This document shows, in pieces, positions 1 through 64,000 of a DNA stretch of 64,000 nucleotides. A program made the position numbers and the translations under genes. Numbering within the stretch: position 1 is the first letter of the stretch; each line of letters opens with the position of its first letter. The stretch is from Nanobdellota archaeon (lineage in GTDB: Archaea; Nanobdellota; Nanobdellia; Pacearchaeales; GW2011-AR1). The notes beneath the pieces were generated by a model. The model saw only the letters and a program-made list of their open reading frames with translations. It was not told where the DNA came from and ran no database searches. The stretch is taken from positions 6,497-70,496 of the forward strand of contig JBBSXN010000003.1 in NCBI GenBank assembly GCA_038045765.1, given 5' to 3'.

Positions 1-1
1 A

Positions 2-1528
2 CTGGGTAATTACAATTTTGCTTCCACTAATATGGGTGATATTACTATTACAAATGCTCCTCTTGTTTTGACTGCTGATGATAAGAGTAAAGTGTATGGA
101 GATGTAACTCCTCCTCTTACTGGAGGAATATCTGGATTAAAGAATAATGATAATATTGTTCCAGTCTTTAGTACAACTGCTTTACAAAGCAGTCAGATTG
201 GAGAGTTTCCAATAAATGTTGGAATTAGTGATCCTGACAATAGGGCTGGAAATTATAATATTTTAACTAATAATAGCAAATTGACAGTTGGAAAAGCTGG
301 TTTGAATGTTAGTTCAGATAATAAGAATATGATTTATGGAGGAAGTGTTCCTGCTTTGACTGGAAATGCTGTTGGTTTGAAGAATGGTGGTGATGGAATT
401 AGTCTTGGCTATAATACTTTAGCAAGTCCGTTAGTAAATGCTGGAGATTATCCTGTTGGAATAAGTGTAAATGATCCAAGTAATAGATTATCAAATTACC
501 TTGTTTCTACTAATTTAGGAAATGTTCATGTAGGTAAAGCCCCATTACTTGTTAAAGGAAAAGATGTTTCTAGATTGTATGGCGATGCTAACCCTCCTTT
601 GGAAGTATTAGTTACTGGAGGAGTTAATGGAAATAATTTTGTAACTGATGCAACTACTACTGCAACAGTTGGAAGTGGAATTGGGGAGTTTGCAGTTAAA
701 CCAAGTATTTCAGGTTCAAATACAAATAATTATGCTATAACTCTTGAAGATGGAAAGATGACTGTAAATAAAGCTCCTTTGCCTGTAACTGTTGGAAGTG
801 GAAGTCACGTATATGGTAGTTTCCCACAGACAGTTAGTGCTAGTGCATCTGGTGCTAGAAATGGCGATGTGATTGTCGTAAATCCAATTAATCCCGCAAC
901 ACAGATAAGTAATGTTGGAAGTTATACAACATCAGCTACAGTATCTGGAGATAAGATTACTAACTATGCTCCAACTATAACTGTTGGAAATTATCTTGTT
1001 AATCCTGCTGATTTAAATGTTAGAGCAGAGGATAAATTAAAGAGAAGCAATGATGATAATCCTGCTTTGACATTTAATGCTACTGGATTTAAGCTTGGTG
1101 AAGGCACTAACGTGTTTAGTGTTCCGCCTTCTTTGTTTACAACTGCAACAAATGGAAGTCCTGCTGGAGATTATGCTATAAATATTTCAGGTGGAAATGC
1201 TCCAAACTATAGTTTGAATTATTCAAATGGAAATATGAAAGTATTGAATAACATAGTGCAACCTTCATTTACTGGAATTAGTGCTAGTAATGGTCTTGTT
1301 AATCTGCTTGGAAATGCATTTATTGATAATCCAAATGGAATGTTAGTAACTCCTATGTATTCAACTAATCTTAATTCAACTAATTGGTTGCCTAGTGGAG
1401 TTACTAATATAGTTTATCCTAATGTTGTTAATGGAACTAATAACTCACAATCATTTAATATAGGCCTTACAAATCAGAATAGTCCTGATAGGTTCTATAA
1501 GTTACAAATTCTAGATAAGAAGAATTAA
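2..1528 (+). CDS. Surface protein, C-terminal part (5' end outside window), about five tandem MBG-like repeats
   Basis: Frame is open from base 2 (LGNYNFASTN precedes the listed Met). About 85-aa repeats with recurring K.YG...P.LTG...GL.N.D ... G.Y.I ... NY ... G.L.V.KA pattern typical of MBG-type adhesin repeats. N/T/S-rich tail. Confidence 0.6.
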   Translation: MGNYNFASTNMGDITITNAPLVLTADDKSKVYGDVTPPLTGGISGLKNNDNIVPVFSTTALQSSQIGEFPINVGISDPDNRAGNYNILTNNSKLTVGKAGLNVSSDNKNMIYGGSVPALTGNAVGLKNGGDGISLGYNTLASPLVNAGDYPVGISVNDPSNRLSNYLVSTNLGNVHVGKAPLLVKGKDVSRLYGDANPPLEVLVTGGVNGNNFVTDATTTATVGSGIGEFAVKPSISGSNTNNYAITLEDGKMTVNKAPLPVTVGSGSHVYGSFPQTVSASASGARNGDVIVVNPINPATQISNVGSYTTSATVSGDKITNYAPTITVGNYLVNPADLNVRAEDKLKRSNDDNPALTFNATGFKLGEGTNVFSVPPSLFTTATNGSPAGDYAINISGGNAPNYSLNYSNGNMKVLNNIVQPSFTGISASNGLVNLLGNAFIDNPNGMLVTPMYSTNLNSTNWLPSGVTNIVYPNVVNGTNNSQSFNIGLTNQNSPDRFYKLQILDKKN

Positions 1529-1572
1529 CGTCAAATATTTAAAGCTCTTTTTACTCTTTATATTGTATAAAG

Positions 1573-2763
1573 ATGGTGAATATTGTTAATTATAGATTGG
1601 TAGTTTTATCTATGTTATTTGTTTTACTTTTAGGTTTTGCAAGTGCTGAGCTAAATTTAAAAATAACTGCTAATTTAAATGGGTTGTCTTCTGATTTTAA
1701 TGCAGTAACTGATCCTTTTGCAGATAATGGCTTTGATGGCTCTGATGTTCCTTTTATAACTCCTCCTAGTAATTATATTTCTCTTTATTCTAATATTCCT
1801 ACTCAGAATAATGTGAATAAGTTAGTTTTAGATGCTTGGAATCAGAGCGCTAATCCTAGGACTTTGAATTTGACTCTTTTTACATCTACTGCTCAGATGG
1901 GGCAGTTGGATTTGATTTGGACTGGAGCTAGTAATTATAGTGTTGTTTTGAATGATTATGCAGGAGATTCTCTTAGAAGAGTTCCTATCACTGATGGTTC
2001 TAAGACATTATCTGCAGGAACTGGGAGTGGGACTTATTCAGTTAATCTTCTTTCAACTATTACTACTAGATATTATTCTTTAGTTGTAACTAATACTACT
2101 AGCTCTACTACAGATACAACTCCTCCTGGACCGGTTACAAATTTAGTTTATCAGTATAAGACTAAAAATAATATACAATGGATATGGACTAATCCTAGTG
2201 ATACTGATATCGGTTCTGATGTCGCGATAGTTTATGCAGATGGAGTTAATGTTATAAATACTTCAAGTGGAAAATATAATGCTACTGGATTGGTTGCTAA
2301 TACTACTCATTTTATAAGAATTAACACTAAAGATACTGCAGGAAATGTTAATTTTCTTAATGTTACAAGTAATACTACTACTACAACTACTAGTGATCCA
2401 AGGCGTCCTCCTAATCCTCCGTTAGGTCCTGGTGCAGGAACTGGAACTCCGTTAGGTCCTGGTGCAGGAACTGGAACAATTGCTAATACTGGTTCAAGTG
2501 GCCTCGGAGGTATTCCTGGAGAGGAAATTCCCCTAGCAGGAAATGGAACTGCAACCGATAAATTAATTCAAAAAACTAAAGACAGTTTGTTAGACTTTTT
2601 ATCTAAGAAAGCTAATGTATACATATTATTTGGAATAATATTTATTCTTTTGATTGTATGGGTTGTTGGGATGATTATTAGAAATAGGAATGCTAATAGT
2701 TCTAAACATGTATCTCATAAGATTGCTAAGAATTTATCTAAAAATTCCAAGAAGAAAAAATAA
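1573..2763 (+). CDS. Secreted, C-terminally membrane-anchored surface protein with FN3-like module
   Basis: N-terminal hydrophobic signal (LVVLSMLFVLLLGFASA). Module TTPPGPVTNL..IQWIWTNPSDTD..YNATGLVANTTHFIRINTKDTAGNVN. PLGPGAGTGT twice. C-terminal TM helix (VYILFGIIFILLIVWVVGMII) plus Lys-rich tail. Confidence 0.65.
   Translation: MVNIVNYRLVVLSMLFVLLLGFASAELNLKITANLNGLSSDFNAVTDPFADNGFDGSDVPFITPPSNYISLYSNIPTQNNVNKLVLDAWNQSANPRTLNLTLFTSTAQMGQLDLIWTGASNYSVVLNDYAGDSLRRVPITDGSKTLSAGTGSGTYSVNLLSTITTRYYSLVVTNTTSSTTDTTPPGPVTNLVYQYKTKNNIQWIWTNPSDTDIGSDVAIVYADGVNVINTSSGKYNATGLVANTTHFIRINTKDTAGNVNFLNVTSNTTTTTTSDPRRPPNPPLGPGAGTGTPLGPGAGTGTIANTGSSGLGGIPGEEIPLAGNGTATDKLIQKTKDSLLDFLSKKANVYILFGIIFILLIVWVVGMIIRNRNANSSKHVSHKIAKNLSKNSKKKK
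2419..2478 (+). repeat. 30-bp tandem duplication (2 copies, 29/30 identical) inside the surface-protein gene
   Basis: ccgttaggtcctggtgcaggaactggaact followed directly by ccgttaggtcctggtgcaggaactggaaca; encodes PLGPGAGTGT x2. Confidence 0.95.
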
Positions 2764-3408
2764 TTAGATATCTCTTCTTTTTTCTATTATAAATCTTGTT
2801 CCTACAAATTCAGATATTGCAGCAGTTATTATTACATTTCCTAATAACGCTTTGAATAGACCAGACATTAAAGGTATTCTTGTTTCATTAGATATCTGTT
2901 CCATTATTAAGTCTATTTCTTCTTTTGTTAGAGTGGTATTAGTTACTTGAATTATTCCACCTTTTAACACAAGAAGAGGTCTTCCAGGACCTTTACATTC
3001 TATACTTTGAACTAATCTATCTTTTAGAAATGGAGCTATTTTATTTAGTGAGGGTTGACTTTGAAGTGAATCATTTTGATTTACACTAGGAGAAAGTTGA
3101 TTTAATAAAGGATTTACTTGCATTTTTATAGGATTTATATTATTTGGGCTAATTTGTCTTACTGGATTTATAAGTAGGGGCTTCGGAAGCATCAATCTTT
3201 GTTTTTGAGATAATTGGTTAGGGATAATAACTTTCTTTTTTAATATATAGTCTCTATCTATATCAGATGTTAAGCTATCTATTTCGTGTTTTTTTATTTC
3301 TCTCATTTCAAGAGAAATTGAAAGCTCTTTTACTGCTACTAGATGATTTATAATTTTTCTAGTAAAGTCATCTATGAATCTTGTTCCTACATCTAGTTCT
3401 CTAGCCAT
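2764..3408 (-). CDS. Stand-alone homologue of the N-terminal domain of FlaI/GspE/VirB11-type secretion ATPases, lacking an ATPase domain
   Basis: C-terminal half (LNKIAPFLKDRLVQSIECKGPGRPLLVLKGG..VTNTTLTKEEIDLIMEQIS..FKALLGN..ITAAISEFVGTRFIIEKRR) parallels the segment just before Walker A in archaeal FlaI as I recall it (..ISC.G...P.FV....TN....E.D......A.LPDGSR....V..G..FTIRKF). The ORF stops immediately afterwards, abutting the convergent gene at 2763/2764. Confidence 0.4.
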   Translation of the reverse strand: MARELDVGTRFIDDFTRKIINHLVAVKELSISLEMREIKKHEIDSLTSDIDRDYILKKKVIIPNQLSQKQRLMLPKPLLINPVRQISPNNINPIKMQVNPLLNQLSPSVNQNDSLQSQPSLNKIAPFLKDRLVQSIECKGPGRPLLVLKGGIIQVTNTTLTKEEIDLIMEQISNETRIPLMSGLFKALLGNVIITAAISEFVGTRFIIEKRRDI

Positions 3409-3825
3409 TTAGAATTTAGGAAGAGGTTTATTTGTGTACGAAGGAGAGTAACCTTCATTTTCGTCTTTTTCAATTGGAGGAGAGTTTTGCATAGTTACTG
3501 TTCCAGGACCATATATTTTTTGTCTTGTTCTATCTTCTATAAGTGTTAGACCTTTAGCTAATGTTTTATTCTGTTCAAGGAGTTTATCCATCTTCTCAAG
3601 GAATTCATTATCTTTTTCAGTTATTTTACTTCCAGGATTTTCAGCATAGCTCTTTGCTGCTGATTCAAATAAACTTAAAAGAGATGAGAGTTGGTTTGAA
3701 ATTTTGTCAAATTTTTCAAGAAGATTTGTATGCACTCTTTGAAGTTCAATTAAATTTTGAATAAGGGTTTCTTGTATTTTTACAGACTCTTTCTTATTAT
3801 TAGAAGGAACACTCTTTTTTTCCAT
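3409..3825 (-). CDS. Hypothetical coiled-coil protein, directly upstream of and contiguous with 2764..3408
   Basis: 138-aa ORF with heptad-like Leu/Glu/Lys-rich sequence. Its stop (3409-3411) abuts the next start codon (3406-3408). Confidence 0.5.
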   Translation of the reverse strand: MEKKSVPSNNKKESVKIQETLIQNLIELQRVHTNLLEKFDKISNQLSSLLSLFESAAKSYAENPGSKITEKDNEFLEKMDKLLEQNKTLAKGLTLIEDRTRQKIYGPGTVTMQNSPPIEKDENEGYSPSYTNKPLPKF

Positions 3826-3916
3826 GATTTATAGAGGGAAAAATTATTTATAAATGTTACCGATTACTGGTTTGAAGTAGTAAAGCTTAAAACTCTCTGT
3901 TTTATGTAATAATTAA

Positions 3917-3988
3917 GGATCCGTAGTATAATGGTTAATATGTCCGCCTCCAGAGCGGACGATGGGGGTTCAATTCCCTCCGGGTCCA
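3917..3988 (+). tRNA. tRNA-Trp (anticodon CCA)
   Basis: 72-nt cloverleaf. Acceptor GGATCCG/CGGGTCC, D stem GTAT/ATAT, anticodon stem TCCGC/GCGGA with loop CT-CCA-GA, T arm GGGGG-TTCAATT-CCCTC, discriminator A. No intron, no encoded CCA. Confidence 0.9.
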
Positions 3989-4049
3989 TTCTTTGTGTCT
4001 TTTTAATTAAAAAAATAAAATAAAAAATAAAAATAAAAGAGATTACTTT

Positions 4050-4382
4050 TTATGTGCTAGCTATACTGAAAACGTTTTTTATAGCCACAATAATTGTTGC
4101 TGGGACGAATATTGCTAATAGAGCTGAAAGAACTCCGTTGACGTAAGGTAAATTGCTCATTATGCTTTGGCCGAAATAGCTCGCAATAATGAGAACTGCT
4201 CCAGACATAAGGAATGAACTACCTTCTCTACTCCCTACATTCAAAAAACCTATAATCAATCCTATTACAACTAAAACTGTCAGAACTCCAGTTGTAACGC
4301 CTACAAGGCCAAATACTATTGCTAGGATGACTCCTATTAAAAATGCCCAACTTCCAATTAAACTTCCTGTGTTTTTTGCCAT
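4050..4382 (-). CDS. Small integral membrane protein (about 3-4 TM helices)
   Basis: 110 aa, almost entirely hydrophobic segments (WAFLIGVILAIVFGLVGV, LTVLVVIGLIIGFL, GAVLIIASYF, ALLAIFVPATIIVAI). Confidence 0.6.
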   Translation of the reverse strand: MAKNTGSLIGSWAFLIGVILAIVFGLVGVTTGVLTVLVVIGLIIGFLNVGSREGSSFLMSGAVLIIASYFGQSIMSNLPYVNGVLSALLAIFVPATIIVAIKNVFSIAST

Positions 4383-4509
4383 GGTGATTCCTCCCTTGCA
4401 ATATTTTAAGGCATATTTGATTTAAATACACGAGGTGTATTATGGAAGACAACAATATTATTTTTATTACTATAGTAAACTTTAAAAGATGTTTTTTTGA
4501 TTGTTCTTT

Positions 4510-5118
4510 ATGGCTAAGTTAGATAGAGATTTTGAAATAGGTTATGCTAGAGAGACTTCTAAAATATTACCTATTTTAGCCGAGACTTTTAGAGAGTTAG
4601 GTTTTGCAGATAATTTTAGAACATTAACTAATAGGAAGAATGTCACTTTCTTTAGAGATAATGAGTTAAGTGTAGTAAGTAATTTAAGATATGATCAGAT
4701 ATATTCTGAACATAATAATGATAATCCTATTGCTTCAAATGCTTATTGTATTTTTCCAGAGCATAACTTTGGGACAGGTCTAGCTTTTGTTAGAACAGGA
4801 TTAATTCATAGCGTTTTAGTTTCTGCTTTGCATGAGTTTGGGCATTTATTGGGTAAACCTTTAGATGAATTTTCAAATGAAGAAGCTAAGGCTTATGCTT
4901 TTTCTAGGGCGGGAGCAAATATAATCGCTTCTGGTAATATTGAAGGTTTAGGCAGACGTGTCTTGGAAGCTGTTAATATTAGGCCTTCAGAGAAAGAATA
5001 TCCAGATCACCATATGGCTCATGGGTTTGTTGCTAATTTAGTTGAACAAGGAATGAACCCTATGGAATTATATGAGATGTTATGTAAAAAAAGCATTTGT
5101 GTTAGTGATTCTTTTTGA
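4510..5118 (+). CDS. Putative Zn metallopeptidase (HExxH), tentatively ImmA/IrrE-like
   Basis: SALHEFGHLLG followed by NEEAKAYAFSRA resembles the HE.GH ... E.EAN.FA signature of ImmA/IrrE (COG2856). Start moved from TTG 4501 to ATG 4510, which lies 29 nt after the TATA-like box TTTAAAAG at 4481. Confidence 0.4.
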   Translation: MAKLDRDFEIGYARETSKILPILAETFRELGFADNFRTLTNRKNVTFFRDNELSVVSNLRYDQIYSEHNNDNPIASNAYCIFPEHNFGTGLAFVRTGLIHSVLVSALHEFGHLLGKPLDEFSNEEAKAYAFSRAGANIIASGNIEGLGRRVLEAVNIRPSEKEYPDHHMAHGFVANLVEQGMNPMELYEMLCKKSICVSDSF

Positions 5119-5157
5119 AAATATAATTACCATTAGCTTTTTTATATTAGATTAAGT

Positions 5158-5199
5158 GTCGGCGCGCTGTCTACTAAAAGGGTAAAGAGCTGCGCCGAC
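5158..5199. other. GC-rich hairpin between convergent genes
   Basis: gtcggcgc(gct)...(agc)t-gcgccgac: 8-bp all-Watson-Crick stem plus a 3-bp extension and a 19-nt A-rich loop, in otherwise AT-rich spacer. Confidence 0.6.
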
Positions 5200-5251
5200 T
5201 GTGAATTGTATTGATTTCATATAAATCTGTTTTATTCTTGTTTTTTAAATG

Positions 5252-5932
5252 TTACCCTAAACGCTTAAGTTCTTTTATTTCTTCCCAGGTAATTGAAGAA
5301 CCTTTGAATTTTGTAGCATATAGTGCTGCTTCTAATGCTCTAGGACTTTTAATTTGAAGAAGGTTTTTCTTAAAAGCTACATAGACAAGCTCTGAAGAAC
5401 GTATGAACTTGTATTTTGAAAATATTTTAAAGTCTTTTTCAACTAACTTTGCAGGTGTATGAAGTTTTCTTGATATTAATTCTTCTAAAGCTCTTGGTTC
5501 TTCTGCTAGAAGACGAGTTGTTCTTTCATCTATTGCTATTATTGGTTCTATTCCTCTTCTCTCGCATTCATCATATAGTGCCAAGCAAGTTATTTCCGCT
5601 TCGCTTACTATGTCGAGCCAACGACCATTTGCTTGAAGATAGTGGTTTGCTTGATCTAAAAGAACTTTTGCTTCTTCTTCTATTATCTTTTCAGGAATTT
5701 CAAATGCTTCTGGCATTTCTAATACTCCAGATTCAATTAGTTCTTGAATTCTAAGAGCTTCAAGTTCAAATCTCTGAATATTTATTGGTTTGTCTACAGT
5801 TTCCCATTTTACTTTTTTAGTTATAAGAAATTTACCTGGAAATTTCTTCTTTAGTTCTGGCAAAATGTAAAGAAGGCCATTCATTGCTAAATTTATTAGA
5901 GTTCCGGAGTCAAATATAAGTGCTTTAGTCAT
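5252..5932 (-). CDS. PIN-like nuclease domain protein (putative toxin partner)
   Basis: Acidic residues in PIN-like positions (ALIFDSGTLINL; VSEAEITCLAL; IIAIDERTTRLL). Overlaps the upstream HTH gene by 4 nt. Confidence 0.45.
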   Translation of the reverse strand: MTKALIFDSGTLINLAMNGLLYILPELKKKFPGKFLITKKVKWETVDKPINIQRFELEALRIQELIESGVLEMPEAFEIPEKIIEEEAKVLLDQANHYLQANGRWLDIVSEAEITCLALYDECERRGIEPIIAIDERTTRLLAEEPRALEELISRKLHTPAKLVEKDFKIFSKYKFIRSSELVYVAFKKNLLQIKSPRALEAALYATKFKGSSITWEEIKELKRLG

Positions 5933-6525
5933 GAGAAGAACTCCAAGGCCATTTTTGCTCTTTGTTTTGCTGATAGTGCTGTTGCTTTGTATTCATCTGG
6001 TCTTGATTGGCCTGCAAATTCAGATAATTCCCACTGAGTTAAACCAAGTAGTTTAGCTGTTTGTCCAAGTGAAATGCCGTGCTCATACATCTTACTAGCT
6101 CTATTAATGCTTGATTTCCTAAGAGTTTCCTCAAGATAATGTTTAAGATTTGGAGAGGCAGATAGAATTGCTTGTCTTGCTCTTATTACATGTGATTCAA
6201 ATGCTTCTAAGTTGTCTTCTTCTGCAGCTTTTATTGCTAAATCTAATGCTGAATTGAATTTCTGTACAAAACCTTGCCAGTTTTTTATTCTTTTATAGTC
6301 TGATCTTTCTATTAATTTGCTTAATGCATATGAAATTATTCCTATTGCTGTGCTGCCTGAATCTTGATTGCATGCTGCACAGTGAATTGTCTGGTTCGAT
6401 AAATCTTTTAATTTTATTGCATCTTCTTTCTTCAATGAGTCTTTTATATCTTTTAGGACAGTAATTATATGTTCTCTATCTAATATTTTCTCTTTTTTAG
6501 AAACTTCAAAACTAACATCACCCAT
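5929..6525 (-). CDS. HTH-domain protein co-transcribed with the PIN-like gene (putative antitoxin/regulator)
   Basis: C-terminal helix-turn-helix-like GISLGQTAKLLGLTQWELSEFAGQS. Start set to Met18 (MGDVSF), which is exactly 29 nt from the minus-strand TATA box at 6554. Confidence 0.45.
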   Translation of the reverse strand: MGDVSFEVSKKEKILDREHIITVLKDIKDSLKKEDAIKLKDLSNQTIHCAACNQDSGSTAIGIISYALSKLIERSDYKRIKNWQGFVQKFNSALDLAIKAAEEDNLEAFESHVIRARQAILSASPNLKHYLEETLRKSSINRASKMYEHGISLGQTAKLLGLTQWELSEFAGQSRPDEYKATALSAKQRAKMALEFFS

Positions 6526-6546
6526 ATATAGTATAATCTGAATTAT

Positions 6547-6554
6547 TATATAAA
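6547..6554 (-). promoter_or_regulatory. TATA box (TTTATATA on minus strand), 29 nt before ATG 6525
   Basis: Matches the window-wide TATA-to-ATG spacing rule. Confidence 0.6.
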
Positions 6555-6586
6555 TGCTTGTTTGGTAAATTGACAAAATCTAAACA

Positions 6587-6594
6587 TTTAAATA
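6587..6594 (+). promoter_or_regulatory. TATA box TTTAAATA, 29 nt before ATG 6616
   Basis: Exact consensus box and spacing. Confidence 0.65.
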
Positions 6595-6615
6595 TAAGTA
6601 AGACTAATCTTATTT

Positions 6616-6834
6616 ATGCAAATAGATACGACAAAGATGAGTTCAAGAGGACAAATAGTCATACCTCTGGAAATGAGAAAAGATATTAATGAAGGAGATA
6701 AATTAATTGTAATTAGAAATGGTAACGATATTATAATAAAAAAATCTATACCTGAAAGCGCTTTATTATCTTCTAAATCTCTAGGAAAAACTTGGTTTAA
6801 CAAAAGAGAGGATGAAGCTTGGAAGGACTTGTAA
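6616..6834 (+). CDS. AbrB/SpoVT (MazE-like) antitoxin
   Basis: SSRGQIVIPLEMRKDINEGDKLIV is the swapped-hairpin AbrB/SpoVT signature. 72 aa; overlaps the toxin gene by 16 nt. Confidence 0.75.
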   Translation: MQIDTTKMSSRGQIVIPLEMRKDINEGDKLIVIRNGNDIIIKKSIPESALLSSKSLGKTWFNKREDEAWKDL

Positions 6835-7151
6835 GAGGAGATATTATTGTTATTGACTTTCCATATTCTGATTTAAGTGTTTGGAAAAGGAGACCTGTAT
6901 TTGTTGTTAAAGTTCCCAAAGGTGGAGATATTCTTGTCTGTCAAATCACCTCAGAATCTTATGAAGATTCTGTAGAAATAATTATTAGGAAAGAAGATTT
7001 TAATAATGGAAGTTTAAAAGTTGAGAGCTATCTTAGAATGGATAAGATATTCTCTGTAGAGAAATCACTTATAAAATATAAAATCGGATCTTTAAAGAAA
7101 GAAAAAATAAATTTTATTATCGATTCTGTTTGCTCTTTTCTGAAAAGTTAG
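6819..7151 (+). CDS. MazF/PemK-family toxin (mRNA interferase)
   Basis: RGDIIVIDFPYSD....KRRPVFVV......ILVCQITS pattern typical of PemK/MazF; 110 aa. Confidence 0.7.
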   Translation: MEGLVRGDIIVIDFPYSDLSVWKRRPVFVVKVPKGGDILVCQITSESYEDSVEIIIRKEDFNNGSLKVESYLRMDKIFSVEKSLIKYKIGSLKKEKINFIIDSVCSFLKS

Positions 7152-7194
7152 TATTTTTCAAAACATTAATATACTAGTTATGCTTTAATATTAT

Positions 7195-7560
7195 ATGGAA
7201 GCAATTTTAGATACTAATTTCATCGTTTCTTGTATGAAGAATGGAATAGACTTCTTTTCTCATTTGGAAGAAGCCGGTTTCAAAGTGGCTATTCCTAAAG
7301 AAATTGTTGAAGAGTTGAAGGATTTAAGGCATAAAGTTAAGCATGATGATGGAATTGCAGTAGATTTGGCTTTAGCTTTGCTTGAAAAGAGAGATTTTAA
7401 GAGAATAAATCTTGGAAAGGGGAAAGTTGACGATAGGCTTATACATTTAGGTAAACAAGGAGCATATATTGCGACATTAGATTCTTATATAAAAAGAAGT
7501 GTACCTAATACAGTTATAATTGATAGTAGGAAGAATGGTATTTTGATTGAGAGAAAATAG
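7195..7560 (+). CDS. PIN-domain ribonuclease, Fcf1/Utp24-like
   Basis: ILDTNFIV..., P.EIVEELKDL, DDRLIHLG, AYIATLDSYIKR match the Fcf1-type PIN pattern. TATA-like TTAATATA at 7166, 29 nt upstream. Confidence 0.6.
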   Translation: MEAILDTNFIVSCMKNGIDFFSHLEEAGFKVAIPKEIVEELKDLRHKVKHDDGIAVDLALALLEKRDFKRINLGKGKVDDRLIHLGKQGAYIATLDSYIKRSVPNTVIIDSRKNGILIERK

Positions 7561-7601
7561 TTATAGGAAGAATTTTTAAATTACCTTTTTTAAAAGAGTG
7601 A

Positions 7602-9647
7602 ATGGAAAAAGAGGGTTCGTTACTGTCGTTTGATTCAAGTGGGAGAGTTATGCTTCCAGGACAAGAAGAGAATGAAGAAGAATTCAACAGTAATTTTGGA
7701 AGATTTAAATCTGATTTAAAGACGAGTGATTCTCTTGAATTTTTAAAACAAGACGAAGAAGAAAATAAAACTAATGGTAAATTGAATAGTATTTTTGATA
7801 ATTCTTTTTGGAGTTTGTATCAAGGAGATAAAAGGCTAGAACCTTTGAAATTTACTAATGGAAAAACTCAGGAAGATGTTGTTAGAGAAACTGTTCAATT
7901 GATAAAATCTGGAAAGAAGATTGTTTTTATTCATGGTGCGTGTGGAACTGGAAAGTCTGCTATTGCCCTTAATATTGCTCGTGAATTAGGAAGAGCAAGT
8001 ATCGTTGTGCCTGTAAAAGGCTTACAGAGACAGTATGAAGAGGATTATGTTCAAAAGAAGTATGTTCTTAAGAAAAATGGAAAGAAAATGAAAATAGCAA
8101 TGATTACTGGAAGAGATAATCATGATTCTATAATCATGCCTGGGAAAAGCTGTGCAGATCCTAATTTACCAGATACTATCAAATTTACCGATAAAAATTC
8201 TTATTTACTCCGAGATTATTATAAGAATAATCCCATAATAAATGGAAAGGATATGCCTGAAATTAGAGATTTAAAGAGAATAAGTATTGCTCCTGCAAAT
8301 CCTTATTGGAGCCCAATAGTTTCAAGTAATTATGACTTGCCTTTGAAAGATGCAAAGAAAAGAAAATATCTTGGACTAAGTGGGAAGGAATTTACTTTTT
8401 ATCAAAGAAAGAAAGGGTGCAGTTATTATGATCAGTATATTGCTTATTTAGAAGCAGATGTTATAATATTTAATTCTGCTAAATATAAAATTGAAGTGGC
8501 TTTGGATAGGAAGCCAGAGACTGAAGTGGATATTATCGATGAGGCTGATGAGTTTTTAGATAATTTTTCTAGTCAAGAAGAGATAAATCTTACAAGGTTG
8601 TATAATTCTCTTAAAACAATAAGGTCTGAAAGCGAAAGCGTTGGAAAGACTGTCGATAAGATAAATGAATTGATAGAACTTGAGGAGAAAAACAAGAAAG
8701 CTTTGGGAATTGATGAGAATAAGATATTTGAGGCTAGAGAAACTTATATTATGAAGATAATTACCTTGTTAAATAGCGATAAAGAATTGCAGTCTGAAAT
8801 AGAAATTGATGAGATGAATTATGCTAATAAAGTGCTTGAAATTGCTGAAGAGTTTAAGGAGATATTAAGTGATACTTATGTTCTATTTTCAAAGAAAGAG
8901 GATAATTTAATTGCTTCAATAGTTACAACGCAGTTATCTGGAAGATTCAAAGATATTGTTAATAAAAATAAGGCATTAGTTTTGATGTCAGGTACTTTGC
9001 ATGGAAAAGATGTTTTGAAGAGCATATTTGGTTTAGAGGATTTTGCTTTTGTTGATGCAGAGACTAGTTTTCAGGGCCAATTAGACATATTTAGAACTGG
9101 AAAGGAATTTGACTGCAAGTATGAGAGCTTTTCTTCTGGGAGACATAGTAAGAAAGATTATTTTAAAGCTTTAAATGAATGTTTGAAGAAAGCTGAAAAA
9201 CCCGTTCTAATTCATGTAAATTCTTATGATGATTTACCTAATAGTATTGATAAGCAAGAGTATCAATTGGATGAACTCATATCTAAGGAAAAGTTGTATG
9301 AATTGCAAAATGAGGATAAGACTGGTAGATTAATTTCTTTGTTTAAACAGGGAATGAATGATAGATTGTTTAGCACTAGATGTAGCAGAGGGGTTGATTT
9401 TCCTGGAGAACAGTGTAGAAGTATTGTTTTTACTAAATATCCTAATCCTAATGTTCAGGGCGTATTTTGGAAAGTTTTTCAGAAAACGCATAGTGCACAC
9501 TACTGGACTTTTTACAGAGATAAAGCAAAGAGAGAATTTTTACAAAGAATTTATAGAGGATTAAGAACGAAAGATGATCATGTTTTTATTCTTTCACCTG
9601 ATTTAAGGGTTTTGAATGCTGTTCAGGCTTTACAGAGAGAATCATAA
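7602..9647 (+). CDS. Superfamily-2 DNA helicase, XPD/Rad3/DinG-like, without an evident 4-Cys Fe-S module
   Basis: Walker A GACGTGKSAIAL; DEAD-like IIDEADEF; C-terminal SRGVDFPGEQCRSIVFTKYP like the XPD/DinG helicase C-terminal motif. Only two Cys lie between motifs I and II. Confidence 0.6.
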   Translation: MEKEGSLLSFDSSGRVMLPGQEENEEEFNSNFGRFKSDLKTSDSLEFLKQDEEENKTNGKLNSIFDNSFWSLYQGDKRLEPLKFTNGKTQEDVVRETVQLIKSGKKIVFIHGACGTGKSAIALNIARELGRASIVVPVKGLQRQYEEDYVQKKYVLKKNGKKMKIAMITGRDNHDSIIMPGKSCADPNLPDTIKFTDKNSYLLRDYYKNNPIINGKDMPEIRDLKRISIAPANPYWSPIVSSNYDLPLKDAKKRKYLGLSGKEFTFYQRKKGCSYYDQYIAYLEADVIIFNSAKYKIEVALDRKPETEVDIIDEADEFLDNFSSQEEINLTRLYNSLKTIRSESESVGKTVDKINELIELEEKNKKALGIDENKIFEARETYIMKIITLLNSDKELQSEIEIDEMNYANKVLEIAEEFKEILSDTYVLFSKKEDNLIASIVTTQLSGRFKDIVNKNKALVLMSGTLHGKDVLKSIFGLEDFAFVDAETSFQGQLDIFRTGKEFDCKYESFSSGRHSKKDYFKALNECLKKAEKPVLIHVNSYDDLPNSIDKQEYQLDELISKEKLYELQNEDKTGRLISLFKQGMNDRLFSTRCSRGVDFPGEQCRSIVFTKYPNPNVQGVFWKVFQKTHSAHYWTFYRDKAKREFLQRIYRGLRTKDDHVFILSPDLRVLNAVQALQRES

Positions 9648-9703
9648 ATCTTTATATAGGTTGGATAATATAGTATTTTATCTTATGATGAAAGGAGGTT
9701 TTT

Positions 9704-10078
9704 ATGGTTAGTAAATTATTAAAGAGAAACGGCGATAAGTTTTATTTTGTATTCAGAGTACTTATAGGTCTTTTATTCTTCCTTCACGGATGGATGAAAG
9801 TTACAGGTATTATGGATGGTAAGATTGCTTTTCTTAGTTTAATGGGGTTGGCTGCTTTCGTGGAAGTTGTTGGAGGTATATTCATTGTAGTAGGCTTTTT
9901 GACTAGACCTGTTGCTGCTATATGCGGTATACAGATGGTCTTTGCTTATTTCATGGCACATGCTTCTGGCGGATTAAGTCCATTAGCTAATAAGGGAGAG
10001 CCTGCTGTGTTGTTCTTTGTTGCGTTTCTAGTACTTGCAGCACATGGTGCTGGAAGATGGGGACTTGACAACGAGTAA
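9704..10078 (+). CDS. DoxX-family membrane protein
   Basis: FRVLIGLLFFLHGWMK, four hydrophobic helices. Strong SD-like AAGGAGG 6 nt upstream of the ATG. Confidence 0.7.
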   Translation: MVSKLLKRNGDKFYFVFRVLIGLLFFLHGWMKVTGIMDGKIAFLSLMGLAAFVEVVGGIFIVVGFLTRPVAAICGIQMVFAYFMAHASGGLSPLANKGEPAVLFFVAFLVLAAHGAGRWGLDNE

Positions 10079-10116
10079 ACAGATACCTTTTTATTCTCTT
10101 TTTTTCTTATTGTTTT

Positions 10117-11151
10117 ATGAAAAAGAAGGTGGTGATTATTGGAGGCGGTTTTGCTGGCCTTTTTCTGGCTGAATCGCTTGAAAATAAGTTTGAAGTTTTA
10201 TTAGTAGATTCAAAGCCTTTTTTTGAATTTACTCCAGGTATTTTGAGAACTATTGTTGAACCTGAACATAAAGATAAAATTCAGATTATGTATAAAAGTA
10301 TTTTAAAAAATACTAGTTTTATTTTAGATTCTGTTAAGAGCGTTACAAATAAAAAAGTTAAGTTAGATAGCGGAGATGAATTAAGTTATGATTATTTAGT
10401 CATATGCTCTGGTTCAGGATATAGAGAACCTATAAAGGAACAGAAAGTAGTTTTAGCTTCTAGAGCGAGTACTTTAATAGATGCTCATGAGCAGTTAGAG
10501 AGTGCAAAAAATATTTGTATAATTGGAGGAGGTACTGTTGGTGTTGAACTTGCTGCTGAAATTGCAGTTAAATATCATGGAAAGAAAATAAATTTAGTTC
10601 ATAGTAGGGAGAGACTAATGGATAGAGATAATCCTAAAAGCTCAGAGTATGCTTTATATTTCCTAAAAAAGAATGGAGTCGAGGTAATTTTAAATGAAAG
10701 AGTTATTACTGGAGATAAGAATAGCGTAGAAACTGATAAAGGAAGTAAGATTGAATCAGATATTGTATTTTCATGTATGGGAATAAAGCCTAATTCAGAT
10801 TTTATGACTGGAAAAATGAAGACCTGTCTTGATGAAAAAGGATTCATTAAAGTTAATGAATTTTTACAAGTTGAAGGTTTTCAAAATATGTTTTCTGCTG
10901 GAGATGTTAATAGTTGCTTAGTCGAGAAAACAGCACAAAATGCAAAGAATGAAGCTAAGATTGTGGCACGGAATATCCTTGCTTTAGAGAATGTAATGCC
11001 TTTGACTAAATATGATGAAGAAAGAACTCCAATAGTTATCAGTCTTGGAAAGTATAATGGTATTTTAGAGTACAAGAGCTTTGTCTTTACAGGAATCCTA
11101 CCTGCTTTTATGAAATGGTGTGTTGAAAAGAAAGAGATGCTAAGTCTTTAG
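10117..11151 (+). CDS. FAD-dependent pyridine-nucleotide disulfide oxidoreductase (NDH-2/AIF-like)
   Basis: Two dinucleotide folds: KVVIIGGGFAGL and ICIIGGGTVGVELAAE. C-terminal GDV motif (FSAGDVN). Confidence 0.7.
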   Translation: MKKKVVIIGGGFAGLFLAESLENKFEVLLVDSKPFFEFTPGILRTIVEPEHKDKIQIMYKSILKNTSFILDSVKSVTNKKVKLDSGDELSYDYLVICSGSGYREPIKEQKVVLASRASTLIDAHEQLESAKNICIIGGGTVGVELAAEIAVKYHGKKINLVHSRERLMDRDNPKSSEYALYFLKKNGVEVILNERVITGDKNSVETDKGSKIESDIVFSCMGIKPNSDFMTGKMKTCLDEKGFIKVNEFLQVEGFQNMFSAGDVNSCLVEKTAQNAKNEAKIVARNILALENVMPLTKYDEERTPIVISLGKYNGILEYKSFVFTGILPAFMKWCVEKKEMLSL

Positions 11152-12579
11152 GCATCTTATTTGCGATAACCATTCAGGTAACTTCTCAGAATAGTTATTT
11201 CTAGCATCTGGTATCTTTATGTGAGCTTCAGAATTATAGTTAGAACTTAGAATTATTCTCTCCCAAGAAACGCTGTCAAGATTTGAACCTCTTCCTAAGA
11301 GTGCTTGTTCAATTATTTTTCCTCTGGTATTTGCTCTTGTGTTAGTTGGAGGATTCATTATAGCGTTTCTTATTTCTTCTTCAGAAGTTAATGTTCTAAA
11401 ACCACCACATTCTCTTAAATCTGAAAATAAATCGCCTCTGTTTAGAGAATGATATGCTAAATTTACACTTTGGACTTCATCATGGTCTGGAAGAAGACAT
11501 TCATTTTTCATTTTTTCTGTTAATAGGTATCTCTTAGTTACCCAATCTAAAACTCCATAAAGAAGGGCAGGTTCTTCTCCAAATCTTTCTAGCCCTGCTA
11601 TAACTTCTTCTGTTAGTGCTATTGTAACATCTATTTCTGAATCCATTCCAGATAATACTGATCTAGCTCTATCGTTGTATCTTCTTAATAGAGCTAATGC
11701 AGATCTATCTTCAATAGGCATACTTGGAAGATACCATGTTGAACAGATTTCATGAGGATTATTTTTCCTCTGAGGTATAGTAGTTATATGAACTAAGTCT
11801 TTTAGTGCTTCTGTTGATCTATAATCTATATGAGGTAGGCAGCCGTTTTCTGCTAATGAAATCATATTTCTCATAAATCCTGCCTTTAGCCATTCTGCTG
11901 AATCAAGCATATTACTGTCATTACTTGTGTGATGGAATAAACTTTCATTTTCATTTTCTCGGAAGTGTTCATTTTTATAGTCTAGTAGGGAAACTTTTGT
12001 TTCAGTAGGTGTTGCTTCAGGATGAATTTGAGGATCTAAATCTTGATGAATGCCTCTTATTTTTTTAGCTCTTTGAGAAATATTGAACTCTCCTGAAGTT
12101 CTTAGATTTCCTGAACCAGACAATAATTTTTCAAGAACAGCAGGTAATATTAAATTTCCCCTTCTACTTAGAGGAATACATGTTGTATAATTCATATGTG
12201 ATCCCCAAGTATTTTCTTCAAATCTTGGATCTGGGTAAGTTATATCTAAGTTATTTTTATAGATGGTTAGATTAGGATTAGTTTCCGCGCTACTTACTAT
12301 TATTCTTTCTATAGCTCTTTGCCAGGTAAGAAAATCTTTTAATGTTCTAACTTCAGGTGTGCATATTTCCCACATATACTGATCAAGGTAGATTCTTCCA
12401 CCATTTGTTAACCAGAAATCTTTATTTTCATTTCTTAAATTATCTGTTTTAGCTTTAAAGGCTATTTTTGCTAAGTTTGTTTCAATACAACTAGTTTTTA
12501 TTATATCAACTTCCTTACTAGATTGAATACCTAATTCAGTTTCCAAACCCATTACATCTGGTGGAGATCGTCTTGTCAT
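11140..12579 (-). CDS. PafA/Dop-family (Pup-ligase/deamidase fold) carboxylate-amine ligase homologue, copy 1
   Basis: GLETELG; NGGRIYLDQ..EICTPE; YKNN.D...WGSHMNY; LSGSGNL; ISQRAKKI; SNDSNM; LDWVTKRYLL; NLAYHSL; EEEIRNAIMNPPTNTRANTRG. Same order as in actinobacterial PafA (recalled sequence). Start set to ATG 12579, 29 nt from TATA-like TTAAAAAC. Confidence 0.75.
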   Translation of the reverse strand: MTRRSPPDVMGLETELGIQSSKEVDIIKTSCIETNLAKIAFKAKTDNLRNENKDFWLTNGGRIYLDQYMWEICTPEVRTLKDFLTWQRAIERIIVSSAETNPNLTIYKNNLDITYPDPRFEENTWGSHMNYTTCIPLSRRGNLILPAVLEKLLSGSGNLRTSGEFNISQRAKKIRGIHQDLDPQIHPEATPTETKVSLLDYKNEHFRENENESLFHHTSNDSNMLDSAEWLKAGFMRNMISLAENGCLPHIDYRSTEALKDLVHITTIPQRKNNPHEICSTWYLPSMPIEDRSALALLRRYNDRARSVLSGMDSEIDVTIALTEEVIAGLERFGEEPALLYGVLDWVTKRYLLTEKMKNECLLPDHDEVQSVNLAYHSLNRGDLFSDLRECGGFRTLTSEEEIRNAIMNPPTNTRANTRGKIIEQALLGRGSNLDSVSWERIILSSNYNSEAHIKIPDARNNYSEKLPEWLSQIRCLKT

Positions 12580-12627
12580 TAAAAAAAACAAAAATCAGAT
12601 GTTTTTAATCTTTTAGCTATTTCTTAA

Positions 12628-13989
12628 TTATCTTAAAATATGAGTGCTTTCTAAATCTGTAATTATCTTTTGGAAACACTCGTGGCTATATTCCCAAGGG
12701 TCTGGCATAGATATGGTTTTATCGCTACTTCCATAAACTAAACTGATTCTATCCCAAGTTGAAAATTCTATTTTCCAATCAGGATTAATTCTTCTAGTTA
12801 ATTCTGTAATAACGTTATGTCTTAACAATGCTCTAGTTTTAGGAGGATTTTTCATCGCTTCAGTTATTTCTCTTCTTTCAAGCAGCTTTTCTACTAATCC
12901 TAATTCCTCCATTTGAGCAAAAATACCTTCTTCATCTAATCTGCTATAATCATATGCATTGCTTTGTACAAGAGGATGTGTATATGGAAGGCATTCTCTT
13001 TCCTTAAACTTCTTAAGGTTGGTAAATAATGTCGCCCAATCTAATCTACCATATAGAGAATTAAGATCATTACCTGCTCTTTCCAGTCTTTTAAGAGCAT
13101 CATCCCACAAATCTATACAAAAATCGACTTCTGAATCTAATCCCTTAAGATTTTTTCTTGCAGAGTCATTATATGCTCTTGCAATTTTAATTGGATCTTT
13201 CCATTCTCTTTCCGTCCCTTTTAACCTCCATGAGTCAGTCTGTTTTATAATATCTTTTATATCTTTTATTGCATATCTTTTTTTATAATTAATTTTCGGT
13301 AGCAATTCGTGTTGGTGAAGCAAGTATACAAGTCTTCTAGCCCCTCTTTTTAAGAATAATGCATATTCACACATATTTGGATCGTTGTTACTGCATTGAA
13401 TTCTTTCATAATTTTTGAACTCTCCTAGATTTTCTTCAACTTTTTCAATTAATCCTCTTTCACCTGGTCCGTTTTCATCACGGCTTGCAAAGCGGTTTAT
13501 TCTGTCTATATCTTGAGCTGATTGTGCTATTCTAAACTTTCCTTTTTGAGATAAGTGACCTGCACCAGTCCATAATTTTTCTATTATTGTAAAAAGTATG
13601 AATGGGTCTTGCTTATCCTCACTTATTGGGACAAAATAATTATCGTGAGCTCCAAAAGAATTGCTTCTTTTACCACTATCTCTTACATTCTTATAAAATA
13701 ATGGCTTATTTCTATCTCCAAAATAATCTAAAAGTAATTTTTCCATTGCTTTTTCGTAACGTACAGAATCTCTTACTGAAGCACATTCAGGAATACATAT
13801 TTCAGGATGAGCGCAATCTTCATAAATGAGACCACCATTGTTAAAAAAGCTTAAATCTTCATGCAAGACTTCCCCAATATACTTATCTCTAAAACTTGCG
13901 TAATCTACTCTTCCTTTTCTCATTTCTATTCTTTTATCTAATTCTATTCCTATCTCGATGTCTGCGCCTAAAATTATTCTAGTTTCCAT
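12628..13989 (-). CDS. PafA/Dop-family (Pup-ligase/deamidase fold) carboxylate-amine ligase homologue, copy 2
   Basis: GADIEIG; NGGLIYEDCAHPEICIPEC; FYKNVRDSG..SFGAHDNY; WTGAGHL; IAQSAQDI; NNDPNM; IDLWDDAL; LDWATLF; EITEAMKNPPKTRALLR. Confidence 0.75.
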   Translation of the reverse strand: METRIILGADIEIGIELDKRIEMRKGRVDYASFRDKYIGEVLHEDLSFFNNGGLIYEDCAHPEICIPECASVRDSVRYEKAMEKLLLDYFGDRNKPLFYKNVRDSGKRSNSFGAHDNYFVPISEDKQDPFILFTIIEKLWTGAGHLSQKGKFRIAQSAQDIDRINRFASRDENGPGERGLIEKVEENLGEFKNYERIQCSNNDPNMCEYALFLKRGARRLVYLLHQHELLPKINYKKRYAIKDIKDIIKQTDSWRLKGTEREWKDPIKIARAYNDSARKNLKGLDSEVDFCIDLWDDALKRLERAGNDLNSLYGRLDWATLFTNLKKFKERECLPYTHPLVQSNAYDYSRLDEEGIFAQMEELGLVEKLLERREITEAMKNPPKTRALLRHNVITELTRRINPDWKIEFSTWDRISLVYGSSDKTISMPDPWEYSHECFQKIITDLESTHILR

Positions 13990-14041
13990 TTAATCTAGAG
14001 AGCTTTTGTAACCTTTTTAATAATTATGTATTTAGAATATT

Positions 14042-15325
14042 TTACTTTTTAGCTTCTATCTTAGTTATATTATGCATATATGGAACTAGGACTTTTGGAA
14101 TAGTTATGCTTCCATCTTTATTTTGATTGTTTTCTAGTATAGCTACCATTATTCTAGATGTTGCTAGTGCTGTGTTGTTTAATGTGTGGACAGAACCTTT
14201 GTTTCCTTGTTTGTCTATGAATTTTATTCCTATGTTTCTTGCTTGATAGTCTGTGCAGTTTGTGAGAGACATTATTTCTCCATATTCTTTTGTTGTCGGG
14301 CGATAGACTTCAAAGTCTGCTGAACGATATTTCCAGTCTGCTAAATCTCCTGAACAGATTTCAATGATTCTATAAGGCAAATCAAGATCTTGTAGAATAT
14401 CCTCTGTGTTTTTCATTAATTCATCATATATTTTTATTGAGTCATCAGGGTGGCAGAACGCAAATTGCTCCACTTTATTGAATTGGTGGGTTCTCCATAA
14501 ACCTTTATCATTTATTCCGTGTGCTCCCACTTCTTTTCTAAAGCACATTGTGTAAGAAAAGTATTTTTTAGGCATTTCCCAAGACTTTAATGTTTGTTCT
14601 GCGTGCAATGCTAGAAGAGCTTGTTCTGAAGTGCCAATTAAATGTAGGTCTTCATCTTTTATTGAATATACTGATTGTGCAATTGCTGCTTTATCCATGG
14701 AGGCGAAGATTTCCTTCCCATGAAGCATTAAAGGCGGTTCAATGTATGTGTAGCCTTTTTTATACATAGAATCAATTGTAAATCTTATTAGTGCTTGATT
14801 TAACAAAGCTAGTTCATTTTTTAAGTAATAGAATCCTGAGCCTGAAGCTTTAGCTGATGCGTCAAAATCTGCTAAGTCTAAGCTTTCTGCTAATTCTACA
14901 TGATTCTTTATAGGAAAGTCAAATTTCTTTATCTTTCCCCATTTTTTTATTTCTACGTTTTCAGAAGCGTCTTTTCCTAAAGGCGTTTCTTTAGACATTA
15001 TGTTTGGAAGTTCAGATAACATTGAATTTATCTCTTCCATTAATTTATTTGATTTTGCTTCTACCTTTTCAATTTCTTCTGGGATGCTTTTTGCTTTTTT
15101 CAATAGTGCTTTTGCATCTTTCTTAGCCTTCATTGCCTCATTTATCTGCTTTGAAATTGTGTTTCTTTCCGATCTTAATTCATCTGCCTGGCTTTTGAGT
15201 TTTCTCCAGGAAGTATCTTTTTCAATTATATTATCAACTAGCTTTAGCTTTGGAGTTTGTGCTTTTCTTTTTATGTTATTTATTACTATTTCAGGATTTT
15301 CTCTTATTAGCTTTATATCTATCAT
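14042..15325 (-). CDS. serS: Seryl-tRNA synthetase
   Basis: N-terminal coiled-coil arm; class-II motifs (GTSEQAL, FRKEVGAHG, RTHQFNKVE, YGEIMSLTNCTDYQARN). 427 aa. Confidence 0.9.
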   Translation of the reverse strand: MIDIKLIRENPEIVINNIKRKAQTPKLKLVDNIIEKDTSWRKLKSQADELRSERNTISKQINEAMKAKKDAKALLKKAKSIPEEIEKVEAKSNKLMEEINSMLSELPNIMSKETPLGKDASENVEIKKWGKIKKFDFPIKNHVELAESLDLADFDASAKASGSGFYYLKNELALLNQALIRFTIDSMYKKGYTYIEPPLMLHGKEIFASMDKAAIAQSVYSIKDEDLHLIGTSEQALLALHAEQTLKSWEMPKKYFSYTMCFRKEVGAHGINDKGLWRTHQFNKVEQFAFCHPDDSIKIYDELMKNTEDILQDLDLPYRIIEICSGDLADWKYRSADFEVYRPTTKEYGEIMSLTNCTDYQARNIGIKFIDKQGNKGSVHTLNNTALATSRIMVAILENNQNKDGSITIPKVLVPYMHNITKIEAKK

Positions 15326-15346
15326 GTTAATTCATGAACTTTAACA

Positions 15347-15354
15347 TATTTAAA
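15347..15354 (-). promoter_or_regulatory. TATA box (TTTAAATA on minus strand), 29 nt before serS ATG 15325
   Basis: Exact consensus and spacing. Confidence 0.65.
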
Positions 15355-15357
15355 TGT

Positions 15358-15441
15358 AAAGGAACTTGACCAAAACTTAATCCTAAAGGACAGAGTTCCT
15401 TTATCATCCTAAAAACTAGTGCTTTGCACATAGTTTTTCTG
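15358..15441. repeat. Intergenic hairpin pair; the second hairpin is a diverged copy of the one at 17967-18007
   Basis: aaaggaact(27 nt)agttccttt, then catcct-aaaaacta-gtgc-ttt-gcac-a-tagttttt-ctgat. Compare catcc-aaaaaacga-gtgc-tttat-gcac-a-tcgtttttt-gat. Confidence 0.6.
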
Positions 15442-15506
15442 ATGTTAATTTCAGGCAAATTTAAATAGATACAATCAATTTCAATTATACTAAAGAGGCA
15501 AATAGT

Positions 15507-16124
15507 TTGTTAAGTGAATATTTTCAGAGCGTTAGTGCAGTTTATTCAGCCCTAATTGGAGGTTTGCCTCCTGTCTGGTCTCAAGTTTTTATTGTTGTTC
15601 TTGCTGCTTCGTTTATAGTAGTTATCTCTTTATTTATATGGCAATTTTATAAATCTCTATCTAAGAGAGATTTAATTGAACTCAATTTAGATCAGTATAA
15701 TACTGCTGAACATCCTGTAGCTGAGAAAATATTTAGCGTTATATTGTATTTCCTTGAAAATGTAGTAATAATGCCCTTACTTATCGTTTTGTGGTTTGCT
15801 GCACTTTCAGTAGTTATATTAGTTATTTCACCTGAATCTCAGATAGAACATATATTATTCTTAAGTGCTTCACTTGTATCAGCTATTAGAATTTTAGCTT
15901 ATTCAAATTCAGAATTGGCTACTGAATTGGCCAAGTTATTCCCATTCATTACACTTTCCGTTTTCTTGATTTTACCTACTGGATTGGCTTTTCTAGATAT
16001 GAATAAACAACTTTCAGAAATACCTTTCCTTTTTGCTGATGTTTTTTACTTCTTATTTGCTATCTTCATAATAGAAGTAGTATTAAGATTAATTTATTCT
16101 ATTATCTTGACTTATAAGAAATAG
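15507..16124 (+). CDS. Integral membrane protein, unknown function
   Basis: 205 aa with about 5 hydrophobic helices. TTG start preceded by GAGG 8 nt upstream; the start is uncertain. Confidence 0.5.
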   Translation: MLSEYFQSVSAVYSALIGGLPPVWSQVFIVVLAASFIVVISLFIWQFYKSLSKRDLIELNLDQYNTAEHPVAEKIFSVILYFLENVVIMPLLIVLWFAALSVVILVISPESQIEHILFLSASLVSAIRILAYSNSELATELAKLFPFITLSVFLILPTGLAFLDMNKQLSEIPFLFADVFYFLFAIFIIEVVLRLIYSIILTYKK

Positions 16125-16129
16125 TATAT

Positions 16130-17833
16130 TTATTCAAATGCAGATAAATCTTTTCCTTTTCTTAGATTTGCAAAGTGTTCTTTCCCTATCTTTTCATATA
16201 TCTTTTTTGATGTTCCAAACTTCTCTATTAAATGCGAGGCGTAATCTCCCCCTAAGTGATGAGGTACTATTACATAATCAATTCCATTTTTGTAAAGATT
16301 TAATGCAGTCCTAGGTTGTTCTGCTGTCGCTATAAATGCGGCTTTGCTATTAATCTCTTTAAGAGTTTCTTTTATAGCTATATTTGCATCTTCTTGAGGA
16401 ATTGTAGATATGACTAACTTCGCTTTTTCAAGGCCTATTTCTGAGAGGAAATTTCTATCGCTTGCATCTCCATAAATTGCCTCTATGTTTTCTTTGTTTA
16501 ATGCAATTATAACTTTAGGATTATAGTCAATTACAACAACTTTAGCATTCATTTTTTTCAAAGATTGAATTACTTTATATCCTATTCTATGATATCCAAA
16601 AACAAAAACTTCATATTCTTTTTTCTTTTCTTTATTATCTATTCTATGATGTTTAGCTTCAAAAATACTAAGTAGGTTAGATAACTTGCTAAAGATGTGA
16701 TGTGAATAATATATGTTATAGCTGCTTATACCTATAGTTATTACTGCAATTAGAACTAGGAGACTCATCATTTCCTGATTTAGGTGCCCTAGGTTGAATC
16801 CAAGTAGAATTAGTATAAGCGAGAATTCAGAGACTTGTGCTAGGCTTGAGCTTGTTAAAAAGTTAGTTCTTTTTGTATATCCGAATAATTTCAATACAGA
16901 CATAATTATCAGAGGTTTTCCTATAATTATAAAAGTTGAAAATATTAATGCAGTTTTTATTAGTGAAGGAGTTATTGCTTCTGCTAACTGGCTTCCAAAG
17001 AATACGAAGAATAAAACCATAAAGAAATCTCTTAAAGGCTTCATCTTTCCTCCAATTTCTAGAGTGTATTTTGAAGAAGCTAAAGACATACCAGCTATTA
17101 ATGCGCCTATTTCAAGAGAAAATCCTAGATAATCAAATAGAGCAGCTAAAATTAAGGCCCAGGCAATTCCAAATAGAAATAGTCCTTCCTGATTTTTAGC
17201 CAAGTACCCAAGCATTCTTTCTTGTAAGAAACTTGTTACAAAAAATATAATTGCTATTAAACCAATTATTATTCCTAGTTTTTGAAATATTAATATAACT
17301 GAGCTTCCTTTTTGTATAAGGGGAACGGCCATTAATGCAATTGCAGCTACTAAATCTTCTACAATTAAAATACCTAAAGTAAGTCTTCCATGTAATGTAT
17401 CTATTTCTTTCTTATCTGCCAGTATTTTAACTACAACTACTGTTGAAGAGAAGGCAATTGCAGCTCCAAGATATAGTGCAGTTGTATTTTGGAATCCAAT
17501 TGCTGTTGCTATGAGGAAACCTATTCCACCAGTAAGAGCTATTTCTACTAATCCTGCAAGTGTCGCTACTTTTCCTACTTCTTTCATAACTCTGAAGTCA
17601 AGGCTTAATCCTACAATGAATAAAAGAAATGCAACGCCTATATGTGAGAATACCTGCAATAGACCAGTTGTTTCGTTCGCAGGTCCTATTAAATTAAATG
17701 CAAGAGGACCAACTAAAATTCCTGCAATTAAATATGCAATAATTGGGGGCTGTTTTATGAGTCTCGCAAACACAGTTAACAGTGCAGAAATACTAACGAT
17801 TAAACTAATGTAAAGCAACACCTCTTGAGCCAT
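16130..17833 (-). CDS. Kef-type (CPA2) cation/proton antiporter with C-terminal TrkA-N (RCK) domain
   Basis: About 12 TM helices followed by the Rossmann-like VFVFGYHRIGYKV..VVVID. Start set at ATG 17833 (track starts at TTG 17839). Confidence 0.75.
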   Translation of the reverse strand: MAQEVLLYISLIVSISALLTVFARLIKQPPIIAYLIAGILVGPLAFNLIGPANETTGLLQVFSHIGVAFLLFIVGLSLDFRVMKEVGKVATLAGLVEIALTGGIGFLIATAIGFQNTTALYLGAAIAFSSTVVVVKILADKKEIDTLHGRLTLGILIVEDLVAAIALMAVPLIQKGSSVILIFQKLGIIIGLIAIIFFVTSFLQERMLGYLAKNQEGLFLFGIAWALILAALFDYLGFSLEIGALIAGMSLASSKYTLEIGGKMKPLRDFFMVLFFVFFGSQLAEAITPSLIKTALIFSTFIIIGKPLIIMSVLKLFGYTKRTNFLTSSSLAQVSEFSLILILLGFNLGHLNQEMMSLLVLIAVITIGISSYNIYYSHHIFSKLSNLLSIFEAKHHRIDNKEKKKEYEVFVFGYHRIGYKVIQSLKKMNAKVVVIDYNPKVIIALNKENIEAIYGDASDRNFLSEIGLEKAKLVISTIPQEDANIAIKETLKEINSKAAFIATAEQPRTALNLYKNGIDYVIVPHHLGGDYASHLIEKFGTSKKIYEKIGKEHFANLRKGKDLSAFE

Positions 17834-17883
17834 AAACAATTTAGCAATATGTGTTTTAAATAGCTTTTTATAGGCAGTAATTT

Positions 17884-18078
17884 TTTATTTATGTCAAGAA
17901 CTTATGGTTCTTGAGCACAGAAAATCAGTAGATTTTCTGGTCAGGAAAATAGCAGGTATTTTCCTGCATCCAAAAAACGAGTGCTTTATGCACATCGTTT
18001 TTTTGATATCATATTCATCCCGCTTTGGCTGGGATGGAAGAGCCCATCGCTCGCGGCGCGGTGGGCTCACTTCATTTT
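17884..18078 (+). ncRNA. Candidate ~190-nt structured RNA: six consecutive hairpins ending in a T-run (strand and identity uncertain)
   Basis: A perfect TTTAAATA box at 17855 predicts a plus-strand start near 17884. Hairpins at 17895-17913, 17918-17939, 17942-17966, 17972-18003, 18016-18036 and 18040-18068. TTTT at 18075-18078. Confidence 0.35.
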
Positions 18079-18125
18079 AATTATGAGTTAAAAAGATTTA
18101 AATAGGAATGATTTTGAGAAATATT

Positions 18126-18458
18126 ATGAGCAATTTAAGAGCACCTTATCATGGGCCTATGAAATTACCTTATGGTTTAGTTGTGGAAACTGCTTTAAAC
18201 CTTTTTCGTATTAATCGTACTAACGAAGTTAGATTTGAGAGAGTAGCAGGTACCGACCTTTTGTATAATGCTTATTATCTGTTACCTAATAATGATAGAC
18301 CTACTACTTCTGGCTTTGATTTAGTAGCTGTTGCTCACGGTGGCGATGATTTAGCTACTAAGCTAGATTCTTTAACTAATCTATCTAAGAAACCTAGTTT
18401 AAGAGTTGTAAGACCAAACCTAAAAGAAACTTTATTTGCAATATTTAGAGAAGAATAA
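18126..18458 (+). CDS. Hypothetical protein
   Basis: ORF-track start 18108 lies only 4 nt after TATA box TTTAAATA (18097-18104). ATG 18126 is exactly 29 nt from that box. Confidence 0.5.
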   Translation: MSNLRAPYHGPMKLPYGLVVETALNLFRINRTNEVRFERVAGTDLLYNAYYLLPNNDRPTTSGFDLVAVAHGGDDLATKLDSLTNLSKKPSLRVVRPNLKETLFAIFREE

Positions 18459-18501
18459 TTATAACTTATTATTTGATATTTTATTTATGCTGTGCATAAG
18501 G

Positions 18502-18509
18502 TTTAAAAA
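18502..18509 (+). promoter_or_regulatory. TATA box TTTAAAAA, 29 nt before rps10 ATG
   Basis: Spacing rule. Confidence 0.6.
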
Positions 18510-18530
18510 GCAATTTTCTCTCAACAAGTC

Positions 18531-18839
18531 ATGGCGAAAGTAAGAATAAAGTTGGCGAGCATAAACATAGACGAGTTGAACCCTGTAATTGCTAGTATAA
18601 AAGATATTACTGGAAGAGCAGGAGTTATTATGAGGGGCCCTATACCTATTCCTACAAGAAGATTAAAAGTTACAACAAGAAAGAGCCCATGTGGAAATGG
18701 AACAGCTACTTTTGACAGATATGAGATGAGAGTTCACAGAAGAATTATAGATATTCCTGCTGAAGATAGAATATTACACCCAATTATGAAACTTCAGATT
18801 CCAAGAAGTGTGCAGATTAAGATTGAGATGAAAGATTAA
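18531..18839 (+). CDS. rps10: 30S ribosomal protein uS10
   Basis: KVRIKL.S.....L......I......G....GPIPIPT..L.V.T.KSP.G.G..T.D.YEMRVH.R.IDI, the classic S10 pattern. 102 aa. Confidence 0.9.
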   Translation: MAKVRIKLASINIDELNPVIASIKDITGRAGVIMRGPIPIPTRRLKVTTRKSPCGNGTATFDRYEMRVHRRIIDIPAEDRILHPIMKLQIPRSVQIKIEMKD

Positions 18840-18904
18840 GCGAAGCTTATTTTCAGCATTTTTATTATACATATTTTTATATAACTTGTTAGTTTGTTTA
18901 ATTT

Positions 18905-19315
18905 ATGGAGAGGATACCATACCATAAGGCCGGAGCTATTATTGTTAGAGATAAAAAAGTTCTTCTTGCTAGCTCTAAGGGAAAGCTAATTTTTTATTGG
19001 CCTGGTGGAAAATATGAACCTGCAGATAGTGGAAATCCTGAGAAATGTTTATCTAGGGAATTGAAAGAAGAGTTAGGAGTTGATTTAATATCTTTTAATC
19101 ATTATAGAACTTATAATTTTACAGAGGGCGATTATAAAGGTAGACATATTTTACTTGAATTGTATCATGTAACTTTTAGCGGAAAACCTGAAGCTTGTTC
19201 TGAAATTGAAGAATTATGTTGGTTTAGTAGAGAAGATTTGATAAGTAGGGCTAATGAATTACCTAGTTATTATAAACAGGTTACTCTTGATTTAATAAAA
19301 GATGGAATTGTTTGA
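18905..19315 (+). CDS. Nudix hydrolase
   Basis: Nudix box PGGKYEP....EKCLSRELKEELG. Confidence 0.75.
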   Translation: MERIPYHKAGAIIVRDKKVLLASSKGKLIFYWPGGKYEPADSGNPEKCLSRELKEELGVDLISFNHYRTYNFTEGDYKGRHILLELYHVTFSGKPEACSEIEELCWFSREDLISRANELPSYYKQVTLDLIKDGIV

Positions 19316-19317
19316 TT

Positions 19318-19776
19318 TTACTTAACTAATTCAAGGGCTTCTAAGGCTATTAATCTAACTGACTCTATCATCTTTCCTTCCTCTGCTTTCAATTCATCTT
19401 TTGTGAACCATTTTAGCTTTTCCTGCTCATCTGTTTCAAGTTTTTCATAATTGTTTTTACATTTTCCTAGGAATACAAAATTAATATGTTTGTTGTGGTG
19501 TGGAACGGTATCTATCTGCAGAAGATGCGATCTTACATAGTGTGTGTTACCAGTATTTTCTCTTTTTTCTTTTTGAAAGAATTCAAAGTCAAATCCAGTT
19601 TCTTCTTTTACTTCACGAGTTATTGCATCTTCAGGTGTTTCTCCAGGATCTACATGTCCTCCAACTGGAATCCAAGCCTGCATGTTTTTATTCCAAGAAA
19701 GAAGAACCTTATGGTCAGAATTTACGAGATATATAGTAGCGACAAAGCATTTGTCTTTCCAGTTTATCTCTCCCAT
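19318..19776 (-). CDS. Nudix hydrolase
   Basis: Nudix box GGHVDPGETPEDAITREVKEETG. Confidence 0.8.
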   Translation of the reverse strand: MGEINWKDKCFVATIYLVNSDHKVLLSWNKNMQAWIPVGGHVDPGETPEDAITREVKEETGFDFEFFQKEKRENTGNTHYVRSHLLQIDTVPHHNKHINFVFLGKCKNNYEKLETDEQEKLKWFTKDELKAEEGKMIESVRLIALEALELVK

Positions 19777-19797
19777 TATTTTTTCTCGATATCAAAA

Positions 19798-19805
19798 TTT
19801 ATAAA
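19798..19805. promoter_or_regulatory. Perfectly palindromic TATA box TTTATAAA shared by divergent genes
   Basis: Its first base in each orientation is 29 nt from ATG 19827 (+) and from ATG 19776 (-). The intergenic spacer is only 50 nt. Confidence 0.6.
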
Positions 19806-19826
19806 GATATAGTTGGAGATAAATGT

Positions 19827-20363
19827 ATGATAGGAACAGTTGAATTGTTAAAATTGGTAAGAGAGAAAAAGCTTGTTGAGAATTTATGTGAGCGAGAGTT
19901 GAATAATCCTGAAGGTGCTGGTTTTGATTTACGTGCTGGTGAGTTCTTTAAATTGAAAGATGGGGGGGCTTTTCTTGGTGAAACTGAAAGACATACTCCT
20001 GAAACTGAGAGCATTGCAATATATGGAAAAGATAAAGAAATTATAATTAAGCCAGGAGAGTATTTTCTTGTTAAAAGTATGGAGAAAGTTAATTTACCTT
20101 TCAATGTATCTGCTATATTTAGACCACGTTCTACTTTACAGAGATGTGGATTAATGGTTGCTACTGCTGCTGCAAGTCCTGGTTACAGTGGTGAATTGAC
20201 ATTTGGACTTTTTAATGCTGGAAAAAATACTGTAAGGATTGAATTGGGAGCTAGAATAGTTCATGTTCTATTTTTTGAAACTAGTGAGAATGTTTCTGCT
20301 TATAGAGGTCAGTGGCAGGGTGGAAGAGTTTCTACTGAAGGTAAGAAAGAAGTGCAGGTTTAA
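19827..20363 (+). CDS. dcd: dCTP deaminase / dUTPase-fold enzyme
   Basis: RPRSTLQRCGL and PGYSGELTFGLFN correspond to the Dcd/Dut trimeric-fold motifs. 178 aa. Confidence 0.7.
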   Translation: MIGTVELLKLVREKKLVENLCERELNNPEGAGFDLRAGEFFKLKDGGAFLGETERHTPETESIAIYGKDKEIIIKPGEYFLVKSMEKVNLPFNVSAIFRPRSTLQRCGLMVATAAASPGYSGELTFGLFNAGKNTVRIELGARIVHVLFFETSENVSAYRGQWQGGRVSTEGKKEVQV

Positions 20364-20368
20364 AGATA

Positions 20369-20412
20369 TTACGTCTACACCATAGAAAGATATATAAATG
20401 ATGTGGACGTAA
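20369..20412. promoter_or_regulatory. Inverted repeat (9/10) bracketing the TATA box of the Fic gene; candidate operator
   Basis: ttacgtctac (20369-20378) and gtggacgtaa (20403-20412) flank TATATAAA (20391-20398), which is 29 nt before ATG 20420. Confidence 0.45.
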
Positions 20413-20419
20413 GTATATC

Positions 20420-21319
20420 ATGGCCTATACAGAAATTAAACAAGTTAAATCAAGGAAATATAGTTATCGAGTTCAATCTGTAAGAAATGGTAAAGAGGTC
20501 AATAAGAAAAGAGTATATTTGGGAGTTGATTTAAATGAAGCTGAATTAATTGAAAAAGAAAAAGAGGCTGATAAGAAGTTAAATTTGCTATCGACCTTAC
20601 TATCTAATGAAGAGGAGAAGGAACTTCATAAATTAAAAAAATTATATTTATCTCAATCTAAAGAAAATCTTGAAAATAGATATGAGGCTTTTATATCTCT
20701 TTTTACTTATGATTCTACTAATATAGAAGGCAATACATTAACTTTACAGGAAACTTCACAATTACTATTTGAAAATATAACTCCTAGAAAGTCTTTAAGA
20801 GAGATAAATGAAGTAGTTAATCATAAAAAAGCTTTTGATTATCTTTTAGAAGAAAAAGAGGATGTTTCAAAAAAGATTATCTTAAAATTGCATGAGTTGG
20901 TTACTAAGGATACTCTAAAAGAGGAATTATTGTCACAAGTTGGTAAATATAGGAAACTTCAAGTTTTTATTAGAGGAGTTAATTGGCTACCCCCAAAACC
21001 TAAAGAAGTATCTAAAGAGATGCAAATTCTATTATCTTGGTATTCTAAGAATAAAAATACGTTACACCCATTAATTTTAACAGCCTATTTCCATTCAGCT
21101 TTTGAAACAATTCACCCATTTATAGATGGAAATGGTAGGGTGGGCAGACTTTTGATGAACTTTATTTTAAGAAAAAATAAATATCCTATGATAAATATTC
21201 CTAATAAAAGCAAATATATTTATTATGCTGTTTTAGAGTCTGCTCAAGTTAAAGGAGATTTGAGACCTTTGGTTAAATTCCTATTTGATTTAATGAAACA
21301 AGAAAGCTTAAAATTCTAA
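20420..21319 (+). CDS. Fic-domain protein (AMPylase family)
   Basis: Canonical Fic motif HPFIDGNGRVGR. Confidence 0.85.
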   Translation: MAYTEIKQVKSRKYSYRVQSVRNGKEVNKKRVYLGVDLNEAELIEKEKEADKKLNLLSTLLSNEEEKELHKLKKLYLSQSKENLENRYEAFISLFTYDSTNIEGNTLTLQETSQLLFENITPRKSLREINEVVNHKKAFDYLLEEKEDVSKKIILKLHELVTKDTLKEELLSQVGKYRKLQVFIRGVNWLPPKPKEVSKEMQILLSWYSKNKNTLHPLILTAYFHSAFETIHPFIDGNGRVGRLLMNFILRKNKYPMINIPNKSKYIYYAVLESAQVKGDLRPLVKFLFDLMKQESLKF

Positions 21320-21323
21320 ATTT

Positions 21324-22319
21324 TTAACTAGATTTCTTATCAAATTCTCTGTCTTTTTCATTGAAACCGCCTACTACTGTGATTTCTCCTTTAATTGGAG
21401 GATGTGATTCATATTCAATTAGTTTAAAGTCATCGATTGTGAAATCGTCAAGATTCTTTTTTTCTGGATTAATCCAGATTTTTGGAAATGGTTTTGGTTC
21501 TCTAGATATTTGTTCTTTGACTTGTTCGTAATGATTTCCATAAATATGTGTGTCTCCTAGAAAATGTATGAATTCTCCTGGTTGGTATCCACATATTTGA
21601 GCTAGAATCATTGTGAGCAAGGAGTATGATGCTATATTGAATGGGACTCCTAAGAAAATATCGCAACTTCTTTGATATAGTGCTAATGATAGTTTTCCGT
21701 TTGTTACATTTATGTTATAGAATGCGTGGCAGGGCGGAATTGCCATTGTAGAACCAGGTTCTGACATTTCATATATGAATTCAGGATTCCAAGCAGAAAC
21801 ACAGACATGTTTTCTATCTGGATAATTTTTACTTTTCCAAACTGCCCAAGCTAATTGATCTATTAATTTTCCATTCGATGCTTGCCATTTTCTCCACTGT
21901 CTTCCATATACTGGACCTAGTTCTCCCCACTTTTGAACGAATGGATCTGATTCTGGAAGTTCTTTTATCTTTTTGATTAATTCATCCTGAGTTAAAGCAG
22001 GAACTTCTCCTTTTTCCATTGCTTTTTTGTATGCTTTGAAAGGCCAATCATCCCAGATATGAACTTCATTATCTACAAGATATTTTACATTTGTTGCACC
22101 TTTTATGAACCAAATTAATTCATGTATGATTCCACGCATAAATACTTTTTTAGTTGTTAGAAGCGGGAAGCCTTTTGATAAGTCATATCTCATCATTCTT
22201 CCAAAAACAGATTTTATTTTTGTTCCTGTTGCGAAATCCGTCTTTTCAAAACCATTATCCATAATATCTTTTAATATGTCTAGATATTGATGTTCTGGAT
22301 GTCTATCACTCTTTTCCAT
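21324..22319 (-). CDS. thyA: Thymidylate synthase ThyA (long form with an insertion)
   Basis: FPLLTTKKVFMRGIIHELIWFIKG.TN; GPVYGRQWR; PPCHAFY (catalytic Cys); DIFLGVPFNIASYSLL; GDTHIY. 331 aa. Confidence 0.9.
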   Translation of the reverse strand: MEKSDRHPEHQYLDILKDIMDNGFEKTDFATGTKIKSVFGRMMRYDLSKGFPLLTTKKVFMRGIIHELIWFIKGATNVKYLVDNEVHIWDDWPFKAYKKAMEKGEVPALTQDELIKKIKELPESDPFVQKWGELGPVYGRQWRKWQASNGKLIDQLAWAVWKSKNYPDRKHVCVSAWNPEFIYEMSEPGSTMAIPPCHAFYNINVTNGKLSLALYQRSCDIFLGVPFNIASYSLLTMILAQICGYQPGEFIHFLGDTHIYGNHYEQVKEQISREPKPFPKIWINPEKKNLDDFTIDDFKLIEYESHPPIKGEITVVGGFNEKDREFDKKSS

Positions 22320-22340
22320 AATTTGTTTAGAGTTGGAAGT

Positions 22341-22348
22341 TATTTAAG
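22341..22348 (-). promoter_or_regulatory. TATA box (CTTAAATA on minus strand), 29 nt before thyA ATG 22319
   Basis: Spacing rule. Confidence 0.55.
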
Positions 22349-22382
22349 CTTTATTGGTGTAAGATGTAATAGTTCTTTCAAT

Positions 22383-22436
22383 GTCAAGATTTAGTAAAAT
22401 CTTGAACACTAGAAAATCTAATAGATTTTCTGTGAC
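22383..22436. repeat. Two-hairpin module, second copy of the module at 17893-17944
   Basis: atgtcaaga-ttt-agta-aaa-tcttga-acact-agaaaatc-taata-gattttct-gtgac versus atgtcaaga-ac-ttatg-gt-tcttga-gcac-agaaaatc-agta-gattttct-ggtca. Confidence 0.7.
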
Positions 22437-22472
22437 AATAATACTTATATAATCTATTTATTGAGTAGGGAA

Positions 22473-24212
22473 ATGATTAGTTTAATTGCAGGTGTTGCTA
22501 AGAATGGAGTTATTGGAAATAAGAATGAATTGCCTTGGCATATAAAAGAGGATTTACAGAGGTTTAAAGTTTTGACCCTTGGAAAACCAGTCATTATGGG
22601 GAGGAAAACTTTTGAGTCTATAATCATGGTGCTTGGAAAACCTTTACCTGGAAGGACAAATATTGTAATTACTACAAATCCAAATTATAAATTTGAAGGA
22701 TGTGTTGTTTGTAATTCTATTGGAGATGCTTTGAAAAAAGCCAAGGAGATAAGCAGTGAAATTTATGTTATTGGTGGACAGAAAATTTATGAGCAGACTA
22801 TTAAATTAGCTGATAAATTGGAGATAACTTCCGTTCATAAAAACTATGAAGGAGATGCTTATTTTCCTAAGATAGATGAATCTTGGCAGGAATCAAAGAG
22901 AGAAGATAAAGATAGTAATGGCATAACGTTTAGTTTTATTACTTATGAGCGAAAAAAGAGTAAGAAAATTGTTGGTAAGAGTTTGAAGGATGTTGATTTT
23001 GATTCTTATATTTTGATAAGAAAAGAAAAAGAGAGACAGCAGAAAACAATAAATTTGATTCCTTCTGAGAATTATGCTTCTGAAGCAGTTATGGAGGCTA
23101 GTGGAACAAGTTTGATAAATAAATATGCTGAAGGTTATCCTCATAAGAGATATTACCAAGGAAATAATGTTGTTGATGAAGTTGAAGATTTAGCTATTGA
23201 AAGAGCTAAAAAGATATTCGGTGCTGAGCATGTTAATGTTCAGTCTTATTCTGGAAGTCCTGCTAACTTTGCAGTTTTCTTAGCTTTATTGCAGGCAGGA
23301 GATAAATTTATGGGGCTTGATTTAGGATGTGGAGGTCATTTGACTCATGGAAGTCCAGTTAATTTTTCAGGACAGATTTACAAGCAAATACCTTATACTG
23401 TTGATAAAGAAACTGGCTTATTGAATATGAAAGAGATTAGGGAAATAGCTTTAAGAGAAAAACCTAAAATGATTATTTCTGGATTATCTGCTTATCCTAG
23501 AATTGTTGACTTTAAAGCATTTCAAGATATTGCTGAAGAGGTTGGAGCAGTTCATCTTGCTGATATTTCCCACATAGCTGGATTAGTTGCTGCTGGAGTC
23601 CATCCAAGCCCATTTCCATTTACAGATGTTGTTACAACTACTACTCATAAGACTCTTAGAGGGCCAAGGGGAGCAATAATAATGTGTAAGGAAAAATATG
23701 CAAAGCAGATTGATAAGGCCGTTTTTCCAGGATGTCAGGGAGGACCTCATATGAATTCAATTGCTGCTAAGGCTGTTGCATTTAAGGAAGCTTTAAGTGA
23801 TGAATTTAAGGAATATGGTCAGCAGATTGTTAAAAATGCAAAAGTTCTTGCCCATACTCTTTCTAAGAATGGAATAAAATTAGTTACTGGTGGAACTGAA
23901 AATCATCTTATTTTAGTTGATTTAAGAGATAAGGGAATTGGATTAGGGAAACAAGTTGCTGTTGCTCTGGAAGAAGCAGGTATAGTCTTGAATGCAAATT
24001 CAGTTCCATTTGATACTTCAACTCCATTCAAACCGAGCGGAGTAAGACTTGGGACACCAATGGTTACAACTAGGGGAATGAAAGAAAGTGAGATGGAGAA
24101 GATTGGAAATTGGATATCTGCTATTATAAGAGATGTTAATAATTCAGAGCTTAAAGCAGCTATAAAGAGAGATGTTGAAGAGTTGTGTGCTAAGTTTCCG
24201 ATTTATAATTAA
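22473..24212 (+). CDS. folA-glyA: Fused dihydrofolate reductase - serine hydroxymethyltransferase
   Basis: N-terminal ~165 aa carry DHFR motifs ([43 protein letters not shown]). After a KKSKK linker comes a full SHMT ([60 protein letters not shown]). Start set at ATG 22473 (track uses TTG 22461). Confidence 0.85.
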
Positions 24213-24270
24213 TTTTGAAATATTTTTTGTATAACCGTATACTTTATAATGGCTGAATTTACATTATTTT

Positions 24271-24933
24271 ATGGTTAAACCAGGATTGTTTATATGTATA
24301 GAAGGAATTGATGGCTCTGGAAAGAGTACACAGACTAATCTGCTTATTCAACATATTGAGGATTTAGATAAATATATTGATGTGTTGAAGACACATGAGC
24401 CTTGGAGAAGTAAGGAGATAAAGAAGAAATTGAAAGAAGATAAAGATGTTTATTCTAATGAATTTAAATTAGCTGAGTTATTTACACTTGATAGAGCCGA
24501 ACATACAAGAGAGTTAATTGTTCCTAGTTTAAGAAAAGGAATATTTGTTATCGGAAGTAGATATTCAATGTCTACTCTCGCTTATCAATGGGCTCAGGGT
24601 GTCGAATTAGAGAAATTACTTGATTTACATAGAGGAAAAGGAATTTTAATTCCTGATTTAGTGCTTGTTTTTGATTTGCCCGTTAAGGAAGCTTTGAAGA
24701 GATTAAAGAAGAGAGGAGTTGCTAAAGATAAATTTGAGAAAGATAGTGAGTTTATGAAAACACTTATAGATAAGTATAGATTACTTGCTAAGATGGCTAA
24801 TAATAAAGAAGGCAACTTACCTTTTGGTAAAGTTGCTGTTATCAATGCAAATAAGAGCATAGAAAATGTGCAGAAGCAAATCAATAAAGTATTTGATGAA
24901 GTTTATAACGAGTGGAAGAACAGACAGGAATAG
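24271..24933 (+). CDS. tmk: Thymidylate kinase
   Basis: P-loop FICIEGIDGSGKSTQ; DR..S.LAYQ; 220 aa. Confidence 0.85.
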   Translation: MVKPGLFICIEGIDGSGKSTQTNLLIQHIEDLDKYIDVLKTHEPWRSKEIKKKLKEDKDVYSNEFKLAELFTLDRAEHTRELIVPSLRKGIFVIGSRYSMSTLAYQWAQGVELEKLLDLHRGKGILIPDLVLVFDLPVKEALKRLKKRGVAKDKFEKDSEFMKTLIDKYRLLAKMANNKEGNLPFGKVAVINANKSIENVQKQINKVFDEVYNEWKNRQE

Positions 24934-24970
24934 GAATTTTTAAAAGCATAGTTAATTCTTTGATAATTAG

Positions 24971-25052
24971 GCTGATGTTGAGCAGTGGTAGCTTACTTGC
25001 TTGGAGAGCAAGCTTCCGTAAGGTTATGCAGGTTCGATTCCTGCCATCAGCG
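24971..25052 (+). tRNA. tRNA-Ser (anticodon GGA), class II with long variable arm
   Basis: Acceptor GCTGATG/CATCAGC; anticodon stem CTTGC/GCAAG with loop TT-GGA-GA; 15-nt variable arm CTTCCGTAAGGTTAT; T arm GCAGG-TTCGATT-CCTGC; discriminator G. Confidence 0.9.
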
Positions 25053-25064
25053 TTTATTTTTTTT
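25053..25064 (+). terminator. Oligo-T termination signal after tRNA-Ser
   Basis: tttatttttttt immediately 3' of the tRNA. Confidence 0.6.
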
Positions 25065-25107
25065 GAGATTTAGAAGGATTTAAACCATAGATCTTACTAA
25101 ATATAAT

Positions 25108-25377
25108 ATGATAAAAGGTAAAGGTAAAGTTAATTCTAAAAAATCTGGAGAAAGATTACATAAGATGCCTGCAGATTTACAGAAAGTTATAGTGGCGTTT
25201 CCAGCTGTGAAGGCGAAATGGGAAGACATTACTCCTCTTGCTAGGAATGAATGGATTTGTTGGATTGAATCTGCCAAGAAAGTTGAGACAAGGGAAAAGA
25301 AACTTGAGAGAATATGCGAGGATCTCTTAAATGGAAAGCGCAGGCCTTGTTGTTGGCCTGGTTGTGATCATCGTTGA
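25108..25377 (+). CDS. YdeI/OmdA-like small protein
   Basis: P.DL.....P.....W..ITPLARNEWICWIESAKK.ETREKKLER resembles the YdeI/OmpD-associated C-terminal domain. TATA-like TTTAAACC at 25079, 29 nt upstream. Confidence 0.5.
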   Translation: MIKGKGKVNSKKSGERLHKMPADLQKVIVAFPAVKAKWEDITPLARNEWICWIESAKKVETREKKLERICEDLLNGKRRPCCWPGCDHR

Positions 25378-25408
25378 AAATGTTTTGAATATATTTATAT
25401 AAGTATTA

Positions 25409-25744
25409 ATGATAAAAATAATTATGGATAAAATAATAAACAGAGCAATTATTGATGCAGTTGGAACTGCTTTATATATAATTCTCGTTGTGTCATTTAT
25501 ATTTTCTCTTCAAATGTTCTCAGAAAAAGAAGATATTATAATCATTCCAATTGCCATGCTTTTACTTTTTGTGTGTTCAGCAGCAATTACTGGATTCTTA
25601 GTTTTTGGAAAACCAGTAATGTTGTATCTAGATGGAAAAAAGAGAGAAGCAGTTTCATTATTAGGTTATACCATAGGAATGTTGGTACTTTTAACTCTAA
25701 TATCTTTTATTTCTTTGATAGGATATTTTAGTTTGTTTAACTAA
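25409..25744 (+). CDS. Small membrane protein (3 TM)
   Basis: Hydrophobic helices. The alternative start ATG 25424 fits the TATA spacing better. Confidence 0.5.
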   Translation: MIKIIMDKIINRAIIDAVGTALYIILVVSFIFSLQMFSEKEDIIIIPIAMLLLFVCSAAITGFLVFGKPVMLYLDGKKREAVSLLGYTIGMLVLLTLISFISLIGYFSLFN

Positions 25745-25792
25745 TCAAGGGATAGGGTATTATAGTTTGAGTATTTATTTATACTGCAATTG

Positions 25793-25800
25793 TTTAAATA
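25793..25800 (+). promoter_or_regulatory. TATA box TTTAAATA, 29 nt before ATG 25822
   Basis: Exact consensus and spacing. Confidence 0.65.
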
Positions 25801-25821
25801 GATATAAACATATTTTAGAGT

Positions 25822-26232
25822 ATGGCACACCTTAATCCCTTCCTTCGGTTCAATGATGGTGCGTGTCGTGAAGCAATGGAATTCTACAAAGAGTGCTTCG
25901 ACGGAAAACTCACATTCATGACTATTGGTGAAAGCCCTATGGCAAAGGATATGTCTGCAGATAAACAACACTATATCATGCATTCCGAATTAAAAAAAGA
26001 AGGATTATTACTACAAGGTTCTGATATGATGCGTGACACTGCAATCATCGGTGATAATGTAGGCATAACCATTAATTGCGAAAGTGAACATGAAATCAAA
26101 ACGATCTTTGCAAAGCTCTCAGTAGATGGAGAAGTCTTCTGTCAGCTCGGTGAGGCCTTCTGGGGTGCGCTCTTTGGTGTCGTCACCGATAAATATGGCA
26201 TCGAATGGATGCTGAATTACCCGAAGAAATAA
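25822..26232 (+). CDS. PhnB-like VOC/glyoxalase-fold protein
   Basis: L.FNDGACREAMEFYKECFDG ... MHSEL ... FWGALFGVVTDKYGIEWMLN matches the PhnB / 3-demethylubiquinone-MT-like family pattern. Locally elevated GC. Confidence 0.65.
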   Translation: MAHLNPFLRFNDGACREAMEFYKECFDGKLTFMTIGESPMAKDMSADKQHYIMHSELKKEGLLLQGSDMMRDTAIIGDNVGITINCESEHEIKTIFAKLSVDGEVFCQLGEAFWGALFGVVTDKYGIEWMLNYPKK

Positions 26233-26766
26233 TTACGAAAGCTCTTTCTTCAACAATTTATTCGCCGCATTTATTCTCTGGAAACACTCATGATCTCCTT
26301 GAGGCATATCTGGGTGATATTTTCTTGCCAGTAATTTATAATTTTTATTTATTACTTCAATATCCATTTCATCAGGCGAAACACAAAGAGTTTCTCTTGC
26401 TTCTTTGCGTTGTTCAACTAAATCATCATCTTCTGTAAATTCGCGTACAAAATCATCAATGAGAATTTCTTTGGAAAGAAGCCTTGCTACTTCAATTTTT
26501 AAGACTTTTTCAATAATTGCAAGATTTTCAACAAAGGTAGGCATTAAGCCATAACTATACTTCAAATTTCTACCTTGAAAATACCAAGATGCGGAAGCAG
26601 GGAGTTTTTTCTGCGCAAGTATCTGCATAGGTATTTTTATGCTGTGTCTTTCGACTCCAAGTGGTCGCAAAATCAAGACAATGCTATTTTCAATTTGTGT
26701 TGCTCGTCTTCCAAAAGAGTTAGTAATTCGGGAAGGGGCAATTTCGTGACCTTTAATTAATACCAT
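26233..26766 (-). CDS. Atypical J-domain protein (J domain at the C terminus, no G/F, Zn-finger or client-binding domains)
   Basis: C-terminal NKNYKLLARKYHPDM...FQRINAANKLL carries the HPD tripeptide. The N-terminal ~125 aa are unrecognised. Confidence 0.55.
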   Translation of the reverse strand: MVLIKGHEIAPSRITNSFGRRATQIENSIVLILRPLGVERHSIKIPMQILAQKKLPASASWYFQGRNLKYSYGLMPTFVENLAIIEKVLKIEVARLLSKEILIDDFVREFTEDDDLVEQRKEARETLCVSPDEMDIEVINKNYKLLARKYHPDMPQGDHECFQRINAANKLLKKELS

Positions 26767-26787
26767 CGAAATATAGCAAAAAAGACG

Positions 26788-26795
26788 TTTATAAA
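26788..26795 (-). promoter_or_regulatory. Palindromic TATA box TTTATAAA, 29 nt before ATG 26766 (minus)
   Basis: Spacing rule. Confidence 0.55.
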
Positions 26796-26871
26796 GCTAT
26801 TTCATAGCTTAAAATAGCTCCAAATAGATTCATAGGATCATTTATAAGTCTACTTTTAGCCTCTTATAAAC

Positions 26872-27297
26872 ATGGAACAAGAAAAAATGACGGAAAAGGA
26901 ATATCTTGAGAAATTGGCAAGATTACAGGCAGAGTTTGAAAACTTTAGAAGAAGAACAGAGACAGAAAAGAGAGAAAATGCTAGTAATTCAAACGCGAAT
27001 TTAATCTTACAGCTTTTAGAAGTTTTGGATAATTTTGAAATAGCTATTAAATATTCTGCAGATCCTGGAATAAAATTAGTTTACTCTCAATTATATAAAA
27101 TTTTGGAAAGACAAGGGCTAAAACAAATTAAAACAGATGGGAAGTTTAATCCAAATATCCATGAAGCTATAATCAAAGAAGAGGGAGAAACATATGGGAA
27201 GATTCTTGAAGAAATAAAGAAAGGATATATGCTAAATGATAAGCTTATAAGGGCATCAAAAGTAAGAATAACTATTTTAAAGGAAAATAAAAAATGA
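26872..27297 (+). CDS. grpE: Nucleotide exchange factor GrpE (short form)
   Basis: LQAEFENFRRR; LLEVLDNFE; NPNIHEAI; GY.LNDKLIRASKV. Overlaps dnaK by 4 nt. Confidence 0.85.
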   Translation: MEQEKMTEKEYLEKLARLQAEFENFRRRTETEKRENASNSNANLILQLLEVLDNFEIAIKYSADPGIKLVYSQLYKILERQGLKQIKTDGKFNPNIHEAIIKEEGETYGKILEEIKKGYMLNDKLIRASKVRITILKENKK

Positions 27298-29054
27298 ACA
27301 AAACAATTGGAATAGATTTAGGTACAACATTTTCGGCAGTAAGCGTAATGGAAGGAGGAAAACCAAAGATTATTCCTGATTCAGAAGGTAAAAATACTAT
27401 GCCTAGTGTCGTTTCAATCAATGGAAATGATATACTTGTTGGTGAAGTTGCTAAAAGAGGTGCAGTTGCAAATCCTGCAAGCACTATAAGAAGTATAAAA
27501 AGAAAGATGGGGACTAAAGATAAAGTAAGAATAGGAGAAAAGGAGTATACTCCTGAAGAAATCTCGGCAATGATTCTACAAAAGCTAAAGAAAGATGCAG
27601 AAGCTTACTTAGGACAAGAAGTAACTGATGCAGTAATTACTGTCCCTGCTTATTTTGGAGATGCACAAAGAAATGCTACTAAGGATGCAGGAATTATTGC
27701 AGGATTAAACGTAAAAAGAATAATTAATGAACCAACAGCCGCCGCATTAGCGTATGGTTTGGATAGGTCAGAAGACCATACTATTCTTGTTTTCGATTTT
27801 GGTGGAGGAACTTTTGACGTTTCTATTCTAGAACTTGGAGGAGGAGTATTCGAAGTCAAATCTACTAGTGGAGATAATTACTTGGGTGGAGATGATATAG
27901 ATGATCTTATTATTGATTACTTGGCTGCTGAGTTTAAGAAAATAAATAATATTGATCTAAAAACAAATTTAGTTTCATTACAGAGATTAAGAGATGCTGC
28001 TGAAATTGCAAAGATTGAACTTAGTTCAGTTCAAGAAACAAAAATAACAATCCCATATATTCATACAGATGCTCATGGACAAAAGCATTTAGATGTAACT
28101 CTTACTCGAACAATGCTTGAAACAATTTGTGAAGGAATATTTGAAAGACTTAAAGGCCCTACAAAACAAGCTTTAAAAGATTCAAAAGTAGCAAAGATAG
28201 ACAAAGTAATTTTAGTTGGAGGCAGTACAAGAATACCTAAGGTTCAAAAATTAGTTCAAGAAATAACTGGATTAGTTCCAGACACTTCAATTAATCCGGA
28301 TGAAGCAGTTTCTCTAGGAGCAGCAATACAAGGTGGAATTATAAGTGGAGAAATAAAAGATATATTGTTATTAGATGTAACTCCATTAACATTAGGAATT
28401 GAAGTCATGGGTGGATTACGTGCTTCATTAATTGAGAGAAATACTACTATTCCAACTAAAAAGAGCCAGGTATTTACAACTACTGTGGATAATCAGCAAT
28501 CTGTAAATATTCACGTTTTACAAGGCGAAAGAGAAATGGCTGATGACAATAGATCTTTAGGCATGTTCGACTTACAAGGAATTCCTCCTGCACCTAGAGG
28601 CATACCTCAAATAGAAGTTTCATTTGATATTGATACCAACGGTATTGTTCAAGTATCTGCTAAGGACTTGGGAACAGGAATAGAGCAGAAAATAATAGTT
28701 ACCGGTGGAGCATTAACTGAAATGGAAATAAAGAAAATGATTAAAGATTCTGAAAAGTATAAGGAGCAAGATCAAAGAAAGAGAGAAAATATAGAAACAA
28801 GACAGGAAGGGGAAGCACTTATTCACGCAACTGAAAAAATGGTTGCAATGTACAAAGATAAGGTAGATGAAAATACTATAAGTACAATAACTAATGAAAT
28901 TGAGGAACTTAAAATTCTAGTCCGAGATAATAACTCGAAAGCTATTAGGATAAAAATACAAGATATTCAGAGAGTCTCACAGGAAATCGGAATAAAGATC
29001 TATCAACAAACTGCTGCAGAAAATGCAAAAAATAAGAAAGTTATAAGTTTATAA
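27294..29054 (+). CDS. dnaK: Hsp70 chaperone DnaK
   Basis: IGIDLGTT.SAV; DAVITVPAYF; NEPTAAALAYG; VFDFGGGTFDVSIL; ILVGGSTRIPKVQ; DVTPLTLGIE. 586 aa. Confidence 0.95.
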   Translation: MNKTIGIDLGTTFSAVSVMEGGKPKIIPDSEGKNTMPSVVSINGNDILVGEVAKRGAVANPASTIRSIKRKMGTKDKVRIGEKEYTPEEISAMILQKLKKDAEAYLGQEVTDAVITVPAYFGDAQRNATKDAGIIAGLNVKRIINEPTAAALAYGLDRSEDHTILVFDFGGGTFDVSILELGGGVFEVKSTSGDNYLGGDDIDDLIIDYLAAEFKKINNIDLKTNLVSLQRLRDAAEIAKIELSSVQETKITIPYIHTDAHGQKHLDVTLTRTMLETICEGIFERLKGPTKQALKDSKVAKIDKVILVGGSTRIPKVQKLVQEITGLVPDTSINPDEAVSLGAAIQGGIISGEIKDILLLDVTPLTLGIEVMGGLRASLIERNTTIPTKKSQVFTTTVDNQQSVNIHVLQGEREMADDNRSLGMFDLQGIPPAPRGIPQIEVSFDIDTNGIVQVSAKDLGTGIEQKIIVTGGALTEMEIKKMIKDSEKYKEQDQRKRENIETRQEGEALIHATEKMVAMYKDKVDENTISTITNEIEELKILVRDNNSKAIRIKIQDIQRVSQEIGIKIYQQTAAENAKNKKVISL

Positions 29055-29075
29055 CTACTCCTTTTTGTTAATTTT

Positions 29076-29282
29076 ATGGATAATTATAGGTCTTGTGTTG
29101 AATGTCCTTTTTTGGAGAATTATAATACGAAGGATTTTTGCGGAGCTATGAAGATCAGAAAGGAGATACCTCCAAGTACCTTAGTTGATTACTGTTGGAC
29201 TCCAGATCATAGAAATTGTATTAATTTTATAAGAGAAATAAAAGATGTTGAAAGCGAGAGTGCTCATGGTAGAAAGATATAA
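29076..29282 (+). CDS. Small Cys-rich protein, unknown function
   Basis: 68 aa with five Cys and two His: C7, C10 (a CxxC pair), C22, C40, H45, C48, H64. TATA-like TTTATAAC at 29048 overlaps the dnaK stop codon. Confidence 0.4.
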   Translation: MDNYRSCVECPFLENYNTKDFCGAMKIRKEIPPSTLVDYCWTPDHRNCINFIREIKDVESESAHGRKI

Positions 29283-29307
29283 ATAATCAATTTATTTTTG
29301 TTTGCTT

Positions 29308-29679
29308 ATGAAACATAGAACTGTTAAGATAATTTATTGGGTATTTACTATTCTATTTTGTGCATTTATGTTGTTTTCTGGTGTTGTAGAGTTAATGCAG
29401 ACCGAATCTGCACAGAAAGGACTTATTGATTTAGGTTATCCAGTTTATCTTAATTATATAATTGGAGTTGCTAAGCTTTTAGGAGTATTAGCTATTTTAC
29501 AGAATAGATTTAAGGAACTGAAGGAATGGGCTTATGCAGGATTTACTATTGACATTGTTGGAGCAGGAGCTTCATTTGTATTAAGTGGAATGGGAATTAT
29601 GTCTGTTGTTTTCATATTACCTTTCTTAGTAGTTTTGTTTGTTTCTTACTTTTCCTGGAAAAAGCTTGAAGGGATTTAG
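29308..29679 (+). CDS. DoxX-like membrane protein
   Basis: Four hydrophobic helices; KIIYWVFTILFCAFMLFSGV..L. ATG 29308 is 30 nt after TATAAATA at 29278 (track starts at TTG 29302). Confidence 0.55.
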   Translation: MKHRTVKIIYWVFTILFCAFMLFSGVVELMQTESAQKGLIDLGYPVYLNYIIGVAKLLGVLAILQNRFKELKEWAYAGFTIDIVGAGASFVLSGMGIMSVVFILPFLVVLFVSYFSWKKLEGI

Positions 29680-29859
29680 ATAAATTACTACTTTTTATTT
29701 AATCATAAATGGAATAAGTATTCCTAAAAAGAATAAAACAAGCAAGATAAATCCGATTATAAGTATTATTTTCTTATCTTTATCCATTATTCAGGGTATG
29801 AAACTTGATATATAAAAGTTTATAAATAATAGAAAGGTGATAGTTAAACATAAAGGTAT

Positions 29860-30672
29860 ATGAAAATGAGAAACAAAGTATTATATTTATTCTTCTTTGC
29901 TTTATTAGTTAGTCTTTCTTTTGTTTCTGCTGTTGATGTTCGAATTAACGTATCTACATATGATAATCATAAGGTATATGTAACTGTCTTAAAAACAGGT
30001 TCTTCTTATTTCTTTATAGACAGTTTTTCTGGAAAGACTGATGCATTTGGAAAATATTCTGTAATTAAAACAATTGAAACTACTGAAACTAAGTTGAAAT
30101 ATATTATCGTTGTTAAGGATGAACTTGGTGAAGCTAAGTTTACTGAGAAGATAGATAGTCAGGATACTACTGAAGGGATTAATTTGTATTTAGGCGTTGA
30201 GAAGCCTGTTGTTGAAAAACCTGTTGAACCAGTTGTCAATGTTACTAATGTTAGTGTTGTAAATACCAACGTTTCAGATGTTTCCAGCAATAATTCTGTT
30301 TCAGGATTTAGCATAAGTTCTGTTAGTGATAGCTTTAAGAAACTTCCGAAATGGGTTTATTATAGCCTTCTTGGATTGCTTGTTGTTGGTTTGTTAGGAT
30401 TTTACATATCTAGAAATGGAATGCCTATGCCTTCATTCAAACATACTTCTTCTACTAGTTCAAGTAGCATTTCTCCCATATCTACTCAAGTTAGTATATC
30501 TTCAGATAATGTTTCTTCTTTAACTAAACAGATTGATGAAGCTGAACAGAAGATTAAGGATGCTAGATCGCAGATAAATAAGATGAAGAATCAAGATAAG
30601 ATAAAACAGATGGAAGAAAGACTTAAGAAAGAAAGAGAAGAATTGGATAAGTTGAAGAACGGCGAAGATTAA
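29860..30672 (+). CDS. Type-I membrane protein: signal peptide, extracellular domain, TM helix, Ser-rich and coiled-coil cytoplasmic tail
   Basis: VLYLFFFALLVSLSFVSA signal; VEKPVVEKPVEP linker; TM WVYYSLLGLLVVGLLGFYI; C-terminal KIKDARSQINKMKNQDKIKQMEERLKKEREELDKLK. Confidence 0.55.
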   Translation: MKMRNKVLYLFFFALLVSLSFVSAVDVRINVSTYDNHKVYVTVLKTGSSYFFIDSFSGKTDAFGKYSVIKTIETTETKLKYIIVVKDELGEAKFTEKIDSQDTTEGINLYLGVEKPVVEKPVEPVVNVTNVSVVNTNVSDVSSNNSVSGFSISSVSDSFKKLPKWVYYSLLGLLVVGLLGFYISRNGMPMPSFKHTSSTSSSSISPISTQVSISSDNVSSLTKQIDEAEQKIKDARSQINKMKNQDKIKQMEERLKKEREELDKLKNGED

Positions 30673-30677
30673 TTATT

Positions 30678-31427
30678 TTATTTAATATCTTTACAATTAT
30701 CCCACATAAACTGAAAGAATTTTCTATAACCATCAGCTAATTGTTGATTCTTCATCACAAATTGAATAGGCTCATCATTTAATTTTCCTGGCTCTACACC
30801 AACAAAAGCCACGACATAGGGGCCGAAAATATCTATTGCAGTATCGCTTGAATATTTTTTAGGAAGGAATTTATATGGTTTTCCAACAGTCTTTAAAATT
30901 TCAGGTTTTTGCTCTTTTACTTCATGATCAAATAAATGTACAAATTTAATTCCTAATTTCTTTCTTTCTCTTTGAAAATTAGCTAGGAAATGCTCTAACC
31001 TTGGGTCAAGCCAAAAAGCTTTAGCTCCAATGAAATAAACGGTTTCTTTTGTCTTTAAAATATCTGCTAAATAATTCTTAAACCCTTCAATGCCCTTATA
31101 GAAATAAGCATCTACTTCTGGTTCAACTCTATCAAAGAGTTCATGCATTGCAGGGAGGGATTGATTTACTTCTTCCTGTTTTTCCTTCAATAAAGCAAGC
31201 AATCTGTTTGGATCTGTAGGTTTGAAAAGTTTTTCTCCTTTGACAAAAGATTCAGAAGCAAGTCCTTTTTCCTGCAATTTGGCTAAACTATCATACACAT
31301 TTCTTCTATGAACTCCTGATTTGATAGAAATAGTTTGAACGGAAGCTTCTCCAACTTTAAGCAAGGCTTCGTATACTCTTGACTCATTGACACTTAGTCC
31401 AATATCTCTAAGCAATTCTTCAAACAT
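30678..31427 (-). CDS. TrmB-family transcriptional regulator
   Basis: N-terminal wHTH LGLSVNESRVYEALLKVGEASVQTISIKSGVHRRNVYDSLAKLQEKGL. TATA box TATAAAAA (minus) at 31456, 29 nt from the ATG. Confidence 0.75.
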   Translation of the reverse strand: MFEELLRDIGLSVNESRVYEALLKVGEASVQTISIKSGVHRRNVYDSLAKLQEKGLASESFVKGEKLFKPTDPNRLLALLKEKQEEVNQSLPAMHELFDRVEPEVDAYFYKGIEGFKNYLADILKTKETVYFIGAKAFWLDPRLEHFLANFQRERKKLGIKFVHLFDHEVKEQKPEILKTVGKPYKFLPKKYSSDTAIDIFGPYVVAFVGVEPGKLNDEPIQFVMKNQQLADGYRKFFQFMWDNCKDIK

Positions 31428-31468
31428 GTAATACTTAGTTTTACCATATTTTTATATCTTTCTATATT

Positions 31469-31484
31469 GGTGGTATTTACCACC
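31469..31484. promoter_or_regulatory. Perfect 16-bp palindrome GGTGGTA-TT-TACCACC between two divergent TATA boxes; candidate TrmB operator
   Basis: Lies between the minus-strand TATA (31449-31456) and the plus-strand TATA TTTAAATA (31492-31499). Confidence 0.5.
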
Positions 31485-31520
31485 GCTTGAATTTAAATAC
31501 CTGCTTTTATGAAATTTTTC

Positions 31521-32186
31521 ATGGAAAAACAAGAAGAAATTCTTCCTCTTATTAGGGGTAGTTGGTATATAGCCGAAGCTGAAGATAAACAAGGAGCAGT
31601 AGTTTTATCAGATAGTTCTCAGCGAGGTGAAGGGCTTTGGACCCAGGAAGACGTTAAGGAATATCTTACTCAAAATAAATCAAAGTTAAGTTTACTGGAA
31701 GTTATTACTGTAAACGATATAGGTGAATACCCAAAGTTAAATATCTATTCTGATGAATCTCGTGCAGAAGGATTTCATCTAGGGGCAAATCCATTTTCAT
31801 ATCGTGGAAACTACTGGATATCACCATCAATTGCAAAAGATTTATCTGGAGCATCTGCTGAAGAAGCGCGAGAACTTGATGGATTTGTATGGTTAGTCAA
31901 ATATAGAAATTCCTATGATTGGGGAACCAACCCAATATATAGCACCTCAGTTATGGCTAAAGATGATCAAGATTTGCGTGATTTTTTTAATCATCCTAAT
32001 CGCAGTATAAGATGGTGGGTGATGGGGCATAGACCATTACAGGAACGAGCACTTGAAGCAGGTCTTAAACTTACTCCCAAAATAATTTTTACTGAGGGTG
32101 CAATTGCAGGTTATCAGGCAGATATAAAAGAACATGAAGATAGAAAAGCAAGAGAAGATTTAGCTAGACAATTTTCAAGATGGTAA
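31521..32186 (+). CDS. Hypothetical protein (Trp/Arg-rich, unlike its neighbours)
   Basis: Start set at ATG 31521, 29 nt from TTTAAATA at 31492 (track start 31509 is only 17 nt from the box). Confidence 0.5.
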   Translation: MEKQEEILPLIRGSWYIAEAEDKQGAVVLSDSSQRGEGLWTQEDVKEYLTQNKSKLSLLEVITVNDIGEYPKLNIYSDESRAEGFHLGANPFSYRGNYWISPSIAKDLSGASAEEARELDGFVWLVKYRNSYDWGTNPIYSTSVMAKDDQDLRDFFNHPNRSIRWWVMGHRPLQERALEAGLKLTPKIIFTEGAIAGYQADIKEHEDRKAREDLARQFSRW

Positions 32187-32218
32187 TGGAGCTTTCAAAT
32201 TTACAATTTATCTCTTTT

Positions 32219-32494
32219 CTATTCCAAACCAAATAACTCTGTGAAGTTTGATATCATCCTATACTTTTCAAGATATTCATTACCTTTTTCTGTTATTGAG
32301 TATGTTTTATTTTTTCCATCTATCTTTTCAGATACAAATTTCTTATTCATTAATTCTGTTAGATAGATTTCCATCATTATATGTGAAAGATTGGATTTGT
32401 ATAAAATATGGGTTGGTTTTATCTTTCCATTTTTTGATTTTATGACTTCCAGTATGTCTTTTATTATTTCAAGTTTTGTTCTTTTTTTGTTCAT
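32219..32494 (-). CDS. Small winged-helix DNA-binding protein
   Basis: 91 aa; KLEIIKDILEVI.....IKPTHILYKSNLS......YL.EL.....V...........Y.ITEKG..YL is the pattern of archaeal wHTH proteins. Overlaps the upstream membrane gene by 4 nt. Confidence 0.55.
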   Translation of the reverse strand: MNKKRTKLEIIKDILEVIKSKNGKIKPTHILYKSNLSHIMMEIYLTELMNKKFVSEKIDGKNKTYSITEKGNEYLEKYRMISNFTELFGLE

Positions 32495-33150
32495 TTTTTA
32501 AGGGTTCTGACTAATCCGAAAAGCATGATACTATATGCGCAAAGCTCCAGTATGTGACTGATTACATAAGATGAGTAAAATTGATCTGAGAATACGAGAT
32601 CAAGATTACTCAATAATAATAACAAGAAAGAGGAGAATATTATCAATGTTTTTTTGTTTTTGTTCTTTATCCATTCTAAAATATAATTGTATGATATGAA
32701 AGTTAGAAGAAATACTGAAAGTATTCTAAATGTCAGTAGCTTATTGAAACTTGAGGCTAAGACTAATAGACCAAGGCCTAGAAGAAGATAATATAATTCT
32801 CCTTTTTCAATTTTAAATGTAGTATAGGCTAGTGTTATTAATCCAGATATGAAAAGAGCCATATGAAGGTAGATGCTCGAAATGTATATTAGTGGAAGGC
32901 CTTCTGTGGTTAGAATCATGTATCCAGTGCCAGTATCTTTTAATAAAATTATATTTATTATTGCCCAAGTTAAATAGGATAGAGAAATTAATAAAAAGCC
33001 CAGACCGAATCTTTTTAATGAATCTTCTCTGCAAGTTTTATAGCATGAAAAAGCAATGATGGCTATGGATATGGTAATTATTCCGAATAGAATTTCCATC
33101 CCAATTCCAAATTTAAAGAACCAATCTGGAATTAAATAAGAATAAGTCAT
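32491..33150 (-). CDS. Polytopic membrane protein (about 7 TM), unknown function
   Basis: Hydrophobic throughout. TATA CTTAAAAA (minus) at 33179, 29 nt from ATG 33150. Confidence 0.55.
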   Translation of the reverse strand: MTYSYLIPDWFFKFGIGMEILFGIITISIAIIAFSCYKTCREDSLKRFGLGFLLISLSYLTWAIINIILLKDTGTGYMILTTEGLPLIYISSIYLHMALFISGLITLAYTTFKIEKGELYYLLLGLGLLVLASSFNKLLTFRILSVFLLTFISYNYILEWIKNKNKKTLIIFSSFLLLLLSNLDLVFSDQFYSSYVISHILELCAYSIMLFGLVRTLKK

Positions 33151-33276
33151 CTCTTAAAAGGTCATTTTAGGTTTTTAAGGCTTATGGAAGATAATTCTAG
33201 AGTTGCCTTCTAGAGCAGAGTTTAACAAGTCATTAATAAAGGCTTTTCTTAAATATTTCAAGCACTCAATATGGAG

Positions 33277-33394
33277 GTGATGCTAAGGGCTGACTTGGGG
33301 CTACCAACCCCCTTATATTCGCTCGTTTGTCACGCTTGTTTCTCAAAACCCTGTGCGGGTTGACCTCTTTCTCCCGCACAGGATTTCATCTTTT
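33277..33394 (+). ncRNA. Candidate ~115-nt GC-rich RNA, or a leader with a 27-30 codon micro-ORF, upstream of purL
   Basis: TATA-like CTTAAATA at 33248. Hairpins gggg-ctaccaa-cccc (33297-33311) and cctgtgcggg-13 nt-cccgcacagg (33350-33382). TTTT at 33391-33394. Alternative ORF ATG 33271 or 33280 to TGA 33363. Confidence 0.35.
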
Positions 33395-33473
33395 AATATG
33401 AAACTAATTATCTTATTGATAACATATTTTTAACTACTTGTGTTTAATGAAAAATTTTTAGAAAGGTATTTTA

Positions 33474-36400
33474 ATGGAGTTACTTAACTTTTTCATGCCC
33501 ACAAGATTTGAAGTAGTATCTAATACGAATGATGCGAGAGCGAATGTAATTTTAGATAAGCTTCATAGCTCTGGTTTTAGTCAAGTTAAAGGAGTTAGTT
33601 TGGCTGATGTTTATACTGTTGATGTAGAGGATAATGTTCAAGGATTAGATAATTTTAGAAAGACATTATTTAATCCTGTTTCTCAAAGAGCAGGAGTAAA
33701 TGGAAGTGGTGCTCCTGAAGGATTTGACTATGCTGTTGATATAGGGGGTTTGCCAGGAGTAACTGATAATGTTGGAAGAACTGCTAGAGAAGGGCTTGAA
33801 CATGTTCTCGGAGAGAGTGTTCCTGGGCAAGGAGTTTTTACTTCTAGAACTTTTTATTTAACTGGAAAGGAATTAAATGAGGAAAGTGCTAAGAGTATAG
33901 GTCTAACTTTAAGTAATCCAGTTATTCAGAGAGTACATGTAAAATCTGCTGATGATTTTAAGAGAGACGGAGGAATGGATTTAATTGTTCCGAGAGTTAA
34001 TTTGACTGAGAGACCTAGAGCAGATGTTGTTGATTTAATTGGAGCTAATAGTGAAGAGTTGGTAAGAATAGGAAAGCAAGGAATAGCTAATGCTGATGGA
34101 AGTAGAAGAGGACCTTTAGCAATGGATTTGACTTATATGAAAGCAGTTCAGGATTATTCTAGAAAGATAGGGCGTAATTTAAGAGACATAGAATTGGAAG
34201 CAGTTGCACAAAGTTGGAGCGAACATTGTGAACATACTATATTTAATGATCCTATAGACGATATTAAAGAAGGTTTGTTTAAGAGATTTATTAGAGGAGC
34301 AACTGAAGAAATAATTGATATGAAGAGTGCTAGAGGGGAAAAGACAGATTGTGTTTCTTTGTTCAGCGATAACTCGGGTGCTTTTGTTTTTGATGATAAA
34401 TGGCTTATAACTGATAAAAAAGAAACTCATAACTCTCCAAGTGCTCTTGATCCATTTGGAGGAGCTATTACTGGACTAGTTGGAGTTTTCAGAGATGCTC
34501 TTGGATTTGGAATGGGTGCTAAGCCCGTTGCAGGTGGATATGGATTTTGTTTAGGTAATTCATTAGATGATAGAATATTATTTAGAGATGCAAATAAACA
34601 GCAACCTTTGCTTTCTCCAAGAAGAATTATGGATGGAGTTATAGAAGGTGTAAATGCTGGAGGAAATCAATCAGGAGTTCCTACTCCTCAAGGTTATGTT
34701 TATTTTGATGATGATTTTAGAGGAAAGCCATTAGTTTTTGTTAGAACAATTGGATTAATACCAAGAAGAATTGAAGGAGAGAAAAGTTGGGAAAAGAAAG
34801 CAAATGATGGAAATTATATAGTTGTTATTGGTGGAAGAGTTGGCTTAGATGGTATACACGGTGCTACATTTTCTTCTGAGTCTTTAAGTTCTGGAAGTCC
34901 TGCTACTGCTGTGCAGATTGGAGATCCAATTACTCAGAGAAAATTATGGGATGCTATGTTGGAAGCAAGAGATAAGAGACTGTATAGTAGTGTTACTGAT
35001 AATGGGGCTGGAGGTTTATCTTGTTCTGTTAATGAGATGGCTAGTGAATCTGGAGGATGTGTTGTTTATCTTGATAAAGTTCCAACAAAATATCCTGGAA
35101 TGCAACCGTGGCAAATTTTAGTTTCTGAATCTCAAGAGAGAATGACTCTTTCTGTTCCTAAAGAAAATTGGAATGAGTTTTCAAGTTTAATGCAAAGAAG
35201 GGATGTGGAAGCAAGTGTAATTGGAGAATTTACAGATAATGGAAAATCTATTGTTCAATATGGTGGAGAGACTATATGTGATTTGGATTTAGACTTTTTA
35301 CATAATGGAAGACCTGCTAGACCTATGACTAGCAAGTTTGAGAGAAAAATAAATGAAGAACCTAACTTTGCTGTTCCTAATAATTTGAATGTGACTTTAG
35401 AACAAATGTTAGCAAGACCTAATGTGGCTAGTTTTGAATTTATTTCTAGACAATTTGATCACGAAGTTCAGGATGGTTCTGTTGTCAAGCCTTTGCAAGG
35501 TAAAGGAAGAGTTAATGGGGATGCTAGTGTTTTTAGACCAGTTTTAGATTCAGAGAAAGGAGTTGCTGTTTCACAAGCAATACACCCTAATTATAGTAGA
35601 ATAGACACTTATCACATGGCTAGTTGTTCTCTTGATAGTGCTGTAGGAAATTTAGTTGCTGTTGGTGCTAATCCTAAAGATATTAAGTTGATGGATAATT
35701 TCTGTTGGTCTAGTTCAAATGATCCACAAAGGTTAGGAGAATTAAAGAGAGCGTGTCAAGCTTTATATCAAGGAGCAGTTGCTTATGAAACTCCATTCAT
35801 ATCTGGAAAAGACAGTATGTTTAATGATTTTAATGGATTTGGTTCTGATGGAAATCCAATTAAAATATCTGCTCCTCCTACTGTCGATATTTCTTCTATT
35901 GCCGTTATACCTGATTCTAAGAAAGCAGTAACTTTGGATGCTAAATTCTCTGGAGACTTAGTTTATGTTATAGGAGACACATATAATGAATTAGGTGGAT
36001 CTGAATATTTTGCAATGGTTGGAGAGCAAGAAAGAGGTCAAAAATATATTGGAAATAATGTTCCTTCTGTTGATTTATCAAATAATGCTAGAGTTTATTC
36101 TGCTTTACATAGTGCTATGGATCAAGAATTGGTAGCGTCTTCGATTTATTTAGGAAGAGGAGGACTTGGAGTAGGATTGGCTAAAACTGCTATTGCAGGT
36201 GGTTTAGGTATGGATGTTGATATAAGCGATTTACCTGGTAAAAATTTAAGACCCGATTACGCATTGTTTTCACAAAGTCAAGGAAGGTTTGTTGTGACTG
36301 TTAACCCTAATAATAGAGAAAACTTTGAGAGAGCGATGGCTGGAACTTCTTATGCTCAGATTGGTAAAATAACTGATTGTACAAGAGAATTGTCTATAAG

Positions 36401-36479
36401 TCTTGGTGGAAGAAAAATTGTTGATACTCCTGTGGAAAATTTAACTAAATCTTATAAGTCTACTTTTAGAGGTTACTAA
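33474..36479 (+). CDS. purL: FGAM synthase, PurSL-type (PurL core with N-terminal PurS-like and linker domains)
   Basis: The SWSEHCEHTIFN motif appears only at about residue 249, versus about residue 50 in short PurL. Also present: ETHNSPSALDPFGGA, VIGGRVGLDGIHGATFSS, DNGAGGLS, SESQERM, SGKDSM. 1001 aa. Confidence 0.85.
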   Translation: MELLNFFMPTRFEVVSNTNDARANVILDKLHSSGFSQVKGVSLADVYTVDVEDNVQGLDNFRKTLFNPVSQRAGVNGSGAPEGFDYAVDIGGLPGVTDNVGRTAREGLEHVLGESVPGQGVFTSRTFYLTGKELNEESAKSIGLTLSNPVIQRVHVKSADDFKRDGGMDLIVPRVNLTERPRADVVDLIGANSEELVRIGKQGIANADGSRRGPLAMDLTYMKAVQDYSRKIGRNLRDIELEAVAQSWSEHCEHTIFNDPIDDIKEGLFKRFIRGATEEIIDMKSARGEKTDCVSLFSDNSGAFVFDDKWLITDKKETHNSPSALDPFGGAITGLVGVFRDALGFGMGAKPVAGGYGFCLGNSLDDRILFRDANKQQPLLSPRRIMDGVIEGVNAGGNQSGVPTPQGYVYFDDDFRGKPLVFVRTIGLIPRRIEGEKSWEKKANDGNYIVVIGGRVGLDGIHGATFSSESLSSGSPATAVQIGDPITQRKLWDAMLEARDKRLYSSVTDNGAGGLSCSVNEMASESGGCVVYLDKVPTKYPGMQPWQILVSESQERMTLSVPKENWNEFSSLMQRRDVEASVIGEFTDNGKSIVQYGGETICDLDLDFLHNGRPARPMTSKFERKINEEPNFAVPNNLNVTLEQMLARPNVASFEFISRQFDHEVQDGSVVKPLQGKGRVNGDASVFRPVLDSEKGVAVSQAIHPNYSRIDTYHMASCSLDSAVGNLVAVGANPKDIKLMDNFCWSSSNDPQRLGELKRACQALYQGAVAYETPFISGKDSMFNDFNGFGSDGNPIKISAPPTVDISSIAVIPDSKKAVTLDAKFSGDLVYVIGDTYNELGGSEYFAMVGEQERGQKYIGNNVPSVDLSNNARVYSALHSAMDQELVASSIYLGRGGLGVGLAKTAIAGGLGMDVDISDLPGKNLRPDYALFSQSQGRFVVTVNPNNRENFERAMAGTSYAQIGKITDCTRELSISLGGRKIVDTPVENLTKSYKSTFRGY

Positions 36480-37276
36480 TGGCAATTCCAAGAGTTTTAG
36501 TTTTGAAAGAGCATGGAACTAATTGTGAAGAAGGTTCTAAATATGCTTTTGAGAAAGCTGGAGCTAGAGCAGATATTGTTCATATGAATGATTTACTTGC
36601 AAATCCAAAATTAATGGGAGATTATCAAATTATGATGTTTTCTGGAGGATTTTCTCATGGAGATGATACTGGTTCAGGACTAGCTTGGGCTAATAGAATG
36701 AGAAGAGTTATGGATGAAGTTCAAGATTTTGTTTTAGATGATAAATTAGTTTTAGGAGTTTGCAATGGTTTTCAGACTTTAGTTAATATGGGTTTATTAC
36801 CTGCTATAAATGAAAGATATGGGGAAGCCCAAGCCGCTTTATTACATAATGATTCTGCAAGATATGATTGTAGATGGGTTGATTTATCTTTGTCTGATAA
36901 AAGCCCATGGACAAAAGGAATAGGACGAATAAGTTTGCCTATTGCTCATGGGGAAGGAAAGTTTTATGCTCCTCCAGAAATTATGGGTGAAATAAAAAGA
37001 AAAGGATTAGATGTTGCTAAATATGTTCCTGGAGAAATTTCTCGTTCTCAAGGTCTAGATTATAATCCTAATGGTTCTTTGGAAGATATAGCAGGTATCT
37101 GTGATGTGTCTGGAAGAGTATTTGGATTAATGCCTCATCCTGAAAGAGCAATTGATTTTACACAAAGACCTGACTGGACTTTATTAAAAGAAGGTTATAG
37201 GAGAGAAGGAAAAGAAGTTCCTAGAGAAGGAGAGGGTATGAAGATATTTAAAAACGGAGTTAAATACTTTAATTGA
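36479..37276 (+). CDS. purQ: FGAM synthase glutaminase subunit PurQ
   Basis: GVCNGFQ (nucleophile Cys), IAHGEGKF, MPHPER. The ATG overlaps the purL stop codon. Confidence 0.9.
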   Translation: MAIPRVLVLKEHGTNCEEGSKYAFEKAGARADIVHMNDLLANPKLMGDYQIMMFSGGFSHGDDTGSGLAWANRMRRVMDEVQDFVLDDKLVLGVCNGFQTLVNMGLLPAINERYGEAQAALLHNDSARYDCRWVDLSLSDKSPWTKGIGRISLPIAHGEGKFYAPPEIMGEIKRKGLDVAKYVPGEISRSQGLDYNPNGSLEDIAGICDVSGRVFGLMPHPERAIDFTQRPDWTLLKEGYRREGKEVPREGEGMKIFKNGVKYFN

Positions 37277-37277
37277 T

Positions 37278-38078
37278 ATGGAAGATAATGCAGTTATTCC
37301 TTTGCATGATGCTAGAACCGGAGTCATGAGAACAGTTGCTTTTATGTCTGGAAAAGGTTCGAATATAGTAAAATTGCTTGATGTTCAGAAAGCTATGAAT
37401 GCAAGTGGCGGATGTCCTTATGAGATAGTTGGATTGTTTAGTGATACTGAACAAAGTAATGCTCGTATAATTGCTGGAGAGTTTGACTTACCTGTTTTTG
37501 TAAATGATTTGGAAGCTTTTTGTGCTAAATATGAAAGGCCTGTAAAGGATATGGAAACGAGAGCTCTTTATGATTCGATAACAAGGAGAACTTTGCATCA
37601 TCTTGATGCTCATGCAATTGTTCTTGGAGGTTATATGAGAAAGATTACCCAGCCTTTGCTTAGTAATTACATATGTGTTAATGTTCATCCTGCTGATTTG
37701 TCTAAAGTTAATGCAGATGGAAAGAGAATTTATACAGGAGATAAAGCGGTTGCAAAAGCCTTATTTGCTGGAGAAAGAGAATTAAGATCAACAGTGCATT
37801 TAGTAAATAAAGATGTTGATCAAGGACCAATTTTAATGATTTCGGATGCTGTTCAAGTGAATGAATCTGTTTCTGCTCTTTCTGATGAAGGTTTTCTTGC
37901 TGAGAGAGCAAAGCATTATCAGGATTTGTTGAAAGAGAGAGGAGATTTAGTTATATTTCCTAAAACTTTGGTCAATATTGCTAGAGGAAGATACGGTTTA
38001 GATATGGAAGGAAGACTATATTTTCTTGGTAATTTAGCTCCAAAAGGAATAAATCCTAGATTAGAAGTAATTCCATAG
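37278..38078 (+). CDS. Formyltransferase, PurN-like (GAR transformylase family) with terminal extensions
   Basis: VAFMSGKGSNI; NVHPADL; HLVNKDVDQGPIL. 266 aa, versus about 200 for a typical PurN. Confidence 0.6.
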   Translation: MEDNAVIPLHDARTGVMRTVAFMSGKGSNIVKLLDVQKAMNASGGCPYEIVGLFSDTEQSNARIIAGEFDLPVFVNDLEAFCAKYERPVKDMETRALYDSITRRTLHHLDAHAIVLGGYMRKITQPLLSNYICVNVHPADLSKVNADGKRIYTGDKAVAKALFAGERELRSTVHLVNKDVDQGPILMISDAVQVNESVSALSDEGFLAERAKHYQDLLKERGDLVIFPKTLVNIARGRYGLDMEGRLYFLGNLAPKGINPRLEVIP

Positions 38079-38093
38079 TTTAAGAGTTAAAAA

Positions 38094-38101
38094 TTTAAAT
38101 A
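38094..38101 (+). promoter_or_regulatory. TATA box TTTAAATA, 29 nt before ATG 38123
   Basis: Exact consensus and spacing. Confidence 0.65.
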
Positions 38102-38122
38102 CCCTAATTTCTTATTTATATT

Positions 38123-38731
38123 ATGCAGGTTAAGAAAAGGCATTTGATAATGTTTATAATGGCTGTTTTATTGATTGGTTTAGCTTTTGCAGGATATAAG
38201 TATATGCCTAAAGATGGTGATATGTTAAGTAACAGCACAAGTATAATAAATAAGTCAAACATGGTAAAAGATAAAATACAAGTAGAATTGGAGACTAATA
38301 TGGGAAATATTGTAATTGAATTGTATTCTGATATGCCTATAACTTCTGGTAATTTTAAGAATCTCACTGAGAAAGGTTTTTATGATGGTATTATATTTCA
38401 TAGAGTAATCGATGGTTTCATGATACAGGGAGGAGATCCTAAAGGAAATGGTATGGGTGGGCCTGGATATAATATTAAAGATGAATTTACTCATGCTGGA
38501 GGGAATAAGAACCTTAGAGGAACAATAAGCATGGCTAATGCAGGTCCAAATACTGGTGGAAGTCAGTTCTTTATCAACTTGAAATATAATGATTTTCTCG
38601 ATACCAAACATCCAGCTTTTGGAATCGTTGTTAAGGGAATGGATGTTGTTGATAAAATAGCTAAAGTTGATGTTGATGGAAATGATAAACCTTATGATAA
38701 AGTCCAGATAATTAAGGCAAGAGTAATTTAA
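38123..38731 (+). CDS. Membrane-anchored cyclophilin-type peptidyl-prolyl isomerase
   Basis: N-terminal TM (LIMFIMAVLLIGLAFAG); FHRVIDGFMIQGGDP; MANAGPNTGGSQFFI. Confidence 0.9.
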   Translation: MQVKKRHLIMFIMAVLLIGLAFAGYKYMPKDGDMLSNSTSIINKSNMVKDKIQVELETNMGNIVIELYSDMPITSGNFKNLTEKGFYDGIIFHRVIDGFMIQGGDPKGNGMGGPGYNIKDEFTHAGGNKNLRGTISMANAGPNTGGSQFFINLKYNDFLDTKHPAFGIVVKGMDVVDKIAKVDVDGNDKPYDKVQIIKARVI

Positions 38732-38925
38732 TGGAGAAAAAAACCTTCTTTTTATTTAGTGGGATTATATTCGTTGTTGCCGGAGTTTCACATCTTTTGA
38801 GGGCATTGTCTTCATGGGATTTATCTGTTGAAGGTTTTGCTATACCTGTTGGGTTCTCTTATCTTGCTGGAATTGCACTTTTGCTTTTAAGTTATCAATC
38901 TTTTAAATTGTATCAGAAGAAATGA
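38731..38925 (+). CDS. Small two-TM membrane protein
   Basis: 64 aa; two hydrophobic helices; the start overlaps the PPIase stop codon. Confidence 0.45.
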   Translation: MEKKTFFLFSGIIFVVAGVSHLLRALSSWDLSVEGFAIPVGFSYLAGIALLLLSYQSFKLYQKK

Positions 38926-40746
38926 TTACTTCTTTTTATAAAGTAGAACAAAAAGTAATAAACATAATAGTATAATGAGCAATAGTAATGTAGTTGGTAA
39001 GATCCAGATCAAGTTAATGCTATTACCTTTCTTATTTGCTACATTATTGCTTGTGGTATCTTCATACTCTGTGTAATCTACCGGAGCTTTTTTATCTTGA
39101 GGTGTTAAATCTGGGAATTTCTTATTGTTTGTTGTAGGAACATTTCCATTGTTATTTCCATTGTTATTTCCTCCATTACCTCCTCCGCCTGAACCTCCAG
39201 ATGTTGTTGTGTTAATTGTAAAGGTAATTGTTGAGGTTATTGTAAAGCTAGGATTACTTGCTCTTACTGTTAAATTGTATGAACCATTTACAAGTCCTGT
39301 TAAAAATACTGGGCTTGTATATATGAAAGTTTGATTATTTAATGTGTAGTTTATTGAAGTTGCGTTTGGACTTGATATGTTCAATAAAACTGAAGTTGCG
39401 TTGTATGATGTGTTGTTTAATGGAGAACTTATTGTGATTGTAGGTATTCCATAAACTACTGAACTATTTATTGCGAATGTAACTGATGAAGTAGTTGTTC
39501 CTAACGCATTTACTGCTGAAGCTAAGAGTGTGTGTGAGCCAGGTAATAATGTTACATTTACTGGAGAGGTGTAATTTATGTTAGCTCCTGAATCTAAGGA
39601 ATAGAATACTTGTGTTGCATTTGCTGTTGAAAGTGAAATTAGAACTGCAGGAGTGTTGTATGTTATGTTTAAAGGAGATAATATCGATATTGTAGGGAGA
39701 GTTTGATTTGCTGTTAGTGGCAATGTAGAAGTTGTGCTTGTGACAGCTGTTGTATTTATATTTCCTGAATTGTCTTTTGTTAAAACTGATAATGTATAAG
39801 TTGTGTTTGAAATCAAACCAGTAGCTGTATAAAATGGACTAGATGTGTTTAGAACATTTACTCCATTTAATGATATTATAGATTGATTGAAGTCTGAATT
39901 TGATGGATTTGTCCAATTCCAAGTTATTGTTGTTAGGTTTCTATTTGTAGCTGATAAACTAGATATTGTTGAAGGTGGAGTTGTATCTACTGGAGTTGTT
40001 GCAGTTATTGTGAAGTTAGATATTTGATTTGTAGTTGGAAGAGTATTTACACATAAATCATTATTTGTTGTTGAAGATACACTCAATGTATGATTTCCTG
40101 CTGGTAGTGTGAAGTTGAATTGTGCAACTCTAGAACTTGAGAACGGCACAGAGAGAGTTTTTGTTTGAGTTGTTCCATTTGCTGTTGCAGTTACATTAAT
40201 GTCTATGTTGTAATATTGTGATATTTGCGAAGGAATTCCTGCAAGTGGACCTGAGTTATTAATTGGAGAGCTTGTTGAGAGAGTTACTGTTGCATTGTTT
40301 CCATTTACAGTTATAGTGGGTGTAGAAAGAGAAGTTCTACAATCTCTTTGTTTTGTTAAGTAATTTGTGAATGGACCTACTGGATCATTTGCATCTGTTC
40401 CTGCCCAGTTTGCAGATACTTCAAAAGGAATATATCCTTTCTTGTAGAAATAAATACCATATCCGAATGGTGATTGAAGCGTTGTTGAATAGTTTAATAT
40501 TGTATTGTCTGTTGTAACATTGAATTCCCCATTGTATAGTATGCCTTGAGTTGTTGAACAAGTTGCATCATTACATATTACTCCAAATATTGATACGCCG
40601 GTTACAGGAGTTGAAGTAGCAATTAAGTTTCCAGATGCATCTATTTCTGCATATCTGAATATATTGCTTTCAAATCTTTCTGCAATTACAAATGTAGATA
40701 ATAAAATAAGTGCTAAAATTGTTAAAATTATAAATTGATTTTTCAT
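38926..40746 (-). CDS. Secreted, C-terminally anchored surface protein with FN3-like module (paralogue of 1573..2763)
   Basis: Start set at MKNQFIILTILALILLSTFVIA (signal peptide). The track's 26-codon N-terminal extension overlaps the upstream gene. TTPPSTISSL..ITWNWTNPSNSD..YTATGLISNTTYTLSVLTKDNSGNIN; many N-x-S/T sites; C-terminal TM plus KKK. Confidence 0.65.
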   Translation of the reverse strand: MKNQFIILTILALILLSTFVIAERFESNIFRYAEIDASGNLIATSTPVTGVSIFGVICNDATCSTTQGILYNGEFNVTTDNTILNYSTTLQSPFGYGIYFYKKGYIPFEVSANWAGTDANDPVGPFTNYLTKQRDCRTSLSTPTITVNGNNATVTLSTSSPINNSGPLAGIPSQISQYYNIDINVTATANGTTQTKTLSVPFSSSRVAQFNFTLPAGNHTLSVSSTTNNDLCVNTLPTTNQISNFTITATTPVDTTPPSTISSLSATNRNLTTITWNWTNPSNSDFNQSIISLNGVNVLNTSSPFYTATGLISNTTYTLSVLTKDNSGNINTTAVTSTTSTLPLTANQTLPTISILSPLNITYNTPAVLISLSTANATQVFYSLDSGANINYTSPVNVTLLPGSHTLLASAVNALGTTTSSVTFAINSSVVYGIPTITISSPLNNTSYNATSVLLNISSPNATSINYTLNNQTFIYTSPVFLTGLVNGSYNLTVRASNPSFTITSTITFTINTTTSGGSGGGGNGGNNNGNNNGNVPTTNNKKFPDLTPQDKKAPVDYTEYEDTTSNNVANKKGNSINLIWILPTTLLLLIILLCLLLFVLLYKKK

Positions 40747-40747
40747 T

Positions 40748-41878
40748 TTATGGTCCTCCTCCAGGAGCTCCAGATCTTCCACCTGAACTTCCAGGCGCTC
40801 CACCAGGACCAGAAGTTCTTCCACCAGAACTAGTTAATATTCCGTTTAGATCATTATTTTCATTCAATGCAGTTCCTATTCTTATTGCTCCTGCTCCCGC
40901 AGCATGTCCTAATAACATTAAACAAGTATTTGCTCCTTCTCTTGAAGTTGTAAATGTTATTTGGTTTGGTTTCAATCCAACTTCAGCATTTGGACCCACA
41001 ATTAGTCCCTTTGCATTATTTACTGAGATTACTGCTGTTCCATATTGATGTGGGAAGACTATAATATCTCCTCTTGCTTTTGCAAGAATATCATATGTTG
41101 CTCCAACTTTCTCTTCTAAATTACCAGCATTAAATGTTTTTTCAACTACTCTTGTATTTGGAGGAAGTTTTCCACCTTGTGAATAATCTATTCCTGAACT
41201 TACCGCTTCAAAACCACCAACTCCAACTGCGCCAGGTATTCCTGCAATAAGGTATCCTATTCCTCCTGCTCCTCCAATCTTTAAAGGAGTTCTAGTATCT
41301 GTTATCTTATGATTTACAGTTAGATTTTTTTCTCCAAATGTTAGAGTTACATTAAATTTGTCAGAAGCTTTTTTATGATTTATAGAATCTTCTTGGTTTA
41401 CAGTTACTTTTACTCCTGCTCTAGTTGGATCTGTTGTATAGTTTTGAAATCCAGAAAATACTGCATCAGATAATTGTCTTCTCGCTGCTTCTGTTGAAGG
41501 TGCTAAATTGAAACTATATGTTTGTGCGCCTGCTGGAATTCTATTTTGAATTGCTCTTAGTGTTCCATATTGAGAATTTAATGGGCTGTCTGTGCTTAAA
41601 GGAGCATAAACTTCCAATTTACCAGAACCGTTGAATATGTGAACATTTCCTGAATAAGAAGGTAATCTATTGTATTGTTTTGCTAATTCTTGTTTTTCTT
41701 CAAAAGACGGTTGTGCTGGTAAATTATATTCAGGTCTTGCTGATGGAGTTGTTAATGCAGTTCTAGCTGTCTTTGATAATCTTGAAGTATCTGCTGATGT
41801 ATATTCGTTCTTAGTTACACAACCAGTTAAAGCGGCAGTTAAACCTGTTAATGCGACTAGCGATCTTAATGATTTCAT
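40748..41878 (-). CDS. Putative lipoprotein with a Gly-zipper-like segment and a Gly/Ser/Pro-rich tail
   Basis: MKSLRSLVALTGLTAALTGC has a classic L-T-G-C lipobox. GGAGGIGYLIAGIPGAVGVGG. Tail GGRTSGPGGAPGSSGGRSGAPGGGP. The stop is 1 nt from the next start. Confidence 0.6.
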   Translation of the reverse strand: MKSLRSLVALTGLTAALTGCVTKNEYTSADTSRLSKTARTALTTPSARPEYNLPAQPSFEEKQELAKQYNRLPSYSGNVHIFNGSGKLEVYAPLSTDSPLNSQYGTLRAIQNRIPAGAQTYSFNLAPSTEAARRQLSDAVFSGFQNYTTDPTRAGVKVTVNQEDSINHKKASDKFNVTLTFGEKNLTVNHKITDTRTPLKIGGAGGIGYLIAGIPGAVGVGGFEAVSSGIDYSQGGKLPPNTRVVEKTFNAGNLEEKVGATYDILAKARGDIIVFPHQYGTAVISVNNAKGLIVGPNAEVGLKPNQITFTTSREGANTCLMLLGHAAGAGAIRIGTALNENNDLNGILTSSGGRTSGPGGAPGSSGGRSGAPGGGP

Positions 41879-44001
41879 TTTTTGGCTCCTAATATGGCTC
41901 TTAATCTTTTTGTTGATCCTATTGTGAAAACTCCAGTATCATTGGTGAATGTAATACTTCCAGCGTTTGTACTTGCATTTTCTAAAAATGTTCCTAATCT
42001 TTTTAAATCACTTGTAGGAATTTCTCTTAAAACTGTTGCTGTTTCAGTATTTGACAATTTTGTTTTTCCAAACCAGATAGGGATGATTGCGTCATTGTTT
42101 GTTGGTTGGTATGTATTACCTATTGCTCTTGCAAAAGATCTTAGTTCAGAGAAGGTGTCTACAAATCCATCACCATAATATGGAACTTCTTGTATGTTTT
42201 GTAATCTCTTTCCATCTTTACTAAATCTAGCTACAGATAAAGGTAATTCTAATGGAGATACACTAATTAGTTTATCTACAGTTTTTCCTTCTTGTACTCT
42301 TCTTTCTTCTGCAAGTCTAGCTGCTTCTTCTACTGCATGGTATTTACTAATTGTTCTGTTTGCATTTCCTAATTGTGCTTGTGTATCTGCTAATCTATCA
42401 TTTTTAGCTTTAAGGTCGGTATCTGCTATGTTTAGAAGATTTGTAGCTCGAGTGTATTTTCCTGTTAAGTTTGCTAATTGTGTTTTTGTTTCATTAAGTT
42501 TATGTGCAGTTTCTCCTTGAAGATGAGCCATTGCATTATATTTTCCAGTTGCTTCTCTTAGATTATTTACAGTATTTGTTAATGATGATGCTAAAGTATT
42601 ATTTTTATTTGTTGCTGTTGAGTAATCTCTTCTAAATTGATTTACTTCTCTTAATCTATCTTGTAATGTTGAATTAGCAACGGCAAGTTCTCTTGCTGAG
42701 GCAGTTAGGTTTGCAGATAAAGTTTTATTTCGCTCTAATGCATCAACATAATTTCTTGTTGTCGCTTCTAATGTTCCAGTTGTTCTTTGGAGTTTAGTAC
42801 CTGTTTCAACGTGAAGGTTCATTTCTCTTGCTAATTGTTCTTCTCTTTTTCTTGTTGATTCTTGTGCTTTTGTTAAATCTTTTTTTGCTGTTGATAGATA
42901 ACCTTTCAATTCAGCAACTTGATTTGTAGCATTTCCATAATCTCTCCTGACAGATGCTAATTGATTTGTAGCAGTGAAAAGATCATTTGATGCACTTAAA
43001 ATTTTTAAATTTGCAGAGCCTAATTTATTAGTCATTTCAACATTTCTTATTATTGAACTACCTAAATCTGCTTGGAGACCAGTTAACTTAACTTCAGCTT
43101 TGACAAGATCATTTGTGGCTAAAGAATGTTCTTTTGTTAAAGTCGCTAGATTATTTGAAGTTGTAGCTAAATCATTTGTAGCAAGATTATATTGAGTTGT
43201 TAAAGCAGCTAAATTAGTTGATAGATTATGAGAAGTATTTGTTGCATCAGCGTAATTTGTTTTTAATGTCATTAATTCACTCATTGTTGCATCATAATTT
43301 GAATGCAGGTTTGATACGGTATCACCTAGTCTATTTGTCTCTGATTGTAATTCTGCTTTTTCAGCTTGTAATTGCGCTATTAATTTACCTTTTGGATCTG
43401 GTCCAGGTTTACATGAAACACCTAATAATCCATACGCTGTAATTGCTGCTAATGTTCCAATTGCTGCTAATTTAGCTAAATTATTTCTAGTTCTTCCTAA
43501 AAAGCTAACTGGAGTTATATTTGCTGGTGTTGTACTTGGTGTGAAGTCTGCTGGCACTACTATAGTTTCTAAACCTTTAGCAGGTTGTCTTGTTTCCATA
43601 GTTTGTGGAGAAGGAGTAAATTTAACTTGAACTACATTTTCAGGTTGAGGATTAAGATATGATGTTTTTGCTTGAATATTATCTTTAAGTCCAGTTATAG
43701 CATCTTTAACAATTGAATAATTCTTTATCCTTCCTTTTTCTGCTTGATTTTGTAAGTAACTTTGAGAATTATTTAGTAATGATTGAGCATACTGTTTTTC
43801 TCCTGCAGTAAATGTATCTTGACCTTCTTTAAGAAGAGCTCCTATTTTAGCAATTCTTGTTTGGTGACTATATCCTCTATTAGTTGCTATGTCTCCAGCT
43901 TGTATTAATATCTCAGAATTAGATCCTAAATTTGCTCTAGAGTTTAAATAAAGATCATTTTGACTGTTTTTAAGACTTGTTTGAGGTGTTTTTCTTGCCA
44001 T
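41875..44001 (-). CDS. Large membrane-spanning coiled-coil protein (N-terminal domain, one TM, ~380-aa coiled coil, C-terminal globular domain)
   Basis: TM LAKLAAIGTLAAITAYGLLGV. Repetitive N/T/A/L-rich heptads (LATNDL twice; RDYGNATNQ / RDYSTATNK). Start set at ATG 44001, preceded by the SD-like GAGGTGAT (44012-44019; track start is GTG 44016). Overlaps the lipoprotein gene by 4 nt. Confidence 0.6.
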   Translation of the reverse strand: MARKTPQTSLKNSQNDLYLNSRANLGSNSEILIQAGDIATNRGYSHQTRIAKIGALLKEGQDTFTAGEKQYAQSLLNNSQSYLQNQAEKGRIKNYSIVKDAITGLKDNIQAKTSYLNPQPENVVQVKFTPSPQTMETRQPAKGLETIVVPADFTPSTTPANITPVSFLGRTRNNLAKLAAIGTLAAITAYGLLGVSCKPGPDPKGKLIAQLQAEKAELQSETNRLGDTVSNLHSNYDATMSELMTLKTNYADATNTSHNLSTNLAALTTQYNLATNDLATTSNNLATLTKEHSLATNDLVKAEVKLTGLQADLGSSIIRNVEMTNKLGSANLKILSASNDLFTATNQLASVRRDYGNATNQVAELKGYLSTAKKDLTKAQESTRKREEQLAREMNLHVETGTKLQRTTGTLEATTRNYVDALERNKTLSANLTASARELAVANSTLQDRLREVNQFRRDYSTATNKNNTLASSLTNTVNNLREATGKYNAMAHLQGETAHKLNETKTQLANLTGKYTRATNLLNIADTDLKAKNDRLADTQAQLGNANRTISKYHAVEEAARLAEERRVQEGKTVDKLISVSPLELPLSVARFSKDGKRLQNIQEVPYYGDGFVDTFSELRSFARAIGNTYQPTNNDAIIPIWFGKTKLSNTETATVLREIPTSDLKRLGTFLENASTNAGSITFTNDTGVFTIGSTKRLRAILGAKK

Positions 44002-44150
44002 TTTTTGTTTTATCACCTCTAAACTCTTACTTTACCTTGCGTTTTTCGATTATATAAAGGTTTCTAGTGTTGTCATTTTAAAGAAGTTATAATATTTTCA
44101 AAATTTTTCGTTCATAAACTTTAAAAAGAAGACTTTTATTATTATATAGA

Positions 44151-44570
44151 ATGAATAAAAATTTAATTTGGAGTATTATTATTGTTTTCATTTTATTAGT
44201 ATTTGGATTTTATTATTTTAATGATATTGAAAGTGGTGTTGTTTCAAATAATGATGAAGGTAGTGACTTAGCTAGTTCTGGTTCTGGAGCAGTAATTCAA
44301 GCTGATGGAAATACAAAAGTTATTTCTATTTCTGCTCAGAAGTATGATTATACTCCTGGAACAATAACTGTTAAGAAAGGAGATCATGTGAGAATGGTAT
44401 TAGTTAATAAGGATACACAGCATGGAATTGTAATTCCTGGTTTCAATGTTAAGGGAATGGATTCAGTTGAGTTTACTGCTGATAAAGCTGGAACTTTTGA
44501 ATTTCGTTGTCCTACTTTCTGTGGTTCAGGACATAGGGAAATGAAAGGAACTTTAATTGTAGAGGAATGA
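44151..44570 (+). CDS. Membrane-anchored cupredoxin with CuA-type Cys-x3-Cys-x3-His-x2-Met motif
   Basis: N-terminal TM; QHGIVIPGF; EFRCPTFCGSGHREMKGTL has the same spacing as the CoxII CuA site C-x-E-x-C-G-x2-H-x2-M. Confidence 0.6.
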   Translation: MNKNLIWSIIIVFILLVFGFYYFNDIESGVVSNNDEGSDLASSGSGAVIQADGNTKVISISAQKYDYTPGTITVKKGDHVRMVLVNKDTQHGIVIPGFNVKGMDSVEFTADKAGTFEFRCPTFCGSGHREMKGTLIVEE

Positions 44571-44950
44571 TGCTAAATCTTAAAAAATATGCACCAATAA
44601 CCGTTAGAATTGGTATTTCTTTAGTTTTTTTGTGGTTTGGCTTTCAACAATTGTTGAATCCAGGAGATTGGACTGCTTGGTTACCTTCTTTTACTAGTTT
44701 TTTACCATTTAAAGCAGTTACTTTAATTGTTATTAGTGGTTTATTTGAATCTATTCTCGGATTATTTTTGATTTTAGGAATTTTCACTAGACTTTCGTCA
44801 GCATTATTAATTTTGCATCTCATAGGCATAATATTTAGTGTAGGATATAATGAGATTGCTGTGAGGGATTTTGGTCTGCTTATGGCTTTATTATCTGTAT
44901 TTTTTAATGGAGAGGATGAATGGTGTTTGGATAAGGCTAAAGAGCAATAA
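44567..44950 (+). CDS. DoxX-family membrane protein
   Basis: RIGISLVFLWFGFQQL; four helices; overlaps the cupredoxin gene by 4 nt. Confidence 0.6.
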   Translation: MMLNLKKYAPITVRIGISLVFLWFGFQQLLNPGDWTAWLPSFTSFLPFKAVTLIVISGLFESILGLFLILGIFTRLSSALLILHLIGIIFSVGYNEIAVRDFGLLMALLSVFFNGEDEWCLDKAKEQ

Positions 44951-44988
44951 ATGATTAATTCTTTAAAGGTAGTTTTTGTCTTATATCT

Positions 44989-45795
44989 ATGAGAACAGCA
45001 GGACCACCAGAGATACACAATAGGCATAAGATTTCTTTTCCAGCTCAGGTAAAGAACATAATTAGAATTTCAGATATTGTTCTTGAGATAGTTGATGCGA
45101 GATATATTACTGAGTCAAGAATACCTGAATTGGAGGAAATCATTAAAGAACAGGAAAAAATGCTTGTTCATGTCGTTACTAAAATAGATTTAGTGGATGT
45201 TAAGAAGTTGAAAGAAAGTGAACAAGCTAAAGACTTGTCTAATCCCGTCTTCATTTCTTGCAAGACTAAAGAAGGTATAAAGAACTTAAGAGAAAGGATA
45301 CATATTCTAGCTAAAAAATTTAAAGATCGTGAAAGAGTGCATATCGGCGTTATTGGATATCCTAATACTGGAAAAAGTAGTGTTATAAGTATATTAGCGA
45401 GAAGAGCAGCTGCACCTGTTTCTTCCCAGTCAGGTTTTACTAAGAGCATGAGCAAGATTAGATTTTCAAAAGGAATTCTTTTGCTAGATGGACCGGGAGT
45501 AGTTCCTACAAAAGAAAATTTATTTGGAGATCAAGATTTAAAGAAACATGCTCTTCTTGGTGTGCATGTTCCTGAGAGTGTGAGAAATCCTGATTTAATT
45601 GTTTTTGAATTAATGAAAATGAATCCAGGCAGACTTGAAAAGCATTATGATATAGAATCTGAAGGAGATGTAGAAAAGCTTCTTCAACTTCTTGGAGAGA
45701 GATGGATTATCTTAAAGAAGAAAGGTGAAGTTGACAGTGATAAAACAGCAAGAAGAATTCTAAAAGACTGGCATACTGGCAAGATAAAAGGTTGA
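44989..45795 (+). CDS. Circularly permuted GTPase (YlqF/RbgA/Nug-like ribosome-biogenesis GTPase)
   Basis: G4 (VTKIDL) precedes G1 (GYPNTGKSSVI) and G3 (DGPGV). Confidence 0.7.
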   Translation: MRTAGPPEIHNRHKISFPAQVKNIIRISDIVLEIVDARYITESRIPELEEIIKEQEKMLVHVVTKIDLVDVKKLKESEQAKDLSNPVFISCKTKEGIKNLRERIHILAKKFKDRERVHIGVIGYPNTGKSSVISILARRAAAPVSSQSGFTKSMSKIRFSKGILLLDGPGVVPTKENLFGDQDLKKHALLGVHVPESVRNPDLIVFELMKMNPGRLEKHYDIESEGDVEKLLQLLGERWIILKKKGEVDSDKTARRILKDWHTGKIKG

Positions 45796-45825
45796 TTTAA
45801 ATAGTATAATTTTTAGATTTTTCTT

Positions 45826-46335
45826 ATGAGTGCAAGGAAAAATACTGCTGTTGTTGTGGTTGATATGCAAGAGAGATTTCTTTCAATGTTAGATAAATTA
45901 ACAAGGAGACAATTAGTACATAATCATCTTGAAGTTTTAGATTATTGTAGAGAAAATGATGTACCAGTTGTAGGAATTAGACATGATATTGTTGCTTTTG
46001 GGAAAGAATATGTTTATGCAATAGAAAATAAAATAGCCGAAGTCTCTAGAAATAGATATTTTTGGAAAGATAAAAATGATGGATTTTCTAATCTTAAATT
46101 GCAGGAGTATTTATCTTCTTTAGGAATAGAAAGATTATGTTTGATGGGAGTTTTTGCTTCTCGTTGTGTTATTAGCACTGGACAAGGAGCACTTAATAAT
46201 GGTTTTAAGATTGCTACTTCCAGAGATTTGATTACAGATAGTAATTATTCTCAAGCCTTATTAGCAAGTTTTGATTGGTTTAATGCTAATGGGACTTTAT
46301 TTGACAGATATCAAGATATGCTTAGAACTCTTTAG
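45826..46335 (+). CDS. Isochorismatase-family cysteine hydrolase
   Basis: AVVVVDMQERF; GVFASRCVISTGQGALNNGFKI (catalytic Cys context). TTTAAATA at 45796. Confidence 0.7.
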   Translation: MSARKNTAVVVVDMQERFLSMLDKLTRRQLVHNHLEVLDYCRENDVPVVGIRHDIVAFGKEYVYAIENKIAEVSRNRYFWKDKNDGFSNLKLQEYLSSLGIERLCLMGVFASRCVISTGQGALNNGFKIATSRDLITDSNYSQALLASFDWFNANGTLFDRYQDMLRTL

Positions 46336-46392
46336 TTTTACCATTATCAAAAGACAGTGAAGGTATAAATACTACCTTGTATTATATTAATT

Positions 46393-46608
46393 AAGGTGAT
46401 TGACTTTATCATCTTAATCCCTGCAGATAGTACTACAGATAAATCAACAAGTTTAAGGATTTGTTAATGTCTCTGTAAGCACAGAAACACGGAAGAGAGA
46501 AGAAGGGAAAAATTACACGATATTGAAGGGTGGGCAAAAGGCGAAAGCCGAGCCGAGAGGCGAAACCTGCTTATTTCAAGAGGTCGTGTAATTTATTTTT
46601 TTTATTTT
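46393..46608 (+). ncRNA. Candidate ~210-nt structured RNA with a GNRA-capped multi-helix 3' domain and a T-run
   Basis: TATAAATA at 46364 predicts a start near 46393. A 10-bp closing helix aattacacga/tcgtgtaatt (46511-46520 / 46584-46593) encloses ttgaa/ttcaa, ggc-GAAA-gcc and agg-cGAAA-cct. TATTTTTTTTATTTT follows. Confidence 0.4.
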
Positions 46609-46658
46609 GAAATATAAACATTTAAGTATAAATGTTTACTGATGATTAAAAGAGGAAA

Positions 46659-47357
46659 ATGGCTACTTTAAATTTGGTTTGGGATTACATTGTTCATTAT
46701 CTTAGTCTTACTTTAGATTCTGATGTTTTATGGGAAATTTCACCTATGATAATTGCCACCGTATTGACTATAGCTTATTTTCAAAGGTATGATAACGAAA
46801 AGCCTGGGTGGGAGAGTTATTATTCAACTTCCATTGTTCTTCTTTTTGTCTCGCTTTCTTTGCTTAGATATGTCTATAACATAAATGATGCAGGAGCTTA
46901 CAATTTTATAGAATATCAGGCTAAAAGTCTTGCTGCCGTTTTTATATTATTTTTAGGATTTGTTCTGATTAAGTTTAATTTTGAGCATTTACTTCCTGAA
47001 AGATATGCATTATATGTGAGCTCTCCATTAACTATTCACTTAATTGCATTTGCAGTTATTTTATTTGTTCATTCAGATAGAACTTTAACTTGGGTTGGTT
47101 TTTTATCTTTGGTTATAATTGTTGCAGTTTTATCCTTAATATTAAATTCAATAAAATTCCCATTGCATAAGATGTTTGTTTTCATGAAAAAGGAAAAGGA
47201 AAAAGAAGAGATAAAGAGTGTTAAGGAAGTTAAGTTTGAAATTGATGAACTTAGAAGAAAGATAGCAGAAAAGAAAAGAAATCTTAAATTTGTAAAAAAG
47301 GTTGATGTTGATAAGCCTAGATCCATTGCTAAGAAGATAAAGAAACTTTTGAGATAA
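46659..47357 (+). CDS. Membrane protein with Lys/Glu-rich coiled-coil tail
   Basis: About 5 TM helices, then KKEKEKEEIKSVKEVKFEIDELRRKIAEKKR. SD-like AGAGGA upstream. Confidence 0.5.
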   Translation: MATLNLVWDYIVHYLSLTLDSDVLWEISPMIIATVLTIAYFQRYDNEKPGWESYYSTSIVLLFVSLSLLRYVYNINDAGAYNFIEYQAKSLAAVFILFLGFVLIKFNFEHLLPERYALYVSSPLTIHLIAFAVILFVHSDRTLTWVGFLSLVIIVAVLSLILNSIKFPLHKMFVFMKKEKEKEEIKSVKEVKFEIDELRRKIAEKKRNLKFVKKVDVDKPRSIAKKIKKLLR

Positions 47358-47492
47358 TCAGATTAATTTAGTTATATTTTATCTTATTAAATATTGATAA
47401 AAAGTTGTTATCTATAATACGATATTAATGTTGTTGTATAAGTTAATAATATTTTTTATTTTTAATTCCAGCTATTTTGTAAATTTCATTCA

Positions 47493-48890
47493 TTAGATTT
47501 TTTCCAGCTTTGTTCCTTCGGAAGAGTCTATTAATTTAAATCCTTTTTCTTCTATTCTCTTCCTGAATAAGTCTGCTTCTTCCCACATCTTAGCTTGTCT
47601 AAGCTTTTCTCTTTCACTTGCAAGGTCTTTTATTTCTTTAGGAATGGTGAGTTTTTCTTCTTTCATCTCTTTAATGTCTAAACCTAAGACTTTATCAAAT
47701 TCTTCAAGGAGTTTTATCTTTTTCTTTGAATCAAAGTCTAAATCATCTAGAGCCGTATGGAATATTTGTAATGCATTTGGTATGTTTAAGTCTGAATGAA
47801 TTGCTTTATTGAAAGATGATTGGTATTTTTCTGTTTCATCTTTCCCTTTGTAATGGTTTTGCTTTAGGCTTATTATTTTCTTTTTTATATTTTCATATCC
47901 ATTTTTAGATGCATCTAATGCCTCTAATGAGAAGTTCAAGGGTTTTTTGTAGTGTGTTTGAAGGCAGAGATATCTATAATGTAATGGATTGTAACCTAGA
48001 TCTTCTAATTCTTTTATAGTGTATAGGCCTCCTGATGATTTTGATACTTTGTCTCCATTAAATAGAAGGAATGCTCCGTGAAGCCAGTAATTTACAAATT
48101 TCTTTCCTGTTGCTGCTTCGCTTTGTGCTATTTCATTAGTGTGATGGATTGGAATATGGTCTTGGCCTCCAGTATGGATATCAAAATGATTTCCTAGATA
48201 TTTCATACTCATAGCTGAGCATTCTATGTGCCAGCCAGGGAAACCAACACCCCAAGGAGAAGGCCATTCTTGCTGTCTTTTTTCATTTTCTTTTGAGAAT
48301 TTCCATAAAGCAAAGTCCGTTTTGCTCTTTTTATCTCCAATTTGAATTCTTTTTCCTGCTTTTAATTCTTTAATGTTTAAATTTGCTAATTTACCATAAT
48401 CTTTTAATTTCAAAGTGTTAAAATAAATTCCATCACTCGTTTTGTAAGTAAATCCCTTTTTTTCAAGAGTTTTTATTAATTCTATCTGTTCTTTTATGTG
48501 TGAAGTAGCTTTTGTCCATTTGCTTGATTCTAAAATGTTTAATTTTTTTAAATCCTGGTGAAAGACAGAAAAGTAGTGATCTGCAATTTCTTTTGCTGAC
48601 TTGTTTTCTTTTTTTGATGCATTTTCCATTTTATCTTCACCTTGGTCTGCATCATCAGTCAAGTGTCCAACATCTGTTATGTTGATTATCTGCTTTACTT
48701 TATATCCTGCATATAGGAGCATTCTTTTCAATAGGTCTGAGAAAATGTATGTTCTCATGTTTCCTATTGTGGCATACCAGTAAACTGTTGGACCACAAGT
48801 ATACATTTTAATTTCTTTTGGATTAATTGGCTTGAAGACTTCCTCTTTTTTTGATAATGTATTGTATAGATAGATAGACTCTTTTTTCAT
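47493..48890 (-). CDS. cysS: Cysteinyl-tRNA synthetase
   Basis: MYTCGPTVYWYATIGNMRTY; FPGWHIECSAM; KVSKSSG (KMSKS-like). 465 aa. Confidence 0.9.
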   Translation of the reverse strand: MKKESIYLYNTLSKKEEVFKPINPKEIKMYTCGPTVYWYATIGNMRTYIFSDLLKRMLLYAGYKVKQIINITDVGHLTDDADQGEDKMENASKKENKSAKEIADHYFSVFHQDLKKLNILESSKWTKATSHIKEQIELIKTLEKKGFTYKTSDGIYFNTLKLKDYGKLANLNIKELKAGKRIQIGDKKSKTDFALWKFSKENEKRQQEWPSPWGVGFPGWHIECSAMSMKYLGNHFDIHTGGQDHIPIHHTNEIAQSEAATGKKFVNYWLHGAFLLFNGDKVSKSSGGLYTIKELEDLGYNPLHYRYLCLQTHYKKPLNFSLEALDASKNGYENIKKKIISLKQNHYKGKDETEKYQSSFNKAIHSDLNIPNALQIFHTALDDLDFDSKKKIKLLEEFDKVLGLDIKEMKEEKLTIPKEIKDLASEREKLRQAKMWEEADLFRKRIEEKGFKLIDSSEGTKLEKI

Positions 48891-48964
48891 ATATTAATTA
48901 GTATATTCAGTATTTTAAGGGTTTCCATGCCAAGGTTTTTAAGCTTGTTTTTTAGGGTAATTTT

Positions 48965-49258
48965 ATGGAAAGCGACAAGAGTTTAGTAAGTTTATTAGCT
49001 GAGAGTTTAGTTGGAACCATTTCTAAGGGCAAACCTATGAATAAAAAAAGTAGAGATAGGTTTTATTCTATTACTGGACAACTTTCAGATACTATTAGAA
49101 GGCAGCATGGATCTGTTGATTTTCCTACTAGATTATCAAGATATATAGGCCAGAGAGCTATGCTAACCGGTATGAAAGATAATGAATTTATTGATGCTGT
49201 TTGTAAGTCTGAAGATTTGAGAAGCTGGGAAAATTTAATGTTTTATAATTACGTTTAA
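48965..49258 (+). CDS. Hypothetical protein
   Basis: 97-aa ORF with a promoter-like TTTTAAGC about 28 nt upstream; no recognisable motif. Confidence 0.4.
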   Translation: MESDKSLVSLLAESLVGTISKGKPMNKKSRDRFYSITGQLSDTIRRQHGSVDFPTRLSRYIGQRAMLTGMKDNEFIDAVCKSEDLRSWENLMFYNYV

Positions 49259-49361
49259 ACCACAGGTTTAAATAGCCAGATTTTGATTGTTATTTATTCA
49301 ACGTGTATAAGAAATAGCTCAAAGAGACTATTTCTTGTTTGGCATTGATTACATAATTTAA

Positions 49362-50744
49362 ATGGAAAGTTTTACAAAACTTGGCCTATCAGAGAAGCTT
49401 GCGAAGGCATTGTCTGAATTTGGCTTTGAACAACCTAGAGAAATTCAAGAGAAGACAATTCCTTTAGCTATGGCTGGGAAAGATATTATTGGTGGAAGCG
49501 CAACGGGAAGTGGAAAGACGCTTGCTTTTGGTGCAAGTATAATTGAGAAAACAATTAAAGGGAAAGGCGTCCAAGCATTGATTCTTACTCCTACTAGAGA
49601 ATTAGCTGAACAGGTTGCAGATTCTTTGATTAAATTTTCAAGATATTATAACTTGGAGATATGCACAGTTTATGGTGGTGTAAGTATTGAACCTCAAATG
49701 AGATATTTGAGATATGCCGATGTTGTTGTTGGAACTCCTGGAAGAATATTAGATCATTTAGAAAGAAGAACTCTTGATTTGAGTAAGGTTAAGACTTTGG
49801 TTTTAGATGAAGCTGATAGAATGTTAGATATGGGTTTTATAGATGATGTAGTTAAGATAATTGAAAGCTGTCCTAAAGAAAGACAAACAATGTTATTTTC
49901 TGCAACTATAAGTAGAGATATTGAACTTATTGCTAAAAAATATATGAAGAAGCCTGAGTCTATTGAACTTGAAAGCTATGTTGATCCTAGCAAATTAAAA
50001 CAGGTCTATTATGATGCTTCACAAGATGTGAAGTTCTCTTTGCTTTTACATTTACTTAAGCATGAGCATCCTGGATTGATTATGATATTCTGTAATACTC
50101 AGAGAAATACTGATTTTATTGCTGATAATTTAGCTAGATATAGCATTGATGCTACAGCGATTCATGGAGGATTGTCACAAGCTAAGAGGACGAGAGTTAT
50201 GGATAACTTTAGAAATAATCAAGTAAGTGTATTGGTTTGCACTGATGTTGCTGCTAGAGGATTAGATATAAAGAATGTAAGTCATGTTTACAATTACGAT
50301 ATGCCTAATTCAAGTAAAGAGTATGTCCATAGAATTGGAAGAACTGCTAGAGCTGGAAAAGATGGTATAGCTATCAATTTAGTTTCTCCTAGAGATTATG
50401 ATAACTTTAGAAGTATTCTTAGAAATCCAGAATTACAGATTGAACAAATGCCAATACCAGAAGTAGAGAAGGTATTTGTTAATTTTAACAGTCCTGGTAG
50501 AGAGAGAAGCTTTAGGCCAAGAATGAGAAGTTCTGGAAATGGAAGAAGCTTTGGAGATAGAAGTGAAGGCTCAGGAGAAAGTAGAGGTGGCTATAGAGGA
50601 GGTGGAGAAAGAGGAGGAAGCAGAGGCGGTGGAGGATATCGTGGAGGGGGCGGTGGCGGAGGATATAGGGGTGGTTCAAGATCAAGACATGGAAGGTCAA
50701 ATGAAGATACTCAAAGGCCTAGTTACAGTAGAAGAAGATTTTAA
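49362..50744 (+). CDS. DEAD-box RNA helicase with C-terminal RGG/YRGG low-complexity tail
   Basis: Q-motif region F...GFEQPREIQ; GSATGSGKT; PTRELA; VLDEADRML; SAT; HRIGRTARAG. Tail GGYRGGGERGGSRGGGGYRGGGGGGGYRGGSRSR. Confidence 0.9.
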   Translation: MESFTKLGLSEKLAKALSEFGFEQPREIQEKTIPLAMAGKDIIGGSATGSGKTLAFGASIIEKTIKGKGVQALILTPTRELAEQVADSLIKFSRYYNLEICTVYGGVSIEPQMRYLRYADVVVGTPGRILDHLERRTLDLSKVKTLVLDEADRMLDMGFIDDVVKIIESCPKERQTMLFSATISRDIELIAKKYMKKPESIELESYVDPSKLKQVYYDASQDVKFSLLLHLLKHEHPGLIMIFCNTQRNTDFIADNLARYSIDATAIHGGLSQAKRTRVMDNFRNNQVSVLVCTDVAARGLDIKNVSHVYNYDMPNSSKEYVHRIGRTARAGKDGIAINLVSPRDYDNFRSILRNPELQIEQMPIPEVEKVFVNFNSPGRERSFRPRMRSSGNGRSFGDRSEGSGESRGGYRGGGERGGSRGGGGYRGGGGGGGYRGGSRSRHGRSNEDTQRPSYSRRRF

Positions 50745-50821
50745 GTAATAATCGATTTATGTTACTCTTTAATAGTGATACTAAAAGAAAGGTTTAAATA
50801 GGTATATTTTTTATTTGTTTT

Positions 50822-51526
50822 ATGAATTTTAAAAAAGCACTGGGGGCAACTCTTTTAGCAGGAGCTATTGTATGCGCTACTGCAATTGGTGGTAAACCTT
50901 ACAAAGATACCAGACGAGTTAGTGATAATGAGAGCAATTACGCTCAATCAAATACAAATTATGATCCTAATCCTAAATCTCCTCCTTATTTTATTGCTGG
51001 AGAAGATGATTCCGGAGCTAAGATTGTTAAGGTAAATAGAAGAGTATTTGTTTCTGGGAGAGATCTTTCTTTGACAGGACTTGTAAGTAAATTAACAAAT
51101 GAAGGAGATAGTAAAGAAGCTTTGGCACAGAGATTACTTAATTATGTTTCTGGAATTAATTATAATCCTAATGAGGGAGATAAGCAGAAAACTGCTTTGG
51201 AAGTATTATCTACTGGAAAGGCAGATTGCAGAGGAAAGACTGTTCTTTTGGCTTCTCTACTTGATCATGCAGGTATTGATTGCACTATAGTCTATTTTCC
51301 TACTCACGTGAGTGTCGCTGTTGAAGGAAAATATTCTAATAAAAATGGATTAGCCTTTGATTTGGATGGAAAGCGATATAGTCTTGCTGAACCTAGCTCT
51401 GAAAATGGATTTGAAATAGGTAAGACTGAAAGTCCACAATTAGATTTTGGTAAAATGGAGCAGGTACAAAGATCTGATGGAAAAGTATTTGATATAAAGA
51501 CTGGGAGGCAATTAGAATTTTATTGA
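50822..51526 (+). CDS. Secreted/anchored transglutaminase-like cysteine-protease-fold protein
   Basis: N-terminal hydrophobic segment; GKADCRGKTVLLASLL ... THVSVAVE ... LAEPS resembles the Cys-His-Asp transglutaminase core. TTTAAATA at 50793, 29 nt upstream. Confidence 0.5.
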   Translation: MNFKKALGATLLAGAIVCATAIGGKPYKDTRRVSDNESNYAQSNTNYDPNPKSPPYFIAGEDDSGAKIVKVNRRVFVSGRDLSLTGLVSKLTNEGDSKEALAQRLLNYVSGINYNPNEGDKQKTALEVLSTGKADCRGKTVLLASLLDHAGIDCTIVYFPTHVSVAVEGKYSNKNGLAFDLDGKRYSLAEPSSENGFEIGKTESPQLDFGKMEQVQRSDGKVFDIKTGRQLEFY

Positions 51527-51588
51527 CATGATAGTTTTAATGTTTTTTTAGTAAGAAACATTAAATAGTCTTTCTAATACAAAAATTT

Positions 51589-51948
51589 ATGCATTCAAGA
51601 TATATAACTGGAAGCAATTTAGAGCCACAAATTACGGCTAAACTTATATCTTTAGGTTATTTTCCTGCAGTTAGAGACACCACTCCTATTCTTAACTTAG
51701 CTTTACAGATAATTTACGTAGGTTCTACTGCTTCAGTTATTGGAAGATTCGCTGATGGACCAAGAATAATGGTTCATGATAGTAAACTAAAACCTAGTAG
51801 TTGGTGTGAAGGACAGTTATATTTCTTAAATGCCGGTGTTGATGATTTAGTATGCCTCGATAATGTATTGGAAGAGCATTATGTAAGGAGTGCACCAAAA
51901 TTTACTTTTACTCCTAATGCTCAGCCATTAGATGCACATCATAGATAG
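51589..51948 (+). CDS. Hypothetical protein
   Basis: 119-aa ORF; ATTAAATA at 51560, exactly 29 nt upstream. Confidence 0.45.
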   Translation: MHSRYITGSNLEPQITAKLISLGYFPAVRDTTPILNLALQIIYVGSTASVIGRFADGPRIMVHDSKLKPSSWCEGQLYFLNAGVDDLVCLDNVLEEHYVRSAPKFTFTPNAQPLDAHHR

Positions 51949-51967
51949 TCTTGATAAATAGGATACT

Positions 51968-52744
51968 TTATTGATTCTTATAATCTCTAATCATCTTCCT
52001 TATTAGTTTTGAAGTGTCATGGTTTTTGTTTGTAGGTTTTATAGCTTCTTTTAGTACTTCATACCAAACAGCATATCCTTCATTACTTGGATGAAATTTA
52101 TCTCTTGAGAATAAAGATTTGTCATTTCTAAATCTTGGAAAATCACTTATTGATGTGTATAAATCAATATAAACTGTTTTTGTTGCTTTTGCTATTTTCT
52201 TATATATTTTTCTCACTTTTCTTGTTCTTAATGAATATAATGCATTTATAGGAAAAGGCAGTAATCTAGATGCAGCTAGATTACCTCCATGTAAAAATAT
52301 GACTTTTTTAGATTTCTTCTTTGCCTCATTTATAAGAAACAACATATCTTTTTCTATTTCTTTTAAGGGTGTGAAACGAACTATATTATTTGCTCCAATA
52401 TTAATTACGATTAGATTATAATGATTTAATTTAGATTTTCTAAGAAATTCCAAGGCATCTTTGATTTTTGCTCCTGTTCTAGCTATTACTTCAATAGTCG
52501 CATCTGGCTTTTCCTTTCCAAGTCTGCCAGGCATAGAATATTCTTTTTTAGATGCTCCGATGCCTACTGCAGTGCTATCCCCAATCCATAATATATTTTC
52601 TTTTCCATTACCTTTTTGATTTGGAAGTTTTGTTGACCTTTCCATTTTATTTCTCAATTTTTTATATATTTTTATTTTTATAAAAGCGTAAATATATCTA
52701 ATTATTATTATCCATAGCAATAAAGTTAATATTTTTATAATCAT
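51968..52744 (-). CDS. Membrane-anchored SGNH/GDSL hydrolase
   Basis: N-terminal TM; ILWIGDSTAVGIG (GDS block); VINIGANN; DKFHPS (DxxH). Confidence 0.7.
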   Translation of the reverse strand: MIIKILTLLLWIIIIRYIYAFIKIKIYKKLRNKMERSTKLPNQKGNGKENILWIGDSTAVGIGASKKEYSMPGRLGKEKPDATIEVIARTGAKIKDALEFLRKSKLNHYNLIVINIGANNIVRFTPLKEIEKDMLFLINEAKKKSKKVIFLHGGNLAASRLLPFPINALYSLRTRKVRKIYKKIAKATKTVYIDLYTSISDFPRFRNDKSLFSRDKFHPSNEGYAVWYEVLKEAIKPTNKNHDTSKLIRKMIRDYKNQ

Positions 52745-53685
52745 TTTATTGAACTAACGACCTCTTCTATTTCTTCCAATGATTTGCAGGACATTGCTTT
52801 TTGTCTTAACTTTGCTGCGCCTTGCATGTTTCTAAAGAAACATGTTGAAATATATTTTATTCTATGTAAATTATCAAATTTGTATTTCTTGCAGTATTTT
52901 AGATAGAGTTTAAGGTATTTTATGTTTCTTTCAAATGAAAATGGGATCTCTTTGCCTGTTTTAAGATAGTGATTTACTCTATAAAATATGTCTGGGTCAC
53001 CTATGGCTGCTCTTGCAATCATGCAACCATCAGCAATTTTTAACATCTCTTCTACTTTTTTGCCTGAATCTATATCTCCATTACCTATAACTGGAATTTT
53101 CAATTCCTTTTTTACTTTAGCTATCCAAGCCCAGTCAGCAGGAGTTTTATTTGAATGTGTAGCAAGCCTTGCATGTACTGTTAAAAGAGAAGCTCCGGCT
53201 TTTTCAATTGCTTTTGCTGTCTCTAAGACATTATTATTTTCAAAGCCGAGTCTTATTTTTGCTGTGACTGTTAGACCTGCCTTCTTTAGCAGTTTGATGA
53301 TATCGGCTATTTTTTCAGGATTTTTAAGAAGGAAAGAACCAGCTTCATTTCCAGTTATTCTCATTGATGGACAGCCACAGTTTATATCTACTATATCATA
53401 TTTTTTTAAATGGGGAATTGCTTTTTCAAATTCTTCTAAATTATTTCCAGTTATTTGTATTATTTTTATCTTTTCTGATGGAATAGTCTGCATGTGTTTT
53501 TTTGTTGCTGAATTTTCATGAGTAACTGCATCTACATAAAGCATTTCAGTGCTTGCATAATCTACCCCTGCTTTTCTACAAATTAATCTATATGGTAAAT
53601 CTGTTACATCAACCATAGGAGATAAAAATACGGGATTTTTTATAGTGAATTTTCCTATTTTTATTGGTTTGAGTTTCATTTTCAT
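52741..53685 (-). CDS. dus: tRNA-dihydrouridine synthase
   Basis: LSPMVDVTDLPYRLICRKAG; DINCGCP; TAKIRLG; TVHARL. Confidence 0.8.
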   Translation of the reverse strand: MKMKLKPIKIGKFTIKNPVFLSPMVDVTDLPYRLICRKAGVDYASTEMLYVDAVTHENSATKKHMQTIPSEKIKIIQITGNNLEEFEKAIPHLKKYDIVDINCGCPSMRITGNEAGSFLLKNPEKIADIIKLLKKAGLTVTAKIRLGFENNNVLETAKAIEKAGASLLTVHARLATHSNKTPADWAWIAKVKKELKIPVIGNGDIDSGKKVEEMLKIADGCMIARAAIGDPDIFYRVNHYLKTGKEIPFSFERNIKYLKLYLKYCKKYKFDNLHRIKYISTCFFRNMQGAAKLRQKAMSCKSLEEIEEVVSSIK

Positions 53686-53719
53686 ATAAACTTAAATATG
53701 CTTAATGAGGTTTATAAAA

Positions 53720-53929
53720 ATGCCCTCATTCGAAAGAAATTTTTGGAATCCAAACTTTTATGCAAGAAAAGCTTTTACAGCTGAAGGTTTGGAAATGCAT
53801 ATATGGGAATTAGAGAGTATTAGAAGTAAATCTTGGTCTGAAGGATCAAATTCACTTTATTATAATAGGATAGTTGCTGATTTTAAAGTAGAATATTACC
53901 GCTTAACTGGAAGGGAGTTTAAAGGTTAA
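53720..53929 (+). CDS. Small hypothetical protein
   Basis: Start moved to ATG 53720, 29 nt from CTTAAATA at 53691. Confidence 0.35.
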   Translation: MPSFERNFWNPNFYARKAFTAEGLEMHIWELESIRSKSWSEGSNSLYYNRIVADFKVEYYRLTGREFKG

Positions 53930-53985
53930 ATGAGTGTTGTTTAGTACAAATATATTTTTATAGTGCTATTTTCATCAATCTCTTA

Positions 53986-55068
53986 ATGGTTAGGTATGTT
54001 AGTCCAATTGATCCCCACGTTCATTTAAGATGGGAAGAATATCCTAATAAAAATTATCTTAAGCTTGGTTTTTTAGATGCTAGGGCAGTTGGTCTGGCTG
54101 CTTTGGTGGAACAGGGAAATACATCTCCTGCTCTTACAAATGAGGAAGTTATAAGGAAGCGTTTGAAACTCGCTGATCAATTTAGAGGTAATATTATGCA
54201 TGGAGTATATGTTGTTCTTACTCCTGATGAAGATCAACAGGTTGGTGCTTTGAAGTTAGTTATGAATGAAGAAAGAGTTTGTGGTGCCAAAACTTTTCTT
54301 GTTAGATCTACTAACAGCGGTTTGATTGAGATAACTGATGAAAAAGCTCAAAGAGAAGCTTGGTTTTTGAAAGCAATAACTGGTTTTCGTGGGCCTGATA
54401 TCGCACATTATGAAGATGGAAAATTATTTACTATGCCTTTTGATCCTGCAAATCCCGTTTCTCACTCAATTAGACAGTGTCCTGAAGCTGAAGTTGTGCA
54501 GTTTGAAAGACAATTTAAGAATGCTTATGATGCAGGTTATGAAGGAAGTTTAGTTGTTTTGCATACTTCAAATCCTGATACAATTGATATGGGTGAGAAA
54601 CTCATCAAGCAACATAGTCCTAATTTTAAAGTCTTTTATGAAACTACCTTTCATCATATGTTTTTGAATGGAAATGATGATTATCCTCTTCATGGTAATC
54701 TTGTAAAAATGAATCCTCCTTTGAGACCGGCTGTTTTGCAGGAAAGACTGCTTGAATATGTTCTTGCAGGTAAAACTCATATTATTGGTACTGATCACGC
54801 TCCTCATCCTTATGAAGAAAAAATAGGTAAGCCGTATAAGTCAGGTATTCCTGCTATATTATTCTGGCCTAAAGGTATTGAATTATTAAGAAATCATGGA
54901 ATGAAAGCAGAGCATCTTGAAGCTTTGACATTCGATAACTCTAATGAATTGTATTTTGGTGGAAGAGTTAAAGGGAAGATAGTTGATATTAAGTATGCAC
55001 CAGATTTGTGGAGAAGAAGATATGGATTTAATCCTTTTTCAAGAATTGATGGAACACCTAAGAGTTAA
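53986..55068 (+). CDS. Amidohydrolase-superfamily enzyme, dihydroorotase-like
   Basis: IDPHVHLR and GTDHAPH metal-ligand motifs. Convergent with and overlapping pyrD by 4 nt. Confidence 0.6.
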   Translation: MVRYVSPIDPHVHLRWEEYPNKNYLKLGFLDARAVGLAALVEQGNTSPALTNEEVIRKRLKLADQFRGNIMHGVYVVLTPDEDQQVGALKLVMNEERVCGAKTFLVRSTNSGLIEITDEKAQREAWFLKAITGFRGPDIAHYEDGKLFTMPFDPANPVSHSIRQCPEAEVVQFERQFKNAYDAGYEGSLVVLHTSNPDTIDMGEKLIKQHSPNFKVFYETTFHHMFLNGNDDYPLHGNLVKMNPPLRPAVLQERLLEYVLAGKTHIIGTDHAPHPYEEKIGKPYKSGIPAILFWPKGIELLRNHGMKAEHLEALTFDNSNELYFGGRVKGKIVDIKYAPDLWRRRYGFNPFSRIDGTPKS

Positions 55069-56129
55069 TTTCTTCTTCTTTCTGTTCTTCTTAATTCTCT
55101 TAATAATGCTGGACCTTTGTAGATTAATGGGGTGAATATTTGAACTCCATTTACTTTTTCACATATTGTTCTTAGTCTTACTCTTTCAGCAGAATTTATT
55201 CCCCCACACGCTATTAAATTGAGTTGATATCCTCCAGCATTTATAGCATCTCTAAATGCTTGTTGTGTTTCATATGATCTATTGTAGACTGCATTTCCGC
55301 TTGCTCCACCTTTACCCTCGGGATTTGGCCTATGTCTTATAAAATTGGGGTCATGATGAGTTGTTGTGTTTGTAGTTGTGAAGCCATCTATTCCATAATC
55401 TCCGGCTATCTGAACTATTCTAATAATATCTTCTTTGCTTAGATCGGGAGAAACTTTTAGATAAATTTCTTGGTCTGGATCTCTTCTATTAACTGCTACG
55501 ACTTCCATCATTTCTTTTAGTTTACTTTGGTATTCTGCTCTTGAATCTCCTTTTCCAATTGCAGCATGCGTATTTGGACAGGATATATTTAATTCATATC
55601 TATCTACGTAAGGCAAATCTTTTGTTGCTAGCATTGTTGTTCTTAAGTCTTTTAATAGTTCATTACCTGTTTTTCCAGGTGTCGACATTAAGTTTATTGT
55701 TATTGGGACTCCGTGATGTCCATATCTTTTCAGGTTTTCTGCTACTGTTTTTGCTCCTACTCCTGGAAGACCCATCCAGTTTACCATTGAATCTGTGCTA
55801 GAATATCTTACAATTCTTGGGCAGGGATTGCCTTGCCAAGGGTCTGCAGTTACTGTCCCAACGACAACTCTATCAAATCCTAATGCTTTAAGAAAAGTTG
55901 GGGGAATGTTTCCATCTTTATTGAAGCCAGCAGCATTTGAAATTTCAAAACCAGGATCTAATTTATTTTCTAGACAGTCAAATAATATATTTTCTAGTCT
56001 AAAAGCATGAATCCTTCTTGCAGCTTCAACGAATGCATGATGCGCATCTTCTGGGTCGGGAAATTTATCAAATAACTTTGAACGATGTTGTATATATTTC
56101 CTATCTATGAAATTTCTTATGCCTTCCAT
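55065..56129 (-). CDS. pyrD: Dihydroorotate dehydrogenase
   Basis: GFNKDG; ELNISCPNT; GFTTTNTT; KGGASG; ACGGI. Confidence 0.8.
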   Translation of the reverse strand: MEGIRNFIDRKYIQHRSKLFDKFPDPEDAHHAFVEAARRIHAFRLENILFDCLENKLDPGFEISNAAGFNKDGNIPPTFLKALGFDRVVVGTVTADPWQGNPCPRIVRYSSTDSMVNWMGLPGVGAKTVAENLKRYGHHGVPITINLMSTPGKTGNELLKDLRTTMLATKDLPYVDRYELNISCPNTHAAIGKGDSRAEYQSKLKEMMEVVAVNRRDPDQEIYLKVSPDLSKEDIIRIVQIAGDYGIDGFTTTNTTTHHDPNFIRHRPNPEGKGGASGNAVYNRSYETQQAFRDAINAGGYQLNLIACGGINSAERVRLRTICEKVNGVQIFTPLIYKGPALLRELRRTERRRN

Positions 56130-56199
56130 TTATTCTTAGCTTATTTTATCTTTAAATATATGATTTACTACTCTGTATGAATGCTCTATGACAATCATC

Positions 56200-56207
56200 T
56201 TTAAATA
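56200..56207 (+). promoter_or_regulatory. TATA box TTTAAATA, 29 nt before ATG 56229
   Basis: Exact consensus and spacing. Confidence 0.65.
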
Positions 56208-56228
56208 GAAAGAGGTTCTTTATTTTTT

Positions 56229-56459
56229 ATGGAAAAGGATATTGATAGAATAACAAAGAATAGCGAAACAGATATTGTAATAAGAATTGATGATTTTGGT
56301 GGTAAGAGGGGATTAACTATAAGGGAATTTGTAAAGAGCGATAAATATACTGGCTTTACAAAAGCTGGAACTAGAATACCTGCTGATAAGTTTAAGGTTT
56401 TTAAAGCTACAATAAATAGTATTGATGAGAAAGATTTCGAAGTTGAAGAAGTGAAATAG
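56229..56459 (+). CDS. PC4/YdbC-like single-stranded nucleic-acid-binding protein
   Basis: IVIRIDDFGGKRGLTIREFVKS.KYTGFTKAGTRIP resembles the PC4 coactivator fold pattern. 76 aa. Confidence 0.5.
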   Translation: MEKDIDRITKNSETDIVIRIDDFGGKRGLTIREFVKSDKYTGFTKAGTRIPADKFKVFKATINSIDEKDFEVEEVK

Positions 56460-56493
56460 TTAAATTTTTATATGGTTTTTTTGATATTTTCTT

Positions 56494-57033
56494 ATGGATC
56501 CAGATTATAGGTTGCCATTTAAGCCAGAATTTTTGAAGAGACTTAGAGAACAGAGTAAAGATGATGTTGATTCTGTTTTACGAACAACACCTAGTCCTTT
56601 TGGTTATCATGATGGAAGATATTATTTTCAACCACCCATAGGTACTGAGATTGTTGCTTGCAGATCAGGTAGAGTTGTAGAGATTGATAGAACTCCTCTA
56701 AGAAAATTATTAGGTTTAACCCATAGAGAGCTACATAACGCAAGGTTTGTTTTTATAAATCATGGTGATGAGACTTATATGAATTATGTACATTTAGATT
56801 CTCGATTAAAGAAAGGAGATAGGGTTGAACAAGGTGAAACTATTGGTAGATTAATAAGCGGTTCTTCAGATTATCTTCCACATTTACATTTACATCATCA
56901 TAAGTTCTTTAGTCCTAAGCAAGTAAGCAGAGATACATTTAATTCTAATGTTGTTTTTACTGATCCTCTTTTTAGAAGGTTTAGATATATTGGAGGACTG
57001 CTTAGAAATCCTAGTCTTACTTTAATTGATTAA
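56494..57033 (+). CDS. M23 (LytM)-family metallopeptidase-like protein without signal peptide
   Basis: GTEIVACRSGRVV; HGDETYMNYVHL; KGDRVEQGETIGRL; PHLHLHHH. Confidence 0.55.
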   Translation: MDPDYRLPFKPEFLKRLREQSKDDVDSVLRTTPSPFGYHDGRYYFQPPIGTEIVACRSGRVVEIDRTPLRKLLGLTHRELHNARFVFINHGDETYMNYVHLDSRLKKGDRVEQGETIGRLISGSSDYLPHLHLHHHKFFSPKQVSRDTFNSNVVFTDPLFRRFRYIGGLLRNPSLTLID

Positions 57034-57254
57034 GGCATGCCTGAATTCTTTACTATCATTTCAAGTTTTTGTTGTTCTGTTAAATCATTTGTTCCTTGGA
57101 CTTGAAATCTGTGATAATATTCTGGGAGATTCATCATTCTTTCATGTCTTTGTAAGTCTCTTAAGTCTGCTTTTCCTGTAAAATGAAGAATTGTATACAA
57201 TGCAATTGCTCCTGCGATATATTTTGGTGCTTTCTTTAGAAATTGGTATTTCAT
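57030..57254 (-). CDS. Small hypothetical membrane-associated protein
   Basis: 74 aa; TM YIAGAIALYTILHF. TATA TTTAATAC (minus) at 57283, 29 nt from the ATG. Confidence 0.45.
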   Translation of the reverse strand: MKYQFLKKAPKYIAGAIALYTILHFTGKADLRDLQRHERMMNLPEYYHRFQVQGTNDLTEQQKLEMIVKNSGMP

Positions 57255-57286
57255 TTTATTCTTTAGTATTTTAGGTATTAAATATA

Positions 57287-57646
57287 TTATTGTTCTAAGA
57301 TATATTTAGTTAATTCTTCAGATTCTCTTCTTAATGTACTGGCTTTCTTAGTTATTTCAGGAGCATTTGTTAACCTTTCTACTGTAGAATATGTGAAATG
57401 TCCTGGTCTTTCTCTTGATTGATAACTTACTAATCCTTCTGTAAACATAAATGCTGTGAGAGCCGCAATTTTAATCAATATTGAATCATCGTATGAAGAG
57501 ACAGTTTGATCATTTAACATGCTTCTTGTTGTTAAATATACTCCAGCAAACCCAAGGTTCATTAATGCTATTCCGAATGTCTTTGATTGGTTTTCTAAGT
57601 GATTTGCTCTTTCTCTAATTGAATTTGGTGTTTCTATTTGATACAT
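57287..57646 (-). CDS. Hypothetical membrane protein
   Basis: Start set at Met44 (MYQIETPNS), 28 nt from TTTAAAGC (minus, 57674). The longer track ORF would overlap the aIF5B start. Confidence 0.4.
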   Translation of the reverse strand: MYQIETPNSIRERANHLENQSKTFGIALMNLGFAGVYLTTRSMLNDQTVSSYDDSILIKIAALTAFMFTEGLVSYQSRERPGHFTYSTVERLTNAPEITKKASTLRRESEELTKYILEQ

Positions 57647-57721
57647 CGCTTGTTGACAATTATCAAGCTTTAAAAATGTGTGTTGCTTCTTAATTATTAA
57701 TGAATATAGGAGAAAATAATA

Positions 57722-59452
57722 ATGAAAGATCAAATAAGACAACCAATAGTAACTGTATGTGGTCATGTAGATCATGGTAAAACATCGATATTAGATTGTT
57801 TTAGAGGAAGCGCTGTTCAAGAGAGTGAGGCTGGAGGAATAACTCAGAAGATAAGTTTTACTAAATATCCTAAAGAGCAGATTCTTAAGACTTGTCCGCT
57901 TCTTGAAAAGTCTGGAGCAAAGCTTGAAATTCCAGGATTTCTTTTTATAGATACACCAGGGCATGCAGCATTTACTAATTTAAGAAAGAGAGGAGGGAGC
58001 TTAGCAGATCTTGCAATTTTAGTTGTTAATATAAAAGAAGGAATAAAACCACAAACGGCTGAAGTCTTACAAATTTTGAAGGCTAATAAAACTCCTTTTG
58101 TTGTTGCATTGAATAAACTAGACAATATTTCTGGATGGAAGAAGAAAGGAGATTTGAAAGAGAGCATTAATTCACAAGCTATTCATGTAAGGCAAGAATT
58201 TGATGAAGCATTTTTAACTTTTCAAGGTTCTTTGCATGAACATGGTTTCGATTCTGATTTATTTTATGAAATAAATGATTTTACTAAGAAGATTGCTTTA
58301 GTTCCTTGTTCTGCTAGAACTAAAGAAGGAATAAGTGAATTGATATTTGTTTTATGTGGATTGTCTCAGAAGTTTTTGAAGGAAAGATTGAAATTGAGCG
58401 AGGTCTCTAAGGGAGTTATTTTAGAAGTTAAACAAGTTAAAGGACAGAAATGGGTAGAAGCTATTTTGTATGATGGTGTTTTAGATGAAGGAGATGAATT
58501 AGTTATAGCTAGTTTTGGAGAATCAATTATTTCAAAGGTTAGAGCCTTAGGAGAGATCGTGCCATTGTCTAATAAATATAGTCCTGTAAAGAGCGTTACA
58601 GCTGCTACAGGAGTTAAAATGCAATTAACAGAAACAGATGGAATAATGGCAGGAGTTCCTTTTCAGGAAACTAAAGGAGATGTTGAAAGCGTTAAGTCTG
58701 CTTTCAAGAAAGATATGGCTAAAACTATTCAAGTCGATAAGCAAGGAATTATTATTAAGGCAGATTCACTTGGAAGTTTAGAAGCTTTGATTACTTTACT
58801 TAAACAGGAAAAAATACAGATAATCAAAACTGGAATTGGACCTATTGGAAAGAGCGATTTAATTTCTGCTCAGGCTAATTTAGATATTAATCCATTAGAT
58901 GCAGTGATAGTCGGATTTAATGTCGGTCTGGAAGAAGATTTAGAGGTACCTGAAAGCATTAAAGTCATTAGAAATGAAGTTGTGTATAAATTAATTGATG
59001 ATTTAGGAGAGTGGAGAAAGAGGAAAGATGAGGAGATAAGAAAAGAAAGAATGATGGAGTTGGTTACTGTTTGTAAATTGGAAATATTCCAGAATCATGT
59101 TTTTAGAAATAGTAATCCTGCTATTTTTGGAGTTAAGGTATTGGCTGGAAAGGTTAAAGTTGGAATACCTATGATTGATGAGAAAGGAGAGGAAATTGCA
59201 AGAGTAAAGTCTTTACAGTTAGATAAAAGCGCAGTTGTCGAAGCTAAAGAAGGAAGTGAACTTGCACTTGCTTTACCAGGAATACAATTTGATAGAGTAT
59301 TGAAAGAAAGTAAGTATCTTTATGCAGATATAAGTGAAAAGCAGTTTAAGACTTTTAAGAAGAACAAGGATTTATTGTCTAGCAATGAGATGAAGGTTCT
59401 TCAGGAGATTGCTGAGATAAAACAAAGGAAGAATGAAAATTGGGGAGCTTAG
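57722..59452 (+). CDS. infB: Translation initiation factor aIF5B (IF-2 homologue)
   Basis: RQPIVTVCGHVDHGKTSILD; FIDTPGHAAF; ALNKLD; C-terminal beta-barrel regions. SD-like AGGAG 9 nt upstream. Confidence 0.9.
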   Translation: MKDQIRQPIVTVCGHVDHGKTSILDCFRGSAVQESEAGGITQKISFTKYPKEQILKTCPLLEKSGAKLEIPGFLFIDTPGHAAFTNLRKRGGSLADLAILVVNIKEGIKPQTAEVLQILKANKTPFVVALNKLDNISGWKKKGDLKESINSQAIHVRQEFDEAFLTFQGSLHEHGFDSDLFYEINDFTKKIALVPCSARTKEGISELIFVLCGLSQKFLKERLKLSEVSKGVILEVKQVKGQKWVEAILYDGVLDEGDELVIASFGESIISKVRALGEIVPLSNKYSPVKSVTAATGVKMQLTETDGIMAGVPFQETKGDVESVKSAFKKDMAKTIQVDKQGIIIKADSLGSLEALITLLKQEKIQIIKTGIGPIGKSDLISAQANLDINPLDAVIVGFNVGLEEDLEVPESIKVIRNEVVYKLIDDLGEWRKRKDEEIRKERMMELVTVCKLEIFQNHVFRNSNPAIFGVKVLAGKVKVGIPMIDEKGEEIARVKSLQLDKSAVVEAKEGSELALALPGIQFDRVLKESKYLYADISEKQFKTFKKNKDLLSSNEMKVLQEIAEIKQRKNENWGA

Positions 59453-59616
59453 TATCTTACTTGTCTTTTTCTAGTTGATCCTTGAATATGGATTTCATTA
59501 ACTTCGTTCCCAGGGTTCAATTCAGCCACTCTATGTTTCATTAAATCTCTTGGAGAATGGTATTCTCTTTTTTCATCATCTCCCATATGAGCTCGATATT
59601 TTCTTAAGTTAATCAT
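59449..59616 (-). CDS. Unlisted 55-aa ORF (MINLRKYRAHMGDDEKREYHSPRDLMKHRVAELNPGNEVNEIHIQGSTRKRQVRY)
   Basis: Below the 60-aa track cutoff. It fills the only gap between infB and rps6e. Its ATG is 28 nt from the shared near-palindromic TATA at 59637-59646. Confidence 0.4.
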   Translation of the reverse strand: MINLRKYRAHMGDDEKREYHSPRDLMKHRVAELNPGNEVNEIHIQGSTRKRQVRY

Positions 59617-59638
59617 AATTTTGCTTCATGAGATAAGC

Positions 59639-59646
59639 TTTAAAAA
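59639..59646. promoter_or_regulatory. TATA box TTTAAAAA (plus strand) that also reads TTTAAAGC on the minus strand; shared by divergent genes
   Basis: 29 nt before rps6e ATG 59668. The minus-strand reading starts at 59644, 28 nt before ATG 59616. Confidence 0.55.
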
Positions 59647-59667
59647 CCCTCCTTTCTGATTGTGTAT

Positions 59668-60096
59668 ATGGTAATAAAAATCAATATAGCTGATAAGGGA
59701 AAGACTTGGAAAGTTGAATCAGATGGAGCTTCTTTAATGGGTAAAAATGTTGGAGATAAAGTTCATGGAGCTGAATTGAAATCAGAATTAGAAGGTTATG
59801 AGCTTGAAATAATGGGTGGAAGTGATAGTGCTGGTTTTCCTTTATCTAAAGATGTCGAAGGAGTTTATTTGAGAAAAGTTTTATTGACTGAAGGCTTTGG
59901 AATGAGACAGAGTAAGCCTCACGGACTTAGAAAGAGAAAGACTCTTAGAGGAAAGACTATTTCAGAAGCTGTTGTTCAGCTTAATTTAGTTGTTGTAAAG
60001 CATGGTGGAAAGAAATTACATGAAATATTTCCTGAACAGAATCAACCTAAAGCTACAAAGACTGGGGAACAAAAAGCTCCTGCTCCAGCTGCTTAA
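59668..60096 (+). CDS. rps6e: 30S ribosomal protein eS6
   Basis: KINIADKGKTWKVE; GGSDSAGFP; RKRKTLRG pattern of S6e. Start at ATG 59668 rather than GTG 59662. Confidence 0.85.
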   Translation: MVIKINIADKGKTWKVESDGASLMGKNVGDKVHGAELKSELEGYELEIMGGSDSAGFPLSKDVEGVYLRKVLLTEGFGMRQSKPHGLRKRKTLRGKTISEAVVQLNLVVVKHGGKKLHEIFPEQNQPKATKTGEQKAPAPAA

Positions 60097-60139
60097 TTCT
60101 AAAGGTAGGTTTTTTAAACACAGTTTTTCTTGAGAATTT

Positions 60140-61327
60140 ATGAATACTGGAAAGCAATTAGAGACAATAAATATTGGAATTGTAGGACATATAGATCATG
60201 GTAAGACTACTTTACTTCAGAAGTTGAGCGGTAAGTGGGCTTCTCAACACTCTCAGGAATTGAAAAGAGGAATTACTATTAAATTAGGTTATGCAGATAT
60301 AACTTTGTATAAAGATAAGAATGGATATAATACTAAATCTGGAGAACCTGTAAGGCATGTTAGTTTTGTTGATGCTCCTGGACATGAGATGCTTATGGCT
60401 ACTATGTTGTCAGGGGCAGCTATAATTGATGCAGCTATACTTGTTGTGGCTGCTAATGAAGGCATTAAACCGCAAACAAGGGAACATTTAATGGCATTAC
60501 AAGCTAAGCAAATTAAGAATTTGATAGTTGTTCAAAATAAGATTGATTTGGTTGATAAGAATCAGGCCTTGAAGAGCTATAAAGAAATAAAAGAATTGCT
60601 TAAAGGAAAATATGATAATGCAGAGATAATTCCGGTTTCTGCACAGCAGGAAGTTAATATCGATAAGATTTATGAAGCAATTGCTCAGATTAAAATTGAA
60701 GATAGAAAAGAAAATGATAAGCCCGTTTTTGTTGTTGCTAGAAGTTTTGATATAAATAAGCCTGGAACAAAACCTGAGAACTTGCATGGAACTGTTCTTG
60801 GAGGAACTTTAAAGAAAGGTAAATTAAAAGTTGGAGATGAAATTGAAATGAAGCCAGGAATTGCTATTAAGGAAGCTAATCAGATTAAATATAAAACTCT
60901 TAATGCTAAAGTTCTAAAATTATTTAGAGGTAGTGCTGAAGTTCAAGAATTGACTTCTGGTGGAAGTATGAGTTTAGAAACAAGTTTAGATATGTCTATT
61001 GGAAAGAATGATGCTTTAGCTGGAAATGTTTTATCTGTTAAAGATTATTTACCAGAACCTGCATTGCATTTGAAAGTTAAATACAATCTATTTCCAGAGG
61101 TTTTTGGTGTAAGTACTAATATGAAAGTTGAACCTTTGAAAGCTAGTGAGGCTTTACTCTTGAGTATAAATACAAGTATGACAATTGGAGTTATAAAGAG
61201 AATTCAGAAGAATGAAATTGAATTGACTTTGAAAATGCCCGTTGTTCTTTTCAAAGGAGATAATGTCGCTATATCCAGAAATTTAGCAGGGCACTGGAGA
61301 TTAATAGGTTGGGGAGAGGTTGTTTAG
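60140..61327 (+). CDS. eif2g: Translation initiation factor aIF2 gamma subunit
   Basis: NIGIVGHIDHGKTTL; ITIKLGYA; FVDAPGHE.LMATMLSGAA; VQNKIDL; ARSFDINKPGT; GHWRLIGWG. Confidence 0.95.
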   Translation: MNTGKQLETINIGIVGHIDHGKTTLLQKLSGKWASQHSQELKRGITIKLGYADITLYKDKNGYNTKSGEPVRHVSFVDAPGHEMLMATMLSGAAIIDAAILVVAANEGIKPQTREHLMALQAKQIKNLIVVQNKIDLVDKNQALKSYKEIKELLKGKYDNAEIIPVSAQQEVNIDKIYEAIAQIKIEDRKENDKPVFVVARSFDINKPGTKPENLHGTVLGGTLKKGKLKVGDEIEMKPGIAIKEANQIKYKTLNAKVLKLFRGSAEVQELTSGGSMSLETSLDMSIGKNDALAGNVLSVKDYLPEPALHLKVKYNLFPEVFGVSTNMKVEPLKASEALLLSINTSMTIGVIKRIQKNEIELTLKMPVVLFKGDNVAISRNLAGHWRLIGWGEVV

Positions 61328-61329
61328 TT

Positions 61330-61893
61330 TTACCAGCTTCTCTTATTTTCTTTAACTCTTTGTAAAATATCTTTAACTCTCTTATTTTGTGTTTCTGGTA
61401 ACTTTGCACTCATTAGATAGTATAATAGTGCCTTCTTGTAAGAAGGAGAGAAATTGTTGAAAGTTTCTTCTAGTTTTTTATCTTTATTTAATTCAATCTT
61501 TAATATTTCTGGAACTTCAGGGTTTTTTGGCCTACCGAAGTCATGTGGTTTCTTTTTTAGTCCTTCCTTGTATCTTTTTATGCCTAAAGTGTGCATTTTC
61601 TTTTCTTTTAACAGTTTTTTCGCATAGCTTAATGTGTTAGTGCTCCAGTTTGCTTTGTCTCCTCTTTTGATGAAAGTGCGCATATATTTTTCTTCATCCA
61701 ATTTATTTATTATTGTGTCAATCCAACCGAAGCAGAGAGCTTCTTCAATTCCTTCCCTATGAGACATTGAAGTCTTTCCAGTATGTTTCTTATGATGAAT
61801 AACCTGCACTTTCTTCTCTTCAAGATGATTCTTTTCAAGCCAGTTTCTAAAATCTTGTCTTGAATAAACTGTTATTTGGGGAATTTTATCCAT
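61330..61893 (-). CDS. YdeI/OmdA (DUF1801-related) family protein
   Basis: FRNWLEKNH; EEALCFGWIDT; ANWSTN; LPETQNKRVKDIL. Confidence 0.55.
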   Translation of the reverse strand: MDKIPQITVYSRQDFRNWLEKNHLEEKKVQVIHHKKHTGKTSMSHREGIEEALCFGWIDTIINKLDEEKYMRTFIKRGDKANWSTNTLSYAKKLLKEKKMHTLGIKRYKEGLKKKPHDFGRPKNPEVPEILKIELNKDKKLEETFNNFSPSYKKALLYYLMSAKLPETQNKRVKDILQRVKENKRSW

Positions 61894-61971
61894 GTTATAA
61901 TCAAGTTTATGGTATTTTTAATAGTTGGTTTTGACGATAAGTTTTATTAACTCATTTTTTTCATATTATTT

Positions 61972-62364
61972 ATGTCAATTGAGAAGAAAGTAGTAGGGGC
62001 TGCAATAATAAGCAGAGGAAGAATTCTTTTAGTTAATAACTCCAATTTTTTTATTCCTGTTGGAGGAAAGATTAAAGCTGGAGAAACAGATGAACAATGT
62101 CTCAGGAGGGAGGCGAGGGAAGAATTAAGTGGTACGGAACTAAAGAATCTTCGATTCTACAAAGATTTTAAGGCTATTACTCCTACTTCTAGAAAGCCTT
62201 TTATTTGTGCTATTTATCTGGCAGAGATAGATGGTTTGCTTGGAAATGCTTCTGCCGAGATATCCGGCTATGTCTGGATGCCCTATAGTAGTAGAGACAG
62301 TTATAGATTATCTGATGCGACTAGAGAAATGGTAGAATCTTTGCATGGAGATGACTTATTTTAG
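61972..62364 (+). CDS. Nudix hydrolase
   Basis: Nudix box GGKIKAGETDEQCLRREAREEL. TTTATTAA at 61943, 29 nt upstream. Confidence 0.75.
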   Translation: MSIEKKVVGAAIISRGRILLVNNSNFFIPVGGKIKAGETDEQCLRREAREELSGTELKNLRFYKDFKAITPTSRKPFICAIYLAEIDGLLGNASAEISGYVWMPYSSRDSYRLSDATREMVESLHGDDLF

Positions 62365-62378
62365 TTTGCGCAATAATA

Positions 62379-62386
62379 TTTATAAC
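62379..62386 (+). promoter_or_regulatory. TATA box TTTATAAC, 29 nt before ATG 62408
   Basis: Spacing rule; supports the start of the unlisted helicase gene. Confidence 0.55.
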
Positions 62387-62407
62387 GTACTTTAGCAAGG
62401 ATGTTTT

Positions 62408-64000
62408 ATGTCGAATGTTGATGCTATAAAAAGGGTGAAAGGTCCATGCGTTATTCTTGCTGGTGCGGGAACTGGGAAGACGCATACAATAGTTGAGAAG
62501 ATAAAATATTTAATTGAATCTGGGACAGCACCAGATAAGATTGTTTGTATTACTTTTTCAAATGAAGCGGCTAATAATGTTTTATTGAGGGTGGAAAAGT
62601 TGTTAGGAACTTTACATTTGAATGATGGTAAGAAACCAATAATAAAGACATTTCATAGTTTTTCTGCTGATTTGATTAGAAAGTACGGAGATAGAATTGA
62701 AATATCTAAAGAATTTAAGATATTAGATCCTGATCAGGCCAAAGTTATTTTACATAGAAATTTTAAGATTAATGCTGCAAATTGCCATAAATATATAGCA
62801 AGTATAGGGACTGCTAAAGACTTAGGTGTTAAACTAGAGGAGTTTCAGAATTTTCTTTCTGCAGGAATGAGAGAGTTTGAAGGAGTAGACTTGGAGAAAA
62901 GACTTGAGAATTTGAATTTTGAATTTCAAACTCTTCATCTTAAAAGTGAGCATAAGAAGAAAAAAGAAATTGTTGCAGATATAAAGAAGATAAAAACTAT
63001 TATTGAATTGAAGAAATTTGTGAATGCATGGAATGCCTATGAAAAGCTGAAGAAGAAAGGAAATTATCAGGATTATTCTGATTTGAATGTAAATTCATTG
63101 CATCTTTTGAGAGAGAATAGAGAAATCGGCATGGATTTTGATTATGTTATTGTTGATGAATTTCAAGATACAAATAAACTTCAATTGGATTTTCTTGTTG
63201 AATTGGCTGGAAATGGAAATATAACTGTTGTAGGTGACCCTAATCAGAGCATATATAGATTCCGGGGAGCATATAAGAATAACTTGAGTTTGTTTAAGCA
63301 AATCTTTAAAGTTGGTGAAAAAGATGTGTTTAATCTTGCACAGTCTTATAGGTCTCCGAATAAAGTGCTTAAAGCAGCACATAAGTTAATTTTGAATAAT
63401 TATGAGAATAAAGAGGAATGTTTCTTTGTCGAGAATGTTCATGGAAGAGAGGGAGATAATATTGAAGTTTATGAATTGAAAAATGCTAGGGAAGAAGCTA
63501 GAAAAATAGTTGAATTGGTAAAAAAAGAAGTTGAAAATGGCTCTTCTTTGGAAGATATATGTATTATGTTTAGGGCGCACCAACATGGAAGAATAATAAA
63601 GAAATATCTTGAAAGCGAGAAGATACCCTTTCATTCTGTTGCTAAGTCTTCATTGCTTAAGCAGAAATCAATAAAGACTGCAAGAGATTATTTGATTGTT
63701 TTGGATAAATTAAAGAAAAAAGAGAAGGGTGGAGAGGAAGCTTGGTGGGATTTAGCTTATCAGCTTAACTTTAATCAAGAAGATTTAATTAAAATTGGAA
63801 AAACTATAAAAGAATTTGCAAAAAAGAATGAAAAGAAAGATGAGGATAAAAAAGATAATAATGAAGAAAAAATAGAAGAAGTATTAAGTGTTTATTTATT
63901 TAATAAACTTGAAGAGATTGTTTCTGAGAAGGGAAGAATGGCTGCTAAGATTTTGATTGAGAAGATAAAATTAATGATTCCATTTATGGATAAGCCTATT
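62408..64000 (+). CDS. UvrD/PcrA/Rep-type superfamily-1 DNA helicase, N-terminal 531 codons (3' end outside window)
   Basis: Not in the ORF track because there is no stop before the window end. I translated the frame by hand and it is open throughout. ILAGAGTGKTHT (I), TFHSF (Ia), VIVDEFQDTN (II), VVGDPNQSIYRFRGA (III), LAQSYRSP (IV). Confidence 0.85.
   Translation, partial: MSNVDAIKRVKGPCVILAGAGTGKTHTIVEKIKYLIESGTAPDKIVCITFSNEAANNVLLRVEKLLGTLHLNDGKKPIIKTFHSFSADLIRKYGDRIEISKEFKILDPDQAKVILHRNFKINAANCHKYIASIGTAKDLGVKLEEFQNFLSAGMREFEGVDLEKRLENLNFEFQTLHLKSEHKKKKEIVADIKKIKTIIELKKFVNAWNAYEKLKKKGNYQDYSDLNVNSLHLLRENREIGMDFDYVIVDEFQDTNKLQLDFLVELAGNGNITVVGDPNQSIYRFRGAYKNNLSLFKQIFKVGEKDVFNLAQSYRSPNKVLKAAHKLILNNYENKEECFFVENVHGREGDNIEVYELKNAREEARKIVELVKKEVENGSSLEDICIMFRAHQHGRIIKKYLESEKIPFHSVAKSSLLKQKSIKTARDYLIVLDKLKKKEKGGEEAWWDLAYQLNFNQEDLIKIGKTIKEFAKKNEKKDEDKKDNNEEKIEEVLSVYLFNKLEEIVSEKGRMAAKILIEKIKLMIPFMDKPI

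Follow-up and report, generated by a model that had tools for sequence, protein, structure and literature searches.

Two adjacent genes of the Pup-ligase family lie downstream of serS in an archaeal contig, and an earlier note, made from the sequence alone, saw neither a Pup nor a proteasome gene close to them. This raises the question of which reaction the two proteins carry out, and on which substrate. The results obtained for the surrounding 64-kb stretch of DNA (the window) and for related loci suggest that the pair probably represents diverged paralogues of a Pup-less PF03136 branch that occupies a DPANN-native slot 3' of serS and occurs also in CPR bacteria.

Family membership and archaeal origin of the gene pair

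The pair had been placed between serS and an oxidoreductase gene, which agrees with the features of the region (window positions):

10117-11151, plus strand: Pyr_redox_2 oxidoreductase gene, flanking the pair
11140-12579, minus strand: copy 1 ('type 1'), 479 aa from ATG, MEK6910409.1
about 12520-12550, no strand: DNA-identity breakpoint between the window and the sister strain L001 (150-nt sliding identity)
12581-12594, minus strand: T-run TTTTTGTTTTTTTT in the spacer behind the stop codon of copy 2 and ahead of the copy 1 start, read directly from the sequence
12603-12609, minus strand: TATA-like ATTAAAA starting at -30 from the copy 1 ATG, read directly from the sequence
12628-13989, minus strand: copy 2 ('type 2'), 453 aa, MEK6910410.1
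14015-14021, minus strand: TATA-like ATTAAAA starting at -32 from the copy 2 ATG, in the serS/copy 2 spacer
14042-15325, minus strand: serS, the other flank, with a 52-nt spacer to copy 2

A 48-nt spacer devoid of ORFs lies between copy 1 and copy 2, the products of which are 30% identical. Of the lengths given previously, 453 aa was correct for copy 2, whereas copy 1 comprises 479 instead of 480 aa from its ATG; a TTG at 12591 is listed as an alternative upstream start, and the NCBI record contains the 479-aa form. Within the window, TATA-like hexamers occur before the start codons of 53% of 62 genes at -30 to -21, compared to 13-19% for other bins. As proposed earlier, each gene of the pair has such an element of its own, that of copy 2 lying just outside this bin. 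The element of copy 1 is a probable promoter giving rise to a leaderless transcript and that of copy 2 a putative promoter, while the T-run is a possible archaeal oligo-T terminator of copy 2.

The vast majority of the family is bacterial, and outside the DPANN archaea the closest relatives are found in CPR bacteria, Nitrospirae and Verrucomicrobia, as would be expected if a bacterial fragment had been mis-joined into an archaeal contig during assembly or binning. However, the GC content is even throughout the window (0.29-0.36), the pair shares the AT-rich composition of its neighbours, the archaeal-type TATA elements are located near the modal distance, and the archaeal translation genes noted before include aIF2-gamma and aIF5B as Pfam-identified markers within the window. 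In addition, the gene order S10-NhaP-serS-[PF03136]-Pyr_redox-DoxX-helicase-PIN recurs in Hainich groundwater and other ENA, NCBI and JGI assemblies, which are independent and derive from different sites and pipelines. This synteny refutes an artefact, the likelihood of which is practically nil. Thus, the contig is genuinely archaeal and originates from a groundwater DPANN "Nanoarchaeota" MAG, and the slot genes reside vertically in the DPANN lineage.

The assignment to the Pup-ligase family, originally made by recognition of motifs, was confirmed by a Pfam search. Copy 1 matched PF03136 (Pup_ligase) with an E-value of 2.2e-50 and 172 bits over profile positions 2-440 of 441, and copy 2 with 7e-48 and 164 bits, the cut-off being 25 bits. 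In translations and alignment, all motifs of the PafA/Dop series that had been listed were found in the right order in both proteins (copy 1/copy 2): GLETELG/GADIEIG, NGGRIYLDQYMWEICTPE/NGGLIYEDCAHPEICIPE, GSHMNY/GAHDNY (GCHENY in PafA and Dop), SQRA/AQSA, NDSNM/NDPNM, LDW in both, and NPPTNTRA/NPPKTRA. This agreement is far above chance expectation. AlphaFold2 models of the two proteins (copy 1, pLDDT 87 and pTM 0.90; copy 2, pLDDT 88 and pTM 0.90) fold like Dop and PafA, the top Foldseek matches being Dop (TM 0.78-0.82 for copy 1 and 0.80-0.82 for copy 2) and PafA (TM 0.71-0.76 and 0.72-0.80, respectively). The notion of an undescribed system could be upheld in part: the proteins are uncharacterized, and no paper was found on archaeal or CPR PF03136 homologues, including the two in the window. 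However, NCBI already names both 'proteasome accessory factor PafA2 family protein', and they are not alone, as DPANN and CPR genomes contain a considerable number of similar homologues without Pup.

Active-site residues and the question of a ligase/deamidase pair

Sequence differences between the two copies had earlier been taken as reminiscent of a ligase/deamidase or an active/regulatory pair. The former, a PafA/Dop-like pair, is not supported, as several lines of evidence argue against it. Against the PafA/Dop equivalog models, both copies reached 111-114 bits, far below the cut-offs of 551 (TIGR03686) and 492 (TIGR03688). The Dop-loop (defined in PMC8599861 and PMC7947786), which comprises 40-65 residues with a conserved Trp in all Dop orthologues (PMC8599861), was absent from both copies in alignments to Dop and PafA. 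The Dop alignments started only at strand beta2 (Dop residues 83/84, corresponding to query residues 55/48), and the PafA alignments at the N terminus of both copies, from residue 9/3. In a distance-based NJ tree with 100 bootstraps, the two copies joined each other rather than one grouping with PafA and one with Dop; in 97/100 bootstraps they were set apart from all Pup-linked proteins as well as from PafA and Dop, and in 94/100 also from the other PF03136 proteins without a Pup-like neighbour ('solo' proteins). Furthermore, the same slot of close relatives holds one gene or other pairings. Both copies seem to be members of a wider solo group of DPANN archaea and CPR bacteria, the support of which is weak: the split between all solo and Pup-linked proteins occurred in 53/100 bootstraps and the exact clades in 0-17/100.

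The acidic/His core is intact in both copies (GhExE, or GhDxE in copy 2, the catalytic Asp, two Glu and His-x-Asn), as are the C-terminal R..R and W. Copy 1 retains E13, E15, R62, Y64, D66, E71, E76, H128 and N130 as well as R170, K202, E204, H216, D221, R415 and R419, and carries the substitutions H69M, E129M, R196V and R214L. Copy 2 retains D10, E12, Y56, D58, H61, E63, E68, H115, N117 and R178, and differs from the family consensus by R54L, R157S, H198Q, K321L and H349S. Among 88 conserved columns derived from 46 bacterial homologues, 52 are kept in copy 1 and 46 in copy 2. Each copy has lost some residues that are 100% conserved in these homologues, so that either copy could be inactive or of different chemistry. 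Within the pair, copy 2 may be the partner with altered catalysis, as the equivalents of R170, H216, K349 and H377, all four retained in solo relatives, are lost and its subtype is found as half of a pair.

The solo-group consensus retains S..TT..R.I.N.R.E and R.H.I.GD.NM and thereby the alpha-loop TT..R and the R201/R221 equivalent, which in Dop/PafA hold the last residue of Pup; this Arg binds the C-terminal carboxylate of Pup (PMC8599861). The Arg is kept in copy 2, while the alpha-loop Thr pair is missing from both window copies. Judged by homology, both copies are most likely ATP-dependent carboxylate-amine ligases. Each enzyme would bind Mg-ATP, phosphorylate a substrate carboxylate and hand the carboxylate to an amine, or may alternatively catalyze a related amidase reaction. 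As the solo consensus keeps the residues holding the end of Pup, the carboxylate would most likely be that of the side chain in a Glu-like residue at the C terminus, on a substrate other than a neighbouring canonical Pup.

The carboxylate might also belong to a free amino acid or metabolite that is joined to an amine without any protein tagging. This would fit with no protein tag being encoded nearby, with YbdK and gamma-glutamylcysteine ligases as next-best structural matches, and with the nucleotide-contacting R90 equivalent, which varies within the solo group. However, the TM-scores to YbdK/GCS were only 0.39-0.49, whereas Dop and PafA gave 0.71-0.82. The C-terminal domain specific to PafA/Dop (NPP.TRA...W) is kept, and so are the Pup-binding TT..R residues in the solo consensus. 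In addition, a difference of 45% between strains, as displayed by copy 1, is rare in housekeeping metabolic enzymes with neighbours of mostly 95-100% identity. A small-molecule or peptide ligase is therefore quite improbable.

Gene neighbourhood and variability of the slot

Within the 64-kb window, no credible ORF of at least 20 aa ending in G[QE] was found, and a Pfam scan of 39 mostly larger ORFs together with the gene table identified no proteasome subunit or AAA ATPase. The earlier observation that short ORFs ending in GGQ or GGE, 20S subunits and Mpa/PAN-type ATPases are lacking thus holds for the window. Similarly, about 20 solo loci, inspected together with up to 10 kb of flanking DNA, contained no Pup-like ORF, and the flanks of the CPR solo loci no proteasome genes. 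In more distant homologues, an ORF ending in GGQ/GGE is located between or beside paired PF03136 genes (L012-14, L017, L018, L030, L031, L034 and L036), and L017, which was examined in full, also encodes an Mpa-like AAA ATPase and proteasome alpha/beta subunits.

Canonical pupylation could still operate if the tag, a 20S proteasome and PAN or Cdc48 were encoded elsewhere, as the window covers 14% of the 468,634-nt contig; one copy would then attach the tag to lysines, and its partner would be responsible for deamidation or removal of the tag. The fold and core residues agree with PafA and Dop, the Arg binding the Pup carboxylate is retained in copy 2 and the solo consensus, and genuine Pup-like cassettes are present in some MAGs that carry the label Woesearchaeota or Saccharibacteria. 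However, Pup adjoins the PafA homologue in every bacterial lineage analysed by Iyer et al., 2008 (PMC2588565), unlike in the window and the solo loci. Also the missing Dop-loop, the relatives that manage with a single gene, the presence of the same branch in CPR bacteria without flanking proteasome genes, and the position of the two copies as each other's closest relatives argue against dispersed pupylation, which we consider unlikely.

The Pup-less paralogues would rather be one among several arrangements, of one gene or two, that can replace each other in the slot. At least six configurations of the slot were observed, each with one or two paralogues, and four or five protein types; the copy 2 subtype occurs in two configurations, as half of a pair in both. 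Copy 2 and its counterpart in the sister strain are 99.6% identical, whereas copy 1 is only 55% identical to the corresponding allele, with neighbouring genes mostly at 95-100%. Rightward of the breakpoint, in copy 2, serS and the DNA that follows, about 98-100% of the nucleotides are identical, compared to 53-78% on the left side, through copy 1. The only other genes of comparable divergence between the strains are those of a PemK-like toxin and one unknown ORF. The variability of copy 1 is concentrated at residues 25-48, 181-216 and 421-456. We infer that copy 1 is a fast-diversifying or recombining allele, the variable segments of which include loops around the active site. This may indicate shifting target or partner specificity, a pattern that is suggestive at most, as loops are usually the most variable part of any protein.

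The swapping of alleles and the changes in gene content at the slot would also be understandable if the paralogues were fast-diversifying effectors or immunity factors, acting on proteins of the host, a rival or a virus by adding or removing a covalent modification. The divergence of copy 1, shared with a toxin gene and focused on few segments, is in line with such a role. However, PADLOC gave no match, no relative was found on viral contigs, and no mobile-element or defence gene is fused to the slot, which keeps its position through stable inheritance. Copy 2 shows hardly any change between the strains, and the pattern could also arise by recombination with a diverged population, with no need for diversifying selection. 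A conflict-driven modifier is thus very doubtful.

Comparison with known systems

The GCS2/YbdK carboxylate-amine ligases and glutamine synthetase, the fold of which is shared by PF03136, belong to the same superfamily and use ATP-dependent acyl-phosphate chemistry (PMC2588565). They share the beta-sheet cradle and are the next structural matches after Dop/PafA, but with TM 0.27-0.49, without the PafA/Dop C-terminal domain and without a match at the sequence level.

PafA, the actinobacterial Pup-protein ligase (TIGR03686; PDB 4B0T, 4BJR), agrees with the window copies in Pfam family and in its two-domain fold (TM 0.71-0.80). The window copies share its GhExE strand, catalytic Asp, Glu/His metal ligands, C-terminal NPP.TRA..R..W domain and short beta1-beta2 connection without a Dop-loop. 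However, identity is about 19-21%, the equivalog score is far too low, Pup, Mpa and proteasome genes alongside and the alpha-loop TT pair are lacking, and the equivalents of H97/E156 are replaced in copy 1 and those of R205/H241 in copy 2.

Dop, the Pup deamidase/depupylase (TIGR03688; PDB 4B0R, 5LRT, 7OXV, 9CKU), is the best PDB match in sequence (E about 1e-19) and structure (TM 0.78-0.82), and the equivalents of its catalytic D94 and of Y92, E99, E104, H155 and N157 are kept. In contrast to Dop, the copies have no Dop-loop, score about 114 bits against the 492-bit cut-off, and have H95 replaced in both.

The Pup-linked homologues of Nitrospirae, Verrucomicrobia, Planctomycetes and deltaproteobacteria are 24-30% identical to the window proteins and often occur as two paralogues. 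In these lineages a Pup gene ending in G[EQ] is always adjacent (PMC2588565), whereas the window pair has no such gene. The 'UBact'-type systems also count among the Pup-linked PafA/Dop homologues outside Actinobacteria.

The solo PF03136 proteins of Pacearchaeota/Woesearchaeota and of CPR Parcubacteria and Taylorbacteria exist as database entries only, named 'PafA2 family protein'. They resemble the window pair in the serS-linked slot (DPANN), the lack of a Pup-like neighbour and their grouping in the NJ tree. However, their active site is near-canonical (HxE, GAHENY, SQRA, TT..R, R.H), whereas the window types 1 and 2 are derived, and paired here.

Two adjacent genes of the Pup-ligase family in an archaeal gene neighbourhood

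Two minus-strand genes, termed copy 1 and copy 2, are separated by an ORF-free spacer of 48 nt and encode proteins of about 50 kDa, expected to be soluble, that share 30% identity. The genes and their putative promoter elements are located as follows:

11140-12579, minus strand: copy 1, PF03136 protein of 479 aa from ATG, NCBI MEK6910409.1
12603-12609, minus strand: TATA-like ATTAAAA of copy 1, beginning at -30
12628-13989, minus strand: copy 2, PF03136 protein of 453 aa, NCBI MEK6910410.1
14015-14021, minus strand: TATA-like ATTAAAA of copy 2, beginning at -32, just outside the peak bin described below

Both proteins are members of the Pup-ligase/deamidase family PF03136. In profile HMM searches the Pup_ligase model matched copy 1 with 172.4 bits (E 2.2e-50, profile positions 2-440 of 441) and copy 2 with 164.1 bits (E 7e-48, positions 68-437 of 441), far above the gathering cut-off of 25 bits. 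Among PDB sequences Dop was the best match (E about 1e-19), followed by PafA (1e-10 to 1e-13). AlphaFold2 models of the two proteins reached a pLDDT of 87 (copy 1) and 88 (copy 2) and a pTM of 0.90 each, and comparison by Foldseek (about 480-520 aligned columns overall) yielded TM values of 0.78-0.82 against Dop and of 0.71-0.80 against PafA. Both models display the two-domain fold, consisting of a GS-like beta-sheet cradle and a small C-terminal domain. The series of PafA/Dop motifs listed by the earlier note was found in full and in the correct order in translations and alignment, and its proposed family assignment was borne out by the PF03136 search as well as by the Dop/PafA-like fold predicted for each paralogue alone. 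The exact proteins, encoded on a 468,634-nt contig, were already deposited at NCBI under the pipeline name "PafA2 family", which predates this analysis.

Several observations indicate that the genes are native to an archaeal genome. The GC content is flat across the window (0.29-0.36), and the translation genes include aIF2-gamma, aIF5B, CysRS and others. TATA-like hexamers peak at -30 to -21 before the start codons, where they occur in 53% of 62 genes versus 13-19% in other bins, arguing that most mRNAs of this organism are leaderless. The gene order S10, Na/H exchanger, serS, PF03136 gene(s), Pyr_redox, DoxX, XPD-type helicase and PIN recurs in independent assemblies, namely in contigs from Hainich groundwater, two more ENA projects, a lake MAG (VGKT01) and the JGI sample 3300020200, and in the NCBI assemblies GCA_016196285.1, GCA_005801925.1 and GCA_030648375.1. 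This recurrence rules out a chimera and indicates that the slot, the chromosomal position after serS that holds the PF03136 gene(s), is vertically inherited in Pacearchaeota- and Woesearchaeota-like lineages. On the grounds of synteny, GC content and promoter elements, a chimeric or contaminant segment was rejected and contamination is excluded. The view of the earlier note that these are native archaeal genes, each with its own TATA box, thus withstood the check for a misassembled bacterial fragment.

Other genes in the window were also recorded. A single 583-aa ORF with DHFR and SHMT domains, representing a fused folate/thymidylate-cycle enzyme (22461-24212, plus strand), adjoins thymidylate synthase (21324-22319, minus strand); a Fic-domain gene is located at 20420-21319 and a transglutaminase-core protein at 50822-51526 (plus strand). 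An XPD/DinG-type helicase (7602-9647, plus strand) matches PADLOC typeIV_DinG models with an E value of 7e-41. Three consecutive large ORFs of 632, 376 and 713 aa occur at 38926-44016 (minus strand), two without Pfam match and the third with weak coiled-coil matches only. Beyond the window, a look-up with aIF2-gamma found nothing, and one made from the left end yielded large surface proteins alone.

Pup-linked and solo loci among relatives

To our knowledge, pupylation is the sole bacterial analogue of ubiquitin tagging. According to reviews it occurs in Actinobacteria and a few other bacterial phyla, with Pup always adjoining the ligase. Full-text literature searches turned up no publication that deals with PafA/Dop homologues of archaea or CPR. 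In the 64-kb window, which represents 14% of the contig, a regular expression for G[QE] termini identified no Pup-like ORF, none of the intergenic small ORFs and none of the ORFs of at least 60 aa ending in Q or E was Pup-like, and no match was obtained with an HMM derived from five Pup-like ORFs of related loci. A hidden Pup in the window was rejected since all of these searches came back empty. Neither a proteasome subunit nor an AAA ATPase was detected in 39 mostly larger window ORFs by Pfam or in the syntenic gene tables. The absence of a Pup, proteasome or Mpa/PAN gene from the window, as stated in the earlier note, was upheld by these searches, and the substrate is not encoded nearby.

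When GTDB genomes and JGI metagenomes were scanned with a DPANN protein profile, two kinds of loci emerged, and an extra search with a 48-sequence profile of the solo group (see below) returned at least five proteins and added two more contexts. In the Pup-linked loci (L012-14, L017, L018, L030, L031, L034, L036), two PF03136 paralogues flank or adjoin a small ORF of 75-96 aa, which has GGQ or GGE at its C terminus and carries a common LLD.LD...Y.Q.GGQ motif. The Pfam Pup model did not match five of these ORFs at E <= 0.01, and they may be called Pup-like only by size, position, motif and C terminus. L017 (7592-12804), from the "Woesearchaeota" MAG JACQMZ010000033.1, encodes an Mpa-like AAA ATPase, a PF03136 protein, an 87-aa ORF ending in GGQ, and the proteasome beta and alpha subunits. 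This complete, bacterial-style cassette is either a true Pup-proteasome system in a DPANN archaeon or a mis-binned bacterial contig; several of the MAG taxon labels may be unreliable, among them the "Methanosarcinales" binchicken bins and the "Woesearchaeota" L017 with its GC content of 0.49. L014 (6019-14338), from the Saccharibacteria MAG CAZHOB010000006.1, encodes an Mpa-like AAA ATPase, two PF03136 proteins, a 75-aa ORF ending in GGE and then a LonC-like protease in place of 20S proteasome subunits, and may represent a CPR bacterial system in which a Pup-like tag is coupled with a Lon-type protease. The Pup-adjacent paralogues of L012 (9893-11641) and L013 (7384-9348) are 582-654 aa long with large insertions, which recall the transmembrane insertions in the Pup ligases of Plesiocystis and Rhodopirellula (Iyer et al., 2008, PMC2588565).

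The solo loci, which lack a Pup-like ORF, comprise the window, L001-L010, L015, L016, L020-L029, L032-33, L035, L037 and L038 and belong to DPANN archaea and CPR bacteria (Parcubacteria, Taylorbacteria). In their sampled flanks, no Pup-like ORF was identified by either the C-terminal regular expression or the HMM of Pup-like ORFs. Pup was invariably adjacent to a PafA homologue in all bacterial lineages analysed by Iyer et al. (PMC2588565), a rule that the solo loci break. One rival explanation is canonical pupylation with a distant Pup gene, encoded elsewhere in the genome; the small share of the contig covered by the window leaves room for such a gene, and the adjacency rule together with the empty flanks of the solo loci speaks against it. 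If the enzymes were ordinary Pup ligases of this kind, pupylation would be extended to Archaea. By eye, from N-terminal sequences, the CPR solo loci L011 (1541-3376), L035 (3635-5861) and L037 (2618-6709) have neighbours in common, namely apparent metal-uptake genes (ZIP-like, or Zur and ZnuABC-like), a thioredoxin-like protein and a conserved membrane protein of 360-390 aa, which may reflect shared ancestry rather than functional linkage.

Relationships of the paralogues and a variable slot after serS

The PF03136 family is large: in an exhaustive profile search, 4,749 cluster representatives passed E <= 1e-3, of which 672 also passed E <= 1e-30. A distance-based neighbour-joining tree of 218 sequences was calculated with 100 bootstrap replicates. 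Copy 1 forms type 1 together with the homologous proteins P0006-P0010 (bootstrap 100/100), and copy 2 forms type 2 with P0001-P0004 and others. In this tree the two types constitute a single clade, nested among other solo DPANN/CPR proteins and apart from PafA, Dop and all Pup-linked proteins. As the exact membership of larger clades (18, 55 and 65 leaves) was poorly supported (0-17/100), separation tests on named reference taxa were used instead of exact-clade bootstraps. Copy 1 and copy 2 were split from PafA, Dop and all Pup-linked proteins in 97/100 replicates, and also from the remaining solo proteins in 94/100, strongly indicating that the pair represents a DPANN-internal diversification. 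All solo proteins were separated from all Pup-linked proteins in 53/100 replicates, and the wider "solo clade" should be regarded as provisional. A Pacearchaeota type at L010 (9854-11206) and L020 (8001-9353) bears a CPR-typical N-terminal extension (...PLF...P....I.GTE.E.G) and grouped with Taylorbacteria and Parcubacteria proteins in 74/100 bootstraps (compared with L011, L016, L035, L037 and L038), which hints at gene exchange between CPR and DPANN.

Comparison with a sister strain (L001, an 85,793-nt Hainich contig) revealed a pronounced local divergence. Of the 22 flanking genes common to both strains, 17 have 94-100% protein identity, and copy 2 is 99.6% identical, but copy 1 has only 55% protein identity to its allele at L001 11410-12804. 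Near window position 12535, at the start of the copy 1 gene, DNA identity decreases from about 100% to 53-78%, which suggests that the allele was replaced through recombination or that copy 1 diverged very quickly. Comparable divergence is seen only in a PemK-like toxin gene (35%) and an unknown 205-aa ORF (4501-5118, plus strand; 63% identical). A small ORF upstream of the toxin gene, AbrB/MazE-like by eye, and the toxin gene itself occupy 6616-6834 and 6819-7151 (both plus strand); copy 1, this toxin region and the 205-aa ORF are the main variable genes of the region common to both strains.

Among relatives the slot after serS occurs in at least six configurations. In related Nanoarchaeota and Pacearchaeota contigs, single or paired PF03136 genes are present there, representing at least five types and arranged in differing orders (for example L021 2392-5273; L023 2699-5482; L006, L025, L005, L010, L020, L015):

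paired: type 2 with type 1
paired: type 2 with P0066-type
paired: type 1 with P0119-type, order reversed
single: type 1
single: type-2-like gene
single: CPR-like type with N-terminal extension

The slot hence appears to behave as a hot-swappable one. Among six type 1 proteins the catalytic strands are 75-95% identical, and variation peaks at residues 25-48, 109-120, 181-216 and 421-456. Residues 25-48 correspond to the site of the loop in Dop and residues 181-216 to the alpha-loop region, which contacts targets in PafA (PMC7947786). A rival explanation is a conflict-driven modifier, to which such variation would be suited. Neither protein matched the PADLOC-DB v2 defence models at E <= 0.01, and a defence system was rejected on this basis; viral carriage was likewise rejected, as IMG/VR holds no relative.

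Predicted activity and comparison with known systems

Residues were mapped onto Acidothermus Dop and onto the 218-sequence family alignment (numbers given as copy 1/copy 2). The GhExE ATP-binding strand is kept, reading GLETE/GADIE, and both copies retain the core residues Y64, the catalytic Asp D66/D58, E71/E63, E76/E68, H128/H115 and N130/N117, and further a Lys at the R227 position, E204/E186, D221/D203, K232/K214, the C-terminal R..R and W439/W412. In a 56-sequence alignment the columns of D66/D58, E71/E63, E76/E68 and H128/H115 are invariant or nearly so. Of 88 columns with at least 90% conservation in bacterial homologues, 52 are retained in copy 1 and 46 in copy 2. At positions invariant in 46 bacterial homologues, copy 1 has four changes (H69M, E129M, R196V with K195 adjacent, R214L) and copy 2 five (R54L, R157S, H198Q, K321L, H349S); the R54 position is variable across the whole solo group. 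The copy 2 subtype with the extra losses R157S and H198Q occurs in two configurations, each time as half of a pair, and type-2-like proteins, among them the stand-alone P0003, retain SQRA and R.HH. In PafA the alpha-loop forms a helix and contains a conserved TT..R, whose Arg is essential in the M. smegmatis enzyme (PMC7947786). In both AlphaFold2 models this stretch is of low pLDDT and shows no helix with confidence. Neither copy has the TT pair; copy 2 retains the Arg (R178), and copy 1 has V196 in its place, next to K195.

The safest reading is that copy 1 and copy 2 are paralogues within a branch of the PafA/Dop family that lacks Pup. All mechanistic statements are based on homology, by which the enzymes would be Mg-ATP-dependent carboxylate-amine ligases or related amidases. 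In the solo-group consensus, the alpha-loop residues TT..R and the equivalent of PafA R201/Dop R221 are conserved, which hold the last residue of Pup (PMC8599861); because of this retention the enzymes would act on a Glu-like carboxylate, which is probably located at the C terminus of a protein or peptide. Small-molecule ligation is a rival to this view. The next structural matches after Dop and PafA, YbdK/GCS2, would fit it, but their TM of 0.44-0.49 and E of about 1e-6 are far weaker, and with no GCS2 Pfam match in either protein, membership in that family was not supported. Tentatively, and with more doubt than confidence, we propose that DPANN and CPR share a Pup-independent branch of PafA-like ligases, which would act on an unrecognised tag or substrate or retain the family's pre-Pup function. 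In Nanoarchaeota/Pacearchaeota this branch would have given rise to a hot-swappable slot with a single paralogue or a pair, and loops near the active site would diversify among strains that are otherwise nearly identical. Such a pattern would be expected of enzymes of obligate episymbionts that covalently modify a changing set of partner proteins, be they from host, rival or virus. A conserved PafA-like branch without Pup/proteasome linkage in two great radiations of ultra-small symbiotic prokaryotes bears on the origin of Pup ligase, namely on an enzyme role before Pup, and on a possible second, non-beta-grasp archaeal protein tagging besides SAMP/Urm1. The hypervariability at strain level provides a handle on DPANN population biology.

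Both copies scored below the cut-offs of the NCBIfam equivalog models, with 114.2 and 111.5 bits for PafA (TIGR03686, cut-off 551.3) and 114.7 and 114.5 bits for Dop (TIGR03688, cut-off 492.3); both belong to the family, yet neither is an orthologue of PafA or Dop. Dop is marked by a conserved 40-65-residue loop preceding strand beta2, which PafA lacks (PMC8599861, PMC7947786). This loop is absent in both copies, as three Dop structures align only from Dop residue 83/84, equivalent to query residue 55/48. The PafA alignment covers the N terminus from residue 9/3, and the beta1-beta2 spacing is PafA-like. Since Dop aligns only past its loop and PafA from the N terminus, the architecture is PafA-like. 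The suggestion of the earlier note that the genes form a ligase/deamidase pair was rejected, as the Dop-loop is absent, the equivalog scores are sub-threshold, each copy is the other's closest relative and some relatives have a single gene only.

Compared to known systems, YbdK/GCS2 and gamma-glutamylcysteine ligases are thus more distant, with TM below 0.5. The Pup-proteasome system is arranged as Mpa/ARC, Dop, Pup, PrcB, PrcA and PafA, whereas the 39 ORFs examined in the window and the syntenic gene tables include no clustered Mpa-type AAA ATPase and 20S subunits, in contrast to L017, where all are present. Dop differs by its loop, for which neither copy has room. PafA has a Pup gene (C-terminal G[EQ]) as neighbour, unlike the two copies within the 64-kb window, but shares with both of them the loop-free architecture.

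Follow-up and report, generated by a model that had tools for sequence, protein, structure and literature searches.

Palindrome-associated transposable elements (PATEs) are found in Haloquadratum walsbyi and other haloarchaea, and derive from IS200/IS605-type transposons (Dyall-Smith et al. 2011, PMC3119063). Their definition includes a conserved target of 4-5 nt directly 5′ of the element (PMC3119063). The repeats SMR-A and SMR-B of Haloquadratum carry terminal inverted repeats, are >95% identical, and often insert within other repeats (PMC3119063). In bacteria, the REP, REPIN and BIME repeats are moved by RAYT, a Y1 HUH transposase, while the terminal inverted repeats of classical MITEs are related to a DDE transposon, and their insertion produces target duplications. 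The transposase-free PATEs and SMRs of haloarchaea and the REP/REPIN repeats of bacteria are the closest known kinds to the hairpin array described here, which lies in a 64,000-nt stretch (the window) of the genome of a DPANN archaeon.

The Hairpin Array and Its Architecture

An earlier note had described four consecutive hairpins (H1-H4) in the gap between a Kef antiporter gene and its divergent neighbor, and all four were found where it had placed them. The features of the array and of the sequence that follows it are listed below.

17891..18007, plus strand: the H1-H4 array, copy W2 of a mobile hairpin element, delimited by filled and empty sites and by the family architecture
17891..17917, plus strand: hairpin A (H1), the conserved 5′ terminal hairpin, ATG-TCAAGAAC-TTATG-GTTCTTGA-GCA
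17895-17901/17907-17913, plus strand: H1, the stem of hairpin A
17918..17967, plus strand: H2+H3 module, a nested insert of ~52 nt in the GCA-TCC linker between hairpins A and B
17918-17926/17931-17939, plus strand: H2
17942-17951/17957-17966, plus strand: H3
17968..18007, plus strand: hairpin B (H4), the conserved 3′ terminal hairpin, ATCC-A6-CGAGTGC-TTTAT-GCAC(A)TCG-T7-GAT
17972-17984/17990-18003, plus strand: H4, with one bulged A, extending to 17968-18007
18008..18078, plus strand: GC-rich two-hairpin small RNA gene, with H5 (18015-18037), H6 (18040-18068) and a T-run (18075-18078)

Counted with the two GC-rich hairpins that come next, the full array has six hairpins, not four; these last two are a different entity from the element. 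The ends of W2 are uncertain by 2 nt, as AT occurs at both, and the boundary of the H2+H3 module is ambiguous by a 2-nt CA.

The stretch 17891-18007 is probably a mobile DNA element that has inserted at the start of the small RNA, a level of confidence that does not extend to the enzyme involved. It is compound, non-autonomous and built of hairpins, a genuine, clear-cut case of a recognized kind of genomic parasite and not a new RNA family. This reading follows from filled and empty sites, a variable copy number, and near-identical copies across genera, and, among the options that the earlier note had raised, it bears out that of a REP/MITE-like palindromic element.

About 19 copies were found in this genome (880 kb assembled), all of them between genes, in answer to the suggestion that further copies be sought genome-wide. 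They are modular and 50-230 nt long. The unit consists of two terminal foldbacks, A (ATGTCAAG-stem-CTTGAGCAT) and B (ATCC-A-run-stem-T-run-GAT), so that each copy comprises a 5′ hairpin ATGTCAAG...CTTGAGCAT, a 3′ hairpin ATCCAAAAAAC...GTTTTTTTGAT, and optional nested hairpins. The left end of the element precedes hairpin A by 1-3 nt, and its right end is also the end of hairpin B. The canonical A-B linker is CTTGAGCATCC, and it is within this linker that H2 and H3 are nested; the module is present in 3 of the 19 copies (the window, C5 50403 and C2 110432), and H2 occurs without H3 at 22410-22432. In long forms, the loops of both A and B contain nested inner hairpins, ~20 nt in from either end. 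Short forms, which are without these IS200-like inner hairpins, dominate this genome. The loops or inserts between arms measure 3 to >40 nt, and no ORF was present in 20/20 inspected copies of high-copy genomes (lengths 50-310 nt).

Every copy starts at ATGTCAAG and ends at TTTGAT, across many genera, and after ...TTTGAT, the end of hairpin B, sequence conservation ends at once in all copies. In hairpin A, TGTCAAG...CTTGAGCATC is kept across the order and the distal stem covaries. Hairpin B, flanked by an A-run and a T-run, resembles a two-way oligo-T terminator. The two ends, ATGTCAAG at 5′ and TTTTGAT at 3′, do not form a reverse-complementary pair, though some head-to-head A/A′ variants do have inverted ends. 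The 5′ flank of the copies is T-rich, and the A before TGTCAAG, invariant in 16/16 unselected copies, is not assignable to either target or element. Ends conserved across a whole order could instead reflect a cellular function.

Comparison with Known Small Repeats

The architecture of the element fits the published definitions of PATEs and SMRs (PMC3119063). Like PATEs, it is too short for a transposase, lacks terminal inverted repeats, has a palindrome at or near each end, and shows no target duplication; its variable copies carry a conserved short terminal oligonucleotide, other small repeats are nested inside them, and insertions are strain-specific. PATE palindromes lie 20-50 bp inside, whereas the outer hairpins of the element are at its very ends, and only its long forms have IS200-like inner hairpins. 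With SMRs the element shares its short length, the lack of ORFs, and the lack of target duplication, and its H2-H3 module and inner hairpins likewise insert within another repeat. The A-B form differs from SMRs in its unlike ends and in the lower identity of its copies (~70-94% to each other).

REP, REPIN and BIME repeats resemble the element as short intergenic palindromes with a conserved lead-in of a few bases, which form doublets and mosaics, keep their pairing by compensatory changes, and reach dozens of copies per genome. In contrast, the host of the element is archaeal, each unit has two unlike hairpins (A and B), and a single-copy RAYT gene with copies on either side was not found, only a Y1-like ORF without flanking copies. 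The palindromic elements of Rickettsia and other classical MITEs are also small, strongly folding, gene-less repeats of reduced genomes. They differ from the element, of which 19/19 copies in this genome are intergenic. Against the classical MITE criteria, we found unlike ends, no duplication longer than 2-3 nt, and no parent transposon.

Filled and Empty Sites

The window contains two further copies, each on the plus strand.

15354..15443, plus strand: copy W1, a diverged full copy, ATG-TAAAGGAAC...GTTCCTTTA-TCATCC...CTGAT
22381..22433, plus strand: copy W3, truncated, with hairpin A and an H2-like hairpin and without hairpin B

Both had been glimpsed in the earlier note as recurrences, and both hold up: the lead-in ATGTCAAGA with H1-like and H2-like hairpins recurs as W3, and the H4-like hairpin at ~15405-15441 lies within W1. 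The three loci are indeed divergent gaps (serS/orf205, Kef/orf116 and thyA/DHFR-SHMT).

Each of the three window copies has an empty counterpart in close relatives, with boundaries exact to 2-3 nt and no target duplication beyond that length. At the W2 locus, the element is present in the window and in strain L048 (99% identical) and absent from L036, L037 and L050 (Kef protein 83% identical), which read ...TTTTTATAGGCTCAAATTTTTAATTTCTA-ATCATATTCATCC... across the empty site. W1 is likewise present in the window and L048, and its site is empty in L050, L036, L037 and L052 (TTTAAATGTTAATTT), where TTTAAATG is followed by TTAATTT; the boundary of W1 is ambiguous by a 3-nt ATG. The W3 site is empty even in L048, and also in L052, while in L050 and L036 it holds the same hairpin A, here fused head-to-head with another A-like hairpin. 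A fourth comparison comes from the small RNA locus, where G007 carries a copy that its close relative G003 lacks, 5 nt away from the insertion point of the window. Across the four comparisons, only 2-3 nt are common at the junctions (AT, AT, ATG). An AT at a junction would also fit a 2-bp duplication of AT, and identities of 2-3 nt (AT, ATG, CA) would also fit microhomology-templated insertion. Look-ups in other strains at two more loci revealed a gene-order break beside the element, with no clean empty site, at the PCNA locus, and an element that is present in the other strain too at the proteasome locus.

Distribution

Copy number in the genus ranges from 0 to ~19: no copies in G003, one each in G007 and G006, at least ~5-8 each in G001, G002, G004 and G005, and ~19 in the present genome (G000). 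Stem sequences are genome-specific within the genus. The presence of the element differs from strain to strain, and also among species and among genera. A strict pattern detected copies in 23 of 301 genomes and 15 of 122 genera of the order, and the reversed control pattern gave 0 matches. In a scan of 185,579 species, in which matches, mostly chance bacterial ones, were filtered by stem extension and the presence of hairpin B, true members occurred only in Woese-, Pace- and Nanoarchaeota assemblies; ~60 bacterial matches had neither stem extension nor hairpin B. The family is limited to DPANN archaea of the Woese-/Pacearchaeota type (GTDB Nanoarchaeota). Copy C3 125206 is 94% identical to a copy in G182, which belongs to another genus (SerRS 68% identical), and only 91% identical to its own paralogue.

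Folding and Stem Pairing

The region 17880-18090 has a fold energy of -87.1 kcal/mol, compared to -47.7 +/- 4.6 for shuffled sequences (z = -8.6), and the minus strand gives z = -9.4; the region is among the ten best-folding of 14,621 genome windows of 120 nt each. The fold-energy check that had been proposed thus returned a z-score of about -9, far better folding than in the shuffles. The reservation that such palindromes might be expected by chance at this base composition was correct for single perfect 7-bp hairpins, which are at chance level genome-wide (484 observed, 444-495 in Markov controls), and incorrect for stems of >=9 bp (138, compared to 45-71 in Markov controls), for clustering, and for copies across the genome. 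What is non-random about the array is the clustering of hairpins and, above all, the recurrence of the family. The idea that the hairpins are chance palindromes in AT-rich DNA draws on the chance rate of the 7-bp hairpins; with this folding, and a recurrent family whose control pattern is absent from 301 genomes, it is already refuted and its probability is negligible.

The compensatory stem changes reported earlier are genuine: Watson-Crick pairs make up 261 of the 280 cells at four variable stem positions, compared to a shuffled mean of 130 and maximum of 161. Such changes are equally expected for a DNA hairpin element. At the same positions G-T occurs 6 times and A-C 5 times, and among 41 full copies neither strand folds better than the other (mean difference +0.63 +/- 2.8 kcal/mol; 38 against 34 G-U pairs). 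Strong covariation without a strand bias in G-U and A-C pairs, and without a promoter of its own, points to a DNA palindrome.

Promoters and the Downstream Small RNA

Two promoter features precede the array.

17855..17862, minus strand: TATA box TTTAAATA of the Kef antiporter gene, which on that strand reads TATTTAAA, matrix score 6.7
17857..17874, plus strand: promoter found with the promoter matrix, BRE plus TATA box TTTTTATA (17866-17873)

The promoter matrix was derived from 667 genes of this genome, whose genes have no leader and carry the TATA box at -29 to -22. The earlier note had proposed that the perfect TTTAAATA at 17855 launches a plus-strand transcript of the array. The motif is instead the minus-strand TATA box of Kef, and the start predicted from it falls exactly on the Kef ATG at 17833, but a plus-strand transcript containing the array is plausible from TTTTTATA, with a start at ~17894. 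The plus-strand promoter scores 6.2 in both filled and empty alleles. Transcription is predicted to begin at the A of ATCATA in the empty allele, where the promoter serves the small RNA, and in TCAAGA, the first bases of the array, in the window. W2 lies between the TATA box and the 5′ end of the small RNA gene, exactly at the predicted transcription start of that RNA. A transcript with the array would plausibly be a displaced 5′ leader of the downstream small RNA, and not the product of an element gene.

Judged from its sequence in relatives, the stretch 18008-18078 is a real small RNA that has been conserved; it was the target of this insertion and lies outside the element. It lies upstream of rpsJ (ribosomal protein S10) in at least nine relatives, with or without the element, and shows compensatory changes in 12 of 19 base pairs, with 22 G-U cells and 0 A-C cells. 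No Rfam covariance model matched the array or the small RNA, by gathering score or by E-value, the best sub-threshold hit in 17750-18200 having E = 0.05; in the whole window only two tRNAs reached the gathering score.

No promoter was found at a fixed distance across the copies, the best same-strand matches ranging from -63 to +22 with modest scores. Transcription is predicted for at least two copies (W2 and C5 195675); both have a good promoter, which is that of a downstream gene, the small RNA in one case and tRNA-Ala in the other. A cluster of same-strand promoter matches at ~-12 from the element proved to be the near-palindromic TATA box of the divergent neighbor. Co-orientation with the downstream gene in 9/9 divergent gaps would hold for any element there, and was dropped.

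In this genome, the promoter of the small RNA would now fire into the element and yield transcripts in which the array forms the 5′ leader of the small RNA; the T7 run of hairpin B could act as a partial stop.

Several copies sit close to stable-RNA genes. In G000 and G007, independent insertions fall at most ~5 nt from where the same conserved small RNA begins, an insertion occurs again at that RNA in L069, and L056 has a different hairpin insert at the same spot. Copy C5 195675 lies between the TATA box and tRNA-Ala and ends 4 nt before the mature 5′ end, and copies in G298 and G115 are 0-6 nt from tRNA ends. Overall, 5 of 51 copies are within 50 nt of a tRNA (~5.5% expected), a roughly two-fold trend that is not significant (p = 0.15). 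It is conceivable, if doubtful, that the element prefers the melted DNA where transcription of highly expressed stable-RNA genes starts, and travels as a 5′ leader that is removed by RNA processing. The pattern is also explicable without targeting, by stable-RNA genes that tolerate leader insertions.

A Possible Transposase

By analogy with haloarchaeal PATEs, an HUH/Y1 (IS200-type) transposase may move the element in trans, as single-stranded hairpin DNA, by peel-and-paste, a proposal that we hold tentatively and rate at somewhat less than an even chance. The inner hairpins of the long forms (AGAAAACC-ACACAC-TTTA-GTGTGTGG) resemble those on either side of Y1 transposase genes of one subgroup in G012 and G032 (L034, L035), and their position ~20 nt inside the ends is as in IS200/IS605. 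The outer hairpins A and B and the terminal oligonucleotides had no counterpart at the Y1 loci inspected; the hairpins of IS608 are subterminal, whereas A and B are terminal. Among 41 relatives, Y1 genes were found in 6/10 element-bearing and 6/31 other genomes (p = 0.02), and among the 301 genomes of the order in 9/22 and 67/279 (p = 0.07, not significant), both counts being drawn from incomplete assemblies. No Y1 gene was found in the incomplete assemblies of the highest-copy genomes (G298, G182, G105 and G115), and the present genome has only a degenerate Y1-like ORF (contig C6, 3030-3311, on a contig of 3.4 kb), which is not flanked by copies. Linkage to a Y1 transposase is weak. In a further difference from PATEs, the genus lacks TnpB, and no IS605-type parent whose ends match those of the element came to light. 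Twenty regions from the four highest-copy genomes held short copies only and no autonomous copy, and 61 matches in viral contigs were all due to chance, with no element copy among them. The perfect arms may persist through selection for hairpin formation, or through template-switch correction of quasi-palindromes.

Alternative Explanations

The copies might instead be genes of a family of small structured RNAs, trans-acting or protein-binding, with a 5′ hairpin, variable modules, and a 3′ terminator hairpin, much as in the modular small-RNA family of the earlier note. Strong stem covariation, ends kept across the order, the terminator-like hairpin B with its T7 run, a fold z-score of about -9, and promoters of W2 and C5 195675 that predict a start at the first bases of the element would all suit such genes. 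They would not be expected to come and go at exact boundaries even between 99%-identical strains, or to number 0 to ~19 among congeners, and relatives do not share their positions. Apart from the two copies whose promoters belong to other genes, the other 17 have no promoter at a fixed distance; G-U is no commoner than A-C and the two strands fold equally, unlike in the adjacent real RNA; and there is no Rfam match. We consider an RNA family quite improbable. The option of cruciform regulatory DNA found no support, and double-stranded regulatory palindromes in divergent promoter regions, whether sites of dimeric regulators or cruciforms, are very improbable: the hairpins are close to BRE/TATA elements of neighbor genes, but the spacing of their arms (3 to >40 nt) is unfit for a fixed dimer site, the neighbor genes are functionally unrelated, and relatives have empty sites.

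Two further explanations are each unlikely. The element could be, or have become, a cis-acting module that is kept for its role, as a two-way oligo-T terminator or insulator or as an attenuating 5′ leader of stable-RNA genes. The A6-stem-T7 of hairpin B offers a T-run whichever strand is read, 9 of 19 copies separate genes in tandem, a setting that calls for a terminator, two copies have a promoter on one side and a stable-RNA gene on the other, and the element is just upstream of the same small RNA in G000, G007 and L069. However, close relatives lack the element at the same sites, most genomes of the order hold none, about half of the copies are in divergent gaps with nothing to terminate, and the conserved hairpin A would have no role; a cis function is, moreover, compatible with a mobile origin and does not replace it. 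The other explanation concerns the mode of spread, which might need no dedicated transposase, copies arising by replication template switching or by microhomology-mediated templated insertion between palindromes. Junctions with so little in common, perfect arms, and the failure to find a partner enzyme in the genus, the 301 genomes, the high-copy regions, or viral contigs would accord with this, whereas the uniform ends ATGTCAAG/TTTGAT in many genera argue for termini recognized by an enzyme, and near-identical copies in different genera also speak against it.

Implications

DPANN archaea have tiny, tightly packed genomes, which are usually described as poor in mobile DNA. A widespread, transposase-free family of hairpin repeats accounts for many of the "structured RNA-like" intergenic signals in DPANN assemblies, and should be masked before searches for non-coding RNAs. 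Counts of G-U and A-C pairs, together with the fold energies of the two strands, separated a DNA palindrome from the real RNA next to it, and offer a discriminator for such cases. The family provides strain-level insertion markers, and shows genetic material moving between DPANN genera. W2 splits a promoter from its small RNA and another copy splits one from tRNA-Ala, which raises the question of read-through by archaeal RNA polymerase of a 116-nt array that ends in T7. If a preference for start sites were true, it would be an archaeal counterpart of the eukaryotic elements that are aimed at Pol III genes.

Position and folding of the hairpin array

The four consecutive hairpins described in the earlier note (H1 to H4, 17895-18003) and the nearby TTTAAATA box were all found in the sequence at the coordinates claimed, as were the recurrences at ~22381 and ~15405. 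The three loci do lie in divergent intergenic gaps, namely serS/orf205, Kef-type antiporter/orf116, and thyA/DHFR-SHMT. The last gene (22461-24212, +) is a single 583-aa ORF, a fusion of dihydrofolate reductase (PF00186) and serine hydroxymethyltransferase (PF00464) that is divergent from thyA and kept in relatives (loci L036 and L048, 95-99% identity).

The shuffled-control folding test that had been proposed gave -87.1 kcal/mol for 17880-18090, compared to -47.7 +/- 4.6 for shuffles (z = -8.6; minus strand, z = -9.4), and the array region ranks in the top ten of the genome's 120-nt windows by folding. The same fold contains two additional GC-rich hairpins, 18015-18037 and 18040-18068. The concern that such palindromes arise by chance was borne out for perfect 7-bp hairpins (484 vs 444-495 in Markov controls), but not for stems of at least 9 bp, which are enriched 2-3-fold (138 vs 45-71); the signal thus resides in clustering and recurrence.

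A family of hairpin elements

A genome-wide search for further copies revealed a family of ~19 members in the source genome, every one intergenic, to which the array belongs. Several of the genome's best-folding windows share its build. The family core is (T)ATG-TCAAGrwwy-loop-rwwyCTTGA-GC-ATCC-A-run-(inner stem)-T-run-GAT, in which H1 corresponds to hairpin A and H4 to hairpin B. In the shortest copies (53-65 nt) only A and B are present, whereas long forms carry an extra hairpin within the loop of A (TTGACAGAAAACC-stem-TTTA-stem) and a second within the loop of B (TATCAAACC-stem). The H2-H3 pair is a 52-nt linker insert, present in three copies including that of the array; the usual A-B linker without it is CTTGAGCATCC. 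The copies in the window, and the adjacent small RNA gene, are as follows.

17891-18007: copy W2, the array, with hairpins A and B and the H2-H3 insert
15354-15443: copy W1, full and diverged
22381-22433: copy W3, hairpin A and an H2-like hairpin, without B
18008-18078 (+): small RNA gene, a GC-rich double hairpin ending in a T-run

A second palindrome family, TAAAGATTTG-nnnn-CAAATCTTTA, was observed on contig C5 of the source genome (200634, 202017, and 313978) and at ~1231 of locus L033; in the same-genus genome G002, similar hairpins immediately precede an intact transposase gene of the Y1 (IS200-type) kind. On contig C4 (~13930-14130), an element copy lies inside a ~190-nt segment flanked by a 16-nt direct repeat, ATTATGCCCGTGCCGG, which duplicates the 3′ end of a neighbouring, probably intron-containing, tRNA gene; the segment looks like a scar of integration into the tRNA.

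Pairing in the element

The compensatory changes noted earlier are real. Across 70 distinct hairpin A sequences, 261 of 280 cells at the four variable positions are Watson-Crick, compared to 130 on average and 161 at most in a partner-shuffled control. Two paralogues of the source genome differ at 11 positions, 10 of them within the two inner hairpins and with pairing kept, a pattern consistent with either of two processes, selection acting on hairpin formation or correction of the arms by template switching.

A small-RNA family, one of the options raised initially, is not favored, since the pairing is strand-symmetric. Both strands of 41 full copies fold alike (mean difference +0.63 +/- 2.8 kcal/mol; G-U pairs, 38 vs 34), and the remaining cells of hairpin A include 6 G-T and 5 A-C. 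The adjacent GC-rich pair, used as a positive control, showed compensatory changes in 12 of 19 pairs, with 22 G-U cells and 0 A-C. No promoter was found at a fixed distance from the copies, and none of the Rfam families match. These comparisons indicate that the element is probably a DNA palindrome rather than an RNA.

Filled and empty sites

Orthologous regions were compared in same-genus genomes and metagenome contigs. The W2 site is filled in the window and in a 99%-identical strain (flank TTTTTATAGGCAGTAATTTTTTATTTAT, element GTCAAGAAC...TTTTTTTGAT, flank ATCATATTCATCCCGC), and empty in three contigs with an 83%-identical Kef protein (...TTTTTATAGGCTCAAATTTTTAATTTCTA|ATCATATTCATCCCGC). The filled W1 site, TTTAA[ATG]TAAAGG...CTG[ATG]TTAATTT, is matched by an empty site, TTTAAATGTTAATTT, in four contigs. 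W3 is missing even in the 99%-identical strain, and the 83% relatives carry there the same hairpin A head-to-head with a second A-like arm. In genome G007 a filled site, TATCAT[GTCAAGG...CTTCTGAT]ATTCATTAC, lies 5 nt from the window's W2 site, while its close relative G003 is empty (TTCATCAT|ATTCATTAC). In all comparisons junction identity is limited to 2-3 nt, so any longer target duplication is absent, and the element ends are fixed to within 2-3 nt only.

At the PCNA locus (C5 ~32315-32460), contigs L189-L191 encode an identical PCNA protein next to a different upstream neighbour gene; this gene-order break is ~10 nt from an element copy's 3′ end.

Insertion at the predicted start of a conserved small RNA gene

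The source genome (880 kb, 7 contigs, 32% G+C, 86% complete; the window is on contig C3) is, by metagenome records, that of a Woese-/Pacearchaeota-type DPANN archaeon of groundwater (Hainich wells). Ahead of 667 ORFs, counting from the ATG, the BRE is purine-rich (-36 to -31) and the TATA box, TTTAWAAA, occupies -29 to -22, a spacing that marks an archaeon in which most genes are leaderless.

The small RNA upstream of rpsJ (S10) is kept in at least 9 relatives, with or without the element, and has invariant UGGC and CGCGGCG within its loops; it has no Rfam match, and C/D or H/ACA boxes were not seen. In the empty allele, the best promoter match (TAAATAGCTTTTTATAGG, score 6.2) puts the predicted transcription start precisely on the A in ATCATATTCA, the conserved 5′ end. 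For the window allele, the start predicted from this promoter is ~17894, in the first bases of hairpin A, and no further promoter was found between that position and the small RNA. By these promoter matches, W2 would lie at the small RNA's transcription start, and the small RNA would be made only if transcription passed through the whole array, including hairpin B and its T7 run. The suggestion that TTTAAATA launches a plus-strand transcript needs correcting: the box (17855-17862) serves Kef on the opposite strand as its TATA box (score 6.7), with transcription predicted to begin at the ATG of Kef, 17833. A plus-strand transcript containing the array is plausible from the other promoter, whose predicted start falls on the array's first bases.

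A comparable copy (C5 195675, region 195640-195860) lies between a TATA box and tRNA-Ala and ends 4 nt before the mature 5′ end, so tRNA-Ala transcription must cross a hairpin array ending in T7. Overall, tRNA proximity of copies is ~2x expectation (p = 0.15). In G007 and on a Woesearchaeote contig (L069), too, the element adjoins the small RNA upstream of rpsJ, and a metagenome contig with a 72%-identical Kef (L056) carries a different hairpin insert, bounded by ATGTCA...TGACAT, at the same spot, which suggests that this site is a hot spot used by hairpin elements of more than one kind.

Between the small RNA and rpsJ lies a 110-aa ORF (18126-18458, +) without a Pfam match. It is missing from the 99%-identical L048 and from all relatives inspected, in which rpsJ directly follows the small RNA, and it looks like a strain-specific insertion.

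Distribution and mode of movement

Copy numbers within the genus are 0 in G003, 1 in G006 and G007, at least ~5-8 in G001, G002, G004, and G005, and ~19 in the source genome, all counted in incomplete metagenome assemblies, where insertion sequences often stay unassembled. The distal stem sequence is particular to each genome of the genus. Within the order, a strict pattern matched 23 of 301 genomes (15 of 122 genera), and a reversed control pattern matched 0. In a scan of 185,579 species, true members, which had to show both an extended stem and a hairpin B with TTTTGAT at its end, occurred solely in Woese-, Pace-, and Nanoarchaeota assemblies; by these criteria, ~60 bacterial pattern matches were attributed to chance. 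One long copy of the source genome shares 94% identity with one from a different genus, in which SerRS is 68% identical, compared to 91% with its own paralogue.

Among described kinds, the PATEs and SMRs of Haloquadratum come closest. Like the element, they are transposase-free; they lack inverted ends and target duplications, have palindromes near their termini, and are often nested (PMC3119063). Neither ORF-bearing nor viral copies of the element were found. We infer that it may move as single-stranded DNA, by an IS200-type (Y1/HUH) route. In long forms, an inner hairpin is set back ~20 nt from either end and resembles the hairpins found on the flanks of one subgroup of Y1 genes of related genomes, and among 41 relatives, genomes with the element more often have Y1 genes (p = 0.02). 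However, this enrichment is not significant in 301 genomes (9/22 vs 67/279, p = 0.07), no Y1 gene was found in the highest-copy genomes (incomplete metagenome assemblies), TnpB was not found in the genus, and the sole Y1-like ORF of the source genome is degenerate. That ORF (55 bits, apparently without the full HUH motif) is located amid short hypothetical genes on contig C6 (3424 bp, 36% G+C), which may be extrachromosomal or viral.

There is good support for the element being mobile DNA. The array represents a DPANN-wide hairpin mini-transposon in compound form, which has inserted where transcription of a conserved small RNA is predicted to begin.
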